Shown here: in pieces, positions 1 to 64,000 of the stretch
Position numbering within the stretch: the first letter of the stretch is position 1
How the letters are laid out: each line of letters begins with the position of its first letter
Assembly: GCA_003250395.1 (NCBI GenBank)
Contig: QKGM01000044.1
Location: 116,550-180,549 of the forward strand
DNA length: 64,000 nt
DNA from: Bacteroidota bacterium
GTDB taxonomy: Bacteria > Bacteroidota > Bacteroidia > Bacteroidales > TTA-H9
Direction of reading: 5' to 3'
Made by a program: the position numbers and the translations under genes
The notes under the pieces: generated by a model
Database searches by the model: none
Seen by the model: the letters and a program-made list of their open reading frames with translations, nothing else
What the model was told of the DNA's origin: nothing

Positions 1-390
1 GTTACAGATCAATTTTCTGGTTTTAAGTTCAGTCAAAAGTACATTTTTTTTCATTGCATCCTACAACGTGAGAATTCATCAATAGATTTCAACTGAATAA
101 CGATCAACTGATTTCTGTTGGATACCTGTACAGATTATTGCCTGAAAATATTTTCAATGTGATTGCTATTTAACCTGATAGTAAAAAAACACCGTTGCGG
201 ATAAAGTCTAATGAAGGGTTCTGAGAAGTTGGCAAGAATCAATTCTCATGATCTGATCTGCCAATCCTTCAGAAATAAAACAGCCCCGGGTCAGAGTATC
301 TAAAAAATACCAGAGAATATTTTATTAAACAATCGGCTCAGATCCAAACACTCTTTTTCAGTGGAAAAGGAATCATTTATTGAGTTCGAC

Positions 391-423
391 CGTAGATCAA
401 CCGTAGATCAAGCGTAGATCCTG
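391..423. repeat. 3 x 11-nt direct repeat (CGTAGATCAAC-like)
   Basis: CGTAGATCAAC CGTAGATCAAG CGTAGATCCTG in an ORF-free region. Confidence 0.7.
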
Positions 424-801
424 CGAAGCTCAATCGTGCGGCCAGGCTCCACTCCCGCCTGATTTACGCTTTGTTTTCGATTCATGTTCTTTGAATAGCA
501 TACTTTTGTACTGCAAAAACTGTACCGCGATCGGGTAGAAACTTTATAAAGCAAATAACATGACCGGTTTATCAGATCTGTTCAATAGATAATTAGCTTT
601 CAAATTTCAGGATTCAATTTAGTCTACGGGGAAGAGCGGTCTATTGCACGGAAATCTCGCAATATCAGGCATAAGGTCTTGGTCAGTATGCGGGTTAAGA
701 TGCTTCCGGAATCACACTATTCTTCTCTGCCGGAACAGTTCTCTGATGTGGCACATGATTTAGAATCTCCCCTTCCAACAGCACTTTACTCCCGTTTTTC
801 A

Positions 802-809
802 TACCTTTG
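802..809 (+). promoter_or_regulatory. Bacteroidota-type -7 promoter box (TACCTTTG)
   Basis: Matches TAnnTTTG and lies 18 nt upstream of the ATG at 828. Confidence 0.45.
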
Positions 810-827
810 CATTAAAATATTCAATTT

Positions 828-1862
828 ATGTCATCATTTGACCCGAACGGCGTTGCTGTGGCCAATGGCAATTTTATGGGACTTCCATATACCTCTTCTG
901 AAGCGCAAATTGTTTTGCTACCGGTTCCATGGGATGTCACAACCTCATACCGTCCCGGTACATCATCAGGGCCGGCAGCCATCATTGAAGCATCGCTTCA
1001 GCTTGACCTGTATGATACTGATCTGGCTGATGCCTGGCGAAACAAGATAGCTGTACTAGAAACCTCGGAGAGGATTATGCAATTGAATACTACCCTGCGG
1101 CCTGTTGCTGAAGAGGTGATCGATTATCTGGCCAATGGTGGAGAAGAAACCGATGATGCAATCTACGGCAAGATTCAGGAAGTCAACAATGGTTCCGCGG
1201 TTCTGAACGACACGGTTTCAAACGTTACAACCGAATGGCTCAACCGGGGAAAAATTGTAGGTGTGATCGGCGGAGAGCACAGTGTTCCACTGGGGCTTAT
1301 CATGGAGCTTGCCCGTCGTTATACCAACATGGGAATACTTCACATCGACGCCCATGCAGATTTGCGCGAAGCATATGAAGGATTTACCTGTTCACATGCC
1401 TCAATCATGTTCAACGCCCTGAAGCGTACTTCCATAAAACATCTGGTGCAGGTATCGGTGCGGGATTTTTGTCAGGATGAGATTGATCTGGCAGGTAAGG
1501 ATCCACGGATCAGCTTCTATACAGATAATCAACTAACTTCGAGACAGTTCGAAGGGGAAACCTGGGACAGGTTGTGCGACGAGATTATTTCGAAGCTTCC
1601 GTCTGAGGTGTATATAAGCTTTGACATCGATGGACTTTCACCCGATCTTTGTCCTAACACGGGTACCCCTGTACCCGGAGGCCTAACATTCAGACAATCA
1701 GAATACCTTTTAAGAAAACTGGTTCGATCAGGACGAAAAATTGTAGGATTTGATTTGTGCGAAGTTGCACCTGGCCCCGATGGTTCGGAATGGGATGCAA
1801 ATGTTGGCGCACGGGTTCTTCAGAAACTCTGTAATCTTACTACCCTTTCTCACCAGGTTTAA
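828..1862 (+). CDS. Arginase/agmatinase/formiminoglutamase-family ureohydrolase
   Basis: 344-aa ORF with the family metal-ligand motifs GGEHSV, IDAHADLR, SFDIDGLSPD and DLCEVAP. Confidence 0.85.
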   Translation: MSSFDPNGVAVANGNFMGLPYTSSEAQIVLLPVPWDVTTSYRPGTSSGPAAIIEASLQLDLYDTDLADAWRNKIAVLETSERIMQLNTTLRPVAEEVIDYLANGGEETDDAIYGKIQEVNNGSAVLNDTVSNVTTEWLNRGKIVGVIGGEHSVPLGLIMELARRYTNMGILHIDAHADLREAYEGFTCSHASIMFNALKRTSIKHLVQVSVRDFCQDEIDLAGKDPRISFYTDNQLTSRQFEGETWDRLCDEIISKLPSEVYISFDIDGLSPDLCPNTGTPVPGGLTFRQSEYLLRKLVRSGRKIVGFDLCEVAPGPDGSEWDANVGARVLQKLCNLTTLSHQV

Positions 1863-2287
1863 GCAACATTATTACGATCCACTCCGCTGTCAACATAATC
1901 CTGCGGGTCAATTTTCAATGATTCTTCGGTGAGGGTTCTGAGCACGCTGATATGCCAGGTTACCCCAATACCAACAAAAAGCAGAATGACAGGTATGTAC
2001 CATCGCTGATAAGTAAGTGATGCCGATATTGCCAGTGTAATCCACAGGGTTAGTAATGTCCTTATTTTAGCCTTTCGTGTAATTCCCCTGTGAAGCGTGT
2101 AATTCCGGATATGCCTTCCAAGGTATGGATGATCGAGCAACCATGCACGCCATCGTGGCGAACTCTTCGAGAAAAGCCATACAGCAAGCAAAAGAAAGGC
2201 CGTAGTAGGCAAAAGGGGAATAAATATTCCAATAATGCCCAGCCCAATACTGATGAATCCTGCTATGATAAGTAAAACACGTTTCAT
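1859..2287 (-). CDS. DUF454/YbaN-like small inner-membrane protein
   Basis: 142-aa hydrophobic ORF. GIIGIFIPLLPTTAFLLLAVWLFSKSSPRW..HPYLG resembles the YbaN signature. Confidence 0.75.
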   Translation of the reverse strand: MKRVLLIIAGFISIGLGIIGIFIPLLPTTAFLLLAVWLFSKSSPRWRAWLLDHPYLGRHIRNYTLHRGITRKAKIRTLLTLWITLAISASLTYQRWYIPVILLFVGIGVTWHISVLRTLTEESLKIDPQDYVDSGVDRNNVA

Positions 2288-2317
2288 AAAAAAACCGGAC
2301 TATAAAATGATCCGGTT
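2288..2317 (-). terminator. Intrinsic terminator downstream of tyrS
   Basis: On the minus strand, AACCGGA / TCCGGTT stem followed by a T7 run. Confidence 0.6.
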
Positions 2318-2389
2318 ATTAATAAGGTATTTATTGCCAATTTGTTCAATGGTGCGTATTTAATCATAGGCAAATAATCCGGTATGGAC

Positions 2390-3682
2390 TTACCCGGCAA
2401 TGATCAGGTAATAGTTCTTTTTCCCCCTTTGGGCCAGCAGGTATCGCCCGTTGAGCAACCGTGTGGAATGGATCATGGTATCTTCAGTAACTTTTTCTCT
2501 GTTTATCATCACTCCACCATCTTTCATTGTACGCCGGGCTTCCCCTTTTGAAGGGAAAATGGAGGTAAATCCGGCGAGAAGATCCAAAACGTTACAGCCA
2601 TTCTCAAGAACTTCCTTAGCTATGTCGAAACGAGGTACCCCATCAAACACCGAAAGGAGTGTCTTCTCATCGAGACGGTGAAGTGTTTCAGTGGTTCCTT
2701 TTCCAAAAAGGATTTCCGATGCTTCAACGGCAGCGTTATAATCTGCTTCAGAATGTACCTCACAGGTTATATCATGTGCCAATGCTTTCTGAAGCACACG
2801 CAGGTGAGGTGCCTGAGCATGTTCAGCTTCCAGCGTTTCGATCTCTTCTTTTGATCTGGTGGTAAATATCCGAATGTATTTAGAAGCATCTGTATCCGAT
2901 ACGTTTATCCAGAACTGGTAGAATTGATAAGGAGAGGTACGTTCGGGATCGAGCCAGATATTTCCCTGCTCAGTTTTACCAAACTTTCCGCCATCGGCTT
3001 TAGTAATAAGCGGGCAGGTAAGGGCATAGGCTTCTCCTCCGGCAATACGGCGTATCAATTCAGTACCGGTGGTTATATTTCCCCATTGATCGGAGCCACC
3101 CATCTGAAGCCTGCAGCTATGTGTACGGTATAATTGCAGAAAATCGTATCCCTGAACAAGCTGATATGTAAATTCTGTAAACGACATCCCCTCACCACCT
3201 TCACCATTGATTCTTTTCTTAACAGAATCTTTGGCCATCATATAGTTCACAGTGATATGTTTTCCCACATCGCGGATGAAATTAAGGAAAGAAAATTCCT
3301 TCATCCAGTCGTAGTTGTTAGCCATGATGGCTCTGTTCGGAATCTCAGAATCGAAATCGAGAAAATGGGCAATCTGTGCCTTAAGGCATTCCTGATTGTG
3401 ACGGAGAGTTGGTTCGTCAAGCAAATTACGTTCCTGCGATTTTCCAGACGGGTCACCTATCATTCCTGTAGCCCCGCCAACGAGTACTATCGGGCGATGT
3501 CCGCAGTGCTGCAGATGACGAAGCATCATAAGGCTGACCAGGTGACCAATATGTAGCGAATCGGCTGTAGGGTCGATACCAACATAGGCAGTCACCATCT
3601 CTTTCTGTAACATTTCTTCGGTACCGGGCATCACATCATGGATCATCCCACGCCACCGGAGTTCTTCAACAAAATTCTTCAT
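2390..3682 (-). CDS. tyrS: Tyrosine--tRNA ligase
   Basis: 430 aa. HIGH motif (SLHIGHLV), KMSKS-type motif (KFGKT), C-terminal S4-like domain. Confidence 0.95.
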
Positions 3683-3701
3683 AACACGCTATTTGAGATG
3701 G

Positions 3702-3709
3702 CAAAGGTA
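3702..3709 (-). promoter_or_regulatory. -7 promoter box (TACCTTTG) for tyrS
   Basis: TAnnTTTG on the minus strand, 19 nt upstream of the tyrS ATG. Confidence 0.45.
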
Positions 3710-3857
3710 ACCATTTACCCTGGTTTTTCTCTGCACCACGACAGAAGCTTACTGTAATTTACCAGGTAAATTCTGACAAAAACAGATATCAGGCCTTAAC
3801 CGGATAAATACATCGGAAAACGTGTAGCTGACCTTCTGATATTCTATTCCAATTTAA

Positions 3858-5051
3858 TCAGCTAATAACAGGGAATCCCGAAGCGTAAGGATATCTAACC
3901 TGATAGAGATCGGTAACCTGATCAAGCAACATTTGCTTCAGGTCGTCGGTGTCGGAACGATTTGCTGCTGAGATAAAAACGGAAGGACCTTTGTCACGGG
4001 CCATCCATGTGTTTCTGAAATCATGCAGAGTCGGTAACCGGGTTTCGGTAAAATTAACAACTTCATCCTCTGCAATCGGATCTGGCAGCAAATCTGTCTT
4101 ATTAAAAACCATGATAACTGGTTTTTCACCAGCTCCAATTTCGCGTAAGGTTTGCTCAACCACAGCAATTTGTTCTTCAATACCGGTGTGCGAGACGTCG
4201 GCCACATGGAGCAGCAGGTCGGCCTCCCGGACTTCGTCGAGTGTTGATTTAAAAGATTCGACGAGTGTGTGAGGAAGCTTGCGGATGAAACCAACTGTAT
4301 CGGACAAGAGAAACGGGGTAGAACCGATAACAACCTTTCGAACAGTAGTATCGAGGGTTGCAAATAGTTTGTTCTCTGCAAAAACATCCGATTTGCTGAG
4401 CAGATTCATCAGGGTTGACTTCCCGACATTGGTATAGCCAACCAATGCCACTCTGATCAGGCGGCCCCTGCTTTTCCGCTGGGTAGTACTAATCTGGTCA
4501 ATTTCACGCAGTTTCTCTTTCAGAAAGGCGATACGATCGCGAATGATACGTCTGTCAGTTTCTATTTCCTTTTCACCGGGACCACGCATCCCGATTCCTC
4601 CACGCTGTTTCTCCAGATGGGTCCACATGCGGGTAAGACGTGGTAACAGGTATTGATATTGCGCGAGTTCGACTTGAGTCCGTGCATGGGCAGTTCTGGC
4701 ACGACTGGCGAAGATGTCAAGAATCAGGTTATTCCTGTCGAGAATTTTACACCCGAGCGCTTTTTCTATATTTCGTAATTGTGAAGCAGATAACTCATCA
4801 TCGAAAACGGCCATCGGAATATTATTCTCCTGTATATAGGCAGCGACCTGCGCCAGTTTACCCGAACCCAGAAAAGTTCGGGATTCAGGAGCAGGGAGTC
4901 GTTGTACAAATCTTCTTGTAACAGTTGCCCCAGCCGTCTCAACTAAAAATTCTAATTCGTCAAGATATTCGTTCGTACGTTCCTCGGGGCATGAAGGAGT
5001 AATAAGCCCTATGATAACAGCCTCTTCGGCTTTTTGAAGATAATCGGTCAT
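3858..5051 (-). CDS. hflX: GTPase HflX
   Basis: 397 aa. HflX N-terminal domain plus G motifs GYTNVGKST, DTVGF, NKTD. Confidence 0.93.
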   Translation of the reverse strand: MTDYLQKAEEAVIIGLITPSCPEERTNEYLDELEFLVETAGATVTRRFVQRLPAPESRTFLGSGKLAQVAAYIQENNIPMAVFDDELSASQLRNIEKALGCKILDRNNLILDIFASRARTAHARTQVELAQYQYLLPRLTRMWTHLEKQRGGIGMRGPGEKEIETDRRIIRDRIAFLKEKLREIDQISTTQRKSRGRLIRVALVGYTNVGKSTLMNLLSKSDVFAENKLFATLDTTVRKVVIGSTPFLLSDTVGFIRKLPHTLVESFKSTLDEVREADLLLHVADVSHTGIEEQIAVVEQTLREIGAGEKPVIMVFNKTDLLPDPIAEDEVVNFTETRLPTLHDFRNTWMARDKGPSVFISAANRSDTDDLKQMLLDQVTDLYQVRYPYASGFPVIS

Positions 5052-5068
5052 TAAAATAAATTAGCAGG

Positions 5069-5076
5069 CAAAGGTA
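5069..5076 (-). promoter_or_regulatory. -7 promoter box (TACCTTTG) for hflX
   Basis: TAnnTTTG on the minus strand, 17 nt upstream of the hflX ATG. Confidence 0.45.
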
Positions 5077-5352
5077 CGGGTTTTGATGTGATTAACAGTA
5101 AGAGGCGGTCAACACGAAGGCAACAGCGAGACTAAGGTGTCCGTTGCTGTACACAATTAAAACGGAAACGAACAGCAAAACAAACGTTTACCTCTAAATA
5201 TCAAAGCATTATAATTATTGGCACGATGTTGGTCTTATGCAACCGGGGGACATATCAGGGAGTCCGGAACTAAAAGAAAGCATTGCTATAGATGCTTTTG
5301 CCTGAATAATTATCATCTTAGTCGTAGCTGAAACCGTTTATTACAGTCGTTT

Positions 5353-7791
5353 ATGTTCAGAACCTTTTTTCTAATTGCCTTTCGAAACCTCTTGAAAAAC
5401 CGGACCCATTCATTGATCAACATCATTGGCCTGGCTGTCGGCCTCACAAGTTTCATGCTAATAGCCCTCTACATTTCAGATGAGATGCGCTATGACCGTT
5501 ACCATTCAAAGGCCGACCGGATATATCGGGTTACACAGACAAGTAATTACGCGGGTGTCCCTGAATATTCCTCAAGCTGCCCTTGCCCCCTTGCTCCGGC
5601 ACTTCAAAATCATTTGCCCTCCTCAATAGAATCTGTTGTCAGGGTATTTAATGACTGGGGAACTGAGTACATGATAGAATATATGCCAGAGAATGGCAAT
5701 ACAGGAGCCCGTCGATTCAAAGAAAGAAAGTTCTATTATGCCGACAGTACCTTCTTTCAGGTATTCGATGCAGTATCGCTAAGGGGAAATCTGTCAGAAG
5801 CACTCAACAGCCCTAACACAGTAGTGATTGCACGTACTACAGCTCAAAAATACTTTGGTGCAGAAGATCCGATTGGTAAAGTTATCAGAGTTGGTAACGC
5901 AATTAACCTGACAGTGACTGCAGTGATTGACGATCCACCCGCCCAGTCTCATTTCACCTATGATTTCATAGCTTCGATCAGCACCCTGCGGAAACATTAC
6001 AGGTCGGGAAAACTACCTGAGACCTGGATATGGAACCCATTTTGGACATACATACTACTAAGCCCGGGAGTAGATAAACAAGATGTTGAAAACTCCTTCC
6101 CTTCTTTCATTTCGAAAAATTATCAGGGGATCGAGAATGCCAAAATAGAGTTGGGATTGCAGCCTGTCACAGATATTCACCTGCATTCATCGCTTGATTA
6201 TGAAATTGAGACCAACGGCCGGATAAGTTACGTGAGGATACTGGGTTTTATTGCGGCCTTTATTCTCCTGATAGCGTGTATAAATTTTATGAATCTGGCA
6301 ACTGCCGCATCGTCGGGGAGAGCCCGCGAGATTGGAGTAAAAAAGGTTTTTGGAGCTTTACGCAGCCGGCTAATGATCCAGTTTATAGGCGAAACCTTAC
6401 TCACAACATTGTTCTCAATGGTACTTGCCTTACTGATGGTTAACCTGTTATTACCGCTCTTCAACAATTTTGCCGACAAAACATTCCGGGTAGAGGATGT
6501 GTTCAGGGCAGGTAATATTTTATGGATGGTTGCGATAGTTGTATTTGTCGGTTTCTTGTCGGGAACCTATCCGGGAGTATTTCTGAGTGCTTTCGAGCCT
6601 ATCAGGGTATTAAAAGGCGATATGAGCCGTGGAACACGTTCAGCATTCACCAGAAAGGTTCTTGTAATAACACAATTCACAATTGCCATGGTTCTGATTA
6701 TCGCCACGTTTGTGGCATTCAGACAGCTTAATTACCTAAGAACAGCTGATATAGGACTAAACAAAGACAATATAATTATGCTCCCGGTAAAGGGGACACC
6801 CTTCGTTTTACAATATGAGGTATTTAAAGCCGACTTATTAAATAATAAAGACATTGTTTCGGTAACGGCAGTTGATTATCTGCCCGGAGTTGACCACAAC
6901 AGCCATGAATTCAAGCCTGAAGGTTTTCCCGACGATCAATGGCAATTTTTCCCGGCCCTGGCTATTCGGGATGATTTTCTAAAAACATTTGAAATTCCAA
7001 TTGTTGCGGGAAGAGATTACATTGCAAAAAGCAAAACCGACCCTGATCAGGGGATACTTATCAACGAGACCATGGTAAAACACCTTGGGTGGAAGAGCAA
7101 TGATTCGGCTCTTGGCAAAAAGTTTAGTTCACTGAGCGGGCATGAAAAGGTTATCGGGGTTTTCCGCGATTTCAATGCCCGGTCGCTTCATTCTAAGCGA
7201 ACCCCATTAGTTTTGAATATTAAAGAAGATGACTGGCAGATTAACTATTTTACGCAATATATTGCCATCAGGGTAAGAGAAGGGGTATCTCCTTCTGTAG
7301 TTCTGCCTGCTATCAGCACATTATGGAAAGAATATGCACCTAATCATCCATTTGAGTATAAAATGCTTTCATCGGAGATTGAAAAACTGTATAATGCTGA
7401 AGAACGGACAGGGCGACTCGCATTTGTGCTTAGCATGCTTATCCTTTTTGTAGCTATACTCGGGCTTTTAGGACTTGCCTCTTTTCTGGCAGAACAAAGG
7501 ACACGTGAACTAGGTATCAGGAAAGTACTGGGAGCCTCAGTACAAACTATTATTTTAATTTTGACGATGGAATTTATGAAACTTGTATTTTTGTCGGCAA
7601 TCATTGCCGTGCCACTTGCCTGGTGGCTTGTTACAGAATGGTTGGCCAACTTTGCATACCAGACAACAATCGAACTCTGGATTTTCCTTTTGGCCATTGG
7701 TTTATCAGGTGGTGTAGCGTTCCTTGTGACTTCTGTTCGGGCCTGGCATGCAGCCACAATGAATCCCGTATCAGCACTAAAATACGAGTAA
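5353..7791 (+). CDS. FtsX/MacB-like ABC transporter permease (duplicated FtsX domains)
   Basis: 812 aa. N-terminal TM helix, large periplasmic domain, and two 4-TM FtsX-type modules. No ATPase gene is adjacent. Confidence 0.85.
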   Translation: MFRTFFLIAFRNLLKNRTHSLINIIGLAVGLTSFMLIALYISDEMRYDRYHSKADRIYRVTQTSNYAGVPEYSSSCPCPLAPALQNHLPSSIESVVRVFNDWGTEYMIEYMPENGNTGARRFKERKFYYADSTFFQVFDAVSLRGNLSEALNSPNTVVIARTTAQKYFGAEDPIGKVIRVGNAINLTVTAVIDDPPAQSHFTYDFIASISTLRKHYRSGKLPETWIWNPFWTYILLSPGVDKQDVENSFPSFISKNYQGIENAKIELGLQPVTDIHLHSSLDYEIETNGRISYVRILGFIAAFILLIACINFMNLATAASSGRAREIGVKKVFGALRSRLMIQFIGETLLTTLFSMVLALLMVNLLLPLFNNFADKTFRVEDVFRAGNILWMVAIVVFVGFLSGTYPGVFLSAFEPIRVLKGDMSRGTRSAFTRKVLVITQFTIAMVLIIATFVAFRQLNYLRTADIGLNKDNIIMLPVKGTPFVLQYEVFKADLLNNKDIVSVTAVDYLPGVDHNSHEFKPEGFPDDQWQFFPALAIRDDFLKTFEIPIVAGRDYIAKSKTDPDQGILINETMVKHLGWKSNDSALGKKFSSLSGHEKVIGVFRDFNARSLHSKRTPLVLNIKEDDWQINYFTQYIAIRVREGVSPSVVLPAISTLWKEYAPNHPFEYKMLSSEIEKLYNAEERTGRLAFVLSMLILFVAILGLLGLASFLAEQRTRELGIRKVLGASVQTIILILTMEFMKLVFLSAIIAVPLAWWLVTEWLANFAYQTTIELWIFLLAIGLSGGVAFLVTSVRAWHAATMNPVSALKYE

Positions 7792-7827
7792 TCAACATGT
7801 TGAATTTTTGCCACTAAACTGTATTTC

Positions 7828-7843
7828 TGGTATGATTTTTGCC
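7828..7843 (+). promoter_or_regulatory. Candidate sigma-54 (-24/-12) promoter
   Basis: TGGTATGATTTTTGCC has GG-N10-GC spacing and matches 9 of 12 specified positions of TGGCACG-N4-TTGCW. It lies 31 nt upstream of the ATG at 7874. Confidence 0.35.
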
Positions 7844-7873
7844 TGAAATAAGCGAATTTTAAAAGAACAAAGT

Positions 7874-8464
7874 ATGAAATCCTTTACGAAATTATTTGGT
7901 ATTGCATTTTTTGCAGCCTTAACGCTGGTATCTTGTCAGACACGTCAGGTTACACGCGTTTCTCCTGACCAGACCATTGATCTGAGCGGACGATGGAACG
8001 ATACTGATGCCCGCCTCACAGGAGAAGCCATGATTCAGGATGCACTTGGGACAACATGGTTAACGGACTTCACGCAACAGGAAGGTAAAAAGCCTGTAGT
8101 AATTGTTGGATTCGTGAAGAATAAGACGTCGGAACACATCGATGCTGAACCATTCATGAAAGATCTCGAACGTGCATTTATCAACTCAGGACGAGTCAGG
8201 TTAGTACAGTCGGGAGAGAAGCGCGAGCAGATCAGAGCAGAAAGGGCTGATCAACAAGATTTTTCTTCAACCGAGACTATGAAAAAATGGGGAAGAGAAA
8301 TAGGTGCTGATTTTATGCTTCAGGGAAATATCTCGCAAATCATGGATAGCTACAACAAAGAAAGAGTAAATTTCTATCAGGTAAACCTTGAACTCACCAA
8401 TATGGAAACGAATGAAATAGTATGGATTGGTGAGAAAAAGATCAAAAAATACATAAATAAATAA
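7874..8464 (+). CDS. LpoB/COG3417-like lipoprotein
   Basis: 196 aa. Lipoprotein signal (LTLVSC). PVVIVGFVKNKTSEHID resembles LpoB-like activator lipoproteins. Confidence 0.55.
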   Translation: MKSFTKLFGIAFFAALTLVSCQTRQVTRVSPDQTIDLSGRWNDTDARLTGEAMIQDALGTTWLTDFTQQEGKKPVVIVGFVKNKTSEHIDAEPFMKDLERAFINSGRVRLVQSGEKREQIRAERADQQDFSSTETMKKWGREIGADFMLQGNISQIMDSYNKERVNFYQVNLELTNMETNEIVWIGEKKIKKYINK

Positions 8465-8477
8465 GAACCAGGCATAG

Positions 8478-8520
8478 CAGCGTCGGAAGGACATACTTTC
8501 CGACGCTGTTGTGTTTTCTC
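8478..8520 (+). terminator. Intergenic hairpin (terminator or attenuator) between the two lipoprotein genes
   Basis: Perfect 11-bp stem CAGCGTCGGAA / TTCCGACGCTG with a 9-nt loop, followed by TTGTGTTTTCTC. Confidence 0.5.
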
Positions 8521-8528
8521 CGATTTTT

Positions 8529-9953
8529 ATGAAGATCCGTTTAAATGTGTTGAAGACAGTATTTCTAATGCTGTCAATGTTTTTTTTATTGGTCTCTTGT
8601 GCAACATGGTATCAAAAGAGCCAGAAATTCCAGGCAGCGGTTACTTCCGGAAACTTTAAAGAGGCGCAGAAACTGATAAACAAAACCAGTAAAGAAGCAA
8701 AGGGAAAAAACCGCTTCCTCTACTTTACCGATGCGGGATGGGTAAACCAGATGACCGGAAATTATGATACAAGCAACTACTGGCTAAACCAGGCAGATTA
8801 CTACATTGAAGATTACCAGAAAAGTATAGGAGCCGAAGCACTGGCTCTTGTTACCAATCCTGAAGTTAAACCGTATGCACCTGAAGATCCTGAGAAGGTA
8901 ATGGTTAATTATTATAAAGCCATTAATTATATCGAAAAGGGTGATATGGAATCAGCTTTGGTAGAAGCCCGCAGGATCAACATCAAACTGAACGAACTAA
9001 ATGATAAATACGGAAAACGGAAGAACCGCTATTCAAACGATGCTTTCGCGCATGTTTTAATGGGGCTGGTTTATGATGCTACCAATGATTATAACAACGC
9101 ATTTATCGCTTACAGAAATGCTGCTCTTGTTTACGACTCTCTTTACACGAAACAGTTCGATGTTACCATACCTGAAAGCCTCAGGCAAGATTTGTTGAGA
9201 ACAGCATGGCTCAATGGATTCAATGACGAACTGAATCATTTCGAGAAACAATTCAATACTAAATATAAGCATGACCCAATGGGAGAGAGAGGTCAGGTGA
9301 TTGTACTCTGGGAAAATGGGTTCGGGCCAATAAAAGATGAATGGAGTATTAATTTTTCCATTATTCGAGGTGGTGGTGGCCTTGTAACATTTCAATCTTC
9401 CGAACTCGGGATCTCCTTTCCATTCTATCTTGGAGGAACCAATAAAGCGACTTCACTTAATGACCTTGACTATATAAGGGTCGCATTCCCTAAATATTTA
9501 ATTCGACCGAATGTTTACAACGGTGCAACCCTTTCCGGAGGCGGTATTTCCAAAACATTAGACAAGGCCCAGGATGTAAGTGCACTACTAGTAAAAACAC
9601 TCAACGACAGAATGCTTCGTGAAATGGCAAATTCTTTATTAAGACTTGCAGCTAAAAAGTCTCTTGAATCGGTAGTCCGTGATCAGGACAAAACGGTCGG
9701 TACGTTATTCAGTATCGTTAACGCAGTAACTGAAAAGGCAGATACAAGAAACTGGCAGACTCTCCCCTCTGAAATATGGTATACCAGGATGATGCTTCCG
9801 GTAGGGAAGCAGAAAATAACCTTATCGACCACATCAGCAGGAGGGTATAGTAAGGATCATTCTATTGAAGTGGAGATCAGAAAGGGGAAAACGACCTTCG
9901 TTACTTTCAGAAGCCTGGAAGCTGGGTTCCCTACTCCGGTCAATTATAAATAA
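8529..9953 (+). CDS. Hypothetical lipoprotein (COG3014-like, TPR-like N-terminal region)
   Basis: ORF 8511..9953. The ATG at 8529 is preferred because the GTG at 8511 lies in the hairpin tail. Lipoprotein signal (LLVSC). Confidence 0.5.
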   Translation: MKIRLNVLKTVFLMLSMFFLLVSCATWYQKSQKFQAAVTSGNFKEAQKLINKTSKEAKGKNRFLYFTDAGWVNQMTGNYDTSNYWLNQADYYIEDYQKSIGAEALALVTNPEVKPYAPEDPEKVMVNYYKAINYIEKGDMESALVEARRINIKLNELNDKYGKRKNRYSNDAFAHVLMGLVYDATNDYNNAFIAYRNAALVYDSLYTKQFDVTIPESLRQDLLRTAWLNGFNDELNHFEKQFNTKYKHDPMGERGQVIVLWENGFGPIKDEWSINFSIIRGGGGLVTFQSSELGISFPFYLGGTNKATSLNDLDYIRVAFPKYLIRPNVYNGATLSGGGISKTLDKAQDVSALLVKTLNDRMLREMANSLLRLAAKKSLESVVRDQDKTVGTLFSIVNAVTEKADTRNWQTLPSEIWYTRMMLPVGKQKITLSTTSAGGYSKDHSIEVEIRKGKTTFVTFRSLEAGFPTPVNYK

Positions 9954-9977
9954 AGCAGGCTCCAGGTTCTCACATCT

Positions 9978-11363
9978 CTAAAATGTAAGTGAGAATATTG
10001 TTCCCTCTTCTGGTCTGGATTTTACAGATATAGAACCTTTGTGCAGTTGCATAATTTGACGGGAAAGACTAAGCCCGATCCCTGAACCTTCTTTTTTCGA
10101 TGTAAAAAAAGGCATGAATATTTTATCGATAATATCTGGCTTAATTCCTGATCCATTATCGATAATGTCTATTGTAATCCTCCCGTTTTTGTTGGCATAG
10201 GCCTCGATTCCAATTTTCCCTTCTTCTCTGCCTTTTAGTGCATCCAGTGCATTTAATATCAGGTTTATAAAAACCTGATCGATAAGGTCAGGATCAGCGG
10301 TAAGCATCAGGTCAGGGGGTGAAGCCCTGAATGTGAAAGATACGTTTTGTTCAGTTAACCTGGGTTTCATTAAACGCTGAAGTCTATCGAAAGCTTCTGT
10401 AACGGGGAAGTAACGAAAATTAGGTTTTGGTATCCGGGTGAGGTTTCGGTAGATTTCAACAAAATTGAGCAAACCATTGCTTCTGTTTTGGATTGTCAGC
10501 AAAGCATCGTGAACATTTTGCACATCTTCCTGATCCAACTCACGTGCTTTAGGAGGTGATATTTCAGCATCAATCAGCATGTCAGTAACGGTAGATGCCA
10601 ACGACGAAATCGGGGTGATTGAATTCATTATCTCATGAGTCAATACTCTGATTAGTTTCTGCCATGATTCAATCTCCTTCTCTTCCAGTTCACTGTGAAT
10701 ATTTTGAAGCGAGACCAATACGTATGATTCGTTCCTTAACCTGAATTCGGTGGCATAGATGCTTAACTGGAGTAACTCATTATCTATAAATACTTTTATA
10801 AGTGACCTGTCGCCAGCTTTCATTCTAAGCAGAGACTCAGGCAGCGATTTCTTGATAACACCCAATTCACTAATATTTCTCAGAGGGCTTGTACCAAGCA
10901 GTCGACGAACAGCATGATTCTGCATATCTACTTTTCCATCGCTTCTGAAAGCAATAATCCCTATACTTATGTGCTGAACAACAGTCTGGAGGTAATTAAA
11001 ATGCTCTTCTTTTTCTGCCCGGTTTTTCTTGAATTCTTTAATTACTTCCGTGAACGCTTCACTTAAGCGTTTGAAGCTTTTCCCCATTCCTTTGTCACTA
11101 AATGTAGAAGTGAAATCGGCATGGCGAATACTTTCTAAAAATTGAGTAATCCGGCGATTCGTCCTTTCCACATACCGGATAAGCTCCAATACGGCCATTA
11201 CAGCCATAATTCCAACGATGACAGCACTGAACCTGAACTCATGGTGCATTGACAACCAAATAGTGGCAAACATTAATGCTGCCAGGCCAAGAACACGGCC
11301 TATAACCCCAAACCTGAATCCGTTAAAGGCCATATTTTTCAATTCTACGGTATAGTGATGCAC
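9978..11363 (-). CDS. Sensor histidine kinase (NtrB-like partner of the adjacent sigma-54 regulator)
   Basis: 461 aa. Two N-terminal TM segments, H-box THEIMNSITPI, ATPase boxes NLILNALDA, DNGSGI, GSGIGLSL. The start may instead be the Met at 11333. Confidence 0.85.
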   Translation of the reverse strand: MHHYTVELKNMAFNGFRFGVIGRVLGLAALMFATIWLSMHHEFRFSAVIVGIMAVMAVLELIRYVERTNRRITQFLESIRHADFTSTFSDKGMGKSFKRLSEAFTEVIKEFKKNRAEKEEHFNYLQTVVQHISIGIIAFRSDGKVDMQNHAVRRLLGTSPLRNISELGVIKKSLPESLLRMKAGDRSLIKVFIDNELLQLSIYATEFRLRNESYVLVSLQNIHSELEEKEIESWQKLIRVLTHEIMNSITPISSLASTVTDMLIDAEISPPKARELDQEDVQNVHDALLTIQNRSNGLLNFVEIYRNLTRIPKPNFRYFPVTEAFDRLQRLMKPRLTEQNVSFTFRASPPDLMLTADPDLIDQVFINLILNALDALKGREEGKIGIEAYANKNGRITIDIIDNGSGIKPDIIDKIFMPFFTSKKEGSGIGLSLSRQIMQLHKGSISVKSRPEEGTIFSLTF

Positions 11364-12711
11364 GGGTTAATCCCAATTCCCGGGCAGCCTTACTGATATT
11401 CCCGCCATGTTTATCAATAACCTTACGAACAAGGAGCTTTTCAGTTTCTTCAAGATTATACCCGGCTGATTGAAGATCTGGTTCTTTGTCATCATCACTT
11501 TGATTAAAGAAAAAATCATGAGGTTGAAGAATAGTTCCTTCCCCGAGAATTACAGCCCGTTCAACCGCGTGCTCAAGCTCTCTTATATTTCCAGGCCATG
11601 GATGCTTCTCAAGTCTTTTCACAGTTGCCGGAGCAAGCCTTTTAAAGGGCATCTTATATTTTTTACAGAAAACTGTAAGAAAATGTTCAGCCAGAAGAGG
11701 AATATCTTCGATTCTTTCCCTGAGAGGTGGAATTTGAATTTCTACAGTATTGATCCGGTACAGCAGATCCTGTCTGAACTTGGAATCGTTTACCATCTGA
11801 TAAAGAGGCATATTAGTAGCACATATAAGCCTCACATCTATAGGTATCTCCCGGTTTGTTCCAAGCCTGACCACCTTACGGTTTTGCAGTACACTAAGAA
11901 GTTTTGACTGGAGAGGAAAACTGAGATTACCGATTTCATCGAGGAAGATTGTCCCCTTGCTTGCAGCTTCAAACCTTCCGGCACGATCTTCTTTTGCATC
12001 GGTAAAAGCTCCTTTTTTAAACCCGAACAATTCGCTTTCAAAGAGTGTTTCACTGATAGCCCCTAAATCTACGCTTACAAATACCTCTTTAGATCGAAGC
12101 GAAGCACGGTGAATAGCTCTGGCTATTAACTCCTTGCCAGTCCCATTCTCACCAAGGATCAGAACGTTGGCATCAGTGACAGCTACCTTTGAAACTGTTG
12201 CCAGCACTTTAAGCATTGCCGGCGATTGACCTATCAAATCCTCGTAAGGCTCATTCGCATTGGTCAGTAGAATTTTTTTTTTTGTACGGAGATCTTCCAG
12301 TTCCTTTTTTGATTCCCTGAGCTTCAGATTCGCCTGAATTTCGGCAAGCAGTTTCTTATTATCCCATGGTTTTAACAGAAAATTGGTAGCTCCCTCCTTG
12401 ATTCCCTGCACAGCCAGTTCTATATCGCCATATCCTGTAATAAAGATTACCACGGCAGCGGGATCAATTCCCAGGATTACGTTTAACCAATGAAACCCTT
12501 CTTTACCACTGGTCGCATCACGCGAAAAATTCATATCGAGAAGAATGACGTCATAATTCTCGTTCTGAAGCAGGGTAGGTATGTTACCGGGATCTGGTTC
12601 AGTATGAACAATCTTGATGTGTTGTTTGAGAAATAATTTGGCTGCAAGCAAAACATCCTGATCATCGTCAACAACCAATATTTTGGCTTCAATTTTTTCC
12701 ATAAGCAACAT
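11323..12711 (-). CDS. Sigma-54-dependent response regulator (NtrC family)
   Basis: 462 aa. Receiver domain (ILVVDDDQDV, LLDMNF), AAA+ domain (GENGTGKE, GAFTDA, FLDEIG), C-terminal Fis-type HTH. Confidence 0.9.
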   Translation of the reverse strand: MLLMEKIEAKILVVDDDQDVLLAAKLFLKQHIKIVHTEPDPGNIPTLLQNENYDVILLDMNFSRDATSGKEGFHWLNVILGIDPAAVVIFITGYGDIELAVQGIKEGATNFLLKPWDNKKLLAEIQANLKLRESKKELEDLRTKKKILLTNANEPYEDLIGQSPAMLKVLATVSKVAVTDANVLILGENGTGKELIARAIHRASLRSKEVFVSVDLGAISETLFESELFGFKKGAFTDAKEDRAGRFEAASKGTIFLDEIGNLSFPLQSKLLSVLQNRKVVRLGTNREIPIDVRLICATNMPLYQMVNDSKFRQDLLYRINTVEIQIPPLRERIEDIPLLAEHFLTVFCKKYKMPFKRLAPATVKRLEKHPWPGNIRELEHAVERAVILGEGTILQPHDFFFNQSDDDKEPDLQSAGYNLEETEKLLVRKVIDKHGGNISKAARELGLTRASLYRRIEKYGL

Positions 12712-13000
12712 TTTAGCAATGTTATTGGGATAAATTTCCTCTGTATTACAACCACAGACGTATAAGGGTTATCAAAAGTAAACAATTGTACGGAAATGAA
12801 CAAGATAAATTGAACTTTTTTTTAATCAGTTGTTTAAGAATTGAAAGTCTTCTTTAATTGAAGTTAGTTAGCAGAGGTAGAAGGCTATTATACCAACTAC
12901 CGAATGGTACAAATGGTTTTTGTTGAATACTAGCACGATAACATTGAATTGTCCGACTATCTGACATTTTCATTATCTTGCACCGGTCAAAACCCGATCA

Positions 13001-14929
13001 GTGATGAACCACGAAAATGATCAACATCGTCAAATAATCGATGCCTCACATGAGAGAAGCCGTCGGTTTGGGGTTATGCGTTCACAAAGATTTCCTTCTC
13101 AGGCATTGGCATCAGAAGAACTGGCAAAGCATTTAGCGGGCAGCATCCCGTTTATTGATATGGCTCTGCCTGTGGTACGACAACTTTACGAAGCTGTCAG
13201 GGGATCTGGCTACTTTATAATATTGACTGATGCTGAAGGGTGTATCCTTCATGTAATTGGTGACGATGAAGTGATTGAAGAGGCACAACGGCTCAATATG
13301 GTAACGGGGACTTTCATGACAGAAGAAAGCATCGGTACCAATGCTATGGGAACAGCATTAAGGACCGATAAGCCTATTCAGGTGAATGCAACAGAGCATT
13401 TCATCGACGCCTACCATCGCTGGACCTGTTCTGCTGCTCCCATTCATAATCCGGACGGTGAGATCATCGGGACTTTAAACCTGACCGGGCATGCCCAGGA
13501 TGTTCACCCTCATACGCTTGGACTGGTAATTGCGGCCAAAGAAGCGATTGAAAGTAAGTTTGAAAGCCAGATGATTCAGCATCAGCTTTCAGAAGCTAAC
13601 CAGTACGCTTTCACCCTGATGAACAACCTTTCATTTGGTGTTTTCGCGATAGACCTGAACGATGAAATACACTGGGTAAACGATACCGCCTGTCGTATAC
13701 TGAATATTAGACGACAACTGCTTATTAACAGGCAGATGTCTCTATTCTATAAGGAATGGCCCGGCGTTAAACGAAAAATTCTTTTAGGCGAAACATTTCT
13801 GGATGAAGAGGGCCGTATCATTGTTGAAGGTGTGGATGAGAAATTCATAGTAAATTCTTATCCGATTAAAACTCCCGAGAATGAAATACTCGGATTTATG
13901 ATCACCTTGCGGGAGTATCGCCGGATGCTCAGCTTCGTTAATAAATACGCCGGCAGCCATGCCCGGTATACATTTCAGGACATCATTGGAATCAGCGCCC
14001 CGATCCAGCAGGTTATCAGTTATGCCCGAAAGGTCGCTCCCGGCCCTTCGTCTGTATTGATTACAGGAGAAAGCGGAACTGGTAAGGAGGTTTTTGCCCA
14101 GGCCATCCATAATGCTTCATCCAGGCATGATGGTTCGTTTATTGCCATCAACTGCGGAGCCATCAGCACAACGCTGATTGAAAGCGAGCTCTTCGGGTAT
14201 GAAGACGGAGCTTTTACAGGTGCACGTAAAGGAGGGCGCCCCGGAAAATTTGAACTGGCCGATAAAGGGACTCTCTTCCTCGATGAAATCGGTGAAATGC
14301 CACTTGAAATGCAGGTTAAACTTCTTCGCACAATTCAGGAAGGATCGGTTACCCGGATCGGCGGAGAAAAGGAAATCAGGGTTGATGTCAGGATCATCGC
14401 CGCCACAAACAAAAACCTATCGGAAGAAGTTAGAAAAGGACGTTTCCGTTTAGATCTTTTCTACCGTTTAAATGTTATCCCGCTCAGGATTCCTGCATTA
14501 CGTGAAAGACGTGAAGACATCAGGGCTCTTGTGAAATTTTTTCTGAAACAGAAGGCTACCAGTCTTGGTAAAAACATCCCTTATCTTTCTCCTACATTAA
14601 TGGAGAAAGTGATGGATTATCAGTGGCCCGGAAATATCAGGGAACTGGAGAACTTTATTGAAAAAGCAGTCTTACTGGATGGGAATATACTCCATATCAC
14701 TGAAACAACCCTTCCCCAGGAACACGTGGATCAGGAAGAACGGGGATATATTCACCCGGTAACCACTAAAGATGATCAACCGCTTTTGAGTATAGAAGAG
14801 GCCGAACGTGAAGCGATTCTTCGCGCGATAAAAAAACTGGAAGGAAACATCAGTAAGGCTGCCCGGGTGCTTAAGATCAGCAGAAATACTCTTTATCTTA
14901 AAATGAAAAAATACGACATTCCCTTTTAA
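13001..14929 (+). CDS. Sigma-54-dependent transcriptional activator, AcoR-like (GAF/PAS sensor, no receiver domain)
   Basis: 642 aa. N-terminal GAF-like and PAS-like regions, GESGTGKE, GAFTGA, LFLDEIGE, C-terminal HTH. GTG at 13001, ATG at 13004. Confidence 0.9.
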   Translation: MMNHENDQHRQIIDASHERSRRFGVMRSQRFPSQALASEELAKHLAGSIPFIDMALPVVRQLYEAVRGSGYFIILTDAEGCILHVIGDDEVIEEAQRLNMVTGTFMTEESIGTNAMGTALRTDKPIQVNATEHFIDAYHRWTCSAAPIHNPDGEIIGTLNLTGHAQDVHPHTLGLVIAAKEAIESKFESQMIQHQLSEANQYAFTLMNNLSFGVFAIDLNDEIHWVNDTACRILNIRRQLLINRQMSLFYKEWPGVKRKILLGETFLDEEGRIIVEGVDEKFIVNSYPIKTPENEILGFMITLREYRRMLSFVNKYAGSHARYTFQDIIGISAPIQQVISYARKVAPGPSSVLITGESGTGKEVFAQAIHNASSRHDGSFIAINCGAISTTLIESELFGYEDGAFTGARKGGRPGKFELADKGTLFLDEIGEMPLEMQVKLLRTIQEGSVTRIGGEKEIRVDVRIIAATNKNLSEEVRKGRFRLDLFYRLNVIPLRIPALRERREDIRALVKFFLKQKATSLGKNIPYLSPTLMEKVMDYQWPGNIRELENFIEKAVLLDGNILHITETTLPQEHVDQEERGYIHPVTTKDDQPLLSIEEAEREAILRAIKKLEGNISKAARVLKISRNTLYLKMKKYDIPF

Positions 14930-14961
14930 ATGTCCTAAAATTATACATTGCTATTTATCAT

Positions 14962-14995
14962 GACACCATCCAACAGGAGATGGTGTCTTTTTTTT
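14962..14995 (+). terminator. Intrinsic terminator after the activator gene
   Basis: GACACCATC / GATGGTGTC stem followed by T8. Confidence 0.75.
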
Positions 14996-15064
14996 AAGCA
15001 TAAGTAAATATTTATCGTTTCTCCCCTTACATCATCTCATTGATTTTCTTTTAATTAACACTAT

Positions 15065-15080
15065 TGGCACGACATTGGCA
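15065..15080 (+). promoter_or_regulatory. Sigma-54 (-24/-12) promoter for the alcohol dehydrogenase
   Basis: TGGCACGACATTGGCA matches 11 of 12 specified positions of TGGCACG-N4-TTGCW with GG-N10-GC spacing. It lies 44 nt upstream of the ATG at 15124 and directly downstream of a sigma-54 activator gene. Confidence 0.6.
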
Positions 15081-15123
15081 TAGATTTAGGCTGAATAGAT
15101 AACAAATTAAAAATTCTTGCCTT

Positions 15124-16290
15124 ATGTCACGATTCACATTACCTCGCGATTTATACTTTGGTGCCGGCTCATTAGCCGAACTTAAAAACCTGAAAGGAAC
15201 AAAAGCCATAATCGTTACCGGCGGTAACAGCATGCGACGGAATGGATTTTTACAGAAAACCATTGATTATCTTCATGAAGCCAATATGGAAACAAGGCTT
15301 ATTGAAGGTGTTGAACCCGACCCCTCTGTTGAAACAGTGATGAAAGGAGCTGCAATTATGCGTGAATTTCAGCCTGACTGGATCGTAAGCATTGGAGGAG
15401 GATCACCTATCGACGCTGCTAAAGCAATGTGGATTTTTTATGAACATCCTGAAGCCGATTTCAACGAAGTGGCCAAACCATTCAACATTCCTGCCCTCCG
15501 TAATAAAGCCCGGTTTGTTGCAATCCCCAGCACCAGTGGTACAGCAACCGAAGTAACGGCTTTCTCTGTTATCACCGACTACAGCAAAGGAATTAAATAC
15601 CCGTTGGCCGACTTTGAGATTACCCCTGATGTTGCGATTGTTGATCCCGATCTGGCAATGACAATGCCGACTGAACTAACAGCTCATACCGGTATGGACG
15701 CCCTCACTCACGCTACTGAAGCTTATGTCGCTTCGCTTCACAGCGATTTTACCGACCCTCTTGCCTTGAAAGCTATTCAGATGATTGTTGAGAACCTTCT
15801 AAAATCATATACAGGCGACCCCGAAGCAAGGGTTAAAATGCACTATGCACAGTGTCTGGCAGGGATGGCCTTTAGCAACGCTTTACTTGGAATCGTACAC
15901 AGTATGGCTCATAAAACAGGTGCTGTATTCCATGTGCCACACGGTTGCGCCAACGCAATCTATCTGCCCTATGTCATCGACTACAATAAAAAATGTTGTG
16001 CTTCCAGACTGGCTGATATCCCGAGATTTCTTGGTCTGCAAGGCCAAACCGATGATGAACTGATCGATGCTTATACAACGTTGATTCAACAGATGAACCG
16101 TCAGATGTCGATACCACTTTCTCTGAAGGAATATGGTATCTCTGAAGAAGTATTTCTTGCAAACCTCGACCGCATATCCCGCAACGCGGTTGATGACGCC
16201 TGTACAGGTTGCAACCCAAGGCCAACCGGCGAGTCTGATTTCAGACAACTTTTCAGGTCAGTGTACTATGGTACTAAGGTTACCTATTAA
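15124..16290 (+). CDS. Iron-containing (group III) alcohol dehydrogenase
   Basis: 388 aa. GGGSPIDAAK motif and His-rich metal site (HSMAHKTGAVFHVPHG), typical of butanol/1,3-propanediol-type Fe-ADHs. Confidence 0.9.
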   Translation: MSRFTLPRDLYFGAGSLAELKNLKGTKAIIVTGGNSMRRNGFLQKTIDYLHEANMETRLIEGVEPDPSVETVMKGAAIMREFQPDWIVSIGGGSPIDAAKAMWIFYEHPEADFNEVAKPFNIPALRNKARFVAIPSTSGTATEVTAFSVITDYSKGIKYPLADFEITPDVAIVDPDLAMTMPTELTAHTGMDALTHATEAYVASLHSDFTDPLALKAIQMIVENLLKSYTGDPEARVKMHYAQCLAGMAFSNALLGIVHSMAHKTGAVFHVPHGCANAIYLPYVIDYNKKCCASRLADIPRFLGLQGQTDDELIDAYTTLIQQMNRQMSIPLSLKEYGISEEVFLANLDRISRNAVDDACTGCNPRPTGESDFRQLFRSVYYGTKVTY

Positions 16291-16330
16291 TCCGACCTTC
16301 AACCCTTACGGGTTTTAATATATCACCACC

Positions 16331-16366
16331 TGGTCCGGTAGTGATGAACTGCCGGACCATTTTTTC
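16331..16366 (+). terminator. Intrinsic terminator after the alcohol dehydrogenase
   Basis: TGGTCCGG / CCGGACCA stem followed by T6. Confidence 0.7.
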
Positions 16367-16382
16367 CTAAATCTGCCCCGAT

Positions 16383-17024
16383 ATGAAAATGATTAAAACA
16401 GAAGATACGACTTTGGCAGAACCCACTCTCAAACGGCTCAATTCATATTTGACTGTCGGCAAGATTATGCTCCGACAGGGTTGCCGGCAAATTACCTGCG
16501 AGCAACTGGCCAATGCAACCAACACGGAAACTGAAATGGTAATTTCCGACCTGATATCCAATCCGAGGATGGCCTCTGCTGATAAATTCATTCCTATGGA
16601 CGAACTTGTCGTTGAGATTGAATCTATCCTGCTCAGAGGAATTCGCGAGACCGTAATCGTCGCGGGAACCAGAGAGCGTGTCGGGAAACTTATCAATAGT
16701 TGGGAGTTCGGGGGATACAATTTCAATATAGATGCTGTGTTCAGCCTGGATGGAATTCCTGCCCATGCCATGCAATACGAAATGTTGGAAAACGATCAGG
16801 AACTAACCGCGTGGGGAGAAACATCATCGCTGACTACTGCGGTGCTTGATGCCAGTTATGACCAGGCTCAGTTAATTGCCGACCGTCTTATTTCTCTTGG
16901 CATAAAACATATCTGGAATTTTTCACCATTGGTACTGGTAACAGTTCCCGGGGTGATTGTCGAAAACGTGATCCCCGGGTACCCCAAATGGCACTGTTAT
17001 CAGCACAATACCATGCTGAGCTGA
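16383..17024 (+). CDS. Divergent Rex-family (redox-sensing repressor-like) regulator
   Basis: 213 aa. Alignable by eye to Rex: N-terminal winged helix (TLKRLNSYL..), C-terminal IADRLISLGIKHIWNFSPLVLVTVPGVIVENV. The GxGxxG dinucleotide loop reads AGTRERVG. Confidence 0.6.
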   Translation: MKMIKTEDTTLAEPTLKRLNSYLTVGKIMLRQGCRQITCEQLANATNTETEMVISDLISNPRMASADKFIPMDELVVEIESILLRGIRETVIVAGTRERVGKLINSWEFGGYNFNIDAVFSLDGIPAHAMQYEMLENDQELTAWGETSSLTTAVLDASYDQAQLIADRLISLGIKHIWNFSPLVLVTVPGVIVENVIPGYPKWHCYQHNTMLS

Positions 17025-17123
17025 TCTATATCAGAACTATACCCCGAATGAAACAAACCGGATTCTGTATTTACCGGGCAAACCTGTCAGTCATTTACCC
17101 GCATTAAAAAACCAATCATAACA

Positions 17124-17384
17124 ATGGAAAAAAAGCATCATATTACAATTTGTCTCGGAAGTAGTTGTTTTACCCGCGGAAATGATATAAACCTCGAAGT
17201 TATCAAAAAGTACCTCGAAAAGCACGGGATGAAAGATCAGGTTGACTTCAGAGGTCATTTATGTGCCAACTCGTGCAACAAAGGACCTGTACTCAACATT
17301 GACGGTATTTCTTATTACGAGGTTCAACCCGGGCAGGTAGAACAAATTCTCAACGTTGCACTCAACCACGAAGTAGAAGTGTAA
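17124..17384 (+). CDS. Thioredoxin-like [2Fe-2S] ferredoxin (NuoE/HfsA-like)
   Basis: 86 aa with four Cys in a CLGSSC ... CANSC arrangement. Ends 11 nt before the hydrogenase-like gene. Confidence 0.7.
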   Translation: MEKKHHITICLGSSCFTRGNDINLEVIKKYLEKHGMKDQVDFRGHLCANSCNKGPVLNIDGISYYEVQPGQVEQILNVALNHEVEV

Positions 17385-17395
17385 TTTTTCCGGCC

Positions 17396-19090
17396 ATGAC
17401 AACTCAGCTGCCAGTCTATACCGTAAGCAACAACTGCCAGGATTGTTACAAATGTATCAGACAATGTCCTGTTAAAGCGATCAGGATTGAAAACTCAAGA
17501 GCAGGGATCATTGAAGATCTTTGCATTAGTTGCGGTCATTGCACCGTCGTCTGTCCGGCAGGAGCCAAACGTTATCGCAGCGACCTTCAGTTGGTAACAA
17601 CGTGGATCGATGCAGGCGAAGAAGTGGTGCTTTCGGTTGCCCCTTCGTTATTTGCATTTATCAACGGCACCCGGCAGGAAATTCTTAACCATTTGTGGTC
17701 GCTTGGGTTTTCACATGTATCGGAAACTGCATGGGGAGCAGAGCAAACCAGTATAGCCACTGAGAAATGGCTTACTGATTACCAGGGTAATGTTGCTATT
17801 TCTACAGCATGCCCGTCGGTGGTATCACTTGTCGAGAAGTATTACCCTCAATTCATTCCGGGTCTTGCCCCGGTAGCCTCACCCATGCTGATGCACGGGG
17901 CTATGCTGAAAAACACATTCGGACCGGATGTAAAAGTTGTATTTGCAGGCCCTTGTATCGCGAAAAAACTGGAAGCCTCATGCGCTCATGGAGAAATAGA
18001 TGCTACACTTACAATAAATGAGTTGCTTCAACTTCCATCTATTCGTCCTCCCGATCTGAATCAGTCTCAAGGCTGGTATCCGGGTATGGCTGATGGGAAA
18101 AGCAGAAATTATCCATTGGAAGGGGGAATGCTCCGGTGTATCGATTTTAAAAAACTGGCATTCCACCCTGTCGCTTTCTCAGGATTGCAAACCTGTATGA
18201 AAATTCTCGACGACTTAACTTCGGCTCCGTTTCCTGAAAATGTATTCCTTGAATTACTTGCCTGCGAGGGAGGTTGTTATATGGGGCCAGGTACACCTGA
18301 TACTGGTTCAGCCATCAGACGTAAAAGAGGTATTGTCCGACAAAATGGGGAGGCAGCCCTTTCCGTTACCGGATTTGACATACCGGAAACATTACCCGAC
18401 CGCGCGGGACTTCCCACTGGAAATGTAACACATTGCGTATATGACGAAAGTGATATTGTTTCTGCCCTGGAATCTGTTGGAAAGCATACCCCGGCTGATG
18501 AGCTGAATTGTGGAGGCTGCGGCTATGATTGTTGTCGTGAACTGGCGATCGCTTTGCTCGAAGGAAAAGCAGAACGAACCATGTGCGTTTCATATATGCG
18601 CAGGGTTGCACAAGATAAGGCCAGCGTTTTACTCGAGAAAATGCCCTATGGTGTTGTGATGGTTGACGACAAGCTCCGGATAGTTGACGCTAACCGGAAT
18701 TTTGCGATAATGCTGGGAACAGAAACAGAGGAAGCATTTGATGCAAGACCTGGCCTGGAAAGCGCCGATTTGCGCAAAATTGCAGGTTTCTACAAAATCT
18801 TCTCCTCGTCAATCAATACTGGTGAAGAAAGAGTAGAACATGATATCCGCCAGGGGGATCAATACTTTCACGTCTCGGTTGTTACTATTTTAAAATACAA
18901 ACTGGTTTGTGGCATTATGCAGAATATGAAAGATGAACGAACCCGCCGTGAAATGGCCACCGACCGGGTGCAGGAGGTGATTACCCAGAACATGAAGGTG
19001 GTTCAGCAAATTGCTTTTCTTCTTGGTGAGAATGCTGCCTATACCGAAACCATGCTTAACTCAGTAATCGAATCACACGATGCCGGTTAA
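17396..19090 (+). CDS. Sensory-type [FeFe]-hydrogenase-like protein with C-terminal Cys4 motif and PAS domain (HydS/HfsB-like)
   Basis: 564 aa. Two CxxCxxCxxxCP ferredoxin motifs. H-cluster motifs in variant form (STACPS, GPCIAKKLE, ELLACEGGCYMGPG). CGGCGYDCC..C motif, then a PAS-like region. Confidence 0.85.
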   Translation: MTTQLPVYTVSNNCQDCYKCIRQCPVKAIRIENSRAGIIEDLCISCGHCTVVCPAGAKRYRSDLQLVTTWIDAGEEVVLSVAPSLFAFINGTRQEILNHLWSLGFSHVSETAWGAEQTSIATEKWLTDYQGNVAISTACPSVVSLVEKYYPQFIPGLAPVASPMLMHGAMLKNTFGPDVKVVFAGPCIAKKLEASCAHGEIDATLTINELLQLPSIRPPDLNQSQGWYPGMADGKSRNYPLEGGMLRCIDFKKLAFHPVAFSGLQTCMKILDDLTSAPFPENVFLELLACEGGCYMGPGTPDTGSAIRRKRGIVRQNGEAALSVTGFDIPETLPDRAGLPTGNVTHCVYDESDIVSALESVGKHTPADELNCGGCGYDCCRELAIALLEGKAERTMCVSYMRRVAQDKASVLLEKMPYGVVMVDDKLRIVDANRNFAIMLGTETEEAFDARPGLESADLRKIAGFYKIFSSSINTGEERVEHDIRQGDQYFHVSVVTILKYKLVCGIMQNMKDERTRREMATDRVQEVITQNMKVVQQIAFLLGENAAYTETMLNSVIESHDAG

Positions 19091-20270
19091 CCTTAACAAC
19101 GCCTTTCTCGAAACGGGTTGGTCACAACTAAGTAAGGCAGGAAACCAGGTATGTGGCGACACAATCCTTACACGTCGCATCCAATCTGAGAACAGGTATG
19201 TGGCTGTTTTAAGCGATGGGCTGGGGAGTGGAATCCGCGCTTCAGTATTATCGACCATGACCGCGGGTATGGCGCTGAACTTTACCCTGAGCCATGAACC
19301 GGTAAAGAGAACCGCCGAAACAATCATGAGAACATTACCGGTCGATTCAAAGCGAAATATCAGTTATTCTACCTTTACCATTCTTGATGTTGATTGCCAG
19401 GGCGATATGAATATTGTCGAGTATGACAACCCGCCTCTCTTCCTGATTCGCGACCTTGAAGTTATATTCCCTAAACGTGAGAATATTCAGGCCCAAGGAC
19501 CTGCAGGCTTTAAAACCATGCATCTAAGTCAGTTATCGTTACAACCAGGTGACCGGGTTGTAGTGGTTTCGGATGGTGTCGTTCAATCTGGAATAGGTGG
19601 CCCGGTGACACCATTTGGCTGGGAAATTGGTGGATTAACTAATTATGTACAGGCACTTCTGGTAACAACTCCCGACATCTCGGCACGTGATCTGGCTGCC
19701 CGCATTTCCAGCCACAGTCTTTCGAACGACCACATGACCTCCGCTGACGATATCAGTTCACTTGTATTTTATTATCGCGAACCCAGAAAGCTCCTGATTT
19801 GCTCAGGGCCACCCTATGATAATTCCAGGGATGCATACCTTGCCTCAAGAGTCGATTCCTTCGCCGGTAAGAAAATCATCTGTGGCGGCACTACAGCCCA
19901 GATTCTCTCCCGGGAACTCAACAGGATCATTGACGTTGACCTTTCCACTCCCATGTTTGGAGTCCCCCCTGAATCGAGCATGGAAGGAATTGATATGATA
20001 ACTGAAGGCATTTTGACGCTTGGAAAGCTTGCCGAAGCCCTGTCGACAGGCAACTTCGATTCGCTTGCCGAAAAAAGCCCCATAGCCAGGATTATCAAAT
20101 TAGTGATGAATTCTGACATTATTGAGCTCCTCACCGGTACCCGTATTAATCAGGCCCATCAGGACCCTGCCCTTCCCATGGAACTCGAGATCAGAAGAAA
20201 CGTCGTGAAAAGGATTGCCCGTATCCTGGAAGATAAATACATGAAAGAAGTAAAGGTCAGCTACATATAA
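19080..20270 (+). CDS. PP2C/SpoIIE-family serine phosphatase with an uncharacterised C-terminal domain
   Basis: 396 aa. VAVLSDGLGSGIRAS and VVVVSDGVVQSG metal-binding motifs. The start overlaps the upstream stop by 11 nt. Confidence 0.8.
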   Translation: MPVNLNNAFLETGWSQLSKAGNQVCGDTILTRRIQSENRYVAVLSDGLGSGIRASVLSTMTAGMALNFTLSHEPVKRTAETIMRTLPVDSKRNISYSTFTILDVDCQGDMNIVEYDNPPLFLIRDLEVIFPKRENIQAQGPAGFKTMHLSQLSLQPGDRVVVVSDGVVQSGIGGPVTPFGWEIGGLTNYVQALLVTTPDISARDLAARISSHSLSNDHMTSADDISSLVFYYREPRKLLICSGPPYDNSRDAYLASRVDSFAGKKIICGGTTAQILSRELNRIIDVDLSTPMFGVPPESSMEGIDMITEGILTLGKLAEALSTGNFDSLAEKSPIARIIKLVMNSDIIELLTGTRINQAHQDPALPMELEIRRNVVKRIARILEDKYMKEVKVSYI

Positions 20271-20603
20271 CCAACAGAATTTAATTGGCGGTTACCGGCA
20301 ATAACAACAAAAAACTGCTGCACAAACTGTATGGCATTACAACGTATTGTCAACTATTATCGTTAACTCTTCCTGATCAGTGTACTGTACCCATCAATGG
20401 GTCAACTGTCCTGCTATTCAGTTTTAACCGGAATATATGACCGGAAATGTCAAAAAAAAGAGGATACAGGTATCGGTTCACAACAACAACCGAGATCAAA
20501 AAAACGGGGCAATTCTGGTTCTGTAACCCCTAAAAAACCACATTATTCTACCACAAAACACAAATTCACAAAACACTGATAAACAGCTACCAGACATAGT
20601 GTC

Positions 20604-20667
20604 GGTTCGTAGTGGCTTCGAAGCAGCTTCGAAGCAGTTTCGTATTCAAACGAACCCGCTACGAATT
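20604..20667. repeat. Intergenic element: 3 x 11-nt direct repeat (GCTTCGAAGCA) enclosed by a short stem
   Basis: GCTTCGAAGCA GCTTCGAAGCA GTTTCGTATTC, flanked by TTCGTAG ... CTACGAA. An inverted, related copy lies at 58005..58065. Confidence 0.7.
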
Positions 20668-20876
20668 CAAATTGGACAAACCACAAATGAAATATAAATC
20701 TGATTTAACAATAACATAGAATAGTTTCACAAAATTTTCGTTGGTAAAACATTTGCAAACCACATCATGAACACAGCACCCGGGGATTTGGTAATATTGC
20801 AGCAAGGATTATTAATATGAGATGGAACGATTCACCAGAAACATTTAATTTTGATTAGAATTTTTAATAGGATTAT

Positions 20877-21392
20877 ATGAAAGCACCTTCCAATCCGAAG
20901 TTAAAAATCCTCCCCAACCGGCTTGATCGGTTGATAGAAGTTATCGGTTGGGTTATACTGGGGCTCTTATGGTGTTTGACTATCTGGGCATTAATAACGA
21001 TCTCCGGTGATGTTCCTATCCATTTTAACTTTCACGGCGACCCGGACCGGTATGGACCGATAGGCTTCATCATCCTGATACCAGTCATGACAACACTGAT
21101 ACTGGCCGGAATCACATGGCTTAATCGTTACCCTCATATTTTCAATTATCCGGTAAAGATTACCGCCGAAAACGCGCTGAAACAATATACAATGGCCATC
21201 CGCCTGCTACGGATAATAAAACTCTCAATTGCACTCATATTCCTGATAATCAATATTTCTATTATCACCACAGCTAATGGAACCATTAAAAACACACCGT
21301 TTTGGTCTTCCGCTTCAATTATCGTTTTGATTATCATTATCGTGTTTCTCCCGTTCACGGTCTACCTCTCGAAGTCATCCAGAAAGAAGTAA
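20877..21392 (+). CDS. DUF1648-family membrane protein
   Basis: 171 aa, 4 TM segments. IHFNFHGDPDRYG resembles the DUF1648 signature. Confidence 0.6.
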   Translation: MKAPSNPKLKILPNRLDRLIEVIGWVILGLLWCLTIWALITISGDVPIHFNFHGDPDRYGPIGFIILIPVMTTLILAGITWLNRYPHIFNYPVKITAENALKQYTMAIRLLRIIKLSIALIFLIINISIITTANGTIKNTPFWSSASIIVLIIIIVFLPFTVYLSKSSRKK

Positions 21393-21542
21393 TCTGAACT
21401 TATAACGCCTGACTGATGTTTAATTAGAATAATTACTGTCGATGATACTTAATTTATAAACAGCCTGGAGGAAAAAGTCAGATAGAGAGTTATTGAAATC
21501 AAAGTTCTTCTTCAGGTTATACCGGATAAAACCTTTTTATCT

Positions 21543-22721
21543 ATGAAACGGATTCTTTTAATCGCTTTGCTTTCATTTCTGGCCAACCAGATAACCCGAT
21601 CACAGGGGGTAATGGTAACTGATACAGTTGATGCGGTTTCGTTGAAAAATAACCTGATTGGAGAGTCTTCCAGGCAATGCATCGCGGTATATTTACCACT
21701 CTCCTATCAACTCTTCAGCGAAAAGCATTACCCCGTAATCTATTATCTTCCCGATTACGGCGAAACCACGGAATACTATCTCGAAGGTTACTACAATGGC
21801 TTTTTTCTCGACAAAACGATGAATGAACTTACTTTGAGTTCGAAGATATCGGAGATGATTGTAGTAATTATAAACGGGCACAACCGCCTTGGAGGGAGTT
21901 ACTTTCACAATTCTCCGGTCACTGGCAACTGGGAAGATTTTGTGGTAAATGACGTGGTAAAACACGTCGACAGTTTGTATCGCACACTGCCACAGAAGGA
22001 ATCAAGAGCCATACTGGGGATGTCGATGGGAGGCAATAGTGCCTTTCAGATAGCCATGAACCATCCCGATATTTTTGCATTATGTGTAACTCAATGTGCT
22101 GATTTTATAAGGCCTGGAGAGATCACCAAAACTCCGATGTTTAGAGATCCACAACAGATCAGGCGAACCTATCACCTGATAGATTATCTGGGACAGTTTT
22201 CTTCTGAAGAAGCTCATCGCCAGTACCTGGATACCATTACTTCGTTAAACCGAAAGGGTGACTGGATGATGTTAATGGGATTGGCCTATGGTTCAGCTTT
22301 TGCCCCAAACCCATCACTGCGGGCACCTTACTTCGATTACCCCTATTTTCTCACCGAAGACGATGCCCTGATTCTCAACCCAGATATTTTGAAGCGTTAT
22401 GAAGAGGGGGGCGGTTCGCTGATGGTAAAAGTAAAAAAACATTCCCGTCAGTTAAGGAGGCTAAGAGGAATCGGGTTTGCATACGGGACCGGTGATTTGT
22501 TTCGCTGGATACCTGCCGGGAATCAATACCTTGATAGTCTGCTTACGAGCAAGAGGATTAAGCATACTACCTGGGTGAATGAAGGCGGGCATTGTGAACA
22601 ACTACGACAACAAATGGAAGAAGCGATACTTCCCTTTATAAGCAAACGGCTGGACTTCAATACAGGAAGTTTTCACCACCGCAGGGGAAAAGGCGGAACA
22701 AAGAAACAAACCCAAAAGTAA
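21543..22721 (+). CDS. Secreted esterase-family alpha/beta hydrolase
   Basis: 392 aa. Signal peptide and GMSMGG nucleophile elbow in a putative-esterase-like context. Confidence 0.65.
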   Translation: MKRILLIALLSFLANQITRSQGVMVTDTVDAVSLKNNLIGESSRQCIAVYLPLSYQLFSEKHYPVIYYLPDYGETTEYYLEGYYNGFFLDKTMNELTLSSKISEMIVVIINGHNRLGGSYFHNSPVTGNWEDFVVNDVVKHVDSLYRTLPQKESRAILGMSMGGNSAFQIAMNHPDIFALCVTQCADFIRPGEITKTPMFRDPQQIRRTYHLIDYLGQFSSEEAHRQYLDTITSLNRKGDWMMLMGLAYGSAFAPNPSLRAPYFDYPYFLTEDDALILNPDILKRYEEGGGSLMVKVKKHSRQLRRLRGIGFAYGTGDLFRWIPAGNQYLDSLLTSKRIKHTTWVNEGGHCEQLRQQMEEAILPFISKRLDFNTGSFHHRRGKGGTKKQTQK

Positions 22722-23013
22722 ATTGTATTTACCTGCCCTGATGAGGCTTGGCAACCGAAAAGCCTTATTCAGATGTTCATAAACGGAATAAAAGATCTGA
22801 CTTTGCCTCTTTAGCACGAAGAACCATCATTAAGAATCCTGCCAATACAGATCAGACAATCTTTATATTACCAATTTGATGTATCTGTTCATCCATCACC
22901 AGGTTGATTGAAATACTCTCTACATTATTTAGTTCTCAGGAGTAATTCCGTAAAATGCAGATACAGGAAATTGTTCGTGGTTAATCAGAAAATGAAAAGA
23001 GATTTTGAAGGAT

Positions 23014-23049
23014 AAATAAAAAAAGGAACCATTAAAACAGGTTCCTTTT
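23014..23049 (-). terminator. Intrinsic terminator after tRNA-Ala
   Basis: AAAGGAACC / GGTTCCTTT stem followed by a T-run on the minus strand. Confidence 0.7.
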
Positions 23050-23059
23050 GTAATCCGGG

Positions 23060-23133
23060 TGGAGCGTAAGGGAATCGAACCCTTGACCTTTAGACTGCCA
23101 GTCTAACGCTCTAGCCAACTGAGCTAACGCCCC
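23060..23133 (-). tRNA. tRNA-Ala (anticodon GGC)
   Basis: 74-nt cloverleaf folded by hand. Anticodon loop CTGGCAG, G3:U70 alanine identity pair, GTTCGATTC T-loop. CCA is not encoded. Confidence 0.9.
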
Positions 23134-23252
23134 GGATCGTTTGGAGGCAGCAAATGTACAACTATTTTACATTCCGGCAAGAAATTTTTGTAATTTCATC
23201 CCCCCGATTGCCTCAGCGGCAGATCGTCTAATGTTATTACACAATCTTTTGC

Positions 23253-23972
23253 ATGTCAAAACTCTATTTAGTTCCTACCCCTATTGGTAACCTTGAAGAC
23301 ATTACTCTCCGTGCGCTAAGAATCCTGAAAGAGGAGGTAGATATTATTCTATGTGAAGACACACGCACATCGGGAAACCTGTTGCGGCACTATGGGATAG
23401 ATAAGCGATTGGTTGCTCATCACCTTCACAATGAGCATCAGACAGCAGAACGAATTGTACAGCAACTTGAAGCCGGCCAACGGATGGCCCTTGTTACCGA
23501 TGCAGGAACCCCGGGGATCAGCGATCCCGGCTTTTTACTCGTGCGAGCCTGTGTTGATGCGGGCATTCAGGTTGAGACACTGCCGGGGCCAACAGCCTTT
23601 ATTCCTGCCCTGGTTAATTCAGGTCTACCCTGCGACCGGTTCTTCTTTGAAGGCTTTCTGCCCCATAAAAAAGGGAGGGCTACCCGTATAGAATATCTTG
23701 CAGAATTGGAATACACGCTTGTACTTTATGAATCTCCATTCAGGCTTGCAAAAACATTAGGGCAACTGGCCGATAAATTTGGCCCGGAAAGAAAAGCGGC
23801 GGTTTCCCGTGAACTGACAAAACTATTTGAAGAAAACAGAAGGGGAACACTGGCTGAATTATGCGATCACTACCAGAAAAATACTCCCAAAGGTGAAATT
23901 GTAATCATCGTGGAAGGGACGGGAAAGAACGGGAAGAGGCAAGCTGATGAAGAATCAAATGATGAGGAGTGA
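23253..23972 (+). CDS. rsmI: 16S rRNA (cytidine1402-2'-O)-methyltransferase
   Basis: 239 aa. LYLVPTPIGNLEDITLRAL and CEDTR motifs typical of RsmI. Confidence 0.9.
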   Translation: MSKLYLVPTPIGNLEDITLRALRILKEEVDIILCEDTRTSGNLLRHYGIDKRLVAHHLHNEHQTAERIVQQLEAGQRMALVTDAGTPGISDPGFLLVRACVDAGIQVETLPGPTAFIPALVNSGLPCDRFFFEGFLPHKKGRATRIEYLAELEYTLVLYESPFRLAKTLGQLADKFGPERKAAVSRELTKLFEENRRGTLAELCDHYQKNTPKGEIVIIVEGTGKNGKRQADEESNDEE

Positions 23973-24784
23973 TTAACATGATTACCCAATCAGACATAGT
24001 TGCCCGTGACTGGCTACATCTGCAGGAATTACTCTTCCGCGACAGTTATGATACAAAGATCGACAGGTTTCGCTCATCTTATGTATATCGCGGGCTCAGC
24101 GACAGGAGCTACGAATTAAAGACCAGCCTTATAAGGCTCGGGAGCGCATCAGCTGTTCTGGAACGGCATCTGCTCCGTAATTTCCGTAAATATGCCCGGC
24201 GCAATGATGTACCTGGTGATTCGGTATGGAACTGGTTAGCCGTTGCACAACATCATGGATTGCCGACCCGCTTGCTCGATTGGACCTATTCTCCTTATGT
24301 GGCTTTACATTTTGCTACAGCAAACCTGACGAAGTTCGATACTGATGGAGTTATATGGTGTGTCAATTACGTAAAGACAAACCAATATCTGCCATCAGCA
24401 CTTCATGAGCCTCTCAGGGATGAGGGAAGCAATGTGTTCACGCCATCAATGCTTGATCCTGTTTGTAATTCATTACGTCAGCTTGAATCACTTCAGCCCG
24501 ATCCATTTGCCCTGTTTCTGGAACCCCCTTCAGTAGATGAACGAATTGTAAACCAGCATGCCTTGTTCTCGATGATGTCGAATCCGACCACCTTGTTCAA
24601 TCCCTGGCTTGAATCCAATCCTGGTATCTTTTTCCGCATTATAATTCCCTCGGCTTTGAAATGGGAAATCCGTGATAAACTCGATCAGGCAAATATCACA
24701 GAGCGGGTATTGTTTCCCGGCCTTGATGGCCTGAGCATATGGCTAAAACGGCAATACAGCCCTAAAACAACAGAAACTATATAA
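23969..24784 (+). CDS. FRG-domain protein
   Basis: 271 aa. YRGLSD..., AVAQHHGLPTRLLDWTYSPYVALHFA and DERIVNQHALFS match FRG-domain hallmarks. The GTG at 23969 overlaps the rsmI stop; an alternative ATG is at 23978. Confidence 0.75.
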   Translation: MINMITQSDIVARDWLHLQELLFRDSYDTKIDRFRSSYVYRGLSDRSYELKTSLIRLGSASAVLERHLLRNFRKYARRNDVPGDSVWNWLAVAQHHGLPTRLLDWTYSPYVALHFATANLTKFDTDGVIWCVNYVKTNQYLPSALHEPLRDEGSNVFTPSMLDPVCNSLRQLESLQPDPFALFLEPPSVDERIVNQHALFSMMSNPTTLFNPWLESNPGIFFRIIIPSALKWEIRDKLDQANITERVLFPGLDGLSIWLKRQYSPKTTETI

Positions 24785-24790
24785 AACAAA

Positions 24791-25231
24791 ATGTCATACA
24801 CTTATAAGTATCCCCGACCCTGCATTACGGTTGATATTATTCTTTTCAGGAAGAAAGCAGGACCAACAGAAGTACTGCTGATTCAACGCGACAAGGATCC
24901 CTTTGCAGGAAGATGGGCCTTCCCCGGCGGGTTTGTAGATATGGATGAAGAGCTGGAAGCTGCAGCTTACAGGGAGCTGTTTGAAGAGACCGGAATATCG
25001 AATGTTAAACTACAACAATGGAGAACCTTTGGTGCCGTAAACCGTGACCCCAGGCATAGAACCATTACCGTTGTCTACAAAGGTTGGGCTGACGACAATA
25101 AGATAGAACCACCTGTAGCTGGTGATGATGCCCGAAACGTAAAATGGTGGCGTATTGATCAGCTTTCTCCGCTCGCATTTGACCATACATTCATTCTGAC
25201 TGAAGCTCTTCAATCATGCAATGAATGCTGA
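24791..25231 (+). CDS. NUDIX hydrolase
   Basis: 146 aa with a Nudix box, GGFVDMDEELEAAAYRELFEETG. Confidence 0.88.
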   Translation: MSYTYKYPRPCITVDIILFRKKAGPTEVLLIQRDKDPFAGRWAFPGGFVDMDEELEAAAYRELFEETGISNVKLQQWRTFGAVNRDPRHRTITVVYKGWADDNKIEPPVAGDDARNVKWWRIDQLSPLAFDHTFILTEALQSCNEC

Positions 25232-25311
25232 TTTTTTTCACCTGCAGATAGTACCAAAATTGTAATAAACGCTTTAGTAATCCGTCATACCAACTTTATC
25301 CTTTCTATATC

Positions 25312-26268
25312 ATGATGTCAGCAGAAAGTACTTCTTCGCGGTCACTCATCCTGGGATGCATGGGGATGGGGGGAGCATGGGATCAAAATCCGGTCTCCGG
25401 TGCCGATGAAACAAGAGCAGCAAATGCTGTAGATGCAGCCCTGGAATCCGGGATTTCGATCTTCGACCACGCCGATATATACACCTTTGGGAAAGCTGAA
25501 ACAGTATTTGGGAGATTGCTTGCATCCCGCCCTTCTCTACGACAGGCAATCCATATACAATCAAAGACCGGGATCAGACTTAACGCCGGTGAAAACGGAA
25601 GTACCCATTATGATCTGAGCCGTAATTACATCATTGAGCAAACCCTTGCTATTTTGAAGCGATTACAGACTGATTATCTTGACACTTTGTTTCTTCACAG
25701 ACCAGACCCCCTGATGGATGGGGCAGAAATAGCTGCCGCGTTTGAATGGCTGCATTCACGTGGGGTTGTCAGATTCTTTGGCGTCAGTAATATGCATCTG
25801 AAGCACATCCGTTATATCGCCGGACAGAGCCACTTCCCGATCGTGGCTAATCAACTGCAGTTTAGCCTTGGTCATCGTCTTTTGATAGAATCAGATATAT
25901 CAGTAAATCAGAAAAATACAGAAGCAACTGCCTCTACTGATGGGTTGCTGGCATACTGCCACGATCAGGAGATAATGATTCAGGCCTGGAGCCCGCTTGA
26001 CAAAGGGAAGTATCTTCAACCCGACAGCGATGATACAACAACAAAGAATACGAACCGGAAAGTTCACGAGTTGGCTGATCGCTATCAGGTACCGCCAGAG
26101 TCAGTCTTATTGGCATGGCTGTTCGCGATGCCTGTCAGAGTTGTTCCGGTAATTGGAACGCTAACGCCTTCTAGAATAAAGGCTTGTGCCAGGTCGCTTG
26201 ACGTAAGACTATCAAGAAAAGATTGGTATGATTTATGGATTACTGCACGCGGAGTTCCTTTGCCCTAA
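25312..26268 (+). CDS. Aldo/keto reductase
   Basis: 318 aa. AKR-family layout (DHADIY, LHRPD, GVSN) with a conserved C-terminal region. Confidence 0.85.
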   Translation: MMSAESTSSRSLILGCMGMGGAWDQNPVSGADETRAANAVDAALESGISIFDHADIYTFGKAETVFGRLLASRPSLRQAIHIQSKTGIRLNAGENGSTHYDLSRNYIIEQTLAILKRLQTDYLDTLFLHRPDPLMDGAEIAAAFEWLHSRGVVRFFGVSNMHLKHIRYIAGQSHFPIVANQLQFSLGHRLLIESDISVNQKNTEATASTDGLLAYCHDQEIMIQAWSPLDKGKYLQPDSDDTTTKNTNRKVHELADRYQVPPESVLLAWLFAMPVRVVPVIGTLTPSRIKACARSLDVRLSRKDWYDLWITARGVPLP

Positions 26269-26324
26269 ATCGGGTAAACCACTACATCACAGAATAAAGC
26301 AGTAGACATTTTATAAACTGAAGA

Positions 26325-27500
26325 ATGAAGAACTACCAATTAATAGTATTCTTAAGTGTTGTTTTAATTATTTATTCCCTTCTGAACTGGATGCTTTTCA
26401 CCAGGGGATTACAGGTCTTCCAACAAGGGATGCAAGCCAGAATATGGTATACGTGGGTGTTTTGGATTCTGGCAGCTTCTTATCCAATGGCCCGGATTTT
26501 AGAACGTGCATGGTTATCGCCTGTTTCTGATTTTCTCACCTGGGTAGGCTCATTCTGGCTAGCTGCTTTTTTCTATTTCTTAATTGCTTTGATTGTCATC
26601 GACTTGTTCCGTCTGGCCAATTGGGTAATCCCTTTCTATCATCTTTTGGCAGGTAATGACCCATCAAAGGCCCGACTTGTCATCTTTCTCATTACAACCG
26701 GTGCTGTAGCGATCACGTTGATTGCCGGCCATATCAATGCCGTCACAACGAAGGTGACCCGTTACAATATCCACATTAATAAGCAGACTGAGTCAGGAAA
26801 AAAGATACGAATAGTTGCAGCATCAGATATTCATCTGGGAACCGTAATCGGACCAAGGCGATTAGGAAAATTGGTTCAATTGATTGAAAAACAGGAGCCC
26901 GATATCGTACTACTTGCAGGTGATGTTGTCGATGAAGATCTTGCCCCGGTAGTCAGGAATGATCTGGGGAGTTTACTTTTAAAAATAAAGGCTCCTATGG
27001 GAGTATACGCCATAACAGGTAACCATGAATATATCGGAGGTGCGTCAAGGGCTGTAAAATATCTGTCAGAACATGGTATTCAAATGTTACGCGATACAAG
27101 TGTTATGATAGATAATTCCATCATTATAGTCGGGAGAGAGGATCGCGACAGGGAACGGTTCTCGGGGATGGCAAGAAAAAGTATTGGCGACCTGCTATCC
27201 GGGATTGATCAGTCGAAGCCGATAATACTGCTCGACCATCAGCCGTTTAACCTGAAAGAAGCTTCTGATGCCGGTATTGACATTCAAATCAGCGGGCATA
27301 CTCACCACGGGCAAATCTGGCCTTTGGGGTACATCACGCGGGCTATCTTTGAATTAAGCAGCGGCTATTTAAAGAAAGGTGACAGCCATTTTATCGTATC
27401 AACCGGTTATGGAAGCTGGGGCCCTCCTGTACGGACAGGGAACAGGCCTGAAGTCGTTGTCATCGATCTGGCATTTGCAGAACAAACGACATTAGAATAA
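26325..27500 (+). CDS. Membrane-anchored metallophosphoesterase
   Basis: 391 aa. N-terminal TM helices. Phosphoesterase motifs SDIHLG, GDVVD, GNHE, GHTHHG. Confidence 0.85.
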   Translation: MKNYQLIVFLSVVLIIYSLLNWMLFTRGLQVFQQGMQARIWYTWVFWILAASYPMARILERAWLSPVSDFLTWVGSFWLAAFFYFLIALIVIDLFRLANWVIPFYHLLAGNDPSKARLVIFLITTGAVAITLIAGHINAVTTKVTRYNIHINKQTESGKKIRIVAASDIHLGTVIGPRRLGKLVQLIEKQEPDIVLLAGDVVDEDLAPVVRNDLGSLLLKIKAPMGVYAITGNHEYIGGASRAVKYLSEHGIQMLRDTSVMIDNSIIIVGREDRDRERFSGMARKSIGDLLSGIDQSKPIILLDHQPFNLKEASDAGIDIQISGHTHHGQIWPLGYITRAIFELSSGYLKKGDSHFIVSTGYGSWGPPVRTGNRPEVVVIDLAFAEQTTLE

Positions 27501-27539
27501 ATATACTACTAAGGCTCACCATCATCCAAATAAACGCAT

Positions 27540-27547
27540 TACATTTG
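27540..27547 (+). promoter_or_regulatory. -7 promoter box (TACATTTG)
   Basis: TAnnTTTG, 22 nt upstream of the ATG at 27570. Confidence 0.4.
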
Positions 27548-27569
27548 TAAATCATCTGAATTAGTAATT

Positions 27570-28628
27570 ATGAAAAAAATTATACCCGGATTTATAATAC
27601 TGATACTGGCTTCAGGATTAATTCATGCACAGGTTGTACTACAAAGCACGATGGCCCCTTTACCAGGTTCAATGCTCTCGTTTCAGGAATTGGATGATCC
27701 TGCTTCATTCACATTTGCCCGCCAGGGTGAAAACCTTGTATGGGATTTTACTGGGTTGGGTTCTCATTCCATCGAACCAGTGATTTATGTTGATCCGGCT
27801 ACAACTGGCTACCCGACAGCCTACCCTACTGCCAATCTGGCTGTCAACATGGAAGAAGGATTAGGGTATATTGAAAACAACTCAAATCAGGAACTGCTCC
27901 TTGGCGTTGTGGGCGATCCTGGCAATGGTGTACAATCCATGCCATTTTATCCGGCAATGCCATTATTCGATTTTCCGTACACCTATGGAAGTTCGATGAA
28001 TACGACATCACAAATCAGAGTAAAGATGGATGGTGCTTCTTTCGGGATACCTGCAACTGATTCTGTAAAATACCATATGACGCTGACCACAATCAGGGAT
28101 GTAGTGGGTTGGGGAACATTGATTCTGCCAGACGGAACATACGAAGGTTGTCTGCTTGAGAAGTCGCAGACAATTCAGGTAGATAGCGCCTGGATGAAGG
28201 TAGTCATTCTTGGATGGATTCCTGCCCCTGGTTATCCATCTACGACATATGACTCATCCTATCGATGGCTTACAGGTGAGATGCTTCACCCTTTTGCTGA
28301 AGCAAACCTGGGTGAAGGCGGTTCTATTGAAAGCGTCACCTATTTTAAAGGACTCAATGTATCATCTGGATCACCTGTCTCGGGGGGAGATTTCAACCTT
28401 CATCCCAATCCTGCAGTCGATTACATTACTATAAGAAATTCCGGACAGGCCGCAATAGAAAGAATAGACTTATTTTCAACTGACGGAAGACAATTTGAAA
28501 CGATAACCCGGAAATCGGGGACAACAAATACCATGGTTAACGTGAGTAACTTAAACCCGGGTATCTATATTCTGGTGATTTATACTACCACTGGTGAAAG
28601 GATTGTAAAACGGTTAGTTAAACAATGA
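27570..28628 (+). CDS. Secreted hypothetical protein with T9SS C-terminal sorting domain
   Basis: 352 aa. Signal peptide. C-terminus NLHPNPAVDYITI...GIYILVIYTTTGERIVKRLVKQ is typical of T9SS sorting domains. Confidence 0.75.
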   Translation: MKKIIPGFIILILASGLIHAQVVLQSTMAPLPGSMLSFQELDDPASFTFARQGENLVWDFTGLGSHSIEPVIYVDPATTGYPTAYPTANLAVNMEEGLGYIENNSNQELLLGVVGDPGNGVQSMPFYPAMPLFDFPYTYGSSMNTTSQIRVKMDGASFGIPATDSVKYHMTLTTIRDVVGWGTLILPDGTYEGCLLEKSQTIQVDSAWMKVVILGWIPAPGYPSTTYDSSYRWLTGEMLHPFAEANLGEGGSIESVTYFKGLNVSSGSPVSGGDFNLHPNPAVDYITIRNSGQAAIERIDLFSTDGRQFETITRKSGTTNTMVNVSNLNPGIYILVIYTTTGERIVKRLVKQ

Positions 28629-28743
28629 TCATTTGCAGCTTCATTGAGGTTTTTGAACATTGAAACAGCACAATCAACCGGAAAATGAAGCAGATGCAAT
28701 CGTAGTTCGCGAACATATATTTGTTATTCACCAGATTAATTCT

Positions 28744-28751
28744 TACTTTTG
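28744..28751 (+). promoter_or_regulatory. -7 promoter box (TACTTTTG) for the yceD-rpmF-plsX-fabH operon
   Basis: TAnnTTTG, 26 nt upstream of the GTG at 28778. Confidence 0.45.
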
Positions 28752-28777
28752 CCGCCCTTATTTAAACTTTACATAAG

Positions 28778-29299
28778 GTGAATCGCCTTAAAGAATTTAT
28801 CATTTCATATGGAGGTTTGAAACTTGGAAATCACACGTTTGAGTATGACGTAGATGATAAGTTTTTTGCCTGCTTCGAAGAATCAGAATTAAGCAGAAGT
28901 CTGGTTCATATAGCTGTCAGCATGGAAAAGACAGAGCGAATGCTTGTGTTTAATTTTTTGCTGGATGGTTTCGTAGAGGTTGTCTGTGATCGTTGTGCCG
29001 GAGAATTTGATTTGAAGGTCAATGGAGAAGAGACATTGATTGTCAAGTTTGGAGAAGAAGCTATTGAAGAGGACGACAATGTGCTGGTATTGCCACATGA
29101 GGAAACACGTATTGATTTATCAGGAGTAATCTACGATTATATAAATCTGTCGATCCCATTTAGAAGAATTCATCCCGAAAATGACGATGGTACTTCAGGT
29201 TGCGATCCTGAAATGCTGGAGAGAATCGAAGCACTAAAACCTGCAGAACCCACTGATCAACGGTGGGATTTATTAAAAAACATTAATCCTGAGAATTAA
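28778..29299 (+). CDS. YceD/DUF177-family protein
   Basis: 173 aa. Conserved position upstream of rpmF-plsX-fabH. CDRC motif. Confidence 0.85.
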   Translation: MNRLKEFIISYGGLKLGNHTFEYDVDDKFFACFEESELSRSLVHIAVSMEKTERMLVFNFLLDGFVEVVCDRCAGEFDLKVNGEETLIVKFGEEAIEEDDNVLVLPHEETRIDLSGVIYDYINLSIPFRRIHPENDDGTSGCDPEMLERIEALKPAEPTDQRWDLLKNINPEN

Positions 29300-29335
29300 A
29301 ATTCATTTTTCATAAACCTGTAAATCGTTTAAAAA

Positions 29336-29521
29336 ATGCCAAATCCAAAGAGAAAGTGGTCGAAAACACGCACTGCGAAACATCGGACCCACTATAAAGC
29401 TACCGCCCCAACCATTGCTTCGTGCAGTAACTGTGGCTCACCAGTACTCTACCACAGAGTGTGCCCCGAGTGTGGCTACTACCGCGGCAAGCAGGTTCTG
29501 GAAGTTGCTGAAGCTAAATAA
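29336..29521 (+). CDS. rpmF: 50S ribosomal protein L32
   Basis: 61 aa. MPNPKRKWSKTRTAKHR N-terminus and CxxC...CxxC zinc ribbon. Confidence 0.95.
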   Translation: MPNPKRKWSKTRTAKHRTHYKATAPTIASCSNCGSPVLYHRVCPECGYYRGKQVLEVAEAK

Positions 29522-29549
29522 GCCGGTTTGATATCAAACCACGCTAAGC

Positions 29550-30509
29550 ATGAGATTAGGAATTGATGTTATGGGCGGGGACAATGCGCCAAAAGCTACT
29601 GTAGCTGGTGCAGTCCTTGCTCGTAATTCCCTGGGCACCAATGATCGTATTGTTTTAATTGGTGACAGGACTCTTATACTTCAGGAACTTGAATCGCTTC
29701 ACGTTTCTCCGGAGATATTCGATATTGTTCATGCCCCGGATGTCATTGGGATGGATGAAAGCCCTACAAGGGCTTTTACCGCCAAGCCTGATGCCAGTAT
29801 TACTGTCGGCTTTAGAATGCTTCTTGAAAAAAGGATCGATGCGTTTTCAAGTGCCGGCAACTCAGGTGCTATGCTTGTAGGATCAATATACAGCGTGAAC
29901 ACCATTCAGGGAATAATTCGTCCGGCAACTTCAACGGTATTACCACGAGAAGATGGCGGGGTGAATTTTTTATTAGATGTAGGGACTAACCCGGATGTTC
30001 GTCCTGATGTGATGTATCAGTTTGCCATTCTAGGCAGTGCCCTTGCAAGCACCGTGTATCATGTTGATAACCCCCGAGTAGGTTTATTAAATATTGGACA
30101 TGAAGATAAAAAGGGAAGTTTGCTGGTACAATCGGTATTTCAGTTAATGAAAGACTCCCGTGACTTTAATTTCATCGGTAACATTGAAGGCCGTGACATC
30201 TTCCGTAATAAGGCAGATGTAATAGTATGTGACGGATTTACCGGTAATGTGGTATTGAAAGAAGCTGAAGCGATCTACCGGATTATGATGAAACGTGGTA
30301 TCCGTGATGAATACTTCGATAGATTTAATTATGAAAACTATGGCGGGACGCCAATGCTGGGAATCAATGCTCCGGTAGTTATCGGACATGGAATCAGTAA
30401 TGATGTAGCTATTAAAAATATGATTTTGCTCTCAGGTGACATTTGTAAATCGAGAATGATAAAGCAAATCCGTGAAACGGTTCATGCTTACATGAATGGA
30501 ACCGAGTAA
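29550..30509 (+). CDS. plsX: Phosphate acyltransferase PlsX
   Basis: 319 aa. MRLGIDVMGGDNAP N-terminus and conserved operon position. Confidence 0.95.
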   Translation: MRLGIDVMGGDNAPKATVAGAVLARNSLGTNDRIVLIGDRTLILQELESLHVSPEIFDIVHAPDVIGMDESPTRAFTAKPDASITVGFRMLLEKRIDAFSSAGNSGAMLVGSIYSVNTIQGIIRPATSTVLPREDGGVNFLLDVGTNPDVRPDVMYQFAILGSALASTVYHVDNPRVGLLNIGHEDKKGSLLVQSVFQLMKDSRDFNFIGNIEGRDIFRNKADVIVCDGFTGNVVLKEAEAIYRIMMKRGIRDEYFDRFNYENYGGTPMLGINAPVVIGHGISNDVAIKNMILLSGDICKSRMIKQIRETVHAYMNGTE

Positions 30510-30544
30510 CAGTGTTTTCAGAAAATTAAATACAGATTAATAAG

Positions 30545-31546
30545 ATGCAAGGTATTAGAGCTGCGATAACCGGCATAGAAGCCTTCGTGCCTGATTATAT
30601 CCTTACCAACGAAGAACTTAGCCAGATGGTCGACACAACCGATGAATGGATCATGACACGCATCGGAATTAAAGAACGACACATTATAAAAGAACCAGGA
30701 GAAGGTTCAAGTTTTGTAGGGACAGAAGCCGTGAAGCGGTTACTGTCAAAGACCAATACAAAGCCCGAAGAAGTTGAGTTGTTGATCTGCGCAACCGTAA
30801 CACCAGATCATCAATTCCCTGCTACTGCCAATATTATTTGCGATAAAACAGGGATTAAAAAGGCGTTTAGTTTTGATATCAATGCTGGTTGTTCCGGATT
30901 CCTGTATGCCCTGGCTACCGGTGCTAAATATGTCACCTCCGGCCTCTATAAAAAAGTAATTGTTGTAGGTGCAGAGAAGATGTCATCCATTGTTGATTAT
31001 ACAGATCGGGCAACCTGCCCGATTTTTGGGGACGGATCGGGCGCTGTTTTACTTGAGCCAACAACCGACCCTGAAGCTGGAATTATTGATGAAATATTGC
31101 AATCTGATGGATTCGGGCGTATTCACCTGCATCAAAAAGCTGGAGGCTCAGTAAAACCACCAACGCATGAAACGATCGATGCACGTGAACATTATATTTA
31201 TCAGGAAGGACAACCGGTTTTTAAATATGCCGTCTCTAATATGGCTGACGTGTCAGTTGAAATCATGGAACGGAATAATCTATCATCCAACGATATTGCT
31301 TGGCTTGTTCCTCATCAGGCCAATATGCGTATCATTGAAGCTGTTGCCCGACGAATGGGTCTTGAAAAAGAAAAGGTGATGATTAACATTGAACGTTATG
31401 GCAATACCACTTCAGCGACTCTTCCTCTTTGCCTCTGGGAGTGGGAACCACGCCTAAAGAAAGGTGACAACATCATTCTGGCAACTTTTGGAGCTGGGTT
31501 TACTTGGGGAGCAATTTATTTGAAGTGGGCTTATGATCCTAAATAG
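30545..31546 (+). CDS. fabH: 3-oxoacyl-ACP synthase III
   Basis: 333 aa. Active-site contexts [28 protein letters not shown]. Confidence 0.95.
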
Positions 31547-31568
31547 TCTTTGAGGAGACATTTTCTTG

Positions 31569-31604
31569 ACCCGAATATCATAAATGATATTCGGGTTTTT
31601 ATTT
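31569..31604 (+). terminator. Intrinsic terminator after fabH
   Basis: ACCCGAATATCA / TGATATTCGGGT stem followed by a T-run. Confidence 0.8.
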
Positions 31605-31697
31605 AACACAATCATGCCCTCAGGTGAAATTGAATCTCATGCGGTCAAATCTATAAACTCAACCAACTAGGGACAAGATATCTGGGAAACCATGAGG

Positions 31698-32714
31698 TCA
31701 AATAATTTCCTCTATTTTTTTTCCAGATCCTTGTATGAGATTTAAAAGAGAAATCGTAATCAGAGTGATAAACATAAACCACAGGAAGAGTGCTGCCCCG
31801 GATTGTGTTCGATAGAGCCAGGTGCTTAAGTTTCCAATGATAATCCACTGTATTATATATATGGTTGTAACATTTCTTCCTACCCAACTAAGGTTTCGCA
31901 AACCCGGAATAATCCTGATGAAATATTCCAAACAATAAGCGAGAACCCCAGCGGAAACAATCGCCCACCCAAAAAACAGAAAGTTGTGATGATAGTATAA
32001 ATGAAGGTTTGTGCTTATATGCCAGCCATAACATACACCTGCAAGAAATAGTAATGTAACTACAGACTTAACAATCCTGTTCCCCGAATAACTCCATACA
32101 TAAGGATTCTGACCTGCTAATGCAGATGCAGCCATTCCAGCTAACACATACGCCAACCAGGGAAAAAGGGGAAAGTAGCTCCACCATGCAAAATTATCCG
32201 CTATAAATGGGCGGATATATCGCCATATACCTGATGCAGGAGAATCACTCCCAATAATCGGCGTTAGGATGATTACAACTATAGCTGCAAGCATCAGTGC
32301 CCACCATTTTGTATAGAGAATCCTCTTCAATAAAGACACAATGAACAAAGATAGACCGGCCAGAAAAAGGATGTCTACTCCAAACAAATAGGCAAGCCTG
32401 TCTATTTGAATTGTTCCCAAAAACGAATGTATAAACAGATTTGCATTTAAAGCAATATTAAGCAACAATCCCATTGCCAACAACTTAGCAGCCCTTCCTA
32501 ATTCCGTTTTCAACGGTTTTGATCTGTGGGCATACCAGCCCATTATCAGCATAAAGACCGGAGCAGCAGGGAAACCTCCTAAAAAAAGAGAGATTCGGCC
32601 ACCTACTGAATTAAAGAACTCGTAACTCGCGAATTGCTCGTTTATATGTACCTGGATCATCAGGATCACAGCAAGGCCTTTTAAAACATCAGGTAACAGG
32701 TTACGCCTATTCAT
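31698..32714 (-). CDS. DUF1624/acyltransferase-like integral membrane protein
   Basis: 338 aa, about 10 TM segments. The N-terminus LKGLAVILMIQVHINE resembles DUF1624 (heparan-glucosaminide N-acetyltransferase-like). Confidence 0.6.
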   Translation of the reverse strand: MNRRNLLPDVLKGLAVILMIQVHINEQFASYEFFNSVGGRISLFLGGFPAAPVFMLIMGWYAHRSKPLKTELGRAAKLLAMGLLLNIALNANLFIHSFLGTIQIDRLAYLFGVDILFLAGLSLFIVSLLKRILYTKWWALMLAAIVVIILTPIIGSDSPASGIWRYIRPFIADNFAWWSYFPLFPWLAYVLAGMAASALAGQNPYVWSYSGNRIVKSVVTLLFLAGVCYGWHISTNLHLYYHHNFLFFGWAIVSAGVLAYCLEYFIRIIPGLRNLSWVGRNVTTIYIIQWIIIGNLSTWLYRTQSGAALFLWFMFITLITISLLNLIQGSGKKIEEII

Positions 32715-32751
32715 GGTAATATTCGATTGCTGATTGTATTGATCTATCCCT

Positions 32752-33372
32752 TCAATGAGGCAATTTTAAAATACCGCTTAATTGATCCATTGAGATATAT
32801 TGAAGGTTAAAGGTAAGCTTTCTTTCATTAGCCTTTTCAACGAGTACCCTGACCTGGTCTTTGGCACAATTGATCAGAACACTTAATAAGTTGGTCAAAT
32901 CAGGATTATGGATTTTGGCTTCGAACTCTAAATACTTGTACAGGTTATATTCCCCCAGTTCAAAACAGGATGCCAGAGCATCGTTTTGTGATGATTTTCC
33001 ATTGTTTGTCAGCTTATTAAACTGATCGGTAATTCCGGAAACGGAATATCTACCCGGGAAATGAGGGAGGACAGGATCATCAAGATGGTTCTTCAGGAGC
33101 AGAAGATGAGCTGCCTCTGACTGATTTAAGTTTGACAACCCTATCTGTTGAAATTCCGGCATTGGATAAATCACAAGGAAATAATTACAGACATCTGAAG
33201 TCATCCATTGCTGTTCTCTGATGTATAGAAGTATTTCCTTCTCTTCCTGAGAGAGTGGTATTATCTCTTTGTTTTGCTGCAATGTGCAAACATAGGAATT
33301 TGTATTAATCTGTGATCCTTGAAAAACAACTAACAGAAGGATAAAACAGGGAAATATTACACGCATAACCAT
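32752..33372 (-). CDS. DUF2202-like (ferritin-like) secreted protein, apparently ligand-degenerate
   Basis: 206 aa. Signal peptide. LSQEEKEILLYIREQQWMTSDV ... SEAAHL pattern recalls DUF2202. Confidence 0.4.
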   Translation of the reverse strand: MVMRVIFPCFILLLVVFQGSQINTNSYVCTLQQNKEIIPLSQEEKEILLYIREQQWMTSDVCNYFLVIYPMPEFQQIGLSNLNQSEAAHLLLLKNHLDDPVLPHFPGRYSVSGITDQFNKLTNNGKSSQNDALASCFELGEYNLYKYLEFEAKIHNPDLTNLLSVLINCAKDQVRVLVEKANERKLTFNLQYISMDQLSGILKLPH

Positions 33373-33527
33373 AGCTTTTAAGTCTGTTTTATAACATTCA
33401 GTATAACTATGAAAGCCTCAAATAAGAATGGTTTAATGAGTTGATTATCTGTTGTAATATTATCCTGTAAATAAATTACAGAGCATCTTCATTACTCCCT
33501 GAGAATATGCGAAGTATAATTTTAAAC

Positions 33528-33908
33528 CTACAGGTTTTTGAGTTGGTCAATTTGCCGGCGATCTGATTTTGTCGGACGACCTGTACCCCGGGGACGATAT
33601 TCATTGTTGAATTCCCTGATAAGTTCAACTCTTTCATACTCCTCAGACGGAGTAAGATCTTCCAGATAATCAGGAACAAGTTTAGCCCCAACCCTGTTAT
33701 GGAGTAAAGCGGTTACTTTCACCGTCCTGAGTAGTGGGTTAAGATGAATCTCTATAATATCACCAACTTTCGGGATCCGGCTGGCCTTCACAGGTTGGCC
33801 CTCCACTTTAACCCTTCCATTCTTACAGGCTTCGGTAGCTAAAGATCTGGTTTTATATATCCTTACAGCCCAAAGCCATTTGTCGATACGTACCTCCCCG
33901 GAAGCCAT
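33528..33908 (-). CDS. S4-domain RNA-binding protein (Hsp15/HslR-like)
   Basis: 126 aa. RIDKWLWAVRIYKTRSLATEACKNGRVKVEGQPVKAS is a typical S4/Hsp15 N-terminus. Confidence 0.8.
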   Translation of the reverse strand: MASGEVRIDKWLWAVRIYKTRSLATEACKNGRVKVEGQPVKASRIPKVGDIIEIHLNPLLRTVKVTALLHNRVGAKLVPDYLEDLTPSEEYERVELIREFNNEYRPRGTGRPTKSDRRQIDQLKNL

Positions 33909-33913
33909 GGCAG

Positions 33914-35224
33914 TTATTTTTCACGGAAATAAATTTCAATAGGAACCCCTGAGAAATCGAATTTCTCACGCAAACGGTTTTCGACAAACCGTTTATACGG
34001 TTCTCTTACGTATTGCGGCAGATTACAGAAGAACACAAATGACGGGTAATGTGTCTTCAACTGGGTAATATATTTAATTTTAACATACTTCCCTTTTGTC
34101 GATGGCGGTGGAGATGCATGTACTACAGGAAGCATCACCTCGTTCAACCTGGCAGTTGGAATACGACGACTACGCGATTGATACACTTTTATCGCCATTT
34201 CAAGTGCTTTAATCAGTCGTTGCTTTGTTTTTGCTGATGTAAACACGATCGGGATATCATCAAATGGTTGCAGCCGCTTTCGCAAGTCAGCTTCAAACTC
34301 TTTCATGGTATTATTACTCTTCTCAACCAGATCCCATTTGTTAACCACGATAACAATTCCCCGGTGGTTTTTCTGCATGAGACCAAAAATATTCATATCC
34401 TGCGATTCGAAACCAAGAGTAGCATCAAGCATGAGGATACAGACATCAGAATGTTCAATGGTTCTGACTGCTCGCATAACTGAATAGAACTCGATGTCTT
34501 CATTCACCTTCCCTTTTCTCCTCAGCCCTGCTGTATCCACAAGATAAAAGTCGAATCCAAACTGATTAAAACGCGTGTAGACAGAGTCACGTGTAGTACC
34601 AGCGATAGGTGTAACAATATTGCGATCGACACCCAATAAGGCATTAATCATTGACGATTTCCCCACATTAGGCCTCCCAACCACAGCTATTTTGGGGAGA
34701 TCAGCATGAGGATCATCAGTCGTATCAGTAGGTTCAAAGCTCCTGACTATTTCGTCAAGCAAATCTCCAGTACCTGATCCACTTATTGCAGAGATTTCCC
34801 AGGGAGTTCCCAGTCCCAGGCTATAAAACTCTGCTGCTAAAATGCCACGCTTAGGATTGTCTATCTTGTTAGCTGCAAGTACAACTGGTTTACCCGAACG
34901 ACGAAGCATAATCCCCACTTCAATATCCAGGGGAGTAATCCCTTCGACAGCATCTACCAAAAAAAGAATAACATCTGCTTCCTCGATGGCAAGAGCTGCC
35001 TGTTTACGGATTTCTTCTTCAAAAATATCATCCGACCCCATTACATAACCACCTGTATCTATCACCGAGAATCCTATTCCATTCCAGTCGGAACGGCCGT
35101 AGTTTCTATCACGTGTGACTCCACTTGTAGGGTCAACAATGGCAGGTCGTCCTCCAACTAATCTGTTAAAAAGAGTTGACTTACCCACATTGGGTCGTCC
35201 TACAACAGCAAGAATATTTGACAT
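33914..35224 (-). CDS. der: Ribosome-associated GTPase Der (EngA)
   Basis: 436 aa. Two tandem G domains (GRPNVGKST twice) and a KH-like C-terminus. Confidence 0.95.
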
Positions 35225-35235
35225 ATAATTTTTTC

Positions 35236-36117
35236 CTAATCGTTGTTATAACCAAAATGCCGCAACAGTCGCGGGTCATCACGCCAATCTTTAGCTACTT
35301 TCACATTCATCTCCAGAAACACTTTTCTTCCGGTGAATGCCTCGATATCTCTACGTGCATGTGTTCCAACCTTTTTTAACATTCTACCTCCCTCTCCTAT
35401 CAGAATCGGTTTCTGCGATTCCCGGGAGCAATAGATTATAGCGCTTATGCGCAGCAATTTAGGCTCTTCAAGGTAGCTATCGATCACTACCTCTGTACTA
35501 TAAGGCACTTCTTTATCATAAGTTAAGAGTATCTTTTCACGGATGATCTCAGCTACTATAAAACGCATATGCCTGTCGGTAAGGTCTTCCTTATCATAAT
35601 AGGCCGGACTTTCCGGAAGGTTCGCCAATATCTCTTCCAGAACCCTCTCCTTGTTAAAACCTTCCTTCGCTGAAGCAGGAATAATAACAGCCCCCGGAAA
35701 TACACCTTTCCAAAACTCTATATCATCCATCACCTTTTCTTGCGTGGATGTGTCAATTTTATTTATGACCAGGATGATTGGAACATTTGAATCAATTATC
35801 CTTTTAACAATACGCTCATCAGGTCGGTGTTCTCCAATTTCAGTTACATACAGAAAAATATCAGCATCAGTAAGCGAACCCTCTACCTCACGCATCATGA
35901 ACTCTTGCAATTTATAATTAGGTTCAAGAATTCCAGGGGTATCAGAGAACACAACCTGATAATCGTCGCTGCTCAGAATCCCGAGAATGCGGTGGCGGGT
36001 AGTCTGCGCCTTATTTGTGATGATGGAGAGTCGTTCTCCTACCAGACTGTTCATCAGCGTGCTTTTCCCTACATTAGGTCGACCGATGATATTTACGAAG
36101 CCAGCTTTATGTGTCAT
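35236..36117 (-). CDS. era: GTPase Era
   Basis: 293 aa. [20 protein letters not shown] motifs and a C-terminal KH domain. Confidence 0.95.
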
Positions 36118-36161
36118 TAAAAAAATTTAAGCAAAATTCTTGCTAATTCAAGAAAAGCAAT

Positions 36162-36169
36162 TACCTTTG
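36162..36169 (+). promoter_or_regulatory. -7 promoter box (TACCTTTG), candidate tRNA-fMet promoter
   Basis: TAnnTTTG, about 98 nt upstream of the tRNA. Confidence 0.35.
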
Positions 36170-36180
36170 CAGTCCGTTTG

Positions 36181-36188
36181 CAAAGATA
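36181..36188 (-). promoter_or_regulatory. -7 promoter box (TATCTTTG), candidate era-der promoter
   Basis: TAnnTTTG on the minus strand, 64 nt upstream of the era ATG. Confidence 0.35.
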
Positions 36189-36266
36189 CATAAATTTCGG
36201 GTCGAAGCAAGAAACATATTGATTGCGAATAAAATAAAGACCTGACTTTCAAACATAAAGACATAT

Positions 36267-36338
<72 letters not shown>

Positions 36339-36344
36339 CTAAAA

Positions 36345-36377
36345 AACCCGATGCATCAGCATCGGGTTTTGTCATTT
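36345..36377 (+). terminator. Intrinsic terminator after tRNA-fMet
   Basis: AACCCGATGC / GCATCGGGTT stem followed by TTGTCATTT. Confidence 0.75.
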
Positions 36378-37472
36378 GATAAAACTATTGTTTTAAAAGC
36401 TTCTCTTTTTAGCACTATTCAAAAATAGACAATCTATTGTTCAACCGTTAAAATTTATTCAAAAACTTAAATGTAAAGTTGCAAAATTGGAAGCTAGATT
36501 TGCAAAAATCAGGATATAACCTGACAGTCGGGAGTATTTTTCCAGCATGCGGTTGCGTTTTGTAAGGTGTTTTCTCCTGAAATACTCATAGAAGTAAAGG
36601 AAGAGCAGCTTTGCCCCCATCGACTATTCCATTCGGATAGATTACTAAGGGCAGGTTGATCACCATCAGAGCCTGTTTTCGCTTCTCCCGCCAGACTCAG
36701 ATTTGCTTCTTTTGGAACCAACGTATTTAACATCTTGTTCTTTGCGAATTCAAATGTCTTATTCCGGAAAATTGATCAGAGCACCCAAAAATCATAATTC
36801 CTTTGTACAAAATAATCTTTAATTATTCTGGTAAATATAGCAGCAACAGCTACTCAAAGATGGCTAAATACTTAATCAGTCCCCCTCCTCTATCCATCCG
36901 TGTTTGATATGCCTCAGGATTTCCTTCTCCAAATAACAAAACTACTCTCCAAAAATTGGGTGAGTAATTACACCAAAACTCTTCCCTTCATCAACAAATT
37001 TTCAACTTCTCTAAACTTTTTTAAGTGCAAATTGGTCACAAAAACTCATTTTTTAACATTCTGATTATTTGCTGTTTATAAATTAATTTTTGACTCAGCT
37101 ATAACAAATTCACACCAAAGATAGGGCAAAGATATGTTTTCCTTATGAAATGCCTATGTTTATTGTAATTATGGCGTATACTATATATGTATGCAATATA
37201 ACTATATAAAATTCCTGGCACGAAAATTGACACCCATATTATACAGGCCTAAAGCCTCGGATGATCAGCAAAACAATATTAGAATTTTGGGCCGACAGCT
37301 TCTTTAAGAATCCATTTTGCTCATGGTTATAGCCCCGAAATGATTAAAACAATTATCAAAAGGTCTTGAATATTCTTTTTATCATAGTCTTTTCATAATG
37401 CCAGCCAATGGTGCTATGTTCATTGTCGGGTACAGGGCATTATTTCAATCCGCTAAGTTGATTTTTTCACTT

Positions 37473-38384
37473 TCAGTTAAACGATTGTCTAAATTCTAAA
37501 GGCGAAAGATTAGTTTTTGTCCTGAATAGTTTACTAAACGATTGTGAATGCTCAAACCCTAAGTGAAAAGCTATTTCGCTTACCGACAAATTTGTTGTCG
37601 ATAGCATCTCTTTTGCTTTTTCAATTAGTTTGTCGTGGATATGTTGTTGCGTACTTTGCCCTGTGAGTGAACGCAACATATCGCTTAAATAGCGGGGTGA
37701 AACACTTAATTGCTCTGCCAAATACCCAACAGTCGGCAGTCCATTATTTAACGTTTGCTCATCCTCAAAACAGGCGTTCAACAGATGCTCCATTTTAGAA
37801 AGCAAGTCATTGTTTACCGCTTTTCGGGTGATAAACTGCCTTTCGTAAAACCGGTTACTATAGTTGAGCAACAAATCGATTTGTGAAAGAATAATATCCT
37901 GCGTATGCCTGTCTATATGCCGGTATTCTTTGTCTATCTTTTGAAAAATCTCAATAACATTTTTCTCTTCCTGATCGGAAAGGTGTAAAGCTTCATTGAC
38001 CGAATACGAGAAGAAGCCATAGTTTTTTATCGTGGTTGCCAAAGGGTGTTTTAATAAAAAATCAGGATGGAACATCAGCATATAACCCTGCCCGCATTCT
38101 TCCCTTATTTCCCTGATTTCAGAAATACTGAGCGATTGTACCTGTTTGGGAGCGATAAAATTCATCGTTCCTTTATTGAAATCATAGTATTGCTGCCCGT
38201 ATTTGATTTTTGTAGTAACCTCTTTTTTTAACGAAACGCAGTAGAAATTCACAAAAAACTGTTCCCATATTCTATTTTCATCGGGCTTCAACCCCGAAAC
38301 ATCAATGACACTCACGAGCGGATGTAATGGTTCAGGTAGTAATAATTGCTGATGAAATTCGGATATAGAATTGATAATATACAT
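37473..38384 (-). CDS. AraC-family transcriptional regulator
   Basis: 303 aa. C-terminal double HTH (LSVSEIAFHLGFEHSQSFSKLFRTKTNLSPLEFR). Confidence 0.85.
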   Translation of the reverse strand: MYIINSISEFHQQLLLPEPLHPLVSVIDVSGLKPDENRIWEQFFVNFYCVSLKKEVTTKIKYGQQYYDFNKGTMNFIAPKQVQSLSISEIREIREECGQGYMLMFHPDFLLKHPLATTIKNYGFFSYSVNEALHLSDQEEKNVIEIFQKIDKEYRHIDRHTQDIILSQIDLLLNYSNRFYERQFITRKAVNNDLLSKMEHLLNACFEDEQTLNNGLPTVGYLAEQLSVSPRYLSDMLRSLTGQSTQQHIHDKLIEKAKEMLSTTNLSVSEIAFHLGFEHSQSFSKLFRTKTNLSPLEFRQSFN

Positions 38385-38400
38385 CTTGTTTTACAAAATT

Positions 38401-38433
38401 AAGAAAAGTAACTGCCCTGGAAAAGGCAGTTAC
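38401..38433 (-). terminator. Intrinsic terminator after the SDR gene
   Basis: GTAACTGCC / GGCAGTTAC stem followed by TTTTCTT on the minus strand. Confidence 0.65.
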
Positions 38434-38447
38434 CAGGTTTTTAATTT

Positions 38448-39248
38448 CTACAAAAATTGTTGCCCGATTTCTTTTCTGAACGATTCTTTTCCTATTTCCA
38501 ATCGTCTTTCATACATCATATTGGCATCAACACCAGCCAGATAACGTATCTGGTCTTTATTATCAGTTGCCGCATCATAAACTACTTCGGCTATTTGTTC
38601 GGCTGTTGATGCGCTTTTCATCATTATATCAACAACGCTCAATAGCTTATTCTCGATATTTGAATATTCTGCCTGTTTATTAAAATCAAGTGACCGTCCG
38701 GCAAAATCGGTTAAAATTCCACCAGGTGCAATGGTTTTAATACCAATACCAAATTTACTTAATTCGAACGACATACTTTCCGACCAGCCTTCCAATGCAA
38801 ATTTCGTAGCATGGTAAACAGAGTGTAACGGAAAGCCCATAAACCCACCAATAGATGTTGTTGAAATAAACAAGCCGCTTTTCTTTTCTCTGAAATACGG
38901 AATAAATGCCTGTGTAATTCGCAAAACCCCAAGCAAATTTGTATTGATTTGACGAACTATTTTCTCGTCAGTCAATCCTTCCAGTGCCCCCATAAGCCCA
39001 TACCCGGCATTGTTAAAAACCACATCAATATCGTGTAATGAAATGGCTTTCTTTACCGTAGCTTTTATCTGCTCTGAATCGGTCACATCAAGGGGTAACA
39101 TCAATATGTTGCCCAACCGGGATAGCTCTGTTTCGTTTTCAGGATTCCGCATGGTAGCAATTATATTCCATCCTTTACTTTGAAATAATCTAGCGGTTGC
39201 TTTTCCTAGTCCTGAAGAAGCTCCGGTTATGAAGATTGTTTTTGCCAT
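38448..39248 (-). CDS. Short-chain dehydrogenase/reductase (SDR)
   Basis: 266 aa. TGASSGLGKA, NNAG and YHATK catalytic motifs. Confidence 0.9.
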   Translation of the reverse strand: MAKTIFITGASSGLGKATARLFQSKGWNIIATMRNPENETELSRLGNILMLPLDVTDSEQIKATVKKAISLHDIDVVFNNAGYGLMGALEGLTDEKIVRQINTNLLGVLRITQAFIPYFREKKSGLFISTTSIGGFMGFPLHSVYHATKFALEGWSESMSFELSKFGIGIKTIAPGGILTDFAGRSLDFNKQAEYSNIENKLLSVVDIMMKSASTAEQIAEVVYDAATDNKDQIRYLAGVDANMMYERRLEIGKESFRKEIGQQFL

Positions 39249-39511
39249 TGTATTATTTGTTTAAATTTTACAATGCAAAGTTGAGTAGAATAAAAGCGCT
39301 ATATGTTGCCAAATTGAGTCAGGTTGTAGCCAAAATTACGTTTACACAAACTGGTTTTGTCATATGCCCAACTTTGATTAGAGTTGGTTTGCGGGAGCTC
39401 GCCGGACACCTCATTATACACCTTTAAAGCCCTTGAAAGCGAGCTCCAAACTTGCTAATTATTCTGAAACCAACATGATGTATTCACTGTGAATAGCACG
39501 CCCATTATCTT

Positions 39512-40048
39512 CTATTCATTCTCAATCGCGAACCTGAATCCAAATACAGGAAGTTTACCTTGCATAAGATCCAAATCCTCAGACCTTTTGAAACCAATAT
39601 TCTCGTACATTTTCCATGCTGTCATCATTGCTTTTGTTGTATGAATAATTACCTGACGAAGGTTTTTGTTCTTTGCCCTATTGATACATTCCAACGTCAA
39701 AAGCTTTCCCACTCCCTGTTTACGGGCTATTGAATCAACCGCCAGTAATCTGAAACCTCCTGAATTTTTCTCCCTTGTTGCAATACCTCCTGAACCATAA
39801 TATTGCATATCACTGAAATTAACCACTGCCCCGAGTAATTTATTGCCAGATGTAACGGCTATAATTATTTCCGTTTCTGGTTTGTTTGTTAACTCTCCAA
39901 CATTGCTTAGCATTCTATAATAGTCAGGTTGTTCACTTTCTTTTGGAAAACCATCCAGTTGCGAATAAACCCTTACCATTAGTTGTCCTATTTCAGCGTA
40001 TTCTATCTGTTTTGCATTTCTTATCAATATGTCTCTATCATTTAGCAT
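39512..40048 (-). CDS. GNAT-family N-acetyltransferase
   Basis: 178 aa. Acetyl-CoA-binding motif RKQGVGKLL. Confidence 0.8.
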   Translation of the reverse strand: MLNDRDILIRNAKQIEYAEIGQLMVRVYSQLDGFPKESEQPDYYRMLSNVGELTNKPETEIIIAVTSGNKLLGAVVNFSDMQYYGSGGIATREKNSGGFRLLAVDSIARKQGVGKLLTLECINRAKNKNLRQVIIHTTKAMMTAWKMYENIGFKRSEDLDLMQGKLPVFGFRFAIENE

Positions 40049-40187
40049 AATTATTTATTTTGATATAAGATTTCAAAAGGCGTAAAAGGCAAACAATATA
40101 CGTCGAATATTAAATTGAATTTTAAGTAGTGCATCAAAGAATTAGGTGAGGATAGGTAATATTTTAACATAAGATTGGAGAAATAAC

Positions 40188-41204
40188 CTAGTTACCTAAG
40201 AAATTATTGATTCTCATTTCAGCGTTTTCTCTCAGGTTGTAATAATAAAAAGAAATATCAAAGCTGTGATAAACTCCTAAACCCAACGCCCCAGAAATCT
40301 TAAACATAGCACTATCGTTCACGCTGCTACACTCAAGGACACCCTTATTCAGGTTAATAATAGCGTCGGCAAAACCGAGTACTTTCCCGAAATTTCCCAG
40401 ACTGTCAATCGGCATATAAGACCCCAGACTTTCGGATACTGTAGCTAATGTCTCATCTTTTTTCCAGTTTATAGGATTTATAACCAACCCGATTTGGTTT
40501 CCCATCACAAGATTTGCCCCGGCAACTACAGATGGTGATTGCGTGTTATATGAAATTATTACTCCAGTATCATCAGCCCCTTCCGCAAATTTAAGATGCG
40601 GGTTGGCATTTATAAACTCAGCAGTAATGGGATATCCTATAACATAAGCACAAATCATACGTGAATATATATCAGGATTATCATGCATGTAATTTTTCAG
40701 TAAAAGCAATAATACATTAGCACCTTCTGAATGTCCCACGAGAATGAACGGCTTGTTGTTGTTATAATGCTTAATATAATAATCGAATGCAGCAGTAACA
40801 TCTTTTGCCGGGATGCTGTCGATTACATTCCATCGTTGGCCTTCGGGCAAATTCAATACATAACCGGCATCTGCCTGCCTGTAAAAAGGCGCAAATATAT
40901 TTCCTACAGTCTCGAAAGCAGTTGCCTCTACATCAAACGCTTTCTTTGAACCTTGGTGCATATCCGGGTTATCAATTGCACAAAAATTTGCTTCAGAAGA
41001 ATCCTTTTTATGCCAAGATGCAGGATAGAGATAGAAAATGTCAACATCCTTTGTACAAGCGGCCGGAAGCGACAACCAATATTCCGATTTAGAATAATCA
41101 GTAACAGATTCCTGCTCCGGAATCTCTGACTTTTCACAAGAAAATAGTGATATTAAACAGAATGTTACTAAAAATGGAACTAACTGTCTTAACGTAATTT
41201 TCAT
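40188..41204 (-). CDS. Lipoprotein alpha/beta hydrolase (DUF3089-like)
   Basis: 338 aa. Lipoprotein signal (ISLFSC) and GHSEG nucleophile elbow. Confidence 0.55.
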   Translation of the reverse strand: MKITLRQLVPFLVTFCLISLFSCEKSEIPEQESVTDYSKSEYWLSLPAACTKDVDIFYLYPASWHKKDSSEANFCAIDNPDMHQGSKKAFDVEATAFETVGNIFAPFYRQADAGYVLNLPEGQRWNVIDSIPAKDVTAAFDYYIKHYNNNKPFILVGHSEGANVLLLLLKNYMHDNPDIYSRMICAYVIGYPITAEFINANPHLKFAEGADDTGVIISYNTQSPSVVAGANLVMGNQIGLVINPINWKKDETLATVSESLGSYMPIDSLGNFGKVLGFADAIINLNKGVLECSSVNDSAMFKISGALGLGVYHSFDISFYYYNLRENAEMRINNFLGN

Positions 41205-41857
41205 AATTCGTTTTTTTAATCAATCCTATCCTCAGGCTTTTCGGAGTCACCCGGTTTCTGGACTGGTCTCCGGTATCCTCTTTTGTAACAATATTACTGA
41301 TTTTTTCATTTTGATGATAAAAAACTTCATCTCAGACATATTACGGGGTAATATCGTGTATATGCACTATAAAGGAAATCGTGGATACCCTTCCAACGGT
41401 CCTGTGAAGTCTTTTGTCTCGTTCTGGACATCTTATTAATATTAAGCAAGACTTCTTCACCATATAGTCTTTATTGCCTTCGCATTGTAAAATGGAAACT
41501 TCATGCTCTTCGGGAGGAGTCTGCCCAAAGCTGGACCACGACCTCATTTCTATAACAGTACAGTCAAGGTATTGCCTTATTACTATGGGGAAATTTTGCT
41601 TCAGACAAAAGTGATTTTGATTTATTTGGTGTCTATCAACAAATAAAATTGTTTATAAAACCAGGAGCAAAACCAAGTCGAAAACACCTTCCTGATTTGA
41701 GAGCATGATAGAAAAACATCTGTAAAGGTTCTAACCACTTCAAAACATGCTTGGCATCACCAGCCATTTTTACAGCTAAATCATGTCAGTTAAAGCCCAA
41801 TAACGGCAACTGACTGTATTCCTTCCACATCTAACCTTCTGAAATAAATTGAGGTAT

Positions 41858-41887
41858 AAAAAAAACCGGCCTTAGCCGGTTTTTTTC
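41858..41887. terminator. Bidirectional intrinsic terminator (serves the C25 peptidase gene)
   Basis: A8 - AACCGGC / GCCGGTT - T7. Confidence 0.8.
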
Positions 41888-41903
41888 AAAATGCAAGAAA
41901 ATA

Positions 41904-44900
41904 CTATCTCACAATAACCTTCTGAACAACATTTCCTCTTTCGGTAATTACACGAACAACATATAAACCCGAAGGAATATTACTGAAATTCAAAGTATTA
42001 TTCAACAATGAAGTAACATCTGCACGTTGGATAGTTTTTCCAAGGGCATCAACCAATTCAACAGCAATACACTGAGTTCCTTCAGCACTTAGCCTTACAT
42101 TTATTACACCATTCGAAGGATTAGGATATACAGTGAAGTTAACTGTAACAGAATGGTCGATAACGCCGGTGTAATCAGCAGCGCAAATGTAATCGTACTT
42201 GACTGTGGTTTTCGTGGAATCTGCATTACTGGAGGTTAGCGATACATCGAAAAGGCCTGCATTTGGGTATACAGTACGGGGATTCTGCTCATTACTCGTT
42301 GCTGGGCTGCCACCTTCAAATGTCCATTCCCAGTTAGTAAAGCCAGGACTTGATAAGTCGGTAAACTGTACTTCGGTCTCGATAGCAGGGGTAGTCGTAC
42401 TGGCTGTAAAAGCAGCCCACATAGGTGAGCGTTCGATTCCAAAGAAAGTCAGATATTGCTGCATCAGATTCTGCTTGGTTGAAGGGAGTGTAGCATCTGT
42501 CAATCCTCCAAATTCCAAAGATGAGCCAATGGTTTTATAGGTTGAGGCATCATTGGCGATTGCAACGTCAAATGGCAAAGCCTGATTACTTAAAATAGTG
42601 AAAGCTTGATTCTTAGGCTCCAGTTTATCAATATAGTTTTCATCGCCACTAAAGGTAAAGTTCATTCCTTCAGCAAAAGTACCTGTCTTTCCGATCACGT
42701 TTGTAATATCGCCTCCATTATCGCCTTTACCATTAATATTAAACATGGGATGAAGATTGGTGGGATTACTGATCTGGTCATAATGCCATGTATCGCCACC
42801 TTCCATATAGAGACGACCTCCTCCATTGAGGAAGTTTACCATCTTTTGTGCTTCGGCCGTTGTAAGCACGTGCGCATTGGGGGATGTTCCCAGGCATATG
42901 AAAATCGACTGGTATAGTTCTGGTGTTGATGTCATAGTGGTGGTATAGTCAGCTGTAATTGAAAGAGATTGAACAGCGGTCTGTATTGCAGGACCTGAAT
43001 TTGTGTTTCCATCAAGATCAATTACCAGTACGGGAATACGTCCAACAACCAGATCAAAAGATTGAGAAACCTGCAGGTTGTATTCGCCATTAAGAAGCAG
43101 TTCGAAGTTTACGGAATGTCCACCGGGTGTAAACTCAGCCACAGTGACATTAAAAAGTTGCTCGCCATATGAATTTGGTTCCATATCACCATAAGAGGTA
43201 CCAGAACTATTTACCGTGATAAAAGGATCTCCCGTGGCCAATGTACCGATTACGGAATAAGCAGCAGCACTTCCGCCATTTTTTAATCTGACTTTGATAT
43301 CCGCAGTTTCACCAGGATCAAGACGACCATTGTTATTTCCAAGGGGATCGAGAACTTCGGTTATGACCAGATTGAGTGCTGGAGCATGCATCTCCATAGT
43401 AAATTGGCTGGCCCATTCATCACCATTATCCTGACAAAAGGTTTTGAAGGTTACCATATGCCCGTCTGGGACGTTGTCGGCAACCTTAACAGTAAATGCA
43501 TCAGGCAAACCAACCACCTGCCCGGCAGGAACAGCACCATAATTCTCTGTAGAATCAATCAGCGTAATATAAGGATCATCTGTCCTAAGCTTTACAACAG
43601 CATCTGTTGTAGGCTCAACACCAATATTCTTCATTCCAATATTCAACAATAAAGTTTCAGAATAATCTGCCTGCTGATTGTTGTTCCCGGAAACATCATT
43701 GATCTGATTGTTATTGTAAATAACATATGGTCCATTTGCAGGAATTACAGGAATTTCTGCCAAATAAGGAATACGGTTGTATTGTGTAAGTGCTATGGTA
43801 AGAGTATCGTTGACATTAGTCAAAGCGTTAAAGGTGATTTCTACCTGTCCGTTTGTAACAATCCCGCTACCCAAGATCTCTCCGTTGACAGATGCTACTG
43901 CTCTGGCTCCATTAGCATTTGAATTAATTACAAAAGATGTACTTCCAAGAAAGATGGTCGGATTATGATTGGCGCTGATCTCTGTTGGATTATCAGTACG
44001 AACAACAACAGAAGGGTCACCAAAAATCAACCAGGTATCAGTCATTTCATTTCCTCCGGAACCGTATTCATCATTCATCAGCATACACCCTTCCATCGAA
44101 AGAGCCCCAAAAGTACGACGAATGTTGGCGGGATATGATTCAACCAAAATGTCAACCATTTCATCCTGTCCAGCCATTGGAGGATCCCAACTCTGATTAA
44201 TAGTTGAACCCAAAAAAGCAACAGCACCGGTTGGTACACCACTCTGGCTAGCTCTCAGCCAGGCTTCTGCAAAACATGTCGTGTTCATGAATTCTCCATT
44301 AACACAAGCAACAGACCAGATAAAAGGAAGTTTCCCCTGATTTTGAAGAGAATTTACCGAAGAATTGCTAAATCCGGTAGTTCCCCACGATGTAGTACTG
44401 CCATGACCAGTGTAGGTAATAATTCCTGTCCCGGCATTTACTTCAGTGCTAACACTCGAAGCATTCGGGTTTCCGGGAGCATCATTTCCTCCCTGACTTC
44501 CGTCAAAAAGCTCAGGGTTCCAAGTATAGTTGTAACCCATCAGGTCAACCTGAATATTACGCTGATGCTGATAATCGTATTCGTTATCATCGCCCGGCCC
44601 CTGATCTGAACCAATTCCAAGACAGGTAGTATACCAATCATCCGAAGTGAATTGCGGTGTCTTTTCATAATCAATAGTTCTACGAACCTGCGTCTCAACG
44701 TGAGCCAAATTTTCTGCAGAAAAGCGACCAACAAATACTTCAGGATAATGGTCGTTACCAAGAATATATCCATATGCAACATCAGATGGACCACCAAGAT
44801 TTCCACCTGTCATTGTCGGTATCTGGGCATTATCACCAACCAGTAAAACAAATGTAAGACCATTGGTGTTATAGTAATTCTCTATATAGTCAGCTATTGC

Positions 44901-45728
44901 GGTAGATGTACTCCCGATGGAACCAACATTTACCATTTCTGTAGGTATGCCTATCGTGTTTTTCCATTCGACGAATTCTTCCATTGCAGGCATAAAATCA
45001 CCATAACTAATTACAAGCATATTCCCTTCTTCATTCACCGGGGTATAATCATTTAACGCATCATAGTTAATAAAATGCCGGCGATAAATCTGGTCGAATT
45101 CCGGGCTTATAACCGGATGTACATTATTGCTTGAAAGGACATTAGCTCCATTGTTATCCGCTTTTTCAACAGTTATGATAAGCTCATTGTATACCCTCAA
45201 TACTTTAGTCATAGGATTGTATTGATATGGGTATACTACAACCGTCTGACCACGCAAATCACGTATAATATGTGGTTCACGCAGTGAAACCAACTCCCCA
45301 GGGAAGAACCGGTTGTTCTGGTAGGCAGATCCCCAATTGTAAGGAACTGTTGCAGGATCTACATCGCGATATAAATTTCCCTTCGAAGGGGCAACATTAA
45401 TATTTTGGAAATCAGTGAAGGAGGATGAAACAACATTTACAGTCATCCTGTCGGTAGCTCCAATAGTGATAGATGTTGCCAGTTTGGGTAAATCGGGTGC
45501 CCCGGCCTCTAAAATTTGTGTAGCGTCATTATTCCGGATGACGACAGCAGGCCCCTTTGGTGTTTGAACAGGTAATTGCTCAAAATCAATCGTCCTAACA
45601 ACGAATGTTGTAGTATTTTGGTCGGTGCTAAGCAGATTAATCTCTGCTGTTGAACCAGTTGTCCTGACCTGAGCCAAGGCAGCTAATACCATAAAGCTGA
45701 TAATGAATGTTGAGAAGAGTTTTTTCAT
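41904..45728 (-). CDS. Gingipain-like C25 cysteine peptidase, T9SS cargo
   Basis: 1274 aa. Signal peptide, His/Cys dyad contexts YTGHGS and SVACVNGEF, PKD-like domain, C-terminal sorting domain VYPNPSNGVINV...GLYVVRVITERGNVVQKVIVR. Confidence 0.85.
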   Translation of the reverse strand: MKKLFSTFIISFMVLAALAQVRTTGSTAEINLLSTDQNTTTFVVRTIDFEQLPVQTPKGPAVVIRNNDATQILEAGAPDLPKLATSITIGATDRMTVNVVSSSFTDFQNINVAPSKGNLYRDVDPATVPYNWGSAYQNNRFFPGELVSLREPHIIRDLRGQTVVVYPYQYNPMTKVLRVYNELIITVEKADNNGANVLSSNNVHPVISPEFDQIYRRHFINYDALNDYTPVNEEGNMLVISYGDFMPAMEEFVEWKNTIGIPTEMVNVGSIGSTSTAIADYIENYYNTNGLTFVLLVGDNAQIPTMTGGNLGGPSDVAYGYILGNDHYPEVFVGRFSAENLAHVETQVRRTIDYEKTPQFTSDDWYTTCLGIGSDQGPGDDNEYDYQHQRNIQVDLMGYNYTWNPELFDGSQGGNDAPGNPNASSVSTEVNAGTGIITYTGHGSTTSWGTTGFSNSSVNSLQNQGKLPFIWSVACVNGEFMNTTCFAEAWLRASQSGVPTGAVAFLGSTINQSWDPPMAGQDEMVDILVESYPANIRRTFGALSMEGCMLMNDEYGSGGNEMTDTWLIFGDPSVVVRTDNPTEISANHNPTIFLGSTSFVINSNANGARAVASVNGEILGSGIVTNGQVEITFNALTNVNDTLTIALTQYNRIPYLAEIPVIPANGPYVIYNNNQINDVSGNNNQQADYSETLLLNIGMKNIGVEPTTDAVVKLRTDDPYITLIDSTENYGAVPAGQVVGLPDAFTVKVADNVPDGHMVTFKTFCQDNGDEWASQFTMEMHAPALNLVITEVLDPLGNNNGRLDPGETADIKVRLKNGGSAAAYSVIGTLATGDPFITVNSSGTSYGDMEPNSYGEQLFNVTVAEFTPGGHSVNFELLLNGEYNLQVSQSFDLVVGRIPVLVIDLDGNTNSGPAIQTAVQSLSITADYTTTMTSTPELYQSIFICLGTSPNAHVLTTAEAQKMVNFLNGGGRLYMEGGDTWHYDQISNPTNLHPMFNINGKGDNGGDITNVIGKTGTFAEGMNFTFSGDENYIDKLEPKNQAFTILSNQALPFDVAIANDASTYKTIGSSLEFGGLTDATLPSTKQNLMQQYLTFFGIERSPMWAAFTASTTTPAIETEVQFTDLSSPGFTNWEWTFEGGSPATSNEQNPRTVYPNAGLFDVSLTSSNADSTKTTVKYDYICAADYTGVIDHSVTVNFTVYPNPSNGVINVRLSAEGTQCIAVELVDALGKTIQRADVTSLLNNTLNFSNIPSGLYVVRVITERGNVVQKVIVR

Positions 45729-45779
45729 AAAAATTTATGATAGAAATAGGGTAAATTGGTTGGTTAGTTCCAAGAAGTT

Positions 45780-45787
45780 CAAAATTA
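45780..45787 (-). promoter_or_regulatory. -7 promoter box (TAATTTTG)
   Basis: TAnnTTTG on the minus strand, 52 nt upstream of the ATG at 45728. Confidence 0.35.
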
Positions 45788-45956
45788 ATCCTTTCTGATG
45801 AATCTACCACATAATTAAACACAATTATTTTTTTTCGTTGCCTGAAAAATACAATACAATTGATGGTCAACCTTAGAAATGAAAGGAAAGACGTAGAAAT
45901 CTACTTTTAAAACATAAATTATATTCTTTATCAGGTACCAATAGTTTATTGAATAT

Positions 45957-45990
45957 ACGAAAGAAGCCACCCTGAAAGGTGGCTTCTTAC
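45957..45990 (-). terminator. Intrinsic terminator after the second C25 gene
   Basis: GAAGCCACC / GGTGGCTTC stem followed by TTTCGTAT on the minus strand. Confidence 0.7.
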
Positions 45991-46012
45991 ACTTATAAAA
46001 ATTTAAAAACTG

Positions 46013-49000
46013 CTATTTTGTCATCACAACCCGATAAACAGCAGAGTTACTTCCTGTATTAAATCTGATAAAATAGATGCCCGGTTCAATTGAAGAACCA
46101 TTAAAAATGACATCATGTTTACCAGCACTCTGCATTGGCTCATTAGCTACTGTAGCAACCAATTGCCCGAGATGATTCCACACAGACACCTGTACAGGTG
46201 TCTGCTTAGTGAGTGTATAACTAATATTAAGCAGATTATTGAATGGATTGGGGTAAACGATCATGTCATCTGAAGTACCCGGTTCTCCGATTCCAACGGG
46301 GACATAATGAACTACATTTGACGATTCTGATTCACAATTGAACTCACTGGTGACCGTAGCATAGTAGTTGCCCTCTTCAGAAGGAATGTATGATTGAGAT
46401 GAAGCGCCTGGAATCATACCATTATCATTGAACCATTGGTTCCCCTGAGAATAGCTTGAAATTAACGCATTACCTTCGAGGGTCACAACAGGAGCTATTG
46501 GAAATTCATGAACGGTAACAGAAGTTGAACCAATTATATTGCTGCTACCATCATAAATATTAACTGAAAACTCAGTAGTTGAAGGTGCCGTAGCGATTGG
46601 TGATGGTGATGTGGGATTATCAAGGTATTCGGCTGGCGACCATTCATAGGTATAGTTACCAGATCCACCCACTGTCAGAGTACCAAGCTGAGAAGTATTT
46701 CCTGCGCATACATCTGGAGGAAAGGCTGCTACTGTAGCTGAAAGACTGCCACCAAGACATTCAACATATGCTTTCCACCCTGGTTTTGTCACCATTCCAT
46801 CAGAATGAAACTTGAAAGTAATGGCACCTGATGTATTGGAAGCAGTAAATGATGGCGGGACTGTTGTGCCGCAATAAGTACCGATCAGAGGTGCACTTGT
46901 ATTTGTACCATTGTAAATGTTCAAATAATCCCATGAACATCCTGAATTTGATTCTACATCAAAAGAAGTGAATGAAACTTTAAGTATCGCTCCAGGGGTA
47001 GATGGGGTAAGCGTCATTACAATATTCTCATTTAAACTGTATGGCCCGTCAGGTCCGCCAGTATCAAAGAAATCAGTATTGCAAACACTAAATGTGCCTT
47101 CAGTCATCAGGATTTTAGGGGTTTCACCAACCGTTACGTTCAATACCTCGCTACAATTATACTGAGCACCATTTCCGGCAGTAACTGTATATTGAAGTTC
47201 TGTGTTGGTCAACGGGGGCGTAATAATATTCGTTACTACTGTAAATTCTGAACCAGCGCTCTGCCCTGCAGCCAGATTTGTGAAAGTATAACCAGGCGTC
47301 TCTACGATGATATATGAAGTACTTCCGTTTAATACCGACAAGTAAGCCTGAGCATTCAACGCGTCTGCATGTCCGCTGTTTTTTGTTATAACTTTCAGGA
47401 TGGCTGTCTCTCCGGGATCTAGAACTCCGTTTCCATTTCCAGAAGTGGCGTCATCCACTTCAATACCAATAATACCAAGTACAGGAGCATTCAACATGAT
47501 ACTTCCTGAGGCTTCCCAGAGATTAGTACCGTCTGACATCGCGAAATCGAATGGTGCAGAATGCTGGTCTGGCACTAACTGACCTACTACTAATTTATAC
47601 GCGTTATCAATGGTTAGCGTTGCTCCAGGTTCAACTGTAGCAATATACTCAAGGCTATCAATCAGGGTAATATAGCCATCCGTTGAATGAAGATCAGCAT
47701 TTACAGCAGAGGCTGTCTGTACACCTACATTCTTAAACGTAACGTTCAGATAAACTTCTTCACCAAAATCAGCCTGTCCATTATTATTACCATTAATATC
47801 GTTAACAGTATATCCCTGAACTATCAGATAGGGTCCGGTAGCAGGGGCAACAGTAATCTGCCCTATATGTGGTTTACGATTTTGTTTCATGACGACAATG
47901 TCAGCAGACCCAACATTATTTAGAGCGTTGAAGTTAAGATTTACAACACCATTGGCAGGTGCTACACCAGCTGCCAGAAGAGTTCCATTCATCGAAAGCG
48001 CTACATAGGCATTTTCTTCAGTATTAACGACAAGGCTTGTCATTCCTACTAACATCGCATTCTGATATGATACTGTCAGATCCTGAGGTACACCGGCATA
48101 TACTGTAAGTGAAGGGTCGCCCATCAGGTGATAAATCTCCCAGTAGTAAGTCTTCATACTTGAGGAAGACTCTTCAACGGCAAGGTTTCCCCCTACTACC
48201 ATTTGGCCCTGGGTAATGTACCATTCATCAGCAGTCTCACCATGATCATGGAACTGACGGTCAAAGGAACCTAAATGGTCCGGATCATATACCGGATTAG
48301 CCGATACAGTCTTCTGGCCGCAAGCCCACCAAAAATCTTCATCCCAATACGTACTATTTGATCCCCCAATATATCCGACAGCACCCTTATTTACCGCACG
48401 AAGAAGTTCTTCACCAAAACAGGTTACATCGAATTTATTACTAAGGCAGCAATTGCCAATTAACAGCCCATACATGTTATTATTGGTAAGACTTGGGATA
48501 TCGCTGATAGAAAAGCTGGGATCAGACCAACCGCTTTCGCCGCAATGCGCGGAATAGTTACCCATTGAAAGGCCTTCTGATACTTTGTTAACTATTTGCT
48601 GATGATAGTTAGCACCTGATGGTTCGGGCTGAAGCAATGCCAAAGTATTTAAACCATGAGCTGTGTTAAAGTAATAGGTGGTTCCATAATTAACCTGCCC
48701 ATTTCCCCAGGTTAACTGATGAGAACCATCAGCACCGGCTACTGCAAGGGCACGACCTAAAAACTCATCTGAAGGGAAGGTGTACTGCTCATACTGAAGT
48801 GTCTTGTCAATTTGAGGCTGTAGTTGAGCAACTGTAGTTGCTGAAAAACGTCCGTAAAACAATTCAGGAAGTTTATCACCAGTGTACTCACAGTAATAGA
48901 GATCGGTCGGGTGCGATCCTGCTGTACCGCTGAAAGCAGGTATCTGGGCAACGTCGCCAACAAAAAGGACGAAACTGGGAACATTATATCCTGCTGGAGG

Positions 49001-49921
49001 ATTATTATAGATTCCCTGGAGATAATTTTTTATACTGGTAGTTGTGGTACCTACTGTTGGATCATTGGTATAGGCTTCTATAATCTTGAAACCACGTTTT
49101 GTTTTCCATTGGATGAAAGGTTGCAACGCTGCCTCAAACATCGGATCAGAAACAATAACATAGGTAACAGGGGCATCAGTAATAAGGTCTTTCGGCGCAT
49201 ATGCCCTGTAATTGAAGGCCATCCTATAGGTATTACTGAAGAAAGGTGATGCTGTACGCCTTTTAAGCATTTCTGTAGCTTGCAGATCACCCCCTTTAAA
49301 TACTACTGAAATTTCAAGAACATCATATATACGCAGGATACCCCTTACCGGATTGTAATGAATGGGGTATATTTCAAGAACACCTAAGTTCTGGCCACGC
49401 ATAATCCCAGAAGGAATGACATGAGCCATTTCGTCAAACAGAAATGCATCTTTCGCGTATATCTCCTTGTTGTATACAAAAGGCAATGCACTGGCATCAT
49501 CGTATTGTTTTGAAACAGGGGGCTGAGCAGGAATAAGCGGGTGCTGAATTCCCAACTCTGCCAGCGTATAATCGCGGTGGCTTTCTCTCACTACTTTGAT
49601 TTCAAATGTTGATCCCAGCGGAAATTCTATAAGTCTCCGCATCACAGGAACCTTTGGAGCACCTTCGATATTGGAATAGCTGTAATCAGCAATGCCGATT
49701 TCAGAAAACTGACCAGCAGTCGTACTGACATTCATCTGGTTAATTTGATGCAACGTGGAACGAATACCAAGAGTGGTCTGAGTGCTTTCGGTAATCTCAA
49801 ACTTGTTGGCATCTGTGCCGGAAAGGACAATTTGCGCAGTCGAGGGCAGTACAATAACAATTAGTGATACTGCCATCAAACCCCCAAGAAATTGCCGCAG
49901 AATTGTAGAGAATGTTCTCAT
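46013..49921 (-). CDS. C25-family peptidase-like protein with CUB-like domain, T9SS cargo
   Basis: 1302 aa. Signal peptide, SAHCGESGW and LLIGNCCLSNKF dyad contexts, CUB-like CSWDYLNIYNG..GTYCG, sorting domain VYPNPFNNLLNISY...GIYFIRF..YRVVMTK. Confidence 0.8.
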   Translation of the reverse strand: MRTFSTILRQFLGGLMAVSLIVIVLPSTAQIVLSGTDANKFEITESTQTTLGIRSTLHQINQMNVSTTAGQFSEIGIADYSYSNIEGAPKVPVMRRLIEFPLGSTFEIKVVRESHRDYTLAELGIQHPLIPAQPPVSKQYDDASALPFVYNKEIYAKDAFLFDEMAHVIPSGIMRGQNLGVLEIYPIHYNPVRGILRIYDVLEISVVFKGGDLQATEMLKRRTASPFFSNTYRMAFNYRAYAPKDLITDAPVTYVIVSDPMFEAALQPFIQWKTKRGFKIIEAYTNDPTVGTTTTSIKNYLQGIYNNPPAGYNVPSFVLFVGDVAQIPAFSGTAGSHPTDLYYCEYTGDKLPELFYGRFSATTVAQLQPQIDKTLQYEQYTFPSDEFLGRALAVAGADGSHQLTWGNGQVNYGTTYYFNTAHGLNTLALLQPEPSGANYHQQIVNKVSEGLSMGNYSAHCGESGWSDPSFSISDIPSLTNNNMYGLLIGNCCLSNKFDVTCFGEELLRAVNKGAVGYIGGSNSTYWDEDFWWACGQKTVSANPVYDPDHLGSFDRQFHDHGETADEWYITQGQMVVGGNLAVEESSSSMKTYYWEIYHLMGDPSLTVYAGVPQDLTVSYQNAMLVGMTSLVVNTEENAYVALSMNGTLLAAGVAPANGVVNLNFNALNNVGSADIVVMKQNRKPHIGQITVAPATGPYLIVQGYTVNDINGNNNGQADFGEEVYLNVTFKNVGVQTASAVNADLHSTDGYITLIDSLEYIATVEPGATLTIDNAYKLVVGQLVPDQHSAPFDFAMSDGTNLWEASGSIMLNAPVLGIIGIEVDDATSGNGNGVLDPGETAILKVITKNSGHADALNAQAYLSVLNGSTSYIIVETPGYTFTNLAAGQSAGSEFTVVTNIITPPLTNTELQYTVTAGNGAQYNCSEVLNVTVGETPKILMTEGTFSVCNTDFFDTGGPDGPYSLNENIVMTLTPSTPGAILKVSFTSFDVESNSGCSWDYLNIYNGTNTSAPLIGTYCGTTVPPSFTASNTSGAITFKFHSDGMVTKPGWKAYVECLGGSLSATVAAFPPDVCAGNTSQLGTLTVGGSGNYTYEWSPAEYLDNPTSPSPIATAPSTTEFSVNIYDGSSNIIGSTSVTVHEFPIAPVVTLEGNALISSYSQGNQWFNDNGMIPGASSQSYIPSEEGNYYATVTSEFNCESESSNVVHYVPVGIGEPGTSDDMIVYPNPFNNLLNISYTLTKQTPVQVSVWNHLGQLVATVANEPMQSAGKHDVIFNGSSIEPGIYFIRFNTGSNSAVYRVVMTK

Positions 49922-49964
49922 GATGATTCTTTTAGGTTATGATGTTGGAGTTTAGATAGAACCA

Positions 49965-49972
49965 CAAAGATA
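49965..49972 (-). promoter_or_regulatory. -7 promoter box (TATCTTTG)
   Basis: TAnnTTTG on the minus strand, 44 nt upstream of the ATG at 49921. Confidence 0.4.
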
Positions 49973-50234
49973 ATAAAATGCAATAACTATCAAGTAGTTT
50001 GAAGTCGATTTTTTGAATCGAGGAAAGTACTTCAATGTTGGTAATTCAATACGCTTACCAATGCCGGTTACGATACAATGCTTCATCGAACTGGGAAGAC
50101 TACATTTCTATGCCAAAATGCCGAGTAAAACATTAATAAACATTCATTTGACTCTCAATTCATAGAGCATCTATAAAATCAGACAGAAAGCTAATATCAG
50201 ATAAAGCTGTGATGAACGGCGTAAATAATTATGT

Positions 50235-51371
50235 TCATTCTGGTAATCCAAGCAGAAAACTAAAAGTGCTTCCCTTATCAGGACTACTTTCAATTTGCAG
50301 ACAACTCCCGTGGTGCCTTAGGAAGTCGCTGCAAAGCGACAAGCCAACACCTGTTCCTTTCTCGTTTTCAGTACCTCGTGAAGAATTATGAATACCCGGC
50401 TTTAAGAGTAATTCAATCTGGTCAGGTGAAAGGCCAATTCCTGTATCAGATACTGATACGCGCAGCTTATTACCAGCGGATATTTTGGTTTCAACAACAA
50501 CAGTTCCACCCGGGGAAGTAAATTTGATAGCATTGGATATAAGATTTCTGACAACCACAGCCAGCATATTGCTATCACCCAAAACCACATCAGTATCTTC
50601 TAAACGTGATGAAATAATAATGTTCTTGTTTACAGCAGAGCTTTGTAACGTGTGGATTGTCTCACCAATCAACTCATTCAGGTCGACCTCTTCCGGATAA
50701 AATTCAATCTCGTTTCTTTGCGATTTAGCCCAAAATAACAGGTTCTCCAGGAGAAAATAAGTTCCCTGTACCGACAGGATAGTCTCCTGCAGCAACTCAT
50801 TGCGATCATCTCCATCCAATTGGTTTTCGAGTATCAGATGCAAAAGATTGTTGATATTTCCAATTGGCCCCCTCAGATCATGTCCTATAATCGTAAGTAA
50901 TTTGTCTTTGGCTTCATTTGCTTCCTCAAGCATATTGTTGCTTGACTGAAGCTGTATATTCAATGCCTGAAGTTCCTGTCGTTGCCTGATCATGGTCAAC
51001 TGGGTTTCTATCCGTGCCATCACTTCCTGTTTATGAAAAGGTTTCGTGATGTAATCAACACCCCCGAGTTGAAAACCCCTGATCTTGTTTTCAGGTTCAG
51101 CCAGAGCGGTAATGAATATTATAGGAATACCTGATGTTTGTGGATCTGCCTTTAGCCGGCGGCAGACTTCATAACCATCCATATCAGGCATCATAATATC
51201 AAGAAGAATTAGGTCGGGTCTGGATGTAGAAATAAATAGAAAAGCATCCTCACCTGAAGTCGAGATATCAAGGTGAAACTGAAAATTCTTTAAATAACTT
51301 ATCAGTATTTGCAGGTTCTTCGGGTTGTCATCAACCAGTAGAATTCTGGGTGTAATGCTATTAGTATTCAT
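50235..51371 (-). CDS. Hybrid response regulator-histidine kinase (N-terminal receiver)
   Basis: 378 aa. Receiver (ILLVDDNPKNL, DIMMPDMDG), coiled-coil linker, H-box IGHDLRGPI, ATPase boxes NLISNAIKF, DTGIGL, GTGVGLS. Confidence 0.85.
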   Translation of the reverse strand: MNTNSITPRILLVDDNPKNLQILISYLKNFQFHLDISTSGEDAFLFISTSRPDLILLDIMMPDMDGYEVCRRLKADPQTSGIPIIFITALAEPENKIRGFQLGGVDYITKPFHKQEVMARIETQLTMIRQRQELQALNIQLQSSNNMLEEANEAKDKLLTIIGHDLRGPIGNINNLLHLILENQLDGDDRNELLQETILSVQGTYFLLENLLFWAKSQRNEIEFYPEEVDLNELIGETIHTLQSSAVNKNIIISSRLEDTDVVLGDSNMLAVVVRNLISNAIKFTSPGGTVVVETKISAGNKLRVSVSDTGIGLSPDQIELLLKPGIHNSSRGTENEKGTGVGLSLCSDFLRHHGSCLQIESSPDKGSTFSFLLGLPE

Positions 51372-51853
51372 TTTGCTGGCTTTTGCATGGTAAGGGTTTC
51401 CCTGAAGAAGATCATACTGTTGTCGTGAATGCTAATCCTGTCAAAGTCTTGTACTGCAAATATACGATGGCTATTCGACTGATAACTGAAATTGTCCTGA
51501 AGGATTTGAGTAAAACTCCAGCAGTACGTTTGTTCCGGATTGTAATCTTGCCGTCCTTCGTGATTATACAACTGCAATGTTCCGTATACATTACAGCCTA
51601 TGTTTTTCATTTGATGAATAACTCGTCCAGGTAACAATGAAAAACTTAATTCGCCAGAGTTACGTAATGCTAAAGAATTAGCAAATCTATTAACACAGCA
51701 ATAATTACCTGAGTCGGGCTTGTTAATTCTTTGGTTTGATATTGTTGATAATGTTGGCATGGAACCTAAAAGATAGCACGATTGCGGATGATCCGGATCT
51801 GAAGAAAAACTGAATGAACGATTTTGCTGTAAACTTACAATAAAAATCGTCAA
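51368..51853 (-). CDS. Hypothetical protein (possibly GAF-like), translationally coupled to the hybrid kinase
   Basis: 161-aa ORF whose stop overlaps the kinase ATG (ATGA). No recognised motif; the start is uncertain (an internal Met gives 51760). Confidence 0.35.
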   Translation of the reverse strand: MTIFIVSLQQNRSFSFSSDPDHPQSCYLLGSMPTLSTISNQRINKPDSGNYCCVNRFANSLALRNSGELSFSLLPGRVIHQMKNIGCNVYGTLQLYNHEGRQDYNPEQTYCWSFTQILQDNFSYQSNSHRIFAVQDFDRISIHDNSMIFFRETLTMQKPAK

Positions 51854-51873
51854 TAACCAGAGTTAAAAACCAA

Positions 51874-53109
51874 TTACCTTGTAAATTCTACAATTTGTTT
51901 ATAGCGCCTGCTTATCTGTCGTGCCGGTATCCAACTTGCAATAACCCCGATAACGGCCACTACGGAAATGGTAAAAATGAAGTCGGTAAATTGCATGGCA
52001 ACTGGGTAAGCGTCTATAACAAATGTACTCCCTTCATTACCCAGTTTGATAATTCCGAATTGCTGTTGTAAAACGCAAACCAGAAACCCCAGAACCACCC
52101 CGATCAAGGCACCACCCAAACTAATAATCATCCCTTCAATAAAAAAAACTCTTCTCACCAAACCTGATCCTGCTCCCATAGCTTCCAGAATAGTAATGTC
52201 CTTTCTTTTATCCAGAATAAGCATGGTTAAAGAACCTATAACGTTAAATGCCGAAATAAGAATTATAAAACTTAGTATAAGGAAAACTGCCCATTTCTCA
52301 GATTTCATAATCTTGTACAACAATTCCTGCTGTTCATATCGATCCTTTACCACGAATCCGCTCCCCAAGATATCTCTGACTTCAGCCTTGATCTGTTCTG
52401 TACTCGCTCCAGGTTTATACCTGATCTCGATTGCTGTGAGTTCTTTTGTATAATTCATTAATGACCTTGCAAACTTAAGCGAGGTGAGGATAAATCGAGT
52501 GTCAAAATCCTGCTGTACACTGAAAACACCACTAACAAACACAGGTGAACTGTTAAAGGCCTGATCGGGTGTTAACATATTCCCTCCACGTCGGGGAAGG
52601 TATAGAATCACCGGATTAATCTCATCACGCCGGTCTAATCCAAGCTGATATGCCACACCGGCTCCCGGTACAATATAATCGTGTGCTGAATCGCTAAGCA
52701 CCATGCTTCCGTCAATCATCATACTGTCGAGTACATGATTTTGCTGAAATTCAGGCCCCATTCCTCTAAGTGTGGCAACATGTTGCTTATTGGAATATCT
52801 TACCAACACGGTCTCCTCAACAACTCCCGACACGTACCATACACCACCGATGGCTCTGACCTGTGCAATACGGGCCGAATCTTCCCTGAAAGTTTTCCCG
52901 TGTAAAGCGGTAACCATCAAATCCGGATCAAAAACGTTGTATAATTTACTGACAAGCCCCTCGAAACCATTGAATACAGAAAGGACCACGATCATTGCAA
53001 ACGAACCAGTCATGATACCTGCCACCGAAATCCATGATATCAGGTTTATAATGTTGTGACTCTTACGTGACACAAAGTAGCGGCGTGCTATATAAAGCGC
53101 TACATCCAT
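51874..53109 (-). CDS. LolC/LolE-like lipoprotein-release ABC permease (FtsX family)
   Basis: 411 aa. N-terminal TM helix, periplasmic domain, C-terminal 3-TM FtsX module. Confidence 0.85.
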   Translation of the reverse strand: MDVALYIARRYFVSRKSHNIINLISWISVAGIMTGSFAMIVVLSVFNGFEGLVSKLYNVFDPDLMVTALHGKTFREDSARIAQVRAIGGVWYVSGVVEETVLVRYSNKQHVATLRGMGPEFQQNHVLDSMMIDGSMVLSDSAHDYIVPGAGVAYQLGLDRRDEINPVILYLPRRGGNMLTPDQAFNSSPVFVSGVFSVQQDFDTRFILTSLKFARSLMNYTKELTAIEIRYKPGASTEQIKAEVRDILGSGFVVKDRYEQQELLYKIMKSEKWAVFLILSFIILISAFNVIGSLTMLILDKRKDITILEAMGAGSGLVRRVFFIEGMIISLGGALIGVVLGFLVCVLQQQFGIIKLGNEGSTFVIDAYPVAMQFTDFIFTISVVAVIGVIASWIPARQISRRYKQIVEFTR

Positions 53110-53125
53110 ATTATCCTGGTATGGT

Positions 53126-53950
53126 TTATTTCCAAGCTTTTACAATAAGACCTGTTCCTGTCGGGTGATTCATACGTGCATCAGCAAGGTTCAGAATAAG
53201 CCCAACAGGGAATGCTACAAGATAATAAAATGGCAAAACGATGAAAAACAATTTAGTGGCATTAAGCATCAGGATAGGATATTTCATTGTAAGTTTCCAG
53301 GATATTTTTCCGGGCACTCCATAACTGTATTTTACTTCCGAACTGTTAAAACCCGCTTTACGCAACTTATCGGCAATATCTGCCACGTTATAACCATCAC
53401 GCACATGCTCGTCAATAAATGAAGCACTTCCATCATTTTTGTATTCGTCTCCATGGTCGTGTACATCGGAGCCGCCCTGATCCGATGGGGTGCTTATAAG
53501 TAACATCCCCCCAGGACGAAGTGCTTTGCACAGGTTGTTAAATACTGCCTGATCATCTGGTATATGTTCCATTACATCTATACTTAATACCAGATCGTAA
53601 CTGTTGCTTTCGTCAAAATTTTCCAGGTCAGCATAATGGAAAGAGGCATTCTTACGGCCAATCTGCGCGAAAAAATTATTGCAATCATCTACCTGCTCCT
53701 GTTTCACATCTACGCCTGTCACTTTCCATGCCGGATAATGAGACGCCAGAAAATAGGAGTACTGTCCGAATCCCATGCCGGCATCAAGTACATCAACCGA
53801 AGGATGATCTGTAACATAAGAATTAAGCTCCCGCCGTACATGATAAGTTCGCAAAAGCAGAAGATCAAGCATCTTGTAGAAACATACACGAAGCCAGGGG
53901 GTTTTGTTGAACACCTTTCCTAAACTCCTTTTAATCGGGTCGTATTGCAT
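53126..53950 (-). CDS. Class I SAM-dependent methyltransferase with C-terminal membrane segment
   Basis: 274 aa. Motif I VLDAGMGFGQYS and a hydrophobic C-terminus. Confidence 0.8.
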   Translation of the reverse strand: MQYDPIKRSLGKVFNKTPWLRVCFYKMLDLLLLRTYHVRRELNSYVTDHPSVDVLDAGMGFGQYSYFLASHYPAWKVTGVDVKQEQVDDCNNFFAQIGRKNASFHYADLENFDESNSYDLVLSIDVMEHIPDDQAVFNNLCKALRPGGMLLISTPSDQGGSDVHDHGDEYKNDGSASFIDEHVRDGYNVADIADKLRKAGFNSSEVKYSYGVPGKISWKLTMKYPILMLNATKLFFIVLPFYYLVAFPVGLILNLADARMNHPTGTGLIVKAWK

Positions 53951-53971
53951 GCGTTGATATTGGTTCTATGG

Positions 53972-54307
53972 TTATTGTTTTAACAGGTCATCTATCCGTT
54001 CAATAATATCGAGCGAATCGTCAATAAAAAACTGAAGCTCCGGAATAATCCGAACCTGGTTACGTATTCTCTGTCCAAGCTCATACCTCAGTTCAGCTTT
54101 ATGTTCCTTCATGATTTTCAGCACTTCCTCTTTACCAGGCCCTCCAAATACACTCATATTGATACGAGCCAGACTTAAGTCAGATGTGACATTAACCCTG
54201 GTAATGGTAACAAGCGCACCGGCTGTTACTCCCGGTGTACGCTGAATAATTTCGCCCAGATCTTTCTGTATCTGGCGTCCGATCTTTTGTTGACGTGTAG
54301 AATCCAT
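53972..54307 (-). CDS. rbfA: Ribosome-binding factor A
   Basis: 111 aa. The RQQKIGRQIQKDLGEII N-terminus is typical of RbfA. Confidence 0.9.
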   Translation of the reverse strand: MDSTRQQKIGRQIQKDLGEIIQRTPGVTAGALVTITRVNVTSDLSLARINMSVFGGPGKEEVLKIMKEHKAELRYELGQRIRNQVRIIPELQFFIDDSLDIIERIDDLLKQ

Positions 54308-54311
54308 ATTG

Positions 54312-54319
54312 CAAAGGTA
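54312..54319 (-). promoter_or_regulatory. -7 promoter box (TACCTTTG) for rbfA (near-leaderless)
   Basis: TAnnTTTG ends 4 nt before the rbfA ATG. Confidence 0.45.
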
Positions 54320-54398
54320 ATGGTTTTTAGAGTTGATTGATGTGACTTCTCCCGGTAGGTTACCCTTTACTATTTTGATGACAACAACAGCATTTCTC

Positions 54399-54406
54399 TA
54401 TCTTTG
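54399..54406 (+). promoter_or_regulatory. -7 promoter box (TATCTTTG) for the ABC exporter
   Basis: TAnnTTTG overlaps the TTG start of the tracked ORF, which favours the ATG at 54455. Confidence 0.45.
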
Positions 54407-54454
54407 CATTTACTTCATCCGAAACACGGGTGGCTGATATTGATTGTTCATCCA

Positions 54455-56296
54455 ATGAAAAATCTGCTGAAAATTCTCCCTTTTGCTGCTACTTATTGGG
54501 GATATGCCTTATTGAACATCCTGTTCAATATAATTTCCGTGGCATTCTCACTGGTCTCATTTGTCCTCTTCATCCCTGTGCTTGAGATTCTTTTCCGGTT
54601 AACTCCTGTAGTCGTAACCCCTCCCGCAAATTTTGAACTAAGCCTTAAATTACTAAACGATTCTTCTGGTCTTAAAGATTATTTCTATTGGCAGATAAGC
54701 AATATCATCAATCAATATGGCCAGTTACAGGCATTGCTATACATATCATTGATAATAGTCTCCCTTTTCTTCCTGAAGAACCTCTTCCGTTACCTCGCCA
54801 TGTTCTTTCTGGCACCTTTGCGCAACGGTGTGGTCCGCGATCTTCGGAATGCCATGTACCAACGTGTATTGATTTTACCGCTCTCATACTATACGGAGCA
54901 ACGCAAAGGCGATCTTATGGCACGTGTTACCTCAGATGTTTCTGAAGTGGAATGGAGTATTATGAGTTCGCTCGAGATGTTATTCCGCGAGCCTTTTACA
55001 ATTGCCTCCTACCTTACCGCCATGTTTTTAATTAGCCCTCAGCTTACCGGGTTTGTTCTGGTTATGCTCCCGTTGAGTGCACTGCTGATTGGACAAATCG
55101 GCAAAAGTCTGAAACGCACCTCGCAAAAAAGTCAAAAAAGGATGGGATACCTGCTGAGCATTATTGAAGAAACCATTGGAGGATTGCGTATTATCAAAGC
55201 CTTCAATGCTATTGATGCCAGCCAGCGATCATTTGAAAAGGTGAATAATGATTACAATAGATTGATGATCAGACTTTATCGCAAACGTGACCTGGCATCC
55301 CCACTAAGCGAATTTCTCGGAGTGGTGGTTATCGTAATAGTTTTATGGTTTGGGGGACGACTTGTACTCAGCCCTGATAGCTCGATGAATGCAGCTGTGT
55401 TTCTGACCTATCTTGCTATCTTCTCCCAGATACTCGTTCCCGCTAAAGCCATCACCCAGGCATGGTATAATGTCAATAAGGGTGCAGCCTCGGTCGAGCG
55501 TATCCGTCAGGTGCTTGATGCTGAAGAGGTAATCACTGAGAAAACAGACGCTCTTTCAGTGGAAGGCTTTGTCCAGCAGATTGAGTACCGGGACGTATCA
55601 TTCCGCTATGAAAAGGAGGAAGTACTGAAGCATATCAATCTGATCATTCCAAAAGGAAAAACAATAGCTCTGGTGGGACCTTCGGGTGGAGGTAAATCAA
55701 CTCTCTCCGATTTACTACCCCGGTTTTATGATTGTACCGGAGGTGAACTCCTTCTCGATGGGGTCAATGTCAAAGATTACAGGATAGATGGCCTGCGCGG
55801 ACTTATGGGAATCGTTTCACAGGAAACCATACTTTTTAATGATACTATTTTTGCCAATATTGCATTAGGTATCGATAACGCTACCCCTGAGGATGTCGAA
55901 AAGGCTGCCCGAATTGCCAATGCACATGAATTCATCGCCCAATTACCCGAAGGGTACCAGACCATAATTGGCGACCGGGGCATCAAGCTTTCCGGCGGAC
56001 AAAGGCAACGCCTAAGCATTGCACGGGCAGTACTCAAAAACCCTCCTATCATGATTCTTGATGAAGCAACTTCTGCACTTGATACTGAATCGGAACGATT
56101 GGTTCAGGAGGCACTGGAAAACCTGATGCGCAACAGGACTTCACTTGTTATAGCTCACCGTTTAAGTACCATCCAGTTCGCCGACGAAATCGTAGTACTT
56201 CAACGTGGCGAGATAGTGGAAAGAGGCTCACATGCTGACCTGATCGCTTTGAATGGTGTCTACAAAAGGTTGTGCGACCTTCAATCATTTGAGTAA
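54455..56296 (+). CDS. ABC transporter permease/ATPase (MsbA-like exporter)
   Basis: About 613 aa from MKNLLKILP. Six-TM domain, Walker A GPSGGGKST, signature LSGGQRQR, Walker B ILDEATSALD. Confidence 0.9.
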   Translation: MKNLLKILPFAATYWGYALLNILFNIISVAFSLVSFVLFIPVLEILFRLTPVVVTPPANFELSLKLLNDSSGLKDYFYWQISNIINQYGQLQALLYISLIIVSLFFLKNLFRYLAMFFLAPLRNGVVRDLRNAMYQRVLILPLSYYTEQRKGDLMARVTSDVSEVEWSIMSSLEMLFREPFTIASYLTAMFLISPQLTGFVLVMLPLSALLIGQIGKSLKRTSQKSQKRMGYLLSIIEETIGGLRIIKAFNAIDASQRSFEKVNNDYNRLMIRLYRKRDLASPLSEFLGVVVIVIVLWFGGRLVLSPDSSMNAAVFLTYLAIFSQILVPAKAITQAWYNVNKGAASVERIRQVLDAEEVITEKTDALSVEGFVQQIEYRDVSFRYEKEEVLKHINLIIPKGKTIALVGPSGGGKSTLSDLLPRFYDCTGGELLLDGVNVKDYRIDGLRGLMGIVSQETILFNDTIFANIALGIDNATPEDVEKAARIANAHEFIAQLPEGYQTIIGDRGIKLSGGQRQRLSIARAVLKNPPIMILDEATSALDTESERLVQEALENLMRNRTSLVIAHRLSTIQFADEIVVLQRGEIVERGSHADLIALNGVYKRLCDLQSFE

Positions 56297-56297
56297 T

Positions 56298-57488
56298 ATG
56301 AAAAAACTTATAAATCAAATCCAACGATTAGCTTTAGACGGCCATTCCGACTTTGTAAGTTGGCGACGTCACCTTCATCAATATCCGGAACTGTCGACTG
56401 AAGAACATCAAACAGCGGCATTTATAGCCGAGCGACTAACCGAATCAGGAATCCCTTTCTCAGCAGGTATTGCCGGAACCGGCATTGTTGCACACATTAC
56501 CGGGAGAAAGACTTCAGAACGCACGATTGCCCTTCGGGCCGACATGGATGCCTTACCAATCACCGAAGAGAACAACGTCACTTATAAATCACTAAATCAA
56601 GGCGTAATGCACGCCTGTGGCCACGATGTTCATACTTCTTCACTATTGGGGGCAGCCCGTATCCTTCAAACTTTACGTGAGGATTTTGGAGGAACAATCC
56701 GTCTCATCTTTCAACCGTCAGAAGAGAAATATCCCGGAGGTGCCATCCGGATGATCGGCGAGGGTGTCCTTACGAACCCCACGCCTGAAGCTATCTTTGG
56801 CCAACATGTGCTGCCAGAGCTCGATGCAGGCATGATCGGACTACGACCTGGTAAATACATGGCCTCGACCGATGAACTATACCTTACAGTTAAAGGAAAG
56901 GGAGGGCACGGCGCAACACCCGATAAAAATATCGATCCGGTTCTTATCGCTTCACATATTGTTGTGGCACTGCAGCAAATCGTAAGCCGTAATGCTGACC
57001 CCGCCATACCAACAGTTATCTCCTTTGGCAAGATAGTGGCAAACGGCCGGACGAATATTATCCCTGATGAGGTCAAGCTTGAAGGAACAATTCGTACTTT
57101 CAGTGAGAAGTGGCGTGCCGAGGCTCATCAACTCATCAGGCGCATTGCTCAGGGAACCGCTCAGGCAATGGGTGGCGACTGCGAGGTATTCATCGATCCG
57201 GGATACCCTTTTCTGGTCAACAATCCTGAGCTGACTGCCCAAACAAAAAAATGGGCCATCGACTTCCTGGGGGCAGATAAAGTGGCCGATCTTGACCTGA
57301 GGATGACAGCTGAAGACTTTGCCTATTACTCACAACAAATTCCGGGTTGTTTCTACCGACTGGGAGTTCGCAACGAAGCCAGGGGGATAGTAAATAGTCT
57401 ACACAGCAGCCTGTTCGATGCAGATGAATCAAGTCTGATAACCGGCCCCGGGCTAATGGCTTGGCTGGCAATCAACAGCTTGCAGTAG
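56298..57488 (+). CDS. M20-family amidohydrolase (N-acyl-amino acid amidohydrolase-like)
   Basis: About 396 aa from MKKLINQ (the ATG at 56298 is preferred because the tracked 56253 start overlaps the upstream gene). MHACGHDVH metal motif. Confidence 0.88.
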   Translation: MKKLINQIQRLALDGHSDFVSWRRHLHQYPELSTEEHQTAAFIAERLTESGIPFSAGIAGTGIVAHITGRKTSERTIALRADMDALPITEENNVTYKSLNQGVMHACGHDVHTSSLLGAARILQTLREDFGGTIRLIFQPSEEKYPGGAIRMIGEGVLTNPTPEAIFGQHVLPELDAGMIGLRPGKYMASTDELYLTVKGKGGHGATPDKNIDPVLIASHIVVALQQIVSRNADPAIPTVISFGKIVANGRTNIIPDEVKLEGTIRTFSEKWRAEAHQLIRRIAQGTAQAMGGDCEVFIDPGYPFLVNNPELTAQTKKWAIDFLGADKVADLDLRMTAEDFAYYSQQIPGCFYRLGVRNEARGIVNSLHSSLFDADESSLITGPGLMAWLAINSLQ

Positions 57489-58004
57489 CCAATGACGGGT
57501 TACAGGTAATTTCAGTATCTCCTTTCCAAGCGTCAACCGGAACCCCTCATAGGTAGCGCCTGCATAAAAATGATCCGGGACATTCTACTCTTAACATCTG
57601 ATCAAAGCCTTACGCCCGCATCAGCATCCTATAGATAGCTCTTTTTCGGGCTTAACAGGTATGTTTTGAAGAATAATCTTTGCATAGAAGAGGGTTAAAA
57701 CATGAGCAAGTCTGTTGCTTAAATGAAGTGTCCCATTACCGACCAGGTAAAACATCCGATTCATCTATTTGTACAGCTGGCGGGGCTTGCAATCAACAAC
57801 ATATGCAAATTAGATGTAAAGGTGAAGCAAATCCTGTTGGGTCAGGATGTTTAATATTCCAAAATACCGAATCAACCCAAAACTGCAGAACACCTGATAC
57901 CATCTGTTGCATAATTTCCGAATCTAAGCTGATCTTCCATGATACCATATCGAGTTAAACAGCTAAAAAAGAGATTAGGCATACTATTGCCTTTTCCAAT
58001 CCGA

Positions 58005-58065
58005 TATCGCTTCGTTTCCGGTTCGAAAATATTCGAAGCTGCTTCGAAGCTACTTCGAAGCGACA
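58005..58065. repeat. Second copy (inverted) of the 3 x 11-nt repeat element
   Basis: TTCGAAGCTGC TTCGAAGCTAC TTCGAAGCGAC, flanked by TCGCTTCG ... CGAAGCGA. The reverse complement aligns with 20604..20667. Confidence 0.7.
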
Positions 58066-58602
58066 ATGGACGGACCCTGACTTTGATATCAGATAATCAA
58101 CAACTTGCCTAATTTTTTTTCAAATCGGGTTAGAGGAGAGGTTTTTGAAGAATTTAAAAGATGATGGATGGCGGTTTTACGGATTGAAATTCATCCTCTT
58201 TAGCATTAGAGCTGTAATTAACCTTCAGAAGTGAAGGATTATTTGATTCGGATTTTGAATACCTCGTTTCTTTACGAACCGGACGATCAGAATAAAAAAG
58301 TTAATAGAAATCAGCGGTAATCTTCAACTACTAAAGATGACCTGGTTAACCCGATATGTAATCACCCAACGAATTCTAATCTTCGCCTGCCTCTTCATAC
58401 AGGCACATGCTGACCGACAGCTTCAGGGTATGGAAAGGTTCACCCTTTCACTCCCTAAAGGCAGCACTATAACAAATGGTACATAGTATTTCTACCGATA
58501 TGCATCGTTCTGTACACCAGGCCACCTGCATAGCAAATCGGGTAAAGGGGATACAATATCGAAGAAGCGTGTTATGCAAAGAATGTTATAGTAATAAAAG
58601 GC

Positions 58603-58645
58603 AAAAGCCCCTCCGGCATTTGAAATACGGGAGGGGCTTTTCTTA
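58603..58645 (-). terminator. Intrinsic terminator after the OsmC-like gene
   Basis: GCCCCTCC / GGAGGGGC stem with flanking A- and T-runs. Confidence 0.75.
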
Positions 58646-58655
58646 TTATGAAAAC

Positions 58656-59048
58656 CTATACGATAGAAGTAAGGGTTTCAATTTTGGGGGGATTCTGCAA
58701 ATGACGTTTTACAGCACAGATATCGGCTGCGTTCAGAACAGCTGACCTGTATTTTTCCGGAAAGGTGGAAGGTAACTGAATATCGAGTTTAATTGCTGAA
58801 ACCAGGTGATTAACCCTGTCGAATTCAATCGACTGTACTATCCGAATATTGTCGGTTGGAATGCCACGCTGGTCGCAAAACGATTTCACGTAAATACCTG
58901 CACAGGTTCCAATAGAAGCCAGAAACAGGTCAAAAGGAGCAGGTGCCGTACCATCGCCTGATGGCTGCGGCTGATCGGTGTGAATTGTCATTCCGCGGTA
59001 TTCGGCATTAACTTTAGCCTTACCTTCGAAACTGATGATCATGTCCAT
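58656..59048 (-). CDS. OsmC/Ohr-family protein
   Basis: About 130 aa from MDMIISFEG (the tracked ORF start overlaps the upstream gene). Conserved Cys contexts IGTCAGIY and DICAV. Confidence 0.8.
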   Translation of the reverse strand: MDMIISFEGKAKVNAEYRGMTIHTDQPQPSGDGTAPAPFDLFLASIGTCAGIYVKSFCDQRGIPTDNIRIVQSIEFDRVNHLVSAIKLDIQLPSTFPEKYRSAVLNAADICAVKRHLQNPPKIETLTSIV

Positions 59049-59074
59049 ATTTATATTTGTTAAGATGAATATAT

Positions 59075-60043
59075 TTAATGATGATGATTGCAGCAACCGC
59101 CAGGATTACTGTCAAGTTTGCCAGCCAGAAATGCCTCAACAGCTTCCCTGGCATCAGGTAATGAGGTAACGAATACCTGCTTGCCTGCTTGCGACAAGTC
59201 GTCGTATAAACGACGTCCCATTCCTCCGGCAACTATAACTGAAACTTCAGTCAGTGCTCCAAGGATTCCACCATGTGAATGCTGGTGATGACCATGTTCG
59301 TGTTCTCCTTCAGCGTGATGCCCCTGAGCATGGCCTGTTATTGTATTTGGAACATAAGTCTGACCGGTGATATTATTTCCTGTAATGTCAAAGATCAGAA
59401 ATCCGAGAGTCCGGCCAAAATGGCCACAAATGGTTTTCCCATCATCGCTGGGTAATGCAATTTTCATGGATTGAAGTTTTTTTTCTTTGTATAAATTATG
59501 ATGATAACTGTTTTCACGTATCAGAGGTGTACCACATGTATCACATAGCAAACTATGACAGGGAACACCAACTATATGGGGGGTCTTTTTACCGCATTTC
59601 AGACAAATACAGCAATCATTTTCATTCTCTTCCTGAGTGCCCCCTGCACGGCTTATTAACCTGATGTCGGGCGATTCACACTCATAACAAGAGGTCACCA
59701 GACCTTCGGTAGCAAATACCTGCTGGCAGGAATTACATTTATACCAGTTATCGGTACAGGTAATATTTCCTCCCTCTATGAGGATAGCCCGCCCTTCAGC
59801 AAAAGCTTTGGCCACAGATTTCAAGGCACTATCGTAGACCCGTGTGAAAGTGGGGCGTGATATCCCCATTCTGGATGCTGCTTCAACTTGTGAAAGTGAT
59901 TCATAATCGGCCAGCCGTAACGCTTCATACTCCTCAAGGAAAAGCACTACCGGCTCTGTTTCCAGAAATGGTATCCCGAATGGCCTGAATCCACTCATGA
60001 CCGGGGGAGAACAAATACGTCTTTCCAATTTTTTACGACCCAT
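59075..60043 (-). CDS. DUF134 DNA-binding domain fused to zinc ribbons and a NifX/NifB-like (FeMo-cofactor-binding fold) domain with a His-rich insert
   Basis: 322 aa. N-terminus MGRKKLERRICSPPV..FRPFGIP..EEYEALRLADYESLSQVEAASRMGISRPTF (DUF134). Two Cys4 motifs. MKIALPSDDGKTICGHFGR...VIVAGGMG (NifX-like). GHAQGHHAEGEHEHGHHQHSHGG and a C-terminal CCNHHH. Confidence 0.75.
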   Translation of the reverse strand: MGRKKLERRICSPPVMSGFRPFGIPFLETEPVVLFLEEYEALRLADYESLSQVEAASRMGISRPTFTRVYDSALKSVAKAFAEGRAILIEGGNITCTDNWYKCNSCQQVFATEGLVTSCYECESPDIRLISRAGGTQEENENDCCICLKCGKKTPHIVGVPCHSLLCDTCGTPLIRENSYHHNLYKEKKLQSMKIALPSDDGKTICGHFGRTLGFLIFDITGNNITGQTYVPNTITGHAQGHHAEGEHEHGHHQHSHGGILGALTEVSVIVAGGMGRRLYDDLSQAGKQVFVTSLPDAREAVEAFLAGKLDSNPGGCCNHHH

Positions 60044-60071
60044 AACAAATGCAAAATTATGAACATTTGTT
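60044..60071. promoter_or_regulatory. Inverted repeat (8-12-8) bracketing the -7 box of the DUF134-fusion gene: candidate operator
   Basis: AACAAATG-N12-CATTTGTT. The spacer contains TAATTTTG on the minus strand (60052..60059) and the ATG follows immediately. Confidence 0.4.
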
Positions 60072-60146
60072 CACAAAAACATAATTTTTATAATAAAAGT
60101 TCAATTTATTCAAACTCATTGTAATTTTGAATCAAACAGCAACCAC

Positions 60147-60857
60147 ATGAAAAGTAAACTATTTATTTACTTCGATGATTTTCTCTCCCTGATATATCCA
60201 AAGCTTTGCTTTGCCTGTGACCAGCCACTTGTAGCCAACGAGGAGGTAATTTGTTTCACATGCCGACAACAGTTACCTCAAACTCAATACCACCTGCAAC
60301 CTGGTAATCCGGTTGAGCAACAATTCTGGGGCAGGTGCCACCTGAATGCAGCTGCCGGATATTACTTTTTCCGACAAGGAACCAGGGTTCAGCAACTGTT
60401 GCACGCGCTGAAATACCATCATGCTCCTGAAGTTGGAATTACGATAGGACGGATATATGGGCACCAGTTGAAAAATGCACCTGTTTTTTCCTCTGTGGAT
60501 TGTATTGTCCCTGTTCCCCTTCACCCGAAAAAGCAAAAAGCCAGGGGATACAATCAGAGTGAAATGTTTGCAGCAGGTCTTTCAGAGAGCATGGGAATTC
60601 CGGTAAACAACAAATCCCTGCTGAGATCAGTAGCATCAGAAACGCAGACCAGAAAATCAAGATTTAAACGATGGGAAAATGTAAAAACAATCTTTGTTGT
60701 CGGTGATGTAGAAGCAATAAAGGGAAAACACATCCTGCTGGTAGATGATGTTATTACTACAGGAGCTACACTTGAAGCCTGTGTAAAAGTACTCACACCG
60801 ATAGAAGGAGTGACCGTCTCAGTAGCGAGTATTGCAGTTGCCGGATCGGGCTGTTAA
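60147..60857 (+). CDS. ComF-family protein (phosphoribosyltransferase domain)
   Basis: 236 aa. N-terminal Cys4 (CFAC..CFTC) and PRTase motif LLVDDVITTGATL. Confidence 0.85.
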   Translation: MKSKLFIYFDDFLSLIYPKLCFACDQPLVANEEVICFTCRQQLPQTQYHLQPGNPVEQQFWGRCHLNAAAGYYFFRQGTRVQQLLHALKYHHAPEVGITIGRIYGHQLKNAPVFSSVDCIVPVPLHPKKQKARGYNQSEMFAAGLSESMGIPVNNKSLLRSVASETQTRKSRFKRWENVKTIFVVGDVEAIKGKHILLVDDVITTGATLEACVKVLTPIEGVTVSVASIAVAGSGC

Positions 60858-60872
60858 ATTTTCTTTCCCGGG

Positions 60873-61355
60873 CTATAAGGAGTCTTCAGATGACCGCTGA
60901 TAAATAAATTCTACAGGTTCACCCATGCGGTAGCGGGTCTTTTCGGTCAGTTTTCCCATCTCATCATAGAAGCGCCAGATTCCATCGTAAACATAGCGTA
61001 CCTCTTTGTCGTCAATGAAGAAAAGCGATTTGCCTTTTTGCATAACCTTTCCATCAGGGTACCAAAACTTAACTTTTAGATGCGACTTCCCATACACATG
61101 GTTTCTCCCATAAACAAAACGTGACTGTTTTCGTCCATTTGGATGGTAATATGTAAACCGCCTGTATTCAAGATCGTTTTTAAAATACCCATCAGAAACC
61201 TTCCGTGCAGTATCATCGTTACTATATATTATCCATCGACCTGTTTTTTGTCCTTTATCATTATACTGATTAACACCCGAATGAGATAAGAATGAACATG
61301 AATTAAAAGTGAACAGCACGATAAAGAACAATAGTACCCTGGCAAAGAAATTCAT
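60873..61355 (-). CDS. MORN/YwqK-like repeat lipoprotein
   Basis: Start moved to MNFFARVLLFFIVLFTFNSC because the tracked ATG at 61400 lies inside the blaR-like terminator hairpin. Repeated G-x-W/Y-x-x-Y-x-x-G-K-type units. Confidence 0.5.
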   Translation of the reverse strand: MNFFARVLLFFIVLFTFNSCSFLSHSGVNQYNDKGQKTGRWIIYSNDDTARKVSDGYFKNDLEYRRFTYYHPNGRKQSRFVYGRNHVYGKSHLKVKFWYPDGKVMQKGKSLFFIDDKEVRYVYDGIWRFYDEMGKLTEKTRYRMGEPVEFIYQRSSEDSL

Positions 61356-61379
61356 TTGCTTAGTTGTCATCATGAGAAT

Positions 61380-61416
61380 TAAGGATAAACGGGGTTCCAT
61401 CTGACGGAACCCCGTT
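61380..61416 (-). terminator. Intrinsic terminator after the BlaR-like gene
   Basis: Perfect 11-bp stem AACGGGGTTCC / GGAACCCCGTT. Confidence 0.65.
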
Positions 61417-61438
61417 AAGCATTTAATTAACTTTCTGA

Positions 61439-63421
61439 TTACTTGCTTTTACCTTTATCTTCACTTAAGGAAAACTTTATTGGCATATTGAATTGAACAC
61501 GGACAGCTTTCCCGTCTTGCATTCCCGGCTTCCATTTTGGCATCATTTTAACAGCACTAACTGCAGCTTCATCACATCCACTACCGATACCACGCAAGAT
61601 CCTGATGTTTTCAATCGAACCATCTTTTTCTACCACAAAAGTAATATAAACCGTTCCCTGTATTCTCTTATTCAAGGCCATTTCCGGATAAACGAGATTC
61701 TCCGCAATAAATTCCAGTCTTTTCTTGTCGCCCCCTGGAAATTCCGGAAAAACATCAACAACAGAAAAGGTTTCGTCTAATCCGGCTTTCCCGTCAGCAG
61801 AAACAACCTTTTCATGCTTATCAACATCCAGATCAAGTGAGAACTTAACAGGGATATTCATCTGTACCCTGACAGCTTGCCCACCTTGAGAGCCTGGTTT
61901 CCAACGAGGCATTTTTTTTACTGCATCTAAAGCAATTTTATCGCAATCGTTATTGAAACCGCGAAAAATTTTAGCCTCGGTAACCGACCCGTCTGTTTCA
62001 ACCACGAAAGAGACATACACAGTACCCTGAATACCTTCTGACCGGGCTTTCTGCGGATAGGTGATATTTTTAGCCAGATATGAGGCCAAACCTTCTCTGC
62101 TTCCGGGAAACCTGGGCATCGTATCCACCACCTGAAAAACCGAACCATTTTTTCGGGTTGAGATATGGGTTCTTTCGGTTTGCTCAGTACCATCCAGTAC
62201 AAATTTTATGGGATAAACAATATCCTGTATCACCGGCTTACCATTCTTAAGTGCAGGCATCCATTTCCAGGATTTAACCACACGAAGAGCTTCCTCATCG
62301 CATTCCTTATCAAAGCCCCTTAAGACTTTATGTCCCGAAGCTTTACCCTGATCAGAGACAGTAAGAGAAATGTAAACTGTTCCCTGCTTCCCCGAATTTT
62401 TTGCGGCTTCAGGATAAATGAAGTCAGCAAATAAAGATTTTTCAGTATTACCATCTGTAACATCTGTTTCGAAATAAGGATGAGGCGCCCTGGAAGTGGT
62501 ATCATCATTGATTACGGAGGCAGGTTCGGGCAATACCGAGGCAAAGGATTCCTTCTGAAACATGAGAATGACAGCAGTGGTAAAAACCATTAAAAGCGAA
62601 ACTGTAGCCAGAGTCTGCCCCAGGGCACCCCGGCCGGAAATAAATTTGTTAAGCATGATAAAACGCATTTTAAGTGATGAGTTATTAAAACTATTGACAA
62701 CGGGCATACTGATTCCGGTAAGTGATTCAAGTAGTAAAGCTTTGTAATTGGCCGGATTACAATTGACTTTCATGACTGCCCTGTCGGCAAGATATTCATG
62801 GTTTTGTTGAATTGCATTTCTGAATAACCACACAAACGGATTAAACCATTGTAGTATGCACATTATTTCGGTGAAAACAATATCGAAAGAATGTCCCTGA
62901 GTAATATGCGCTGCCTCATGGACTAAAATACTTCTTAGCCTCCCACTCTGAGTATAGGTCTCAGAAATAAGTATATTGTTAAAAAAGGAAAAAGGGGAAA
63001 GCCTATTCTTTGAAAAATGCAACCGGAGATTGCAGTATCTCAAAGATTTGGATCGACGGATAATCAATATGATGCGGAATAGCCTGTATAAAAACAACAG
63101 GCCTAAAAGTCCGGCAGCAGTATAATACAGTAGAGAAGTTGGATTTACCGGTGTATCAACAACCGCTGCACCATGGCCTGTTATCACAACGGCTTCCTGC
63201 TGAATTGCCACTCTGATAACCGGCAGGGATGTGTCAGGAGATGGCGCCAGGCTTCCAGACAACGATAACAACGGAGGTAACGCCAAGGATGCCAAAAGAT
63301 ACCACCTTACCATTCCAATATATTGGTTATTTGCTAACCAAAGCCTATAACCCAGATACATTATCGCAGATCCGGTCAGTAATTTCATCAGATAAAAAGA
63401 AATTTCACTCATGATCTCCAC
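61439..63421 (-). CDS. BlaR1/MecR1-like M56 peptidase signal transducer with three tandem TonB C-terminal domains
   Basis: 660 aa. TM helices, HEAAHITQGH zinc motif, then three repeats of the GIQGTVYxxFVV....G.....I.RG......D..A..AVK.MP.W.PG...G..V.V....P.KF type. Confidence 0.85.
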   Translation of the reverse strand: MEIMSEISFYLMKLLTGSAIMYLGYRLWLANNQYIGMVRWYLLASLALPPLLSLSGSLAPSPDTSLPVIRVAIQQEAVVITGHGAAVVDTPVNPTSLLYYTAAGLLGLLFLYRLFRIILIIRRSKSLRYCNLRLHFSKNRLSPFSFFNNILISETYTQSGRLRSILVHEAAHITQGHSFDIVFTEIMCILQWFNPFVWLFRNAIQQNHEYLADRAVMKVNCNPANYKALLLESLTGISMPVVNSFNNSSLKMRFIMLNKFISGRGALGQTLATVSLLMVFTTAVILMFQKESFASVLPEPASVINDDTTSRAPHPYFETDVTDGNTEKSLFADFIYPEAAKNSGKQGTVYISLTVSDQGKASGHKVLRGFDKECDEEALRVVKSWKWMPALKNGKPVIQDIVYPIKFVLDGTEQTERTHISTRKNGSVFQVVDTMPRFPGSREGLASYLAKNITYPQKARSEGIQGTVYVSFVVETDGSVTEAKIFRGFNNDCDKIALDAVKKMPRWKPGSQGGQAVRVQMNIPVKFSLDLDVDKHEKVVSADGKAGLDETFSVVDVFPEFPGGDKKRLEFIAENLVYPEMALNKRIQGTVYITFVVEKDGSIENIRILRGIGSGCDEAAVSAVKMMPKWKPGMQDGKAVRVQFNMPIKFSLSEDKGKSK

Positions 63422-63794
63422 TTTTTTTGTTTATCTCTTCATCTACCATTTTCCGTATCTCTTCAAGCTCTCTTACAGAAAGATTCTCTTCACGGGTAAA
63501 GAATGAAGCCAGGCTTTTATAACTCCCGAAATAATTAGTCATAAAATGTTTGAAATAGGCTCGTGAATAATCTTTCTTGGTCACAACAGGAAAGTACTCA
63601 TATGCCCTGCCATAAGCGTTATGACTGATAAAACCTTTTTGCTCAAGAATTCTGATAATAGTTGAAACTGTATTATAGGCAGGTTTGGGCTCGGCCAGTT
63701 GATGAATCACGTCATTCACAAATCCCTTCCCAATATGCCACATCACCTGCATAATCTGTTCTTCAGCTCTGGTAAGTTCTCTAATTTCCATCAT
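63405..63794 (-). CDS. BlaI/MecI/CopY-family transcriptional repressor
   Basis: 129 aa. Winged-helix LTRAEEQIMQVMW...YNTVSTIIRILEQKGFI. Overlaps the sensor gene by 17 nt. Confidence 0.9.
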   Translation of the reverse strand: MMEIRELTRAEEQIMQVMWHIGKGFVNDVIHQLAEPKPAYNTVSTIIRILEQKGFISHNAYGRAYEYFPVVTKKDYSRAYFKHFMTNYFGSYKSLASFFTREENLSVRELEEIRKMVDEEINKKSGDHE

Positions 63795-63820
63795 AATACA
63801 ATCTCTTGTTAAAACAATTC

Positions 63821-63828
63821 CAAAAATA
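63821..63828 (-). promoter_or_regulatory. -7 promoter box (TATTTTTG) for the blaI-blaR-like operon
   Basis: TAnnTTTG on the minus strand, 26 nt upstream of the ATG at 63794. Confidence 0.45.
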
Positions 63829-63866
63829 CAACTAAAAACTTAGTTTGTCAACTAAAAACTTAGTTT
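63829..63866. promoter_or_regulatory. Tandem 20-nt operator-like repeats, each with an AACTAA-N4-TTAGTT palindrome
   Basis: CAACTAAAAACTTAGTTTGT / CAACTAAAAACTTAGTTTTT, immediately upstream of the -7 box of the BlaI-like gene. Confidence 0.6.
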
Positions 63867-64000
63867 TTGGAAAAATATTATATCTTCTCAAAGAATTTCT
63901 CATAATAAGACGGAGAAAAGAGTGAAAAGGATGCTGAATATAAATTAATTCAGGCGTTTTTAAAAATTGTATCAATTCAATGTGTCATTAATCACCCTAA

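Follow-up and report, generated by a model that had tools for sequence, protein, structure and literature searches.

One of the known systems closest to the locus described here is hfsABCD of Thermoanaerobacterium saccharolyticum and T. thermosaccharolyticum (PMC5707799, PMC11837493), in which a small Fe-S-related protein, a PAS-containing [FeFe]-hydrogenase (HfsB = HydS) and a serine phosphatase (HfsC) follow each other in both cases. For hfsABCD a genetic link to adhE expression and to Rex has been reported (PMC5707799, PMC11837493), and deletions of hfsA/B in Thermoanaerobacterium raise adhE expression (PMC5707799). In Ruminococcus albus 7 a cluster of HydA2, a bifunctional alcohol/aldehyde dehydrogenase, HydS and a phosphatase is H2-regulated, co-transcribed with a group A1 hydrogenase and proposed to switch the electron sink between H2 and ethanol in response to H2 (Zheng et al. 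2014, cited and extended in PMC6776011); a secondary account (PMC5707799, citing Zheng et al.) reports an adjacent Ser/Thr kinase. The biochemical prototype of the group C hydrogenases is HydS of Thermotoga maritima (TmHydS; PMC10055695, PMC11376134). In Clostridium beijerinckii AdhR, sigma-54 (SigL) and three UAS drive adhA1/adhA2 (PMC7017808, PMC6615313).

The window, i.e. the whole 64,000 nt (64 kb) stretch of DNA that was analysed, comes from an uncultured Bacteroidales bacterium and contains the following features (labels beginning with L denote related loci):

12950..12966, no strand assigned: extra TGT-N11-ACA site TGTCCGACTATCTGACA, 35 nt upstream of the activator start
13001..14929, + strand: AdhR/AcoR-type enhancer-binding protein (EBP), 642 aa (Pfam, NCBIfam, orthologues)
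14931..14947, no strand assigned: putative enhancer site UAS1 TGTCCTAAAATTATACA, perfect TGT-N11-ACA, kept in L082, L084 and L001
14949..14965, no strand assigned: putative enhancer site UAS2 TGCTATTTATCATGACA, one mismatch, 18 nt after UAS1 (sequence and alignment)
14962..14987, + strand: intrinsic terminator behind the EBP gene, with a 9-bp stem and a T8 run (sequence inspection)
14984..15000, no strand assigned: putative enhancer site UAS3 TGTCTTTTTTTTAAGCA, one mismatch, 35 nt after UAS2 (sequence)
15065..15080, + strand: sigma-54 -24/-12 promoter TGGCACgacatTGGCA (TGGCAC-gacat-TGGCA), 44 nt upstream of the start codon of ADH
15124..16290, + strand: iron-containing (group III) alcohol dehydrogenase (ADH), 388 aa (Pfam PF00465, PF25137)
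16331..16359, + strand: strong terminator or attenuator behind ADH, with a 12-bp stem and a T6 run (sequence inspection)
16383..17024, + strand: Rex-like protein, 213 aa (NCBIfam, alignments)
17124..17384, + strand: thioredoxin-like [2Fe-2S] protein resembling the NuoE/HydC C-terminus, 86 aa (PF01257, 36.4 bits)
17396..19090, + strand: HydS, putative sensory [FeFe]-hydrogenase of group C (M2f-type), 564 aa (Pfam, NCBIfam, signature residues)
19080..20270, + strand: SpoIIE/RsbX-type PP2C phosphatase, 396 aa (Pfam, structure model, tblastn)

The nine units proposed in the first-pass annotation (six genes, two terminators and the sigma-54 promoter) were each found where it had placed them, including the GAF/PAS activator, the Fe-ADH with a terminator on either side, the 86-aa NuoE-like protein and the hydrogenase-like protein with an extra Cys4 motif and PAS. 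Compared with hfsABCD, the window belongs to Bacteroidota, has a sigma-54 EBP and an Fe-ADH physically attached and lacks an HfsD-type catalytic hydrogenase, a slot filled in its relatives by a group B enzyme and a second NuoE-like gene. Like the R. albus cluster it groups an alcohol dehydrogenase with a group C sensory hydrogenase and a Ser/Thr phosphatase, but it has neither the group A1 hydrogenase nor the kinase described there, and its ADH is served by a sigma-54 promoter of its own and by a dedicated EBP. The combination had been taken as undescribed, which in principle does not hold: the association of HydS, PP2C and alcohol dehydrogenase is already published for R. albus and Thermoanaerobacterium, making the arrangement less unprecedented, and the parts are known as an AdhR/AcoR-type activator with Fe-ADH in Clostridium and as an hfsABC-like set in Firmicutes and Thermotoga. 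What is added by the comparison of more than 80 related loci is the near-universal occurrence of the NuoE-like, HydS and PP2C genes together, the placement of the activator upstream of sensor cassettes in several clades and the loss of the NAD(H) loop in the Rex-like protein. With a probability of roughly 0.6, the window is read here as two linked modules belonging to a single regulon for fermentative electron disposal.

Sigma-54 activator and alcohol dehydrogenase

The EBP, which probably begins with the ATG at 13004, contains GAF (43.9 bits), PAS (30.9), Sigma54_activat (240), AAA_lid_14 and HTH_8 domains and no receiver domain according to Pfam, and its translation shows GAFTGA and the Walker A motif GESGTGKE. 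Among the NCBIfam models PrdR, DhaR and others matched, all under their cut-offs. As in the AdhR system, a GAF-PAS-AAA+-HTH activator is found beside an Fe-ADH whose -24/-12 promoter is accompanied by three TGT-N10-12-ACA sites upstream, a likeness of layout that does not imply orthology. The phylum is a different one, and in Bacteroidales the predicted regulon also takes in HydS/group B hydrogenase operons, AdhE and Rex(-like) genes.

When analysing the region behind the EBP gene, the terminator was found to overlap UAS2 and UAS3. The spacing of 18 nt between the first two sites recurs in L002, L003, L005, L010 and L016, and a third site follows 32-35 nt past the second in L003, L005, L010 and L016. 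Sites of the TGT-N11-ACA class, with their fixed spacing of 18 nt and about 33 nt, have a density of 6.2 per kb in target promoter regions and of 0.26 per kb in the background (24-fold enrichment). The ADH promoter has a degenerate -12 element (one mismatch, TGGCA rather than TTGCA), which like the mismatches in two of the three enhancer sites counts against the preferred reading, and is conserved as a phylogenetic footprint in L082, L084 and L001; TGGCA[CT] was found at -120 to -20 of 19 out of 24 predicted target genes and of 43 out of 1175 controls (p = 7e-22). The enrichment of both motifs and a block syntenic in relatives at 55-95% identity show that the arrangement is more than chance, and the assignment of activator and ADH to one sigma-54 unit is supported. 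The activator would bind the three sites directly behind its own stop codon and from there open the promoter 44 nt upstream of the Fe-ADH, an enzyme that would serve as an NAD(P)H sink.

The best NCBIfam models for ADH, the ADH half of AdhE and FucO, both scored under cut-off. Orthologues (67-82% identity) are found in the same position in L001, L002, L003, L016, L024 and L075. The strong terminator, 24 nt before the Rex-like start codon, separates ADH from the Rex-like/HydS genes, and a hairpin is kept in this position in L082, L084 and L001 and also follows ADH in L002, L016, L024 and L038. No promoter could be recognised for the Rex-like/HydS genes in the window, and no sigma-54 promoter precedes the Rex-like or the NuoE-like gene there. 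These features would suit two independent modules, with the EBP sensing an aldehyde, alcohol or ketone for ADH only, HydS-PP2C regulating a hydrogenase elsewhere and the adjacency due to clustering of fermentation genes and shared inheritance. Against this, ADH and NuoE in L075 are only 35 nt apart with no terminator between them, and therefore form one operon there; AdhE lies inside the HydS/hydrogenase operon in L004, L005, L008 and L010; and enhancer sites with a sigma-54 promoter are found immediately before NuoE-HydS in at least 10 loci. Independence of the modules is consequently considered unlikely.

Putative sensory hydrogenase cassette

The last three genes had been likened to hfs/HydS-type operons, and the domain scans and signature residues support a group C sensory-hydrogenase cassette. 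The 86-aa protein, with the cysteine pattern Cx4C...Cx3C, is the HfsA-position partner of HydS. HydS contains two Fer4 domains, Fe_hyd_lg_C (138 bits), the Cys4 domain PF04060 (32.3 bits) and PAS_8 (24.3 bits), and shares with TmHydS the layout of 2x[4Fe-4S], H-domain, C-terminal [4Fe-4S] and PAS; the C-terminal cluster of the window HydS has the pattern Cx2Cx4Cx16C. Its second sphere has A/G/L at CpI positions 299/353/497; the replacements of C299 by Ala and M353 by Gly are found in TmHydS as well (A131, Gly), whereas at M497 TmHydS has Ser and the window HydS has Leu. The protein is 27% identical to validated enzymes of groups A and B and 42% identical to proteins of the HydS type, and its NCBIfam scores fall far short of group A (96 against a cut-off of 406 bits) and group B1 (197 against 450), while the HYD2 encoded next to it in relatives reaches 491 bits and exceeds the B1 cut-off of 450. 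Residues and architecture match the published definition of group C (PMC10055695, PMC13104023), and on this basis HydS is a putative member of the group.

A slow catalytic hydrogenase, working with the [2Fe-2S] protein and regulated post-translationally by PP2C, would be consistent with the invariant H-cluster cysteines (C139, C187, C290 and C294), by which every ligand is retained, with the measurable activity of TmHydS (PMC10055695) and with the lack of any other hydrogenase in the window. The second sphere, the Cys4 site and the PAS architecture are nevertheless of the sensory type, and in relatives HydS nearly always has a separate catalytic enzyme of group B or group A as its companion, which makes this proposal very improbable.

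The PP2C gene overlaps hydS by exactly 11 nt, as first described, and is by this overlap predicted to be translationally coupled to it. The phosphatase domain comprises residues 1-235 and is followed by a conserved uncharacterised alpha/beta domain (236-396), an extension that sets it apart from hfsABCD. Foldseek with the structure model (pLDDT 85) retrieved 3pu9 and SpoIIE (E = 1e-15 to 1e-14), while for the C-terminal domain the structure search gave nothing better than E = 3e-3 with TM <0.5.

Among 80 related HydS loci compared by tblastn, PP2C adjoins HydS in all 80 and a NuoE-like gene lies directly upstream in about 60; a few further loci have only a second NuoE-like copy, downstream of PP2C. 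Downstream of the cassette there is usually another NuoE-like gene and then a group B hydrogenase, both missing from the window. As the first reading had it, catalytic hydrogenase and hydEFG are absent from the whole 64 kb: tblastn revealed no second hydrogenase or hydrogenase pseudogene remnant in the window, and Pfam scans of its other ORFs of at least 110 aa gave no match to a maturase of the HydE/F/G radical-SAM or GTPase kind, to a STAS domain or to an RsbW-type kinase. The group B hydrogenase normally found after the cassette may have been lost or moved in the host lineage.

Rex-derived protein

The gene described as a divergent Rex-like regulator lies on the same (+) strand and is thus not divergently transcribed; the term applies to its sequence only. 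The Rex-derived protein aligns full length to Rex models (E = 1e-19) and keeps the winged-helix N-terminus, but it fails all Rex cut-offs (70 bits against 126) and AGTRERVG replaces the NAD(H)-binding GxGxxG loop, and NADH sensing is therefore doubtful. Like the NADH/NAD+-sensing repressor it belongs to the Rex fold family and is found beside fermentation and hydrogenase genes; its C-terminus is different. The family is small and lineage-specific, with only 10 clusters in a collection of 5.8 billion proteins. Two segments are strongly conserved in it, the substituted loop VIVAGTRERVGKLINSWEF and VENVIPGYPKW at the C-terminus, indicating that the protein is under selection.

This conservation, the position directly upstream of NuoE-HydS-PP2C in the host lineage and the presence of bona fide Rex in the same slot of L035, L046, L050 and L061 (in L046 and L050 passing the NCBIfam cut-offs) would agree with the Rex-derived protein being the output, controlled by HydS/PP2C through dephosphorylation or contact and repressing fermentation genes. 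The slot is, however, occupied in only about 10 of 81 loci, no Rex-box-like operator is found in the window, and in L083 the EBP and a sigma-54 promoter are followed by a solitary Rex-like gene, HydS and PP2C being absent from the vicinity. Such a role is quite improbable.

Predicted linkage of the modules and direction of control

When relatives were searched for co-occurrence, a full-length orthologous EBP (43-68% identity for those adjoining HydS cassettes) was found immediately upstream in 20 loci. This neighbourhood persists in at least four gene orders in several Bacteroidales clades, which supports a functional link, predicted from gene context, rather than chance adjacency of the EBP/ADH and HydS modules. 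About 55 of the 80 cassettes have no EBP nearby, showing that the EBP is not a universal output, and the EBP-positive loci are confined to a few related clades; both points also fit independent modules, while the four gene orders do not.

The activator signals in relatives (TGT-N11-ACA sites and a TGGCAC-N5-TTG promoter) precede ADH, the whole HydS/hydrogenase operon or Rex(-like), depending on the Bacteroidales clade, with Rex(-like) as target in L046 and L083. From this the firm arrow, as predicted from sequence, runs from the activator to ADH and the sensor/hydrogenase genes. In sister lineages the activator family would accordingly control ADH, a NuoE-HydS-PP2C-NuoE-(AdhE)-group B hydrogenase operon, or Rex(-like).

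The first-pass annotation had proposed an H2/redox-sensing device that tunes ADH; the functional link is supported, while the direction from sensor to activator is not, the only arrow visible in the sequence being opposite. In its explicit form, HydS and the [2Fe-2S] protein would sense H2 and switch PP2C, which would act, itself or via a partner, on the GAF-PAS input of the EBP so that transcription of ADH follows H2 pressure. This is suggested by EBP and HydS-PP2C staying adjacent through rearrangements, by the R. albus regulation (PMC6776011), by the rise of adhE transcripts on loss of hfsA/B in Firmicutes, which needs intact hfsC/D (PMC5707799), and, as a Rosetta-stone argument, by some Clostridiales EBPs in which sigma-54 cores are fused to HydS-like sensor domains (Fer4, Fe_hyd_lg_C and FeS; PMC6615313, domains listed for Fig. 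2a). No Ser/Thr kinase, STAS protein or phospho-acceptor was nevertheless found in the window, and no kinase, STAS partner or PP2C substrate candidate is conserved across the 80 loci; neither a kinase nor a STAS partner adjoins the cassette at any of them. Moreover, EBPs of the AcoR, AdhR and MimR class are usually thought to bind small ligands (a precomputed MimR_N match is on record for an EBP orthologue), most HydS-PP2C cassettes have no EBP beside them, and the EBP driving the sensor operon of sister lineages fits control of the sensor at least equally, and both could hold only with a feedback loop. Control of the activator by HydS/PP2C, an arrow that is only inferred, is considered rather doubtful.

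In the preferred reading of two linked modules, the second one, with the Rex-derived protein ahead of the hfsABC-like cassette, would probably owe its transcription to RNA polymerase reading past the ADH attenuator or to a promoter that escaped recognition. HydS may report H2 or the ferredoxin redox state via PAS to PP2C, which would dephosphorylate a protein encoded elsewhere, and the net effect would be a shift of electrons between H2 evolution and alcohol formation. The retention of the activator beside the sensor/hydrogenase operons of relatives makes it a testable candidate for the output route of sensory hydrogenases.

The same 8-gene arrangement was found in GCA_001768515.1 and in one Logan contig. 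Upstream of the activator, the extra site TGTCCGACTATCTGACA has the form TGTCC...GACA, as have the enhancer sites behind the gene, and is a possible candidate for an autoregulatory enhancer site of the EBP.

Genes of the cassette region

When the region 13001-20270 was checked using an ORF list together with Pfam and NCBIfam scans, every unit named in the first-pass annotation was reproduced.

Features of the region (ADH, alcohol dehydrogenase; UAS, enhancer site of the EBP)
13001-14929, plus strand: sigma-54 enhancer-binding protein (EBP), 642 aa, with GAF, PAS, Sigma54_activat (240 bits in Pfam), AAA_lid_14 and HTH_8
14931 (perfect), 14949 and 14984 (one mismatch each): UAS of the form TGT-N11-ACA
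14962-14987: hairpin followed by T8, between EBP and ADH
15065-15080: sigma-54 -24/-12 promoter TGGCACgacatTGGCA, 44 nt upstream of the ADH start
15124-16290: Fe-ADH, 388 aa
16331-16359: 12-bp hairpin followed by T6, downstream of ADH
16383-17024, plus strand: Rex-like protein, 213 aa
17124-17384: thioredoxin-like (NuoE-like) [2Fe-2S] protein, 86 aa
17396-19090: HydS, 564 aa, with two Fer4, Fe_hyd_lg_C, the PF04060 Cys4 motif and PAS
19080-20270: SpoIIE/PP2C protein, 396 aa, overlapping HydS by 11 nt

The EBP has no receiver domain, and its translation contains both the GAFTGA and the Walker A motif. Its start is listed as a GTG at 13001 with an in-frame ATG directly after it at 13004, and the latter is the more likely start since the orthologues are 641 aa long. 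Within the cassette (the NuoE-like protein, HydS and PP2C) the ORF list gives spacings of 11 nt and then -11 nt, the overlap being present in the related locus L081 too, and HydS and PP2C are predicted to be translationally coupled. No second hydrogenase was found by tblastn anywhere in the 64-kb window, and Pfam scans of its other ORFs of at least 110 aa gave no HydE/F/G-like protein, STAS domain or RsbW-type kinase.

HydS is, by its architecture, signature residues and profile scores, a putative sensory [FeFe]-hydrogenase of group C (M2f). Fe_hyd_lg_C matches it with 138 bits in Pfam, and the H-cluster cysteines C139 (L1 'TACP'), C187 (L2 'GPC') and C290 and C294 (L3 'ACEGGC') are invariant among 26 homologues. 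At the positions of CpI C299, M353 and M497, second-sphere positions separating sensory from prototypical enzymes, HydS carries Ala, Gly and Leu; sensory enzymes have Ala in ~43% and Gly in ~51% of cases at the first two positions, the third being variable, and TmHydS shares the Ala and the Gly with HydS of the window (PMC10055695). An extra C-terminal [4Fe-4S] Cys4 site together with PAS defines the M2f/group C architecture (PMC13104023). In HydS the former is a Cx2Cx4Cx16C site (PF04060, 32.3 bits) with C372, C375, C380 and C397 invariant and the latter a PAS_8 domain (24.3 bits, cut-off 21.8); across the related loci every HydS-type protein has the Cys4 motif, while no HydA/HydB protein does. 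The NCBIfam profiles for group A (TIGR02512) and group B1 (TIGR04105) give only 96.5 and 196.6 bits against cut-offs of 406 and 450, and the identity is 27% to validated enzymes of groups A and B from the related loci, compared to 42% over the full length to HydS-type proteins. Signature residues, Cys4 and PAS architecture, scores far below the cut-offs and low identity together argue against a clustering with group A, which the first-pass annotation had named as the outcome speaking against its proposal of an H2/redox-sensing device.

The model of PP2C (pLDDT 85) superposes in Foldseek over its first 235 residues on partner-switching phosphatases (3pu9, E = 1e-15; SpoIIE 5mqh, 3.5e-14; RsbX 3w40, 5e-12), and D27, D46, D165, D217, D223 and D224 are invariant and may be metal ligands. 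A conserved alpha/beta domain makes up residues 236-396; neither Pfam nor PDB gave a sequence match for it, and a separate AlphaFold model of it (pLDDT 87) gave only generic Rossmann-like Foldseek matches (E >= 3e-3, TM < 0.5). The domain is neither a kinase nor of STAS type. No cognate STAS substrate or anti-sigma-type kinase for PP2C was found in the window, nor does any such cluster recur in the 80 related loci.

The Rex-like gene, described as divergent in the first-pass annotation, lies on the same strand as the other genes and has diverged in sequence, not in orientation. The protein aligns end to end with the NCBIfam Rex models but stays under the family cut-offs (at best 69.9 bits against 126, and 68.6 against 130), while the two Rex proteins of related loci that were scored, in L046 (209 bits) and L050 (154 bits), both pass. 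It also differs from Rex in lacking the Rossmann GxGxxG loop for NAD(H), the position being taken by 'VAGTRERVG', whereas Rex in the same slot of L046, L048, L050, L035 and L061 keeps VGAG(N/K)LG or VGVGHLG. This degenerate form is a small family, with only 10 clusters in a large protein collection, and both the replaced loop and a new C-terminus (VENVIPGYPKW) are highly conserved within it. A search for the Rex operator TTGTGAA-N4-TTCACAA with up to three mismatches gave two distant matches where six were expected, and no Rex box in the region.

Related loci and the signals of the EBP

Homologues of HydS number more than 4,400, the majority of them in Bacteroidales. A scan with one genome per species gave 80 loci, the best-scoring 80 of at least 580, which were mapped by tblastn and all-against-all clustering. 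PP2C is located beside HydS in all 80 of these best-scoring loci (tblastn). A NuoE-like gene immediately precedes HydS in about 60 of them, and some few others have only a second, downstream copy. Sequence and comparison together thereby present HydS-PP2C as an apparently fixed pair, usually with the NuoE-like gene in front. Most Bacteroidales continue with NuoE2 (a second NuoE-like gene downstream of PP2C) and a hydrogenase of ~475 aa that passes the group B1 cut-off of TIGR04105 (491 against 450 bits). The window and its closest relatives (L001, L081/L082 from GCA_001768515.1, and L084) are without both, and tblastn detected no remnant of either, including in the 606-nt stretch behind PP2C. 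Beyond these genes, the cassette has just three recurrent neighbours, which were already flagged in the first-pass annotation, that is EBP, ADH and the Rex-like gene.

Gene orders around the cassette (brackets, gene not always present)
EBP, ADH, (Rex-like), cassette: the window, L001, L002, L003, L016, L024, L075
EBP, cassette, NuoE2, AdhE, group B hydrogenase: L004, L005, L008, L010
EBP, (Rex), cassette, NuoE2, group B hydrogenase: L020, L021, L022, L046, L049, L055, L056, L066, L069
ADH, NfnA-like, Rex, cassette, without adjacent EBP: L006, L035, L050, L061

The loci linked to EBP or ADH are spread over several clades of the HydS tree and the link has therefore survived repeated rearrangement; it occurs also in the cultured Carboxylicivirga sp. 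M1479, C. taeanensis and Marinilabiliaceae JC017. NfnA-like genes lie between the sigma-54-driven ADH and Rex in L003, L006, L035, L050 and L061, and NfnB-like genes (Fer4_20 and Pyr_redox_2) were detected in L003 and L006 only, which extends the island to NADH/NADPH/ferredoxin balancing.

Two elements recur in front of ADH and of whichever gene comes first behind EBP. The first consists of two or three TGT-N11-ACA palindromes, typically TGTCCT...AGGACA, that start right behind the EBP stop codon and are spaced by 18 nt and then ~33 nt; their density is 6.2 per kb in target regions compared to 0.26 per kb overall. The second, TGGCAC-N5-TTGnn, is located 35-100 nt upstream of the start codon, and TGGCA[CT] at -120 to -20 is found for 19 of the 24 predicted targets compared to 43 of 1175 other genes (Fisher p = 7e-22). 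Conservation in L082, L084 and L001 gives a footprint of both the UAS and the promoter of the window, the -12 element of the promoter being degenerate. No second sigma-54 promoter precedes the Rex-like gene or NuoE in the window, and a scan for sigma-70-type promoters, which is unsuited to those of Bacteroidota, gave 17 matches against 16.9 expected from shuffled sequences.

In Bacteroidales the predicted targets of EBP are ADH, the HydS/hydrogenase operon (for example in L005, L010, L020-L022, L049, L055, L056, L066 and L069) and, in L046, a canonical Rex followed by the cassette. The Rex-like gene can be added from L083 (GCA_049969475.1), where 3696-6455 holds an orthologous EBP, 50% identical to that of the window from the PAS domain onward, two TGT-N11-ACA sites (TGTCCTTTTTTATTACA and TGTCCTAATATTTTACA), a perfect TGGCAC-N5-TTGC promoter (TGGCACGGGGCTTGC) and then a Rex-like gene, the protein showing 34% identity to that of the window. 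HydS, PP2C and ADH were not found within 10 kb of this gene, which suggests that the Rex derivative is an EBP/sigma-54 target in its own right.

The hairpin downstream of ADH is kept in L001, L002, L016, L024, L038, L082 and L084 and may act as an attenuator. In L075 the gap between ADH and NuoE is only 35 nt and contains no hairpin, which suggests that some genomes at least transcribe ADH together with the sensor operon as a single sigma-54 unit. Taken together, sequence and comparison identify EBP as the predicted direct regulator of ADH in the window and, in relatives, of the sensor/hydrogenase operon, AdhE and Rex or Rex-like genes. The reading preferred here, with a probability of roughly 60%, is a single regulon in which EBP is the visible regulator and the output of HydS is left unassigned.

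That HydS and PP2C instead feed directly into EBP would agree with the persistent adjacency, a full-length EBP orthologue (43-68% identity) being located immediately upstream of the cassette in 20 of the 80 best-scoring loci of at least 580. Some Clostridiales EBPs are reported to carry Fer4, Fe_hyd_lg_C and FeS domains as sensor region (PMC6615313) and would be a fusion of both functions. However, about 55 of the 80 cassettes have no EBP nearby, and near none of the 80 is a kinase, a STAS protein or another substrate conserved. Activators of the AdhR/AcoR class, to which EBP belongs, are moreover generally thought to bind small ligands, and a direct connection is considered unlikely.

Known systems and a possible output of the sensor

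Every component is of a described kind, i.e. a group C HydS, an hfs-type cassette, an AdhR-type sigma-54/Fe-ADH unit and a member of the Rex family. In Thermoanaerobacterium, HfsB is a PAS hydrogenase, HfsC a Ser phosphatase and HfsD a ferredoxin hydrogenase (PMC11837493). The cassette of the window is of this hfsABCD type, with small protein, PAS-hydrogenase and Ser phosphatase in one operon, and the five-gene cluster of most Bacteroidales corresponds to hfsABCD, whereas the window is without the catalytic ferredoxin-linked hydrogenase of HfsD type as last gene. Deletion of hfsA/B raises adhE transcripts in Thermoanaerobacterium, intact hfsC/D being required (PMC5707799), and a cluster of ferredoxin hydrogenase, AdhE, HydS and phosphatase in R. 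albus is regulated 111-fold in response to H2 removal (PMC6776011).

The activator of the window, a GAF-PAS-AAA+(GAFTGA)-HTH protein with no receiver and adjoining an Fe-ADH, forms an AdhR-type unit. Experiments on adhA1/adhA2, which AdhR/SigL controls in C. beijerinckii, established an EBP of GAF-PAS type acting with three UAS on a -24/-12 promoter (PMC7017808), and the UAS class of AdhR is TGT-N10-12-ACA (PMC6615313); the ADH of the window likewise has a predicted -24/-12 promoter with multiple putative sites of this class upstream. Compared to AdhR of C. beijerinckii the predicted targets in Bacteroidales are wider (ADH, the HydS/hydrogenase operon, Rex and Rex-like genes). The first-pass annotation did not recognise the arrangement as described, which is only partly right since a sensory hydrogenase governing alcohol dehydrogenase expression is an idea already published for Firmicutes. 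In the literature searched we found no recurrent link of the HydS cassette to one sigma-54 activator family in Bacteroidota with recognisable enhancer/promoter sites before the sensor/group B hydrogenase operon, no Rex derivative without the NAD(H) loop and no reduced, sensor-only variant as in the window.

Within the preferred single regulon, HydS would report H2 or the redox state of ferredoxin, PAS would pass this signal to PP2C and PP2C would dephosphorylate some other protein, and the balance between evolving H2 and forming alcohol would shift as a result. Both the biological logic and the genetic precedent for such a mechanism come, by analogy, from Firmicutes.

Putative sensory [FeFe]-hydrogenases are abundant in anaerobes of gut, rumen and sediment. 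The finding matters because their output pathway is an acknowledged unknown (PMC11376134) and because the group B hydrogenases of Bacteroidia, in most relatives examined located directly behind the HydS-PP2C cassette, have lately emerged as the chief source of H2 in the gut (PMC12578642). One sigma-54 activator family, with enhancer and promoter sites that can be recognised, is repeatedly linked to the cassette and offers a concrete, genetically testable regulator of the decision between H2 and alcohol in Bacteroidales, and the window, as a reduced variant having the sensor without the hydrogenase, could reveal what the sensor does alone.

A more far-reaching and even less probable reading is that the output of group C HydS in Bacteroidales is the sigma-54 EBP. 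HydS-PP2C would then control how active the AdhR-type activator is, whether by acting on it directly or by way of the Rex-derived protein, which would have exchanged NADH sensing for input from HydS-PP2C. The activator for its part would transcribe ADH/AdhE, together with the group B hydrogenase and also the sensor. If true, this would be an H2-responsive feedback circuit choosing between H2 and alcohol as electron sink, and the Clostridial EBPs with fused Fer4-Fe_hyd_lg_C-FeS domains would be its one-protein version.

Further observations on the window and its relatives

Tandem sensory cassettes, without any catalytic hydrogenase, are found in the Labilibaculum/Marinifilum loci L023, L026, L029, L031, L033 and L057, in the order HydS (~570 aa), PP2C, NuoE-like, a second HydS-like protein (~617 aa; 33% identical and under the group A/B cut-offs) and a second PP2C.

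Upstream of EBP, and transcribed divergently from it, lie the genes for a histidine kinase of 461 aa and for an NtrC-type receiver-sigma-54 activator of 462 aa, with a 41-nt overlap (9978-12711, minus strand); the pair is syntenic in L001, L081/L082 and L084 and places a second sigma-54 activator next to EBP. NtrC-type response regulators near other HydS clusters were considered as parts of the same system and rejected, being only 38-40% identical to that of the window. The 289-nt intergenic region common to EBP and the NtrC-type regulator contains an enhancer-like site, TGTCCGACTATCTGACA (12950-12966), 35 nt upstream of the EBP start, which may serve autoregulation of EBP.

In the non-coding gap after PP2C (20271-20876) a block at 20525-20665 stands out from its flanks by much stronger conservation with L082 and ends in tandem palindromes, GCTTCGAAGC twice (20615-20635). 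It has a stable RNA fold (-32.2 kcal/mol, z = -3.1) with no Rfam match and may serve as an operon terminator, encode a small RNA or be bound by a protein. The Rfam scan of the whole window gave two tRNAs and nothing else.

The remaining genes are housekeeping and T9SS-type genes (Por_Secre_tail, C25 peptidases), a content that fits Bacteroidota. Two adjacent paralogous gingipain-like C25 peptidases of 1274 and 1302 aa with T9SS C-terminal sorting domains (41904-49921, minus strand) are unrelated to the hydrogenase finding and confirm the Bacteroidota origin.
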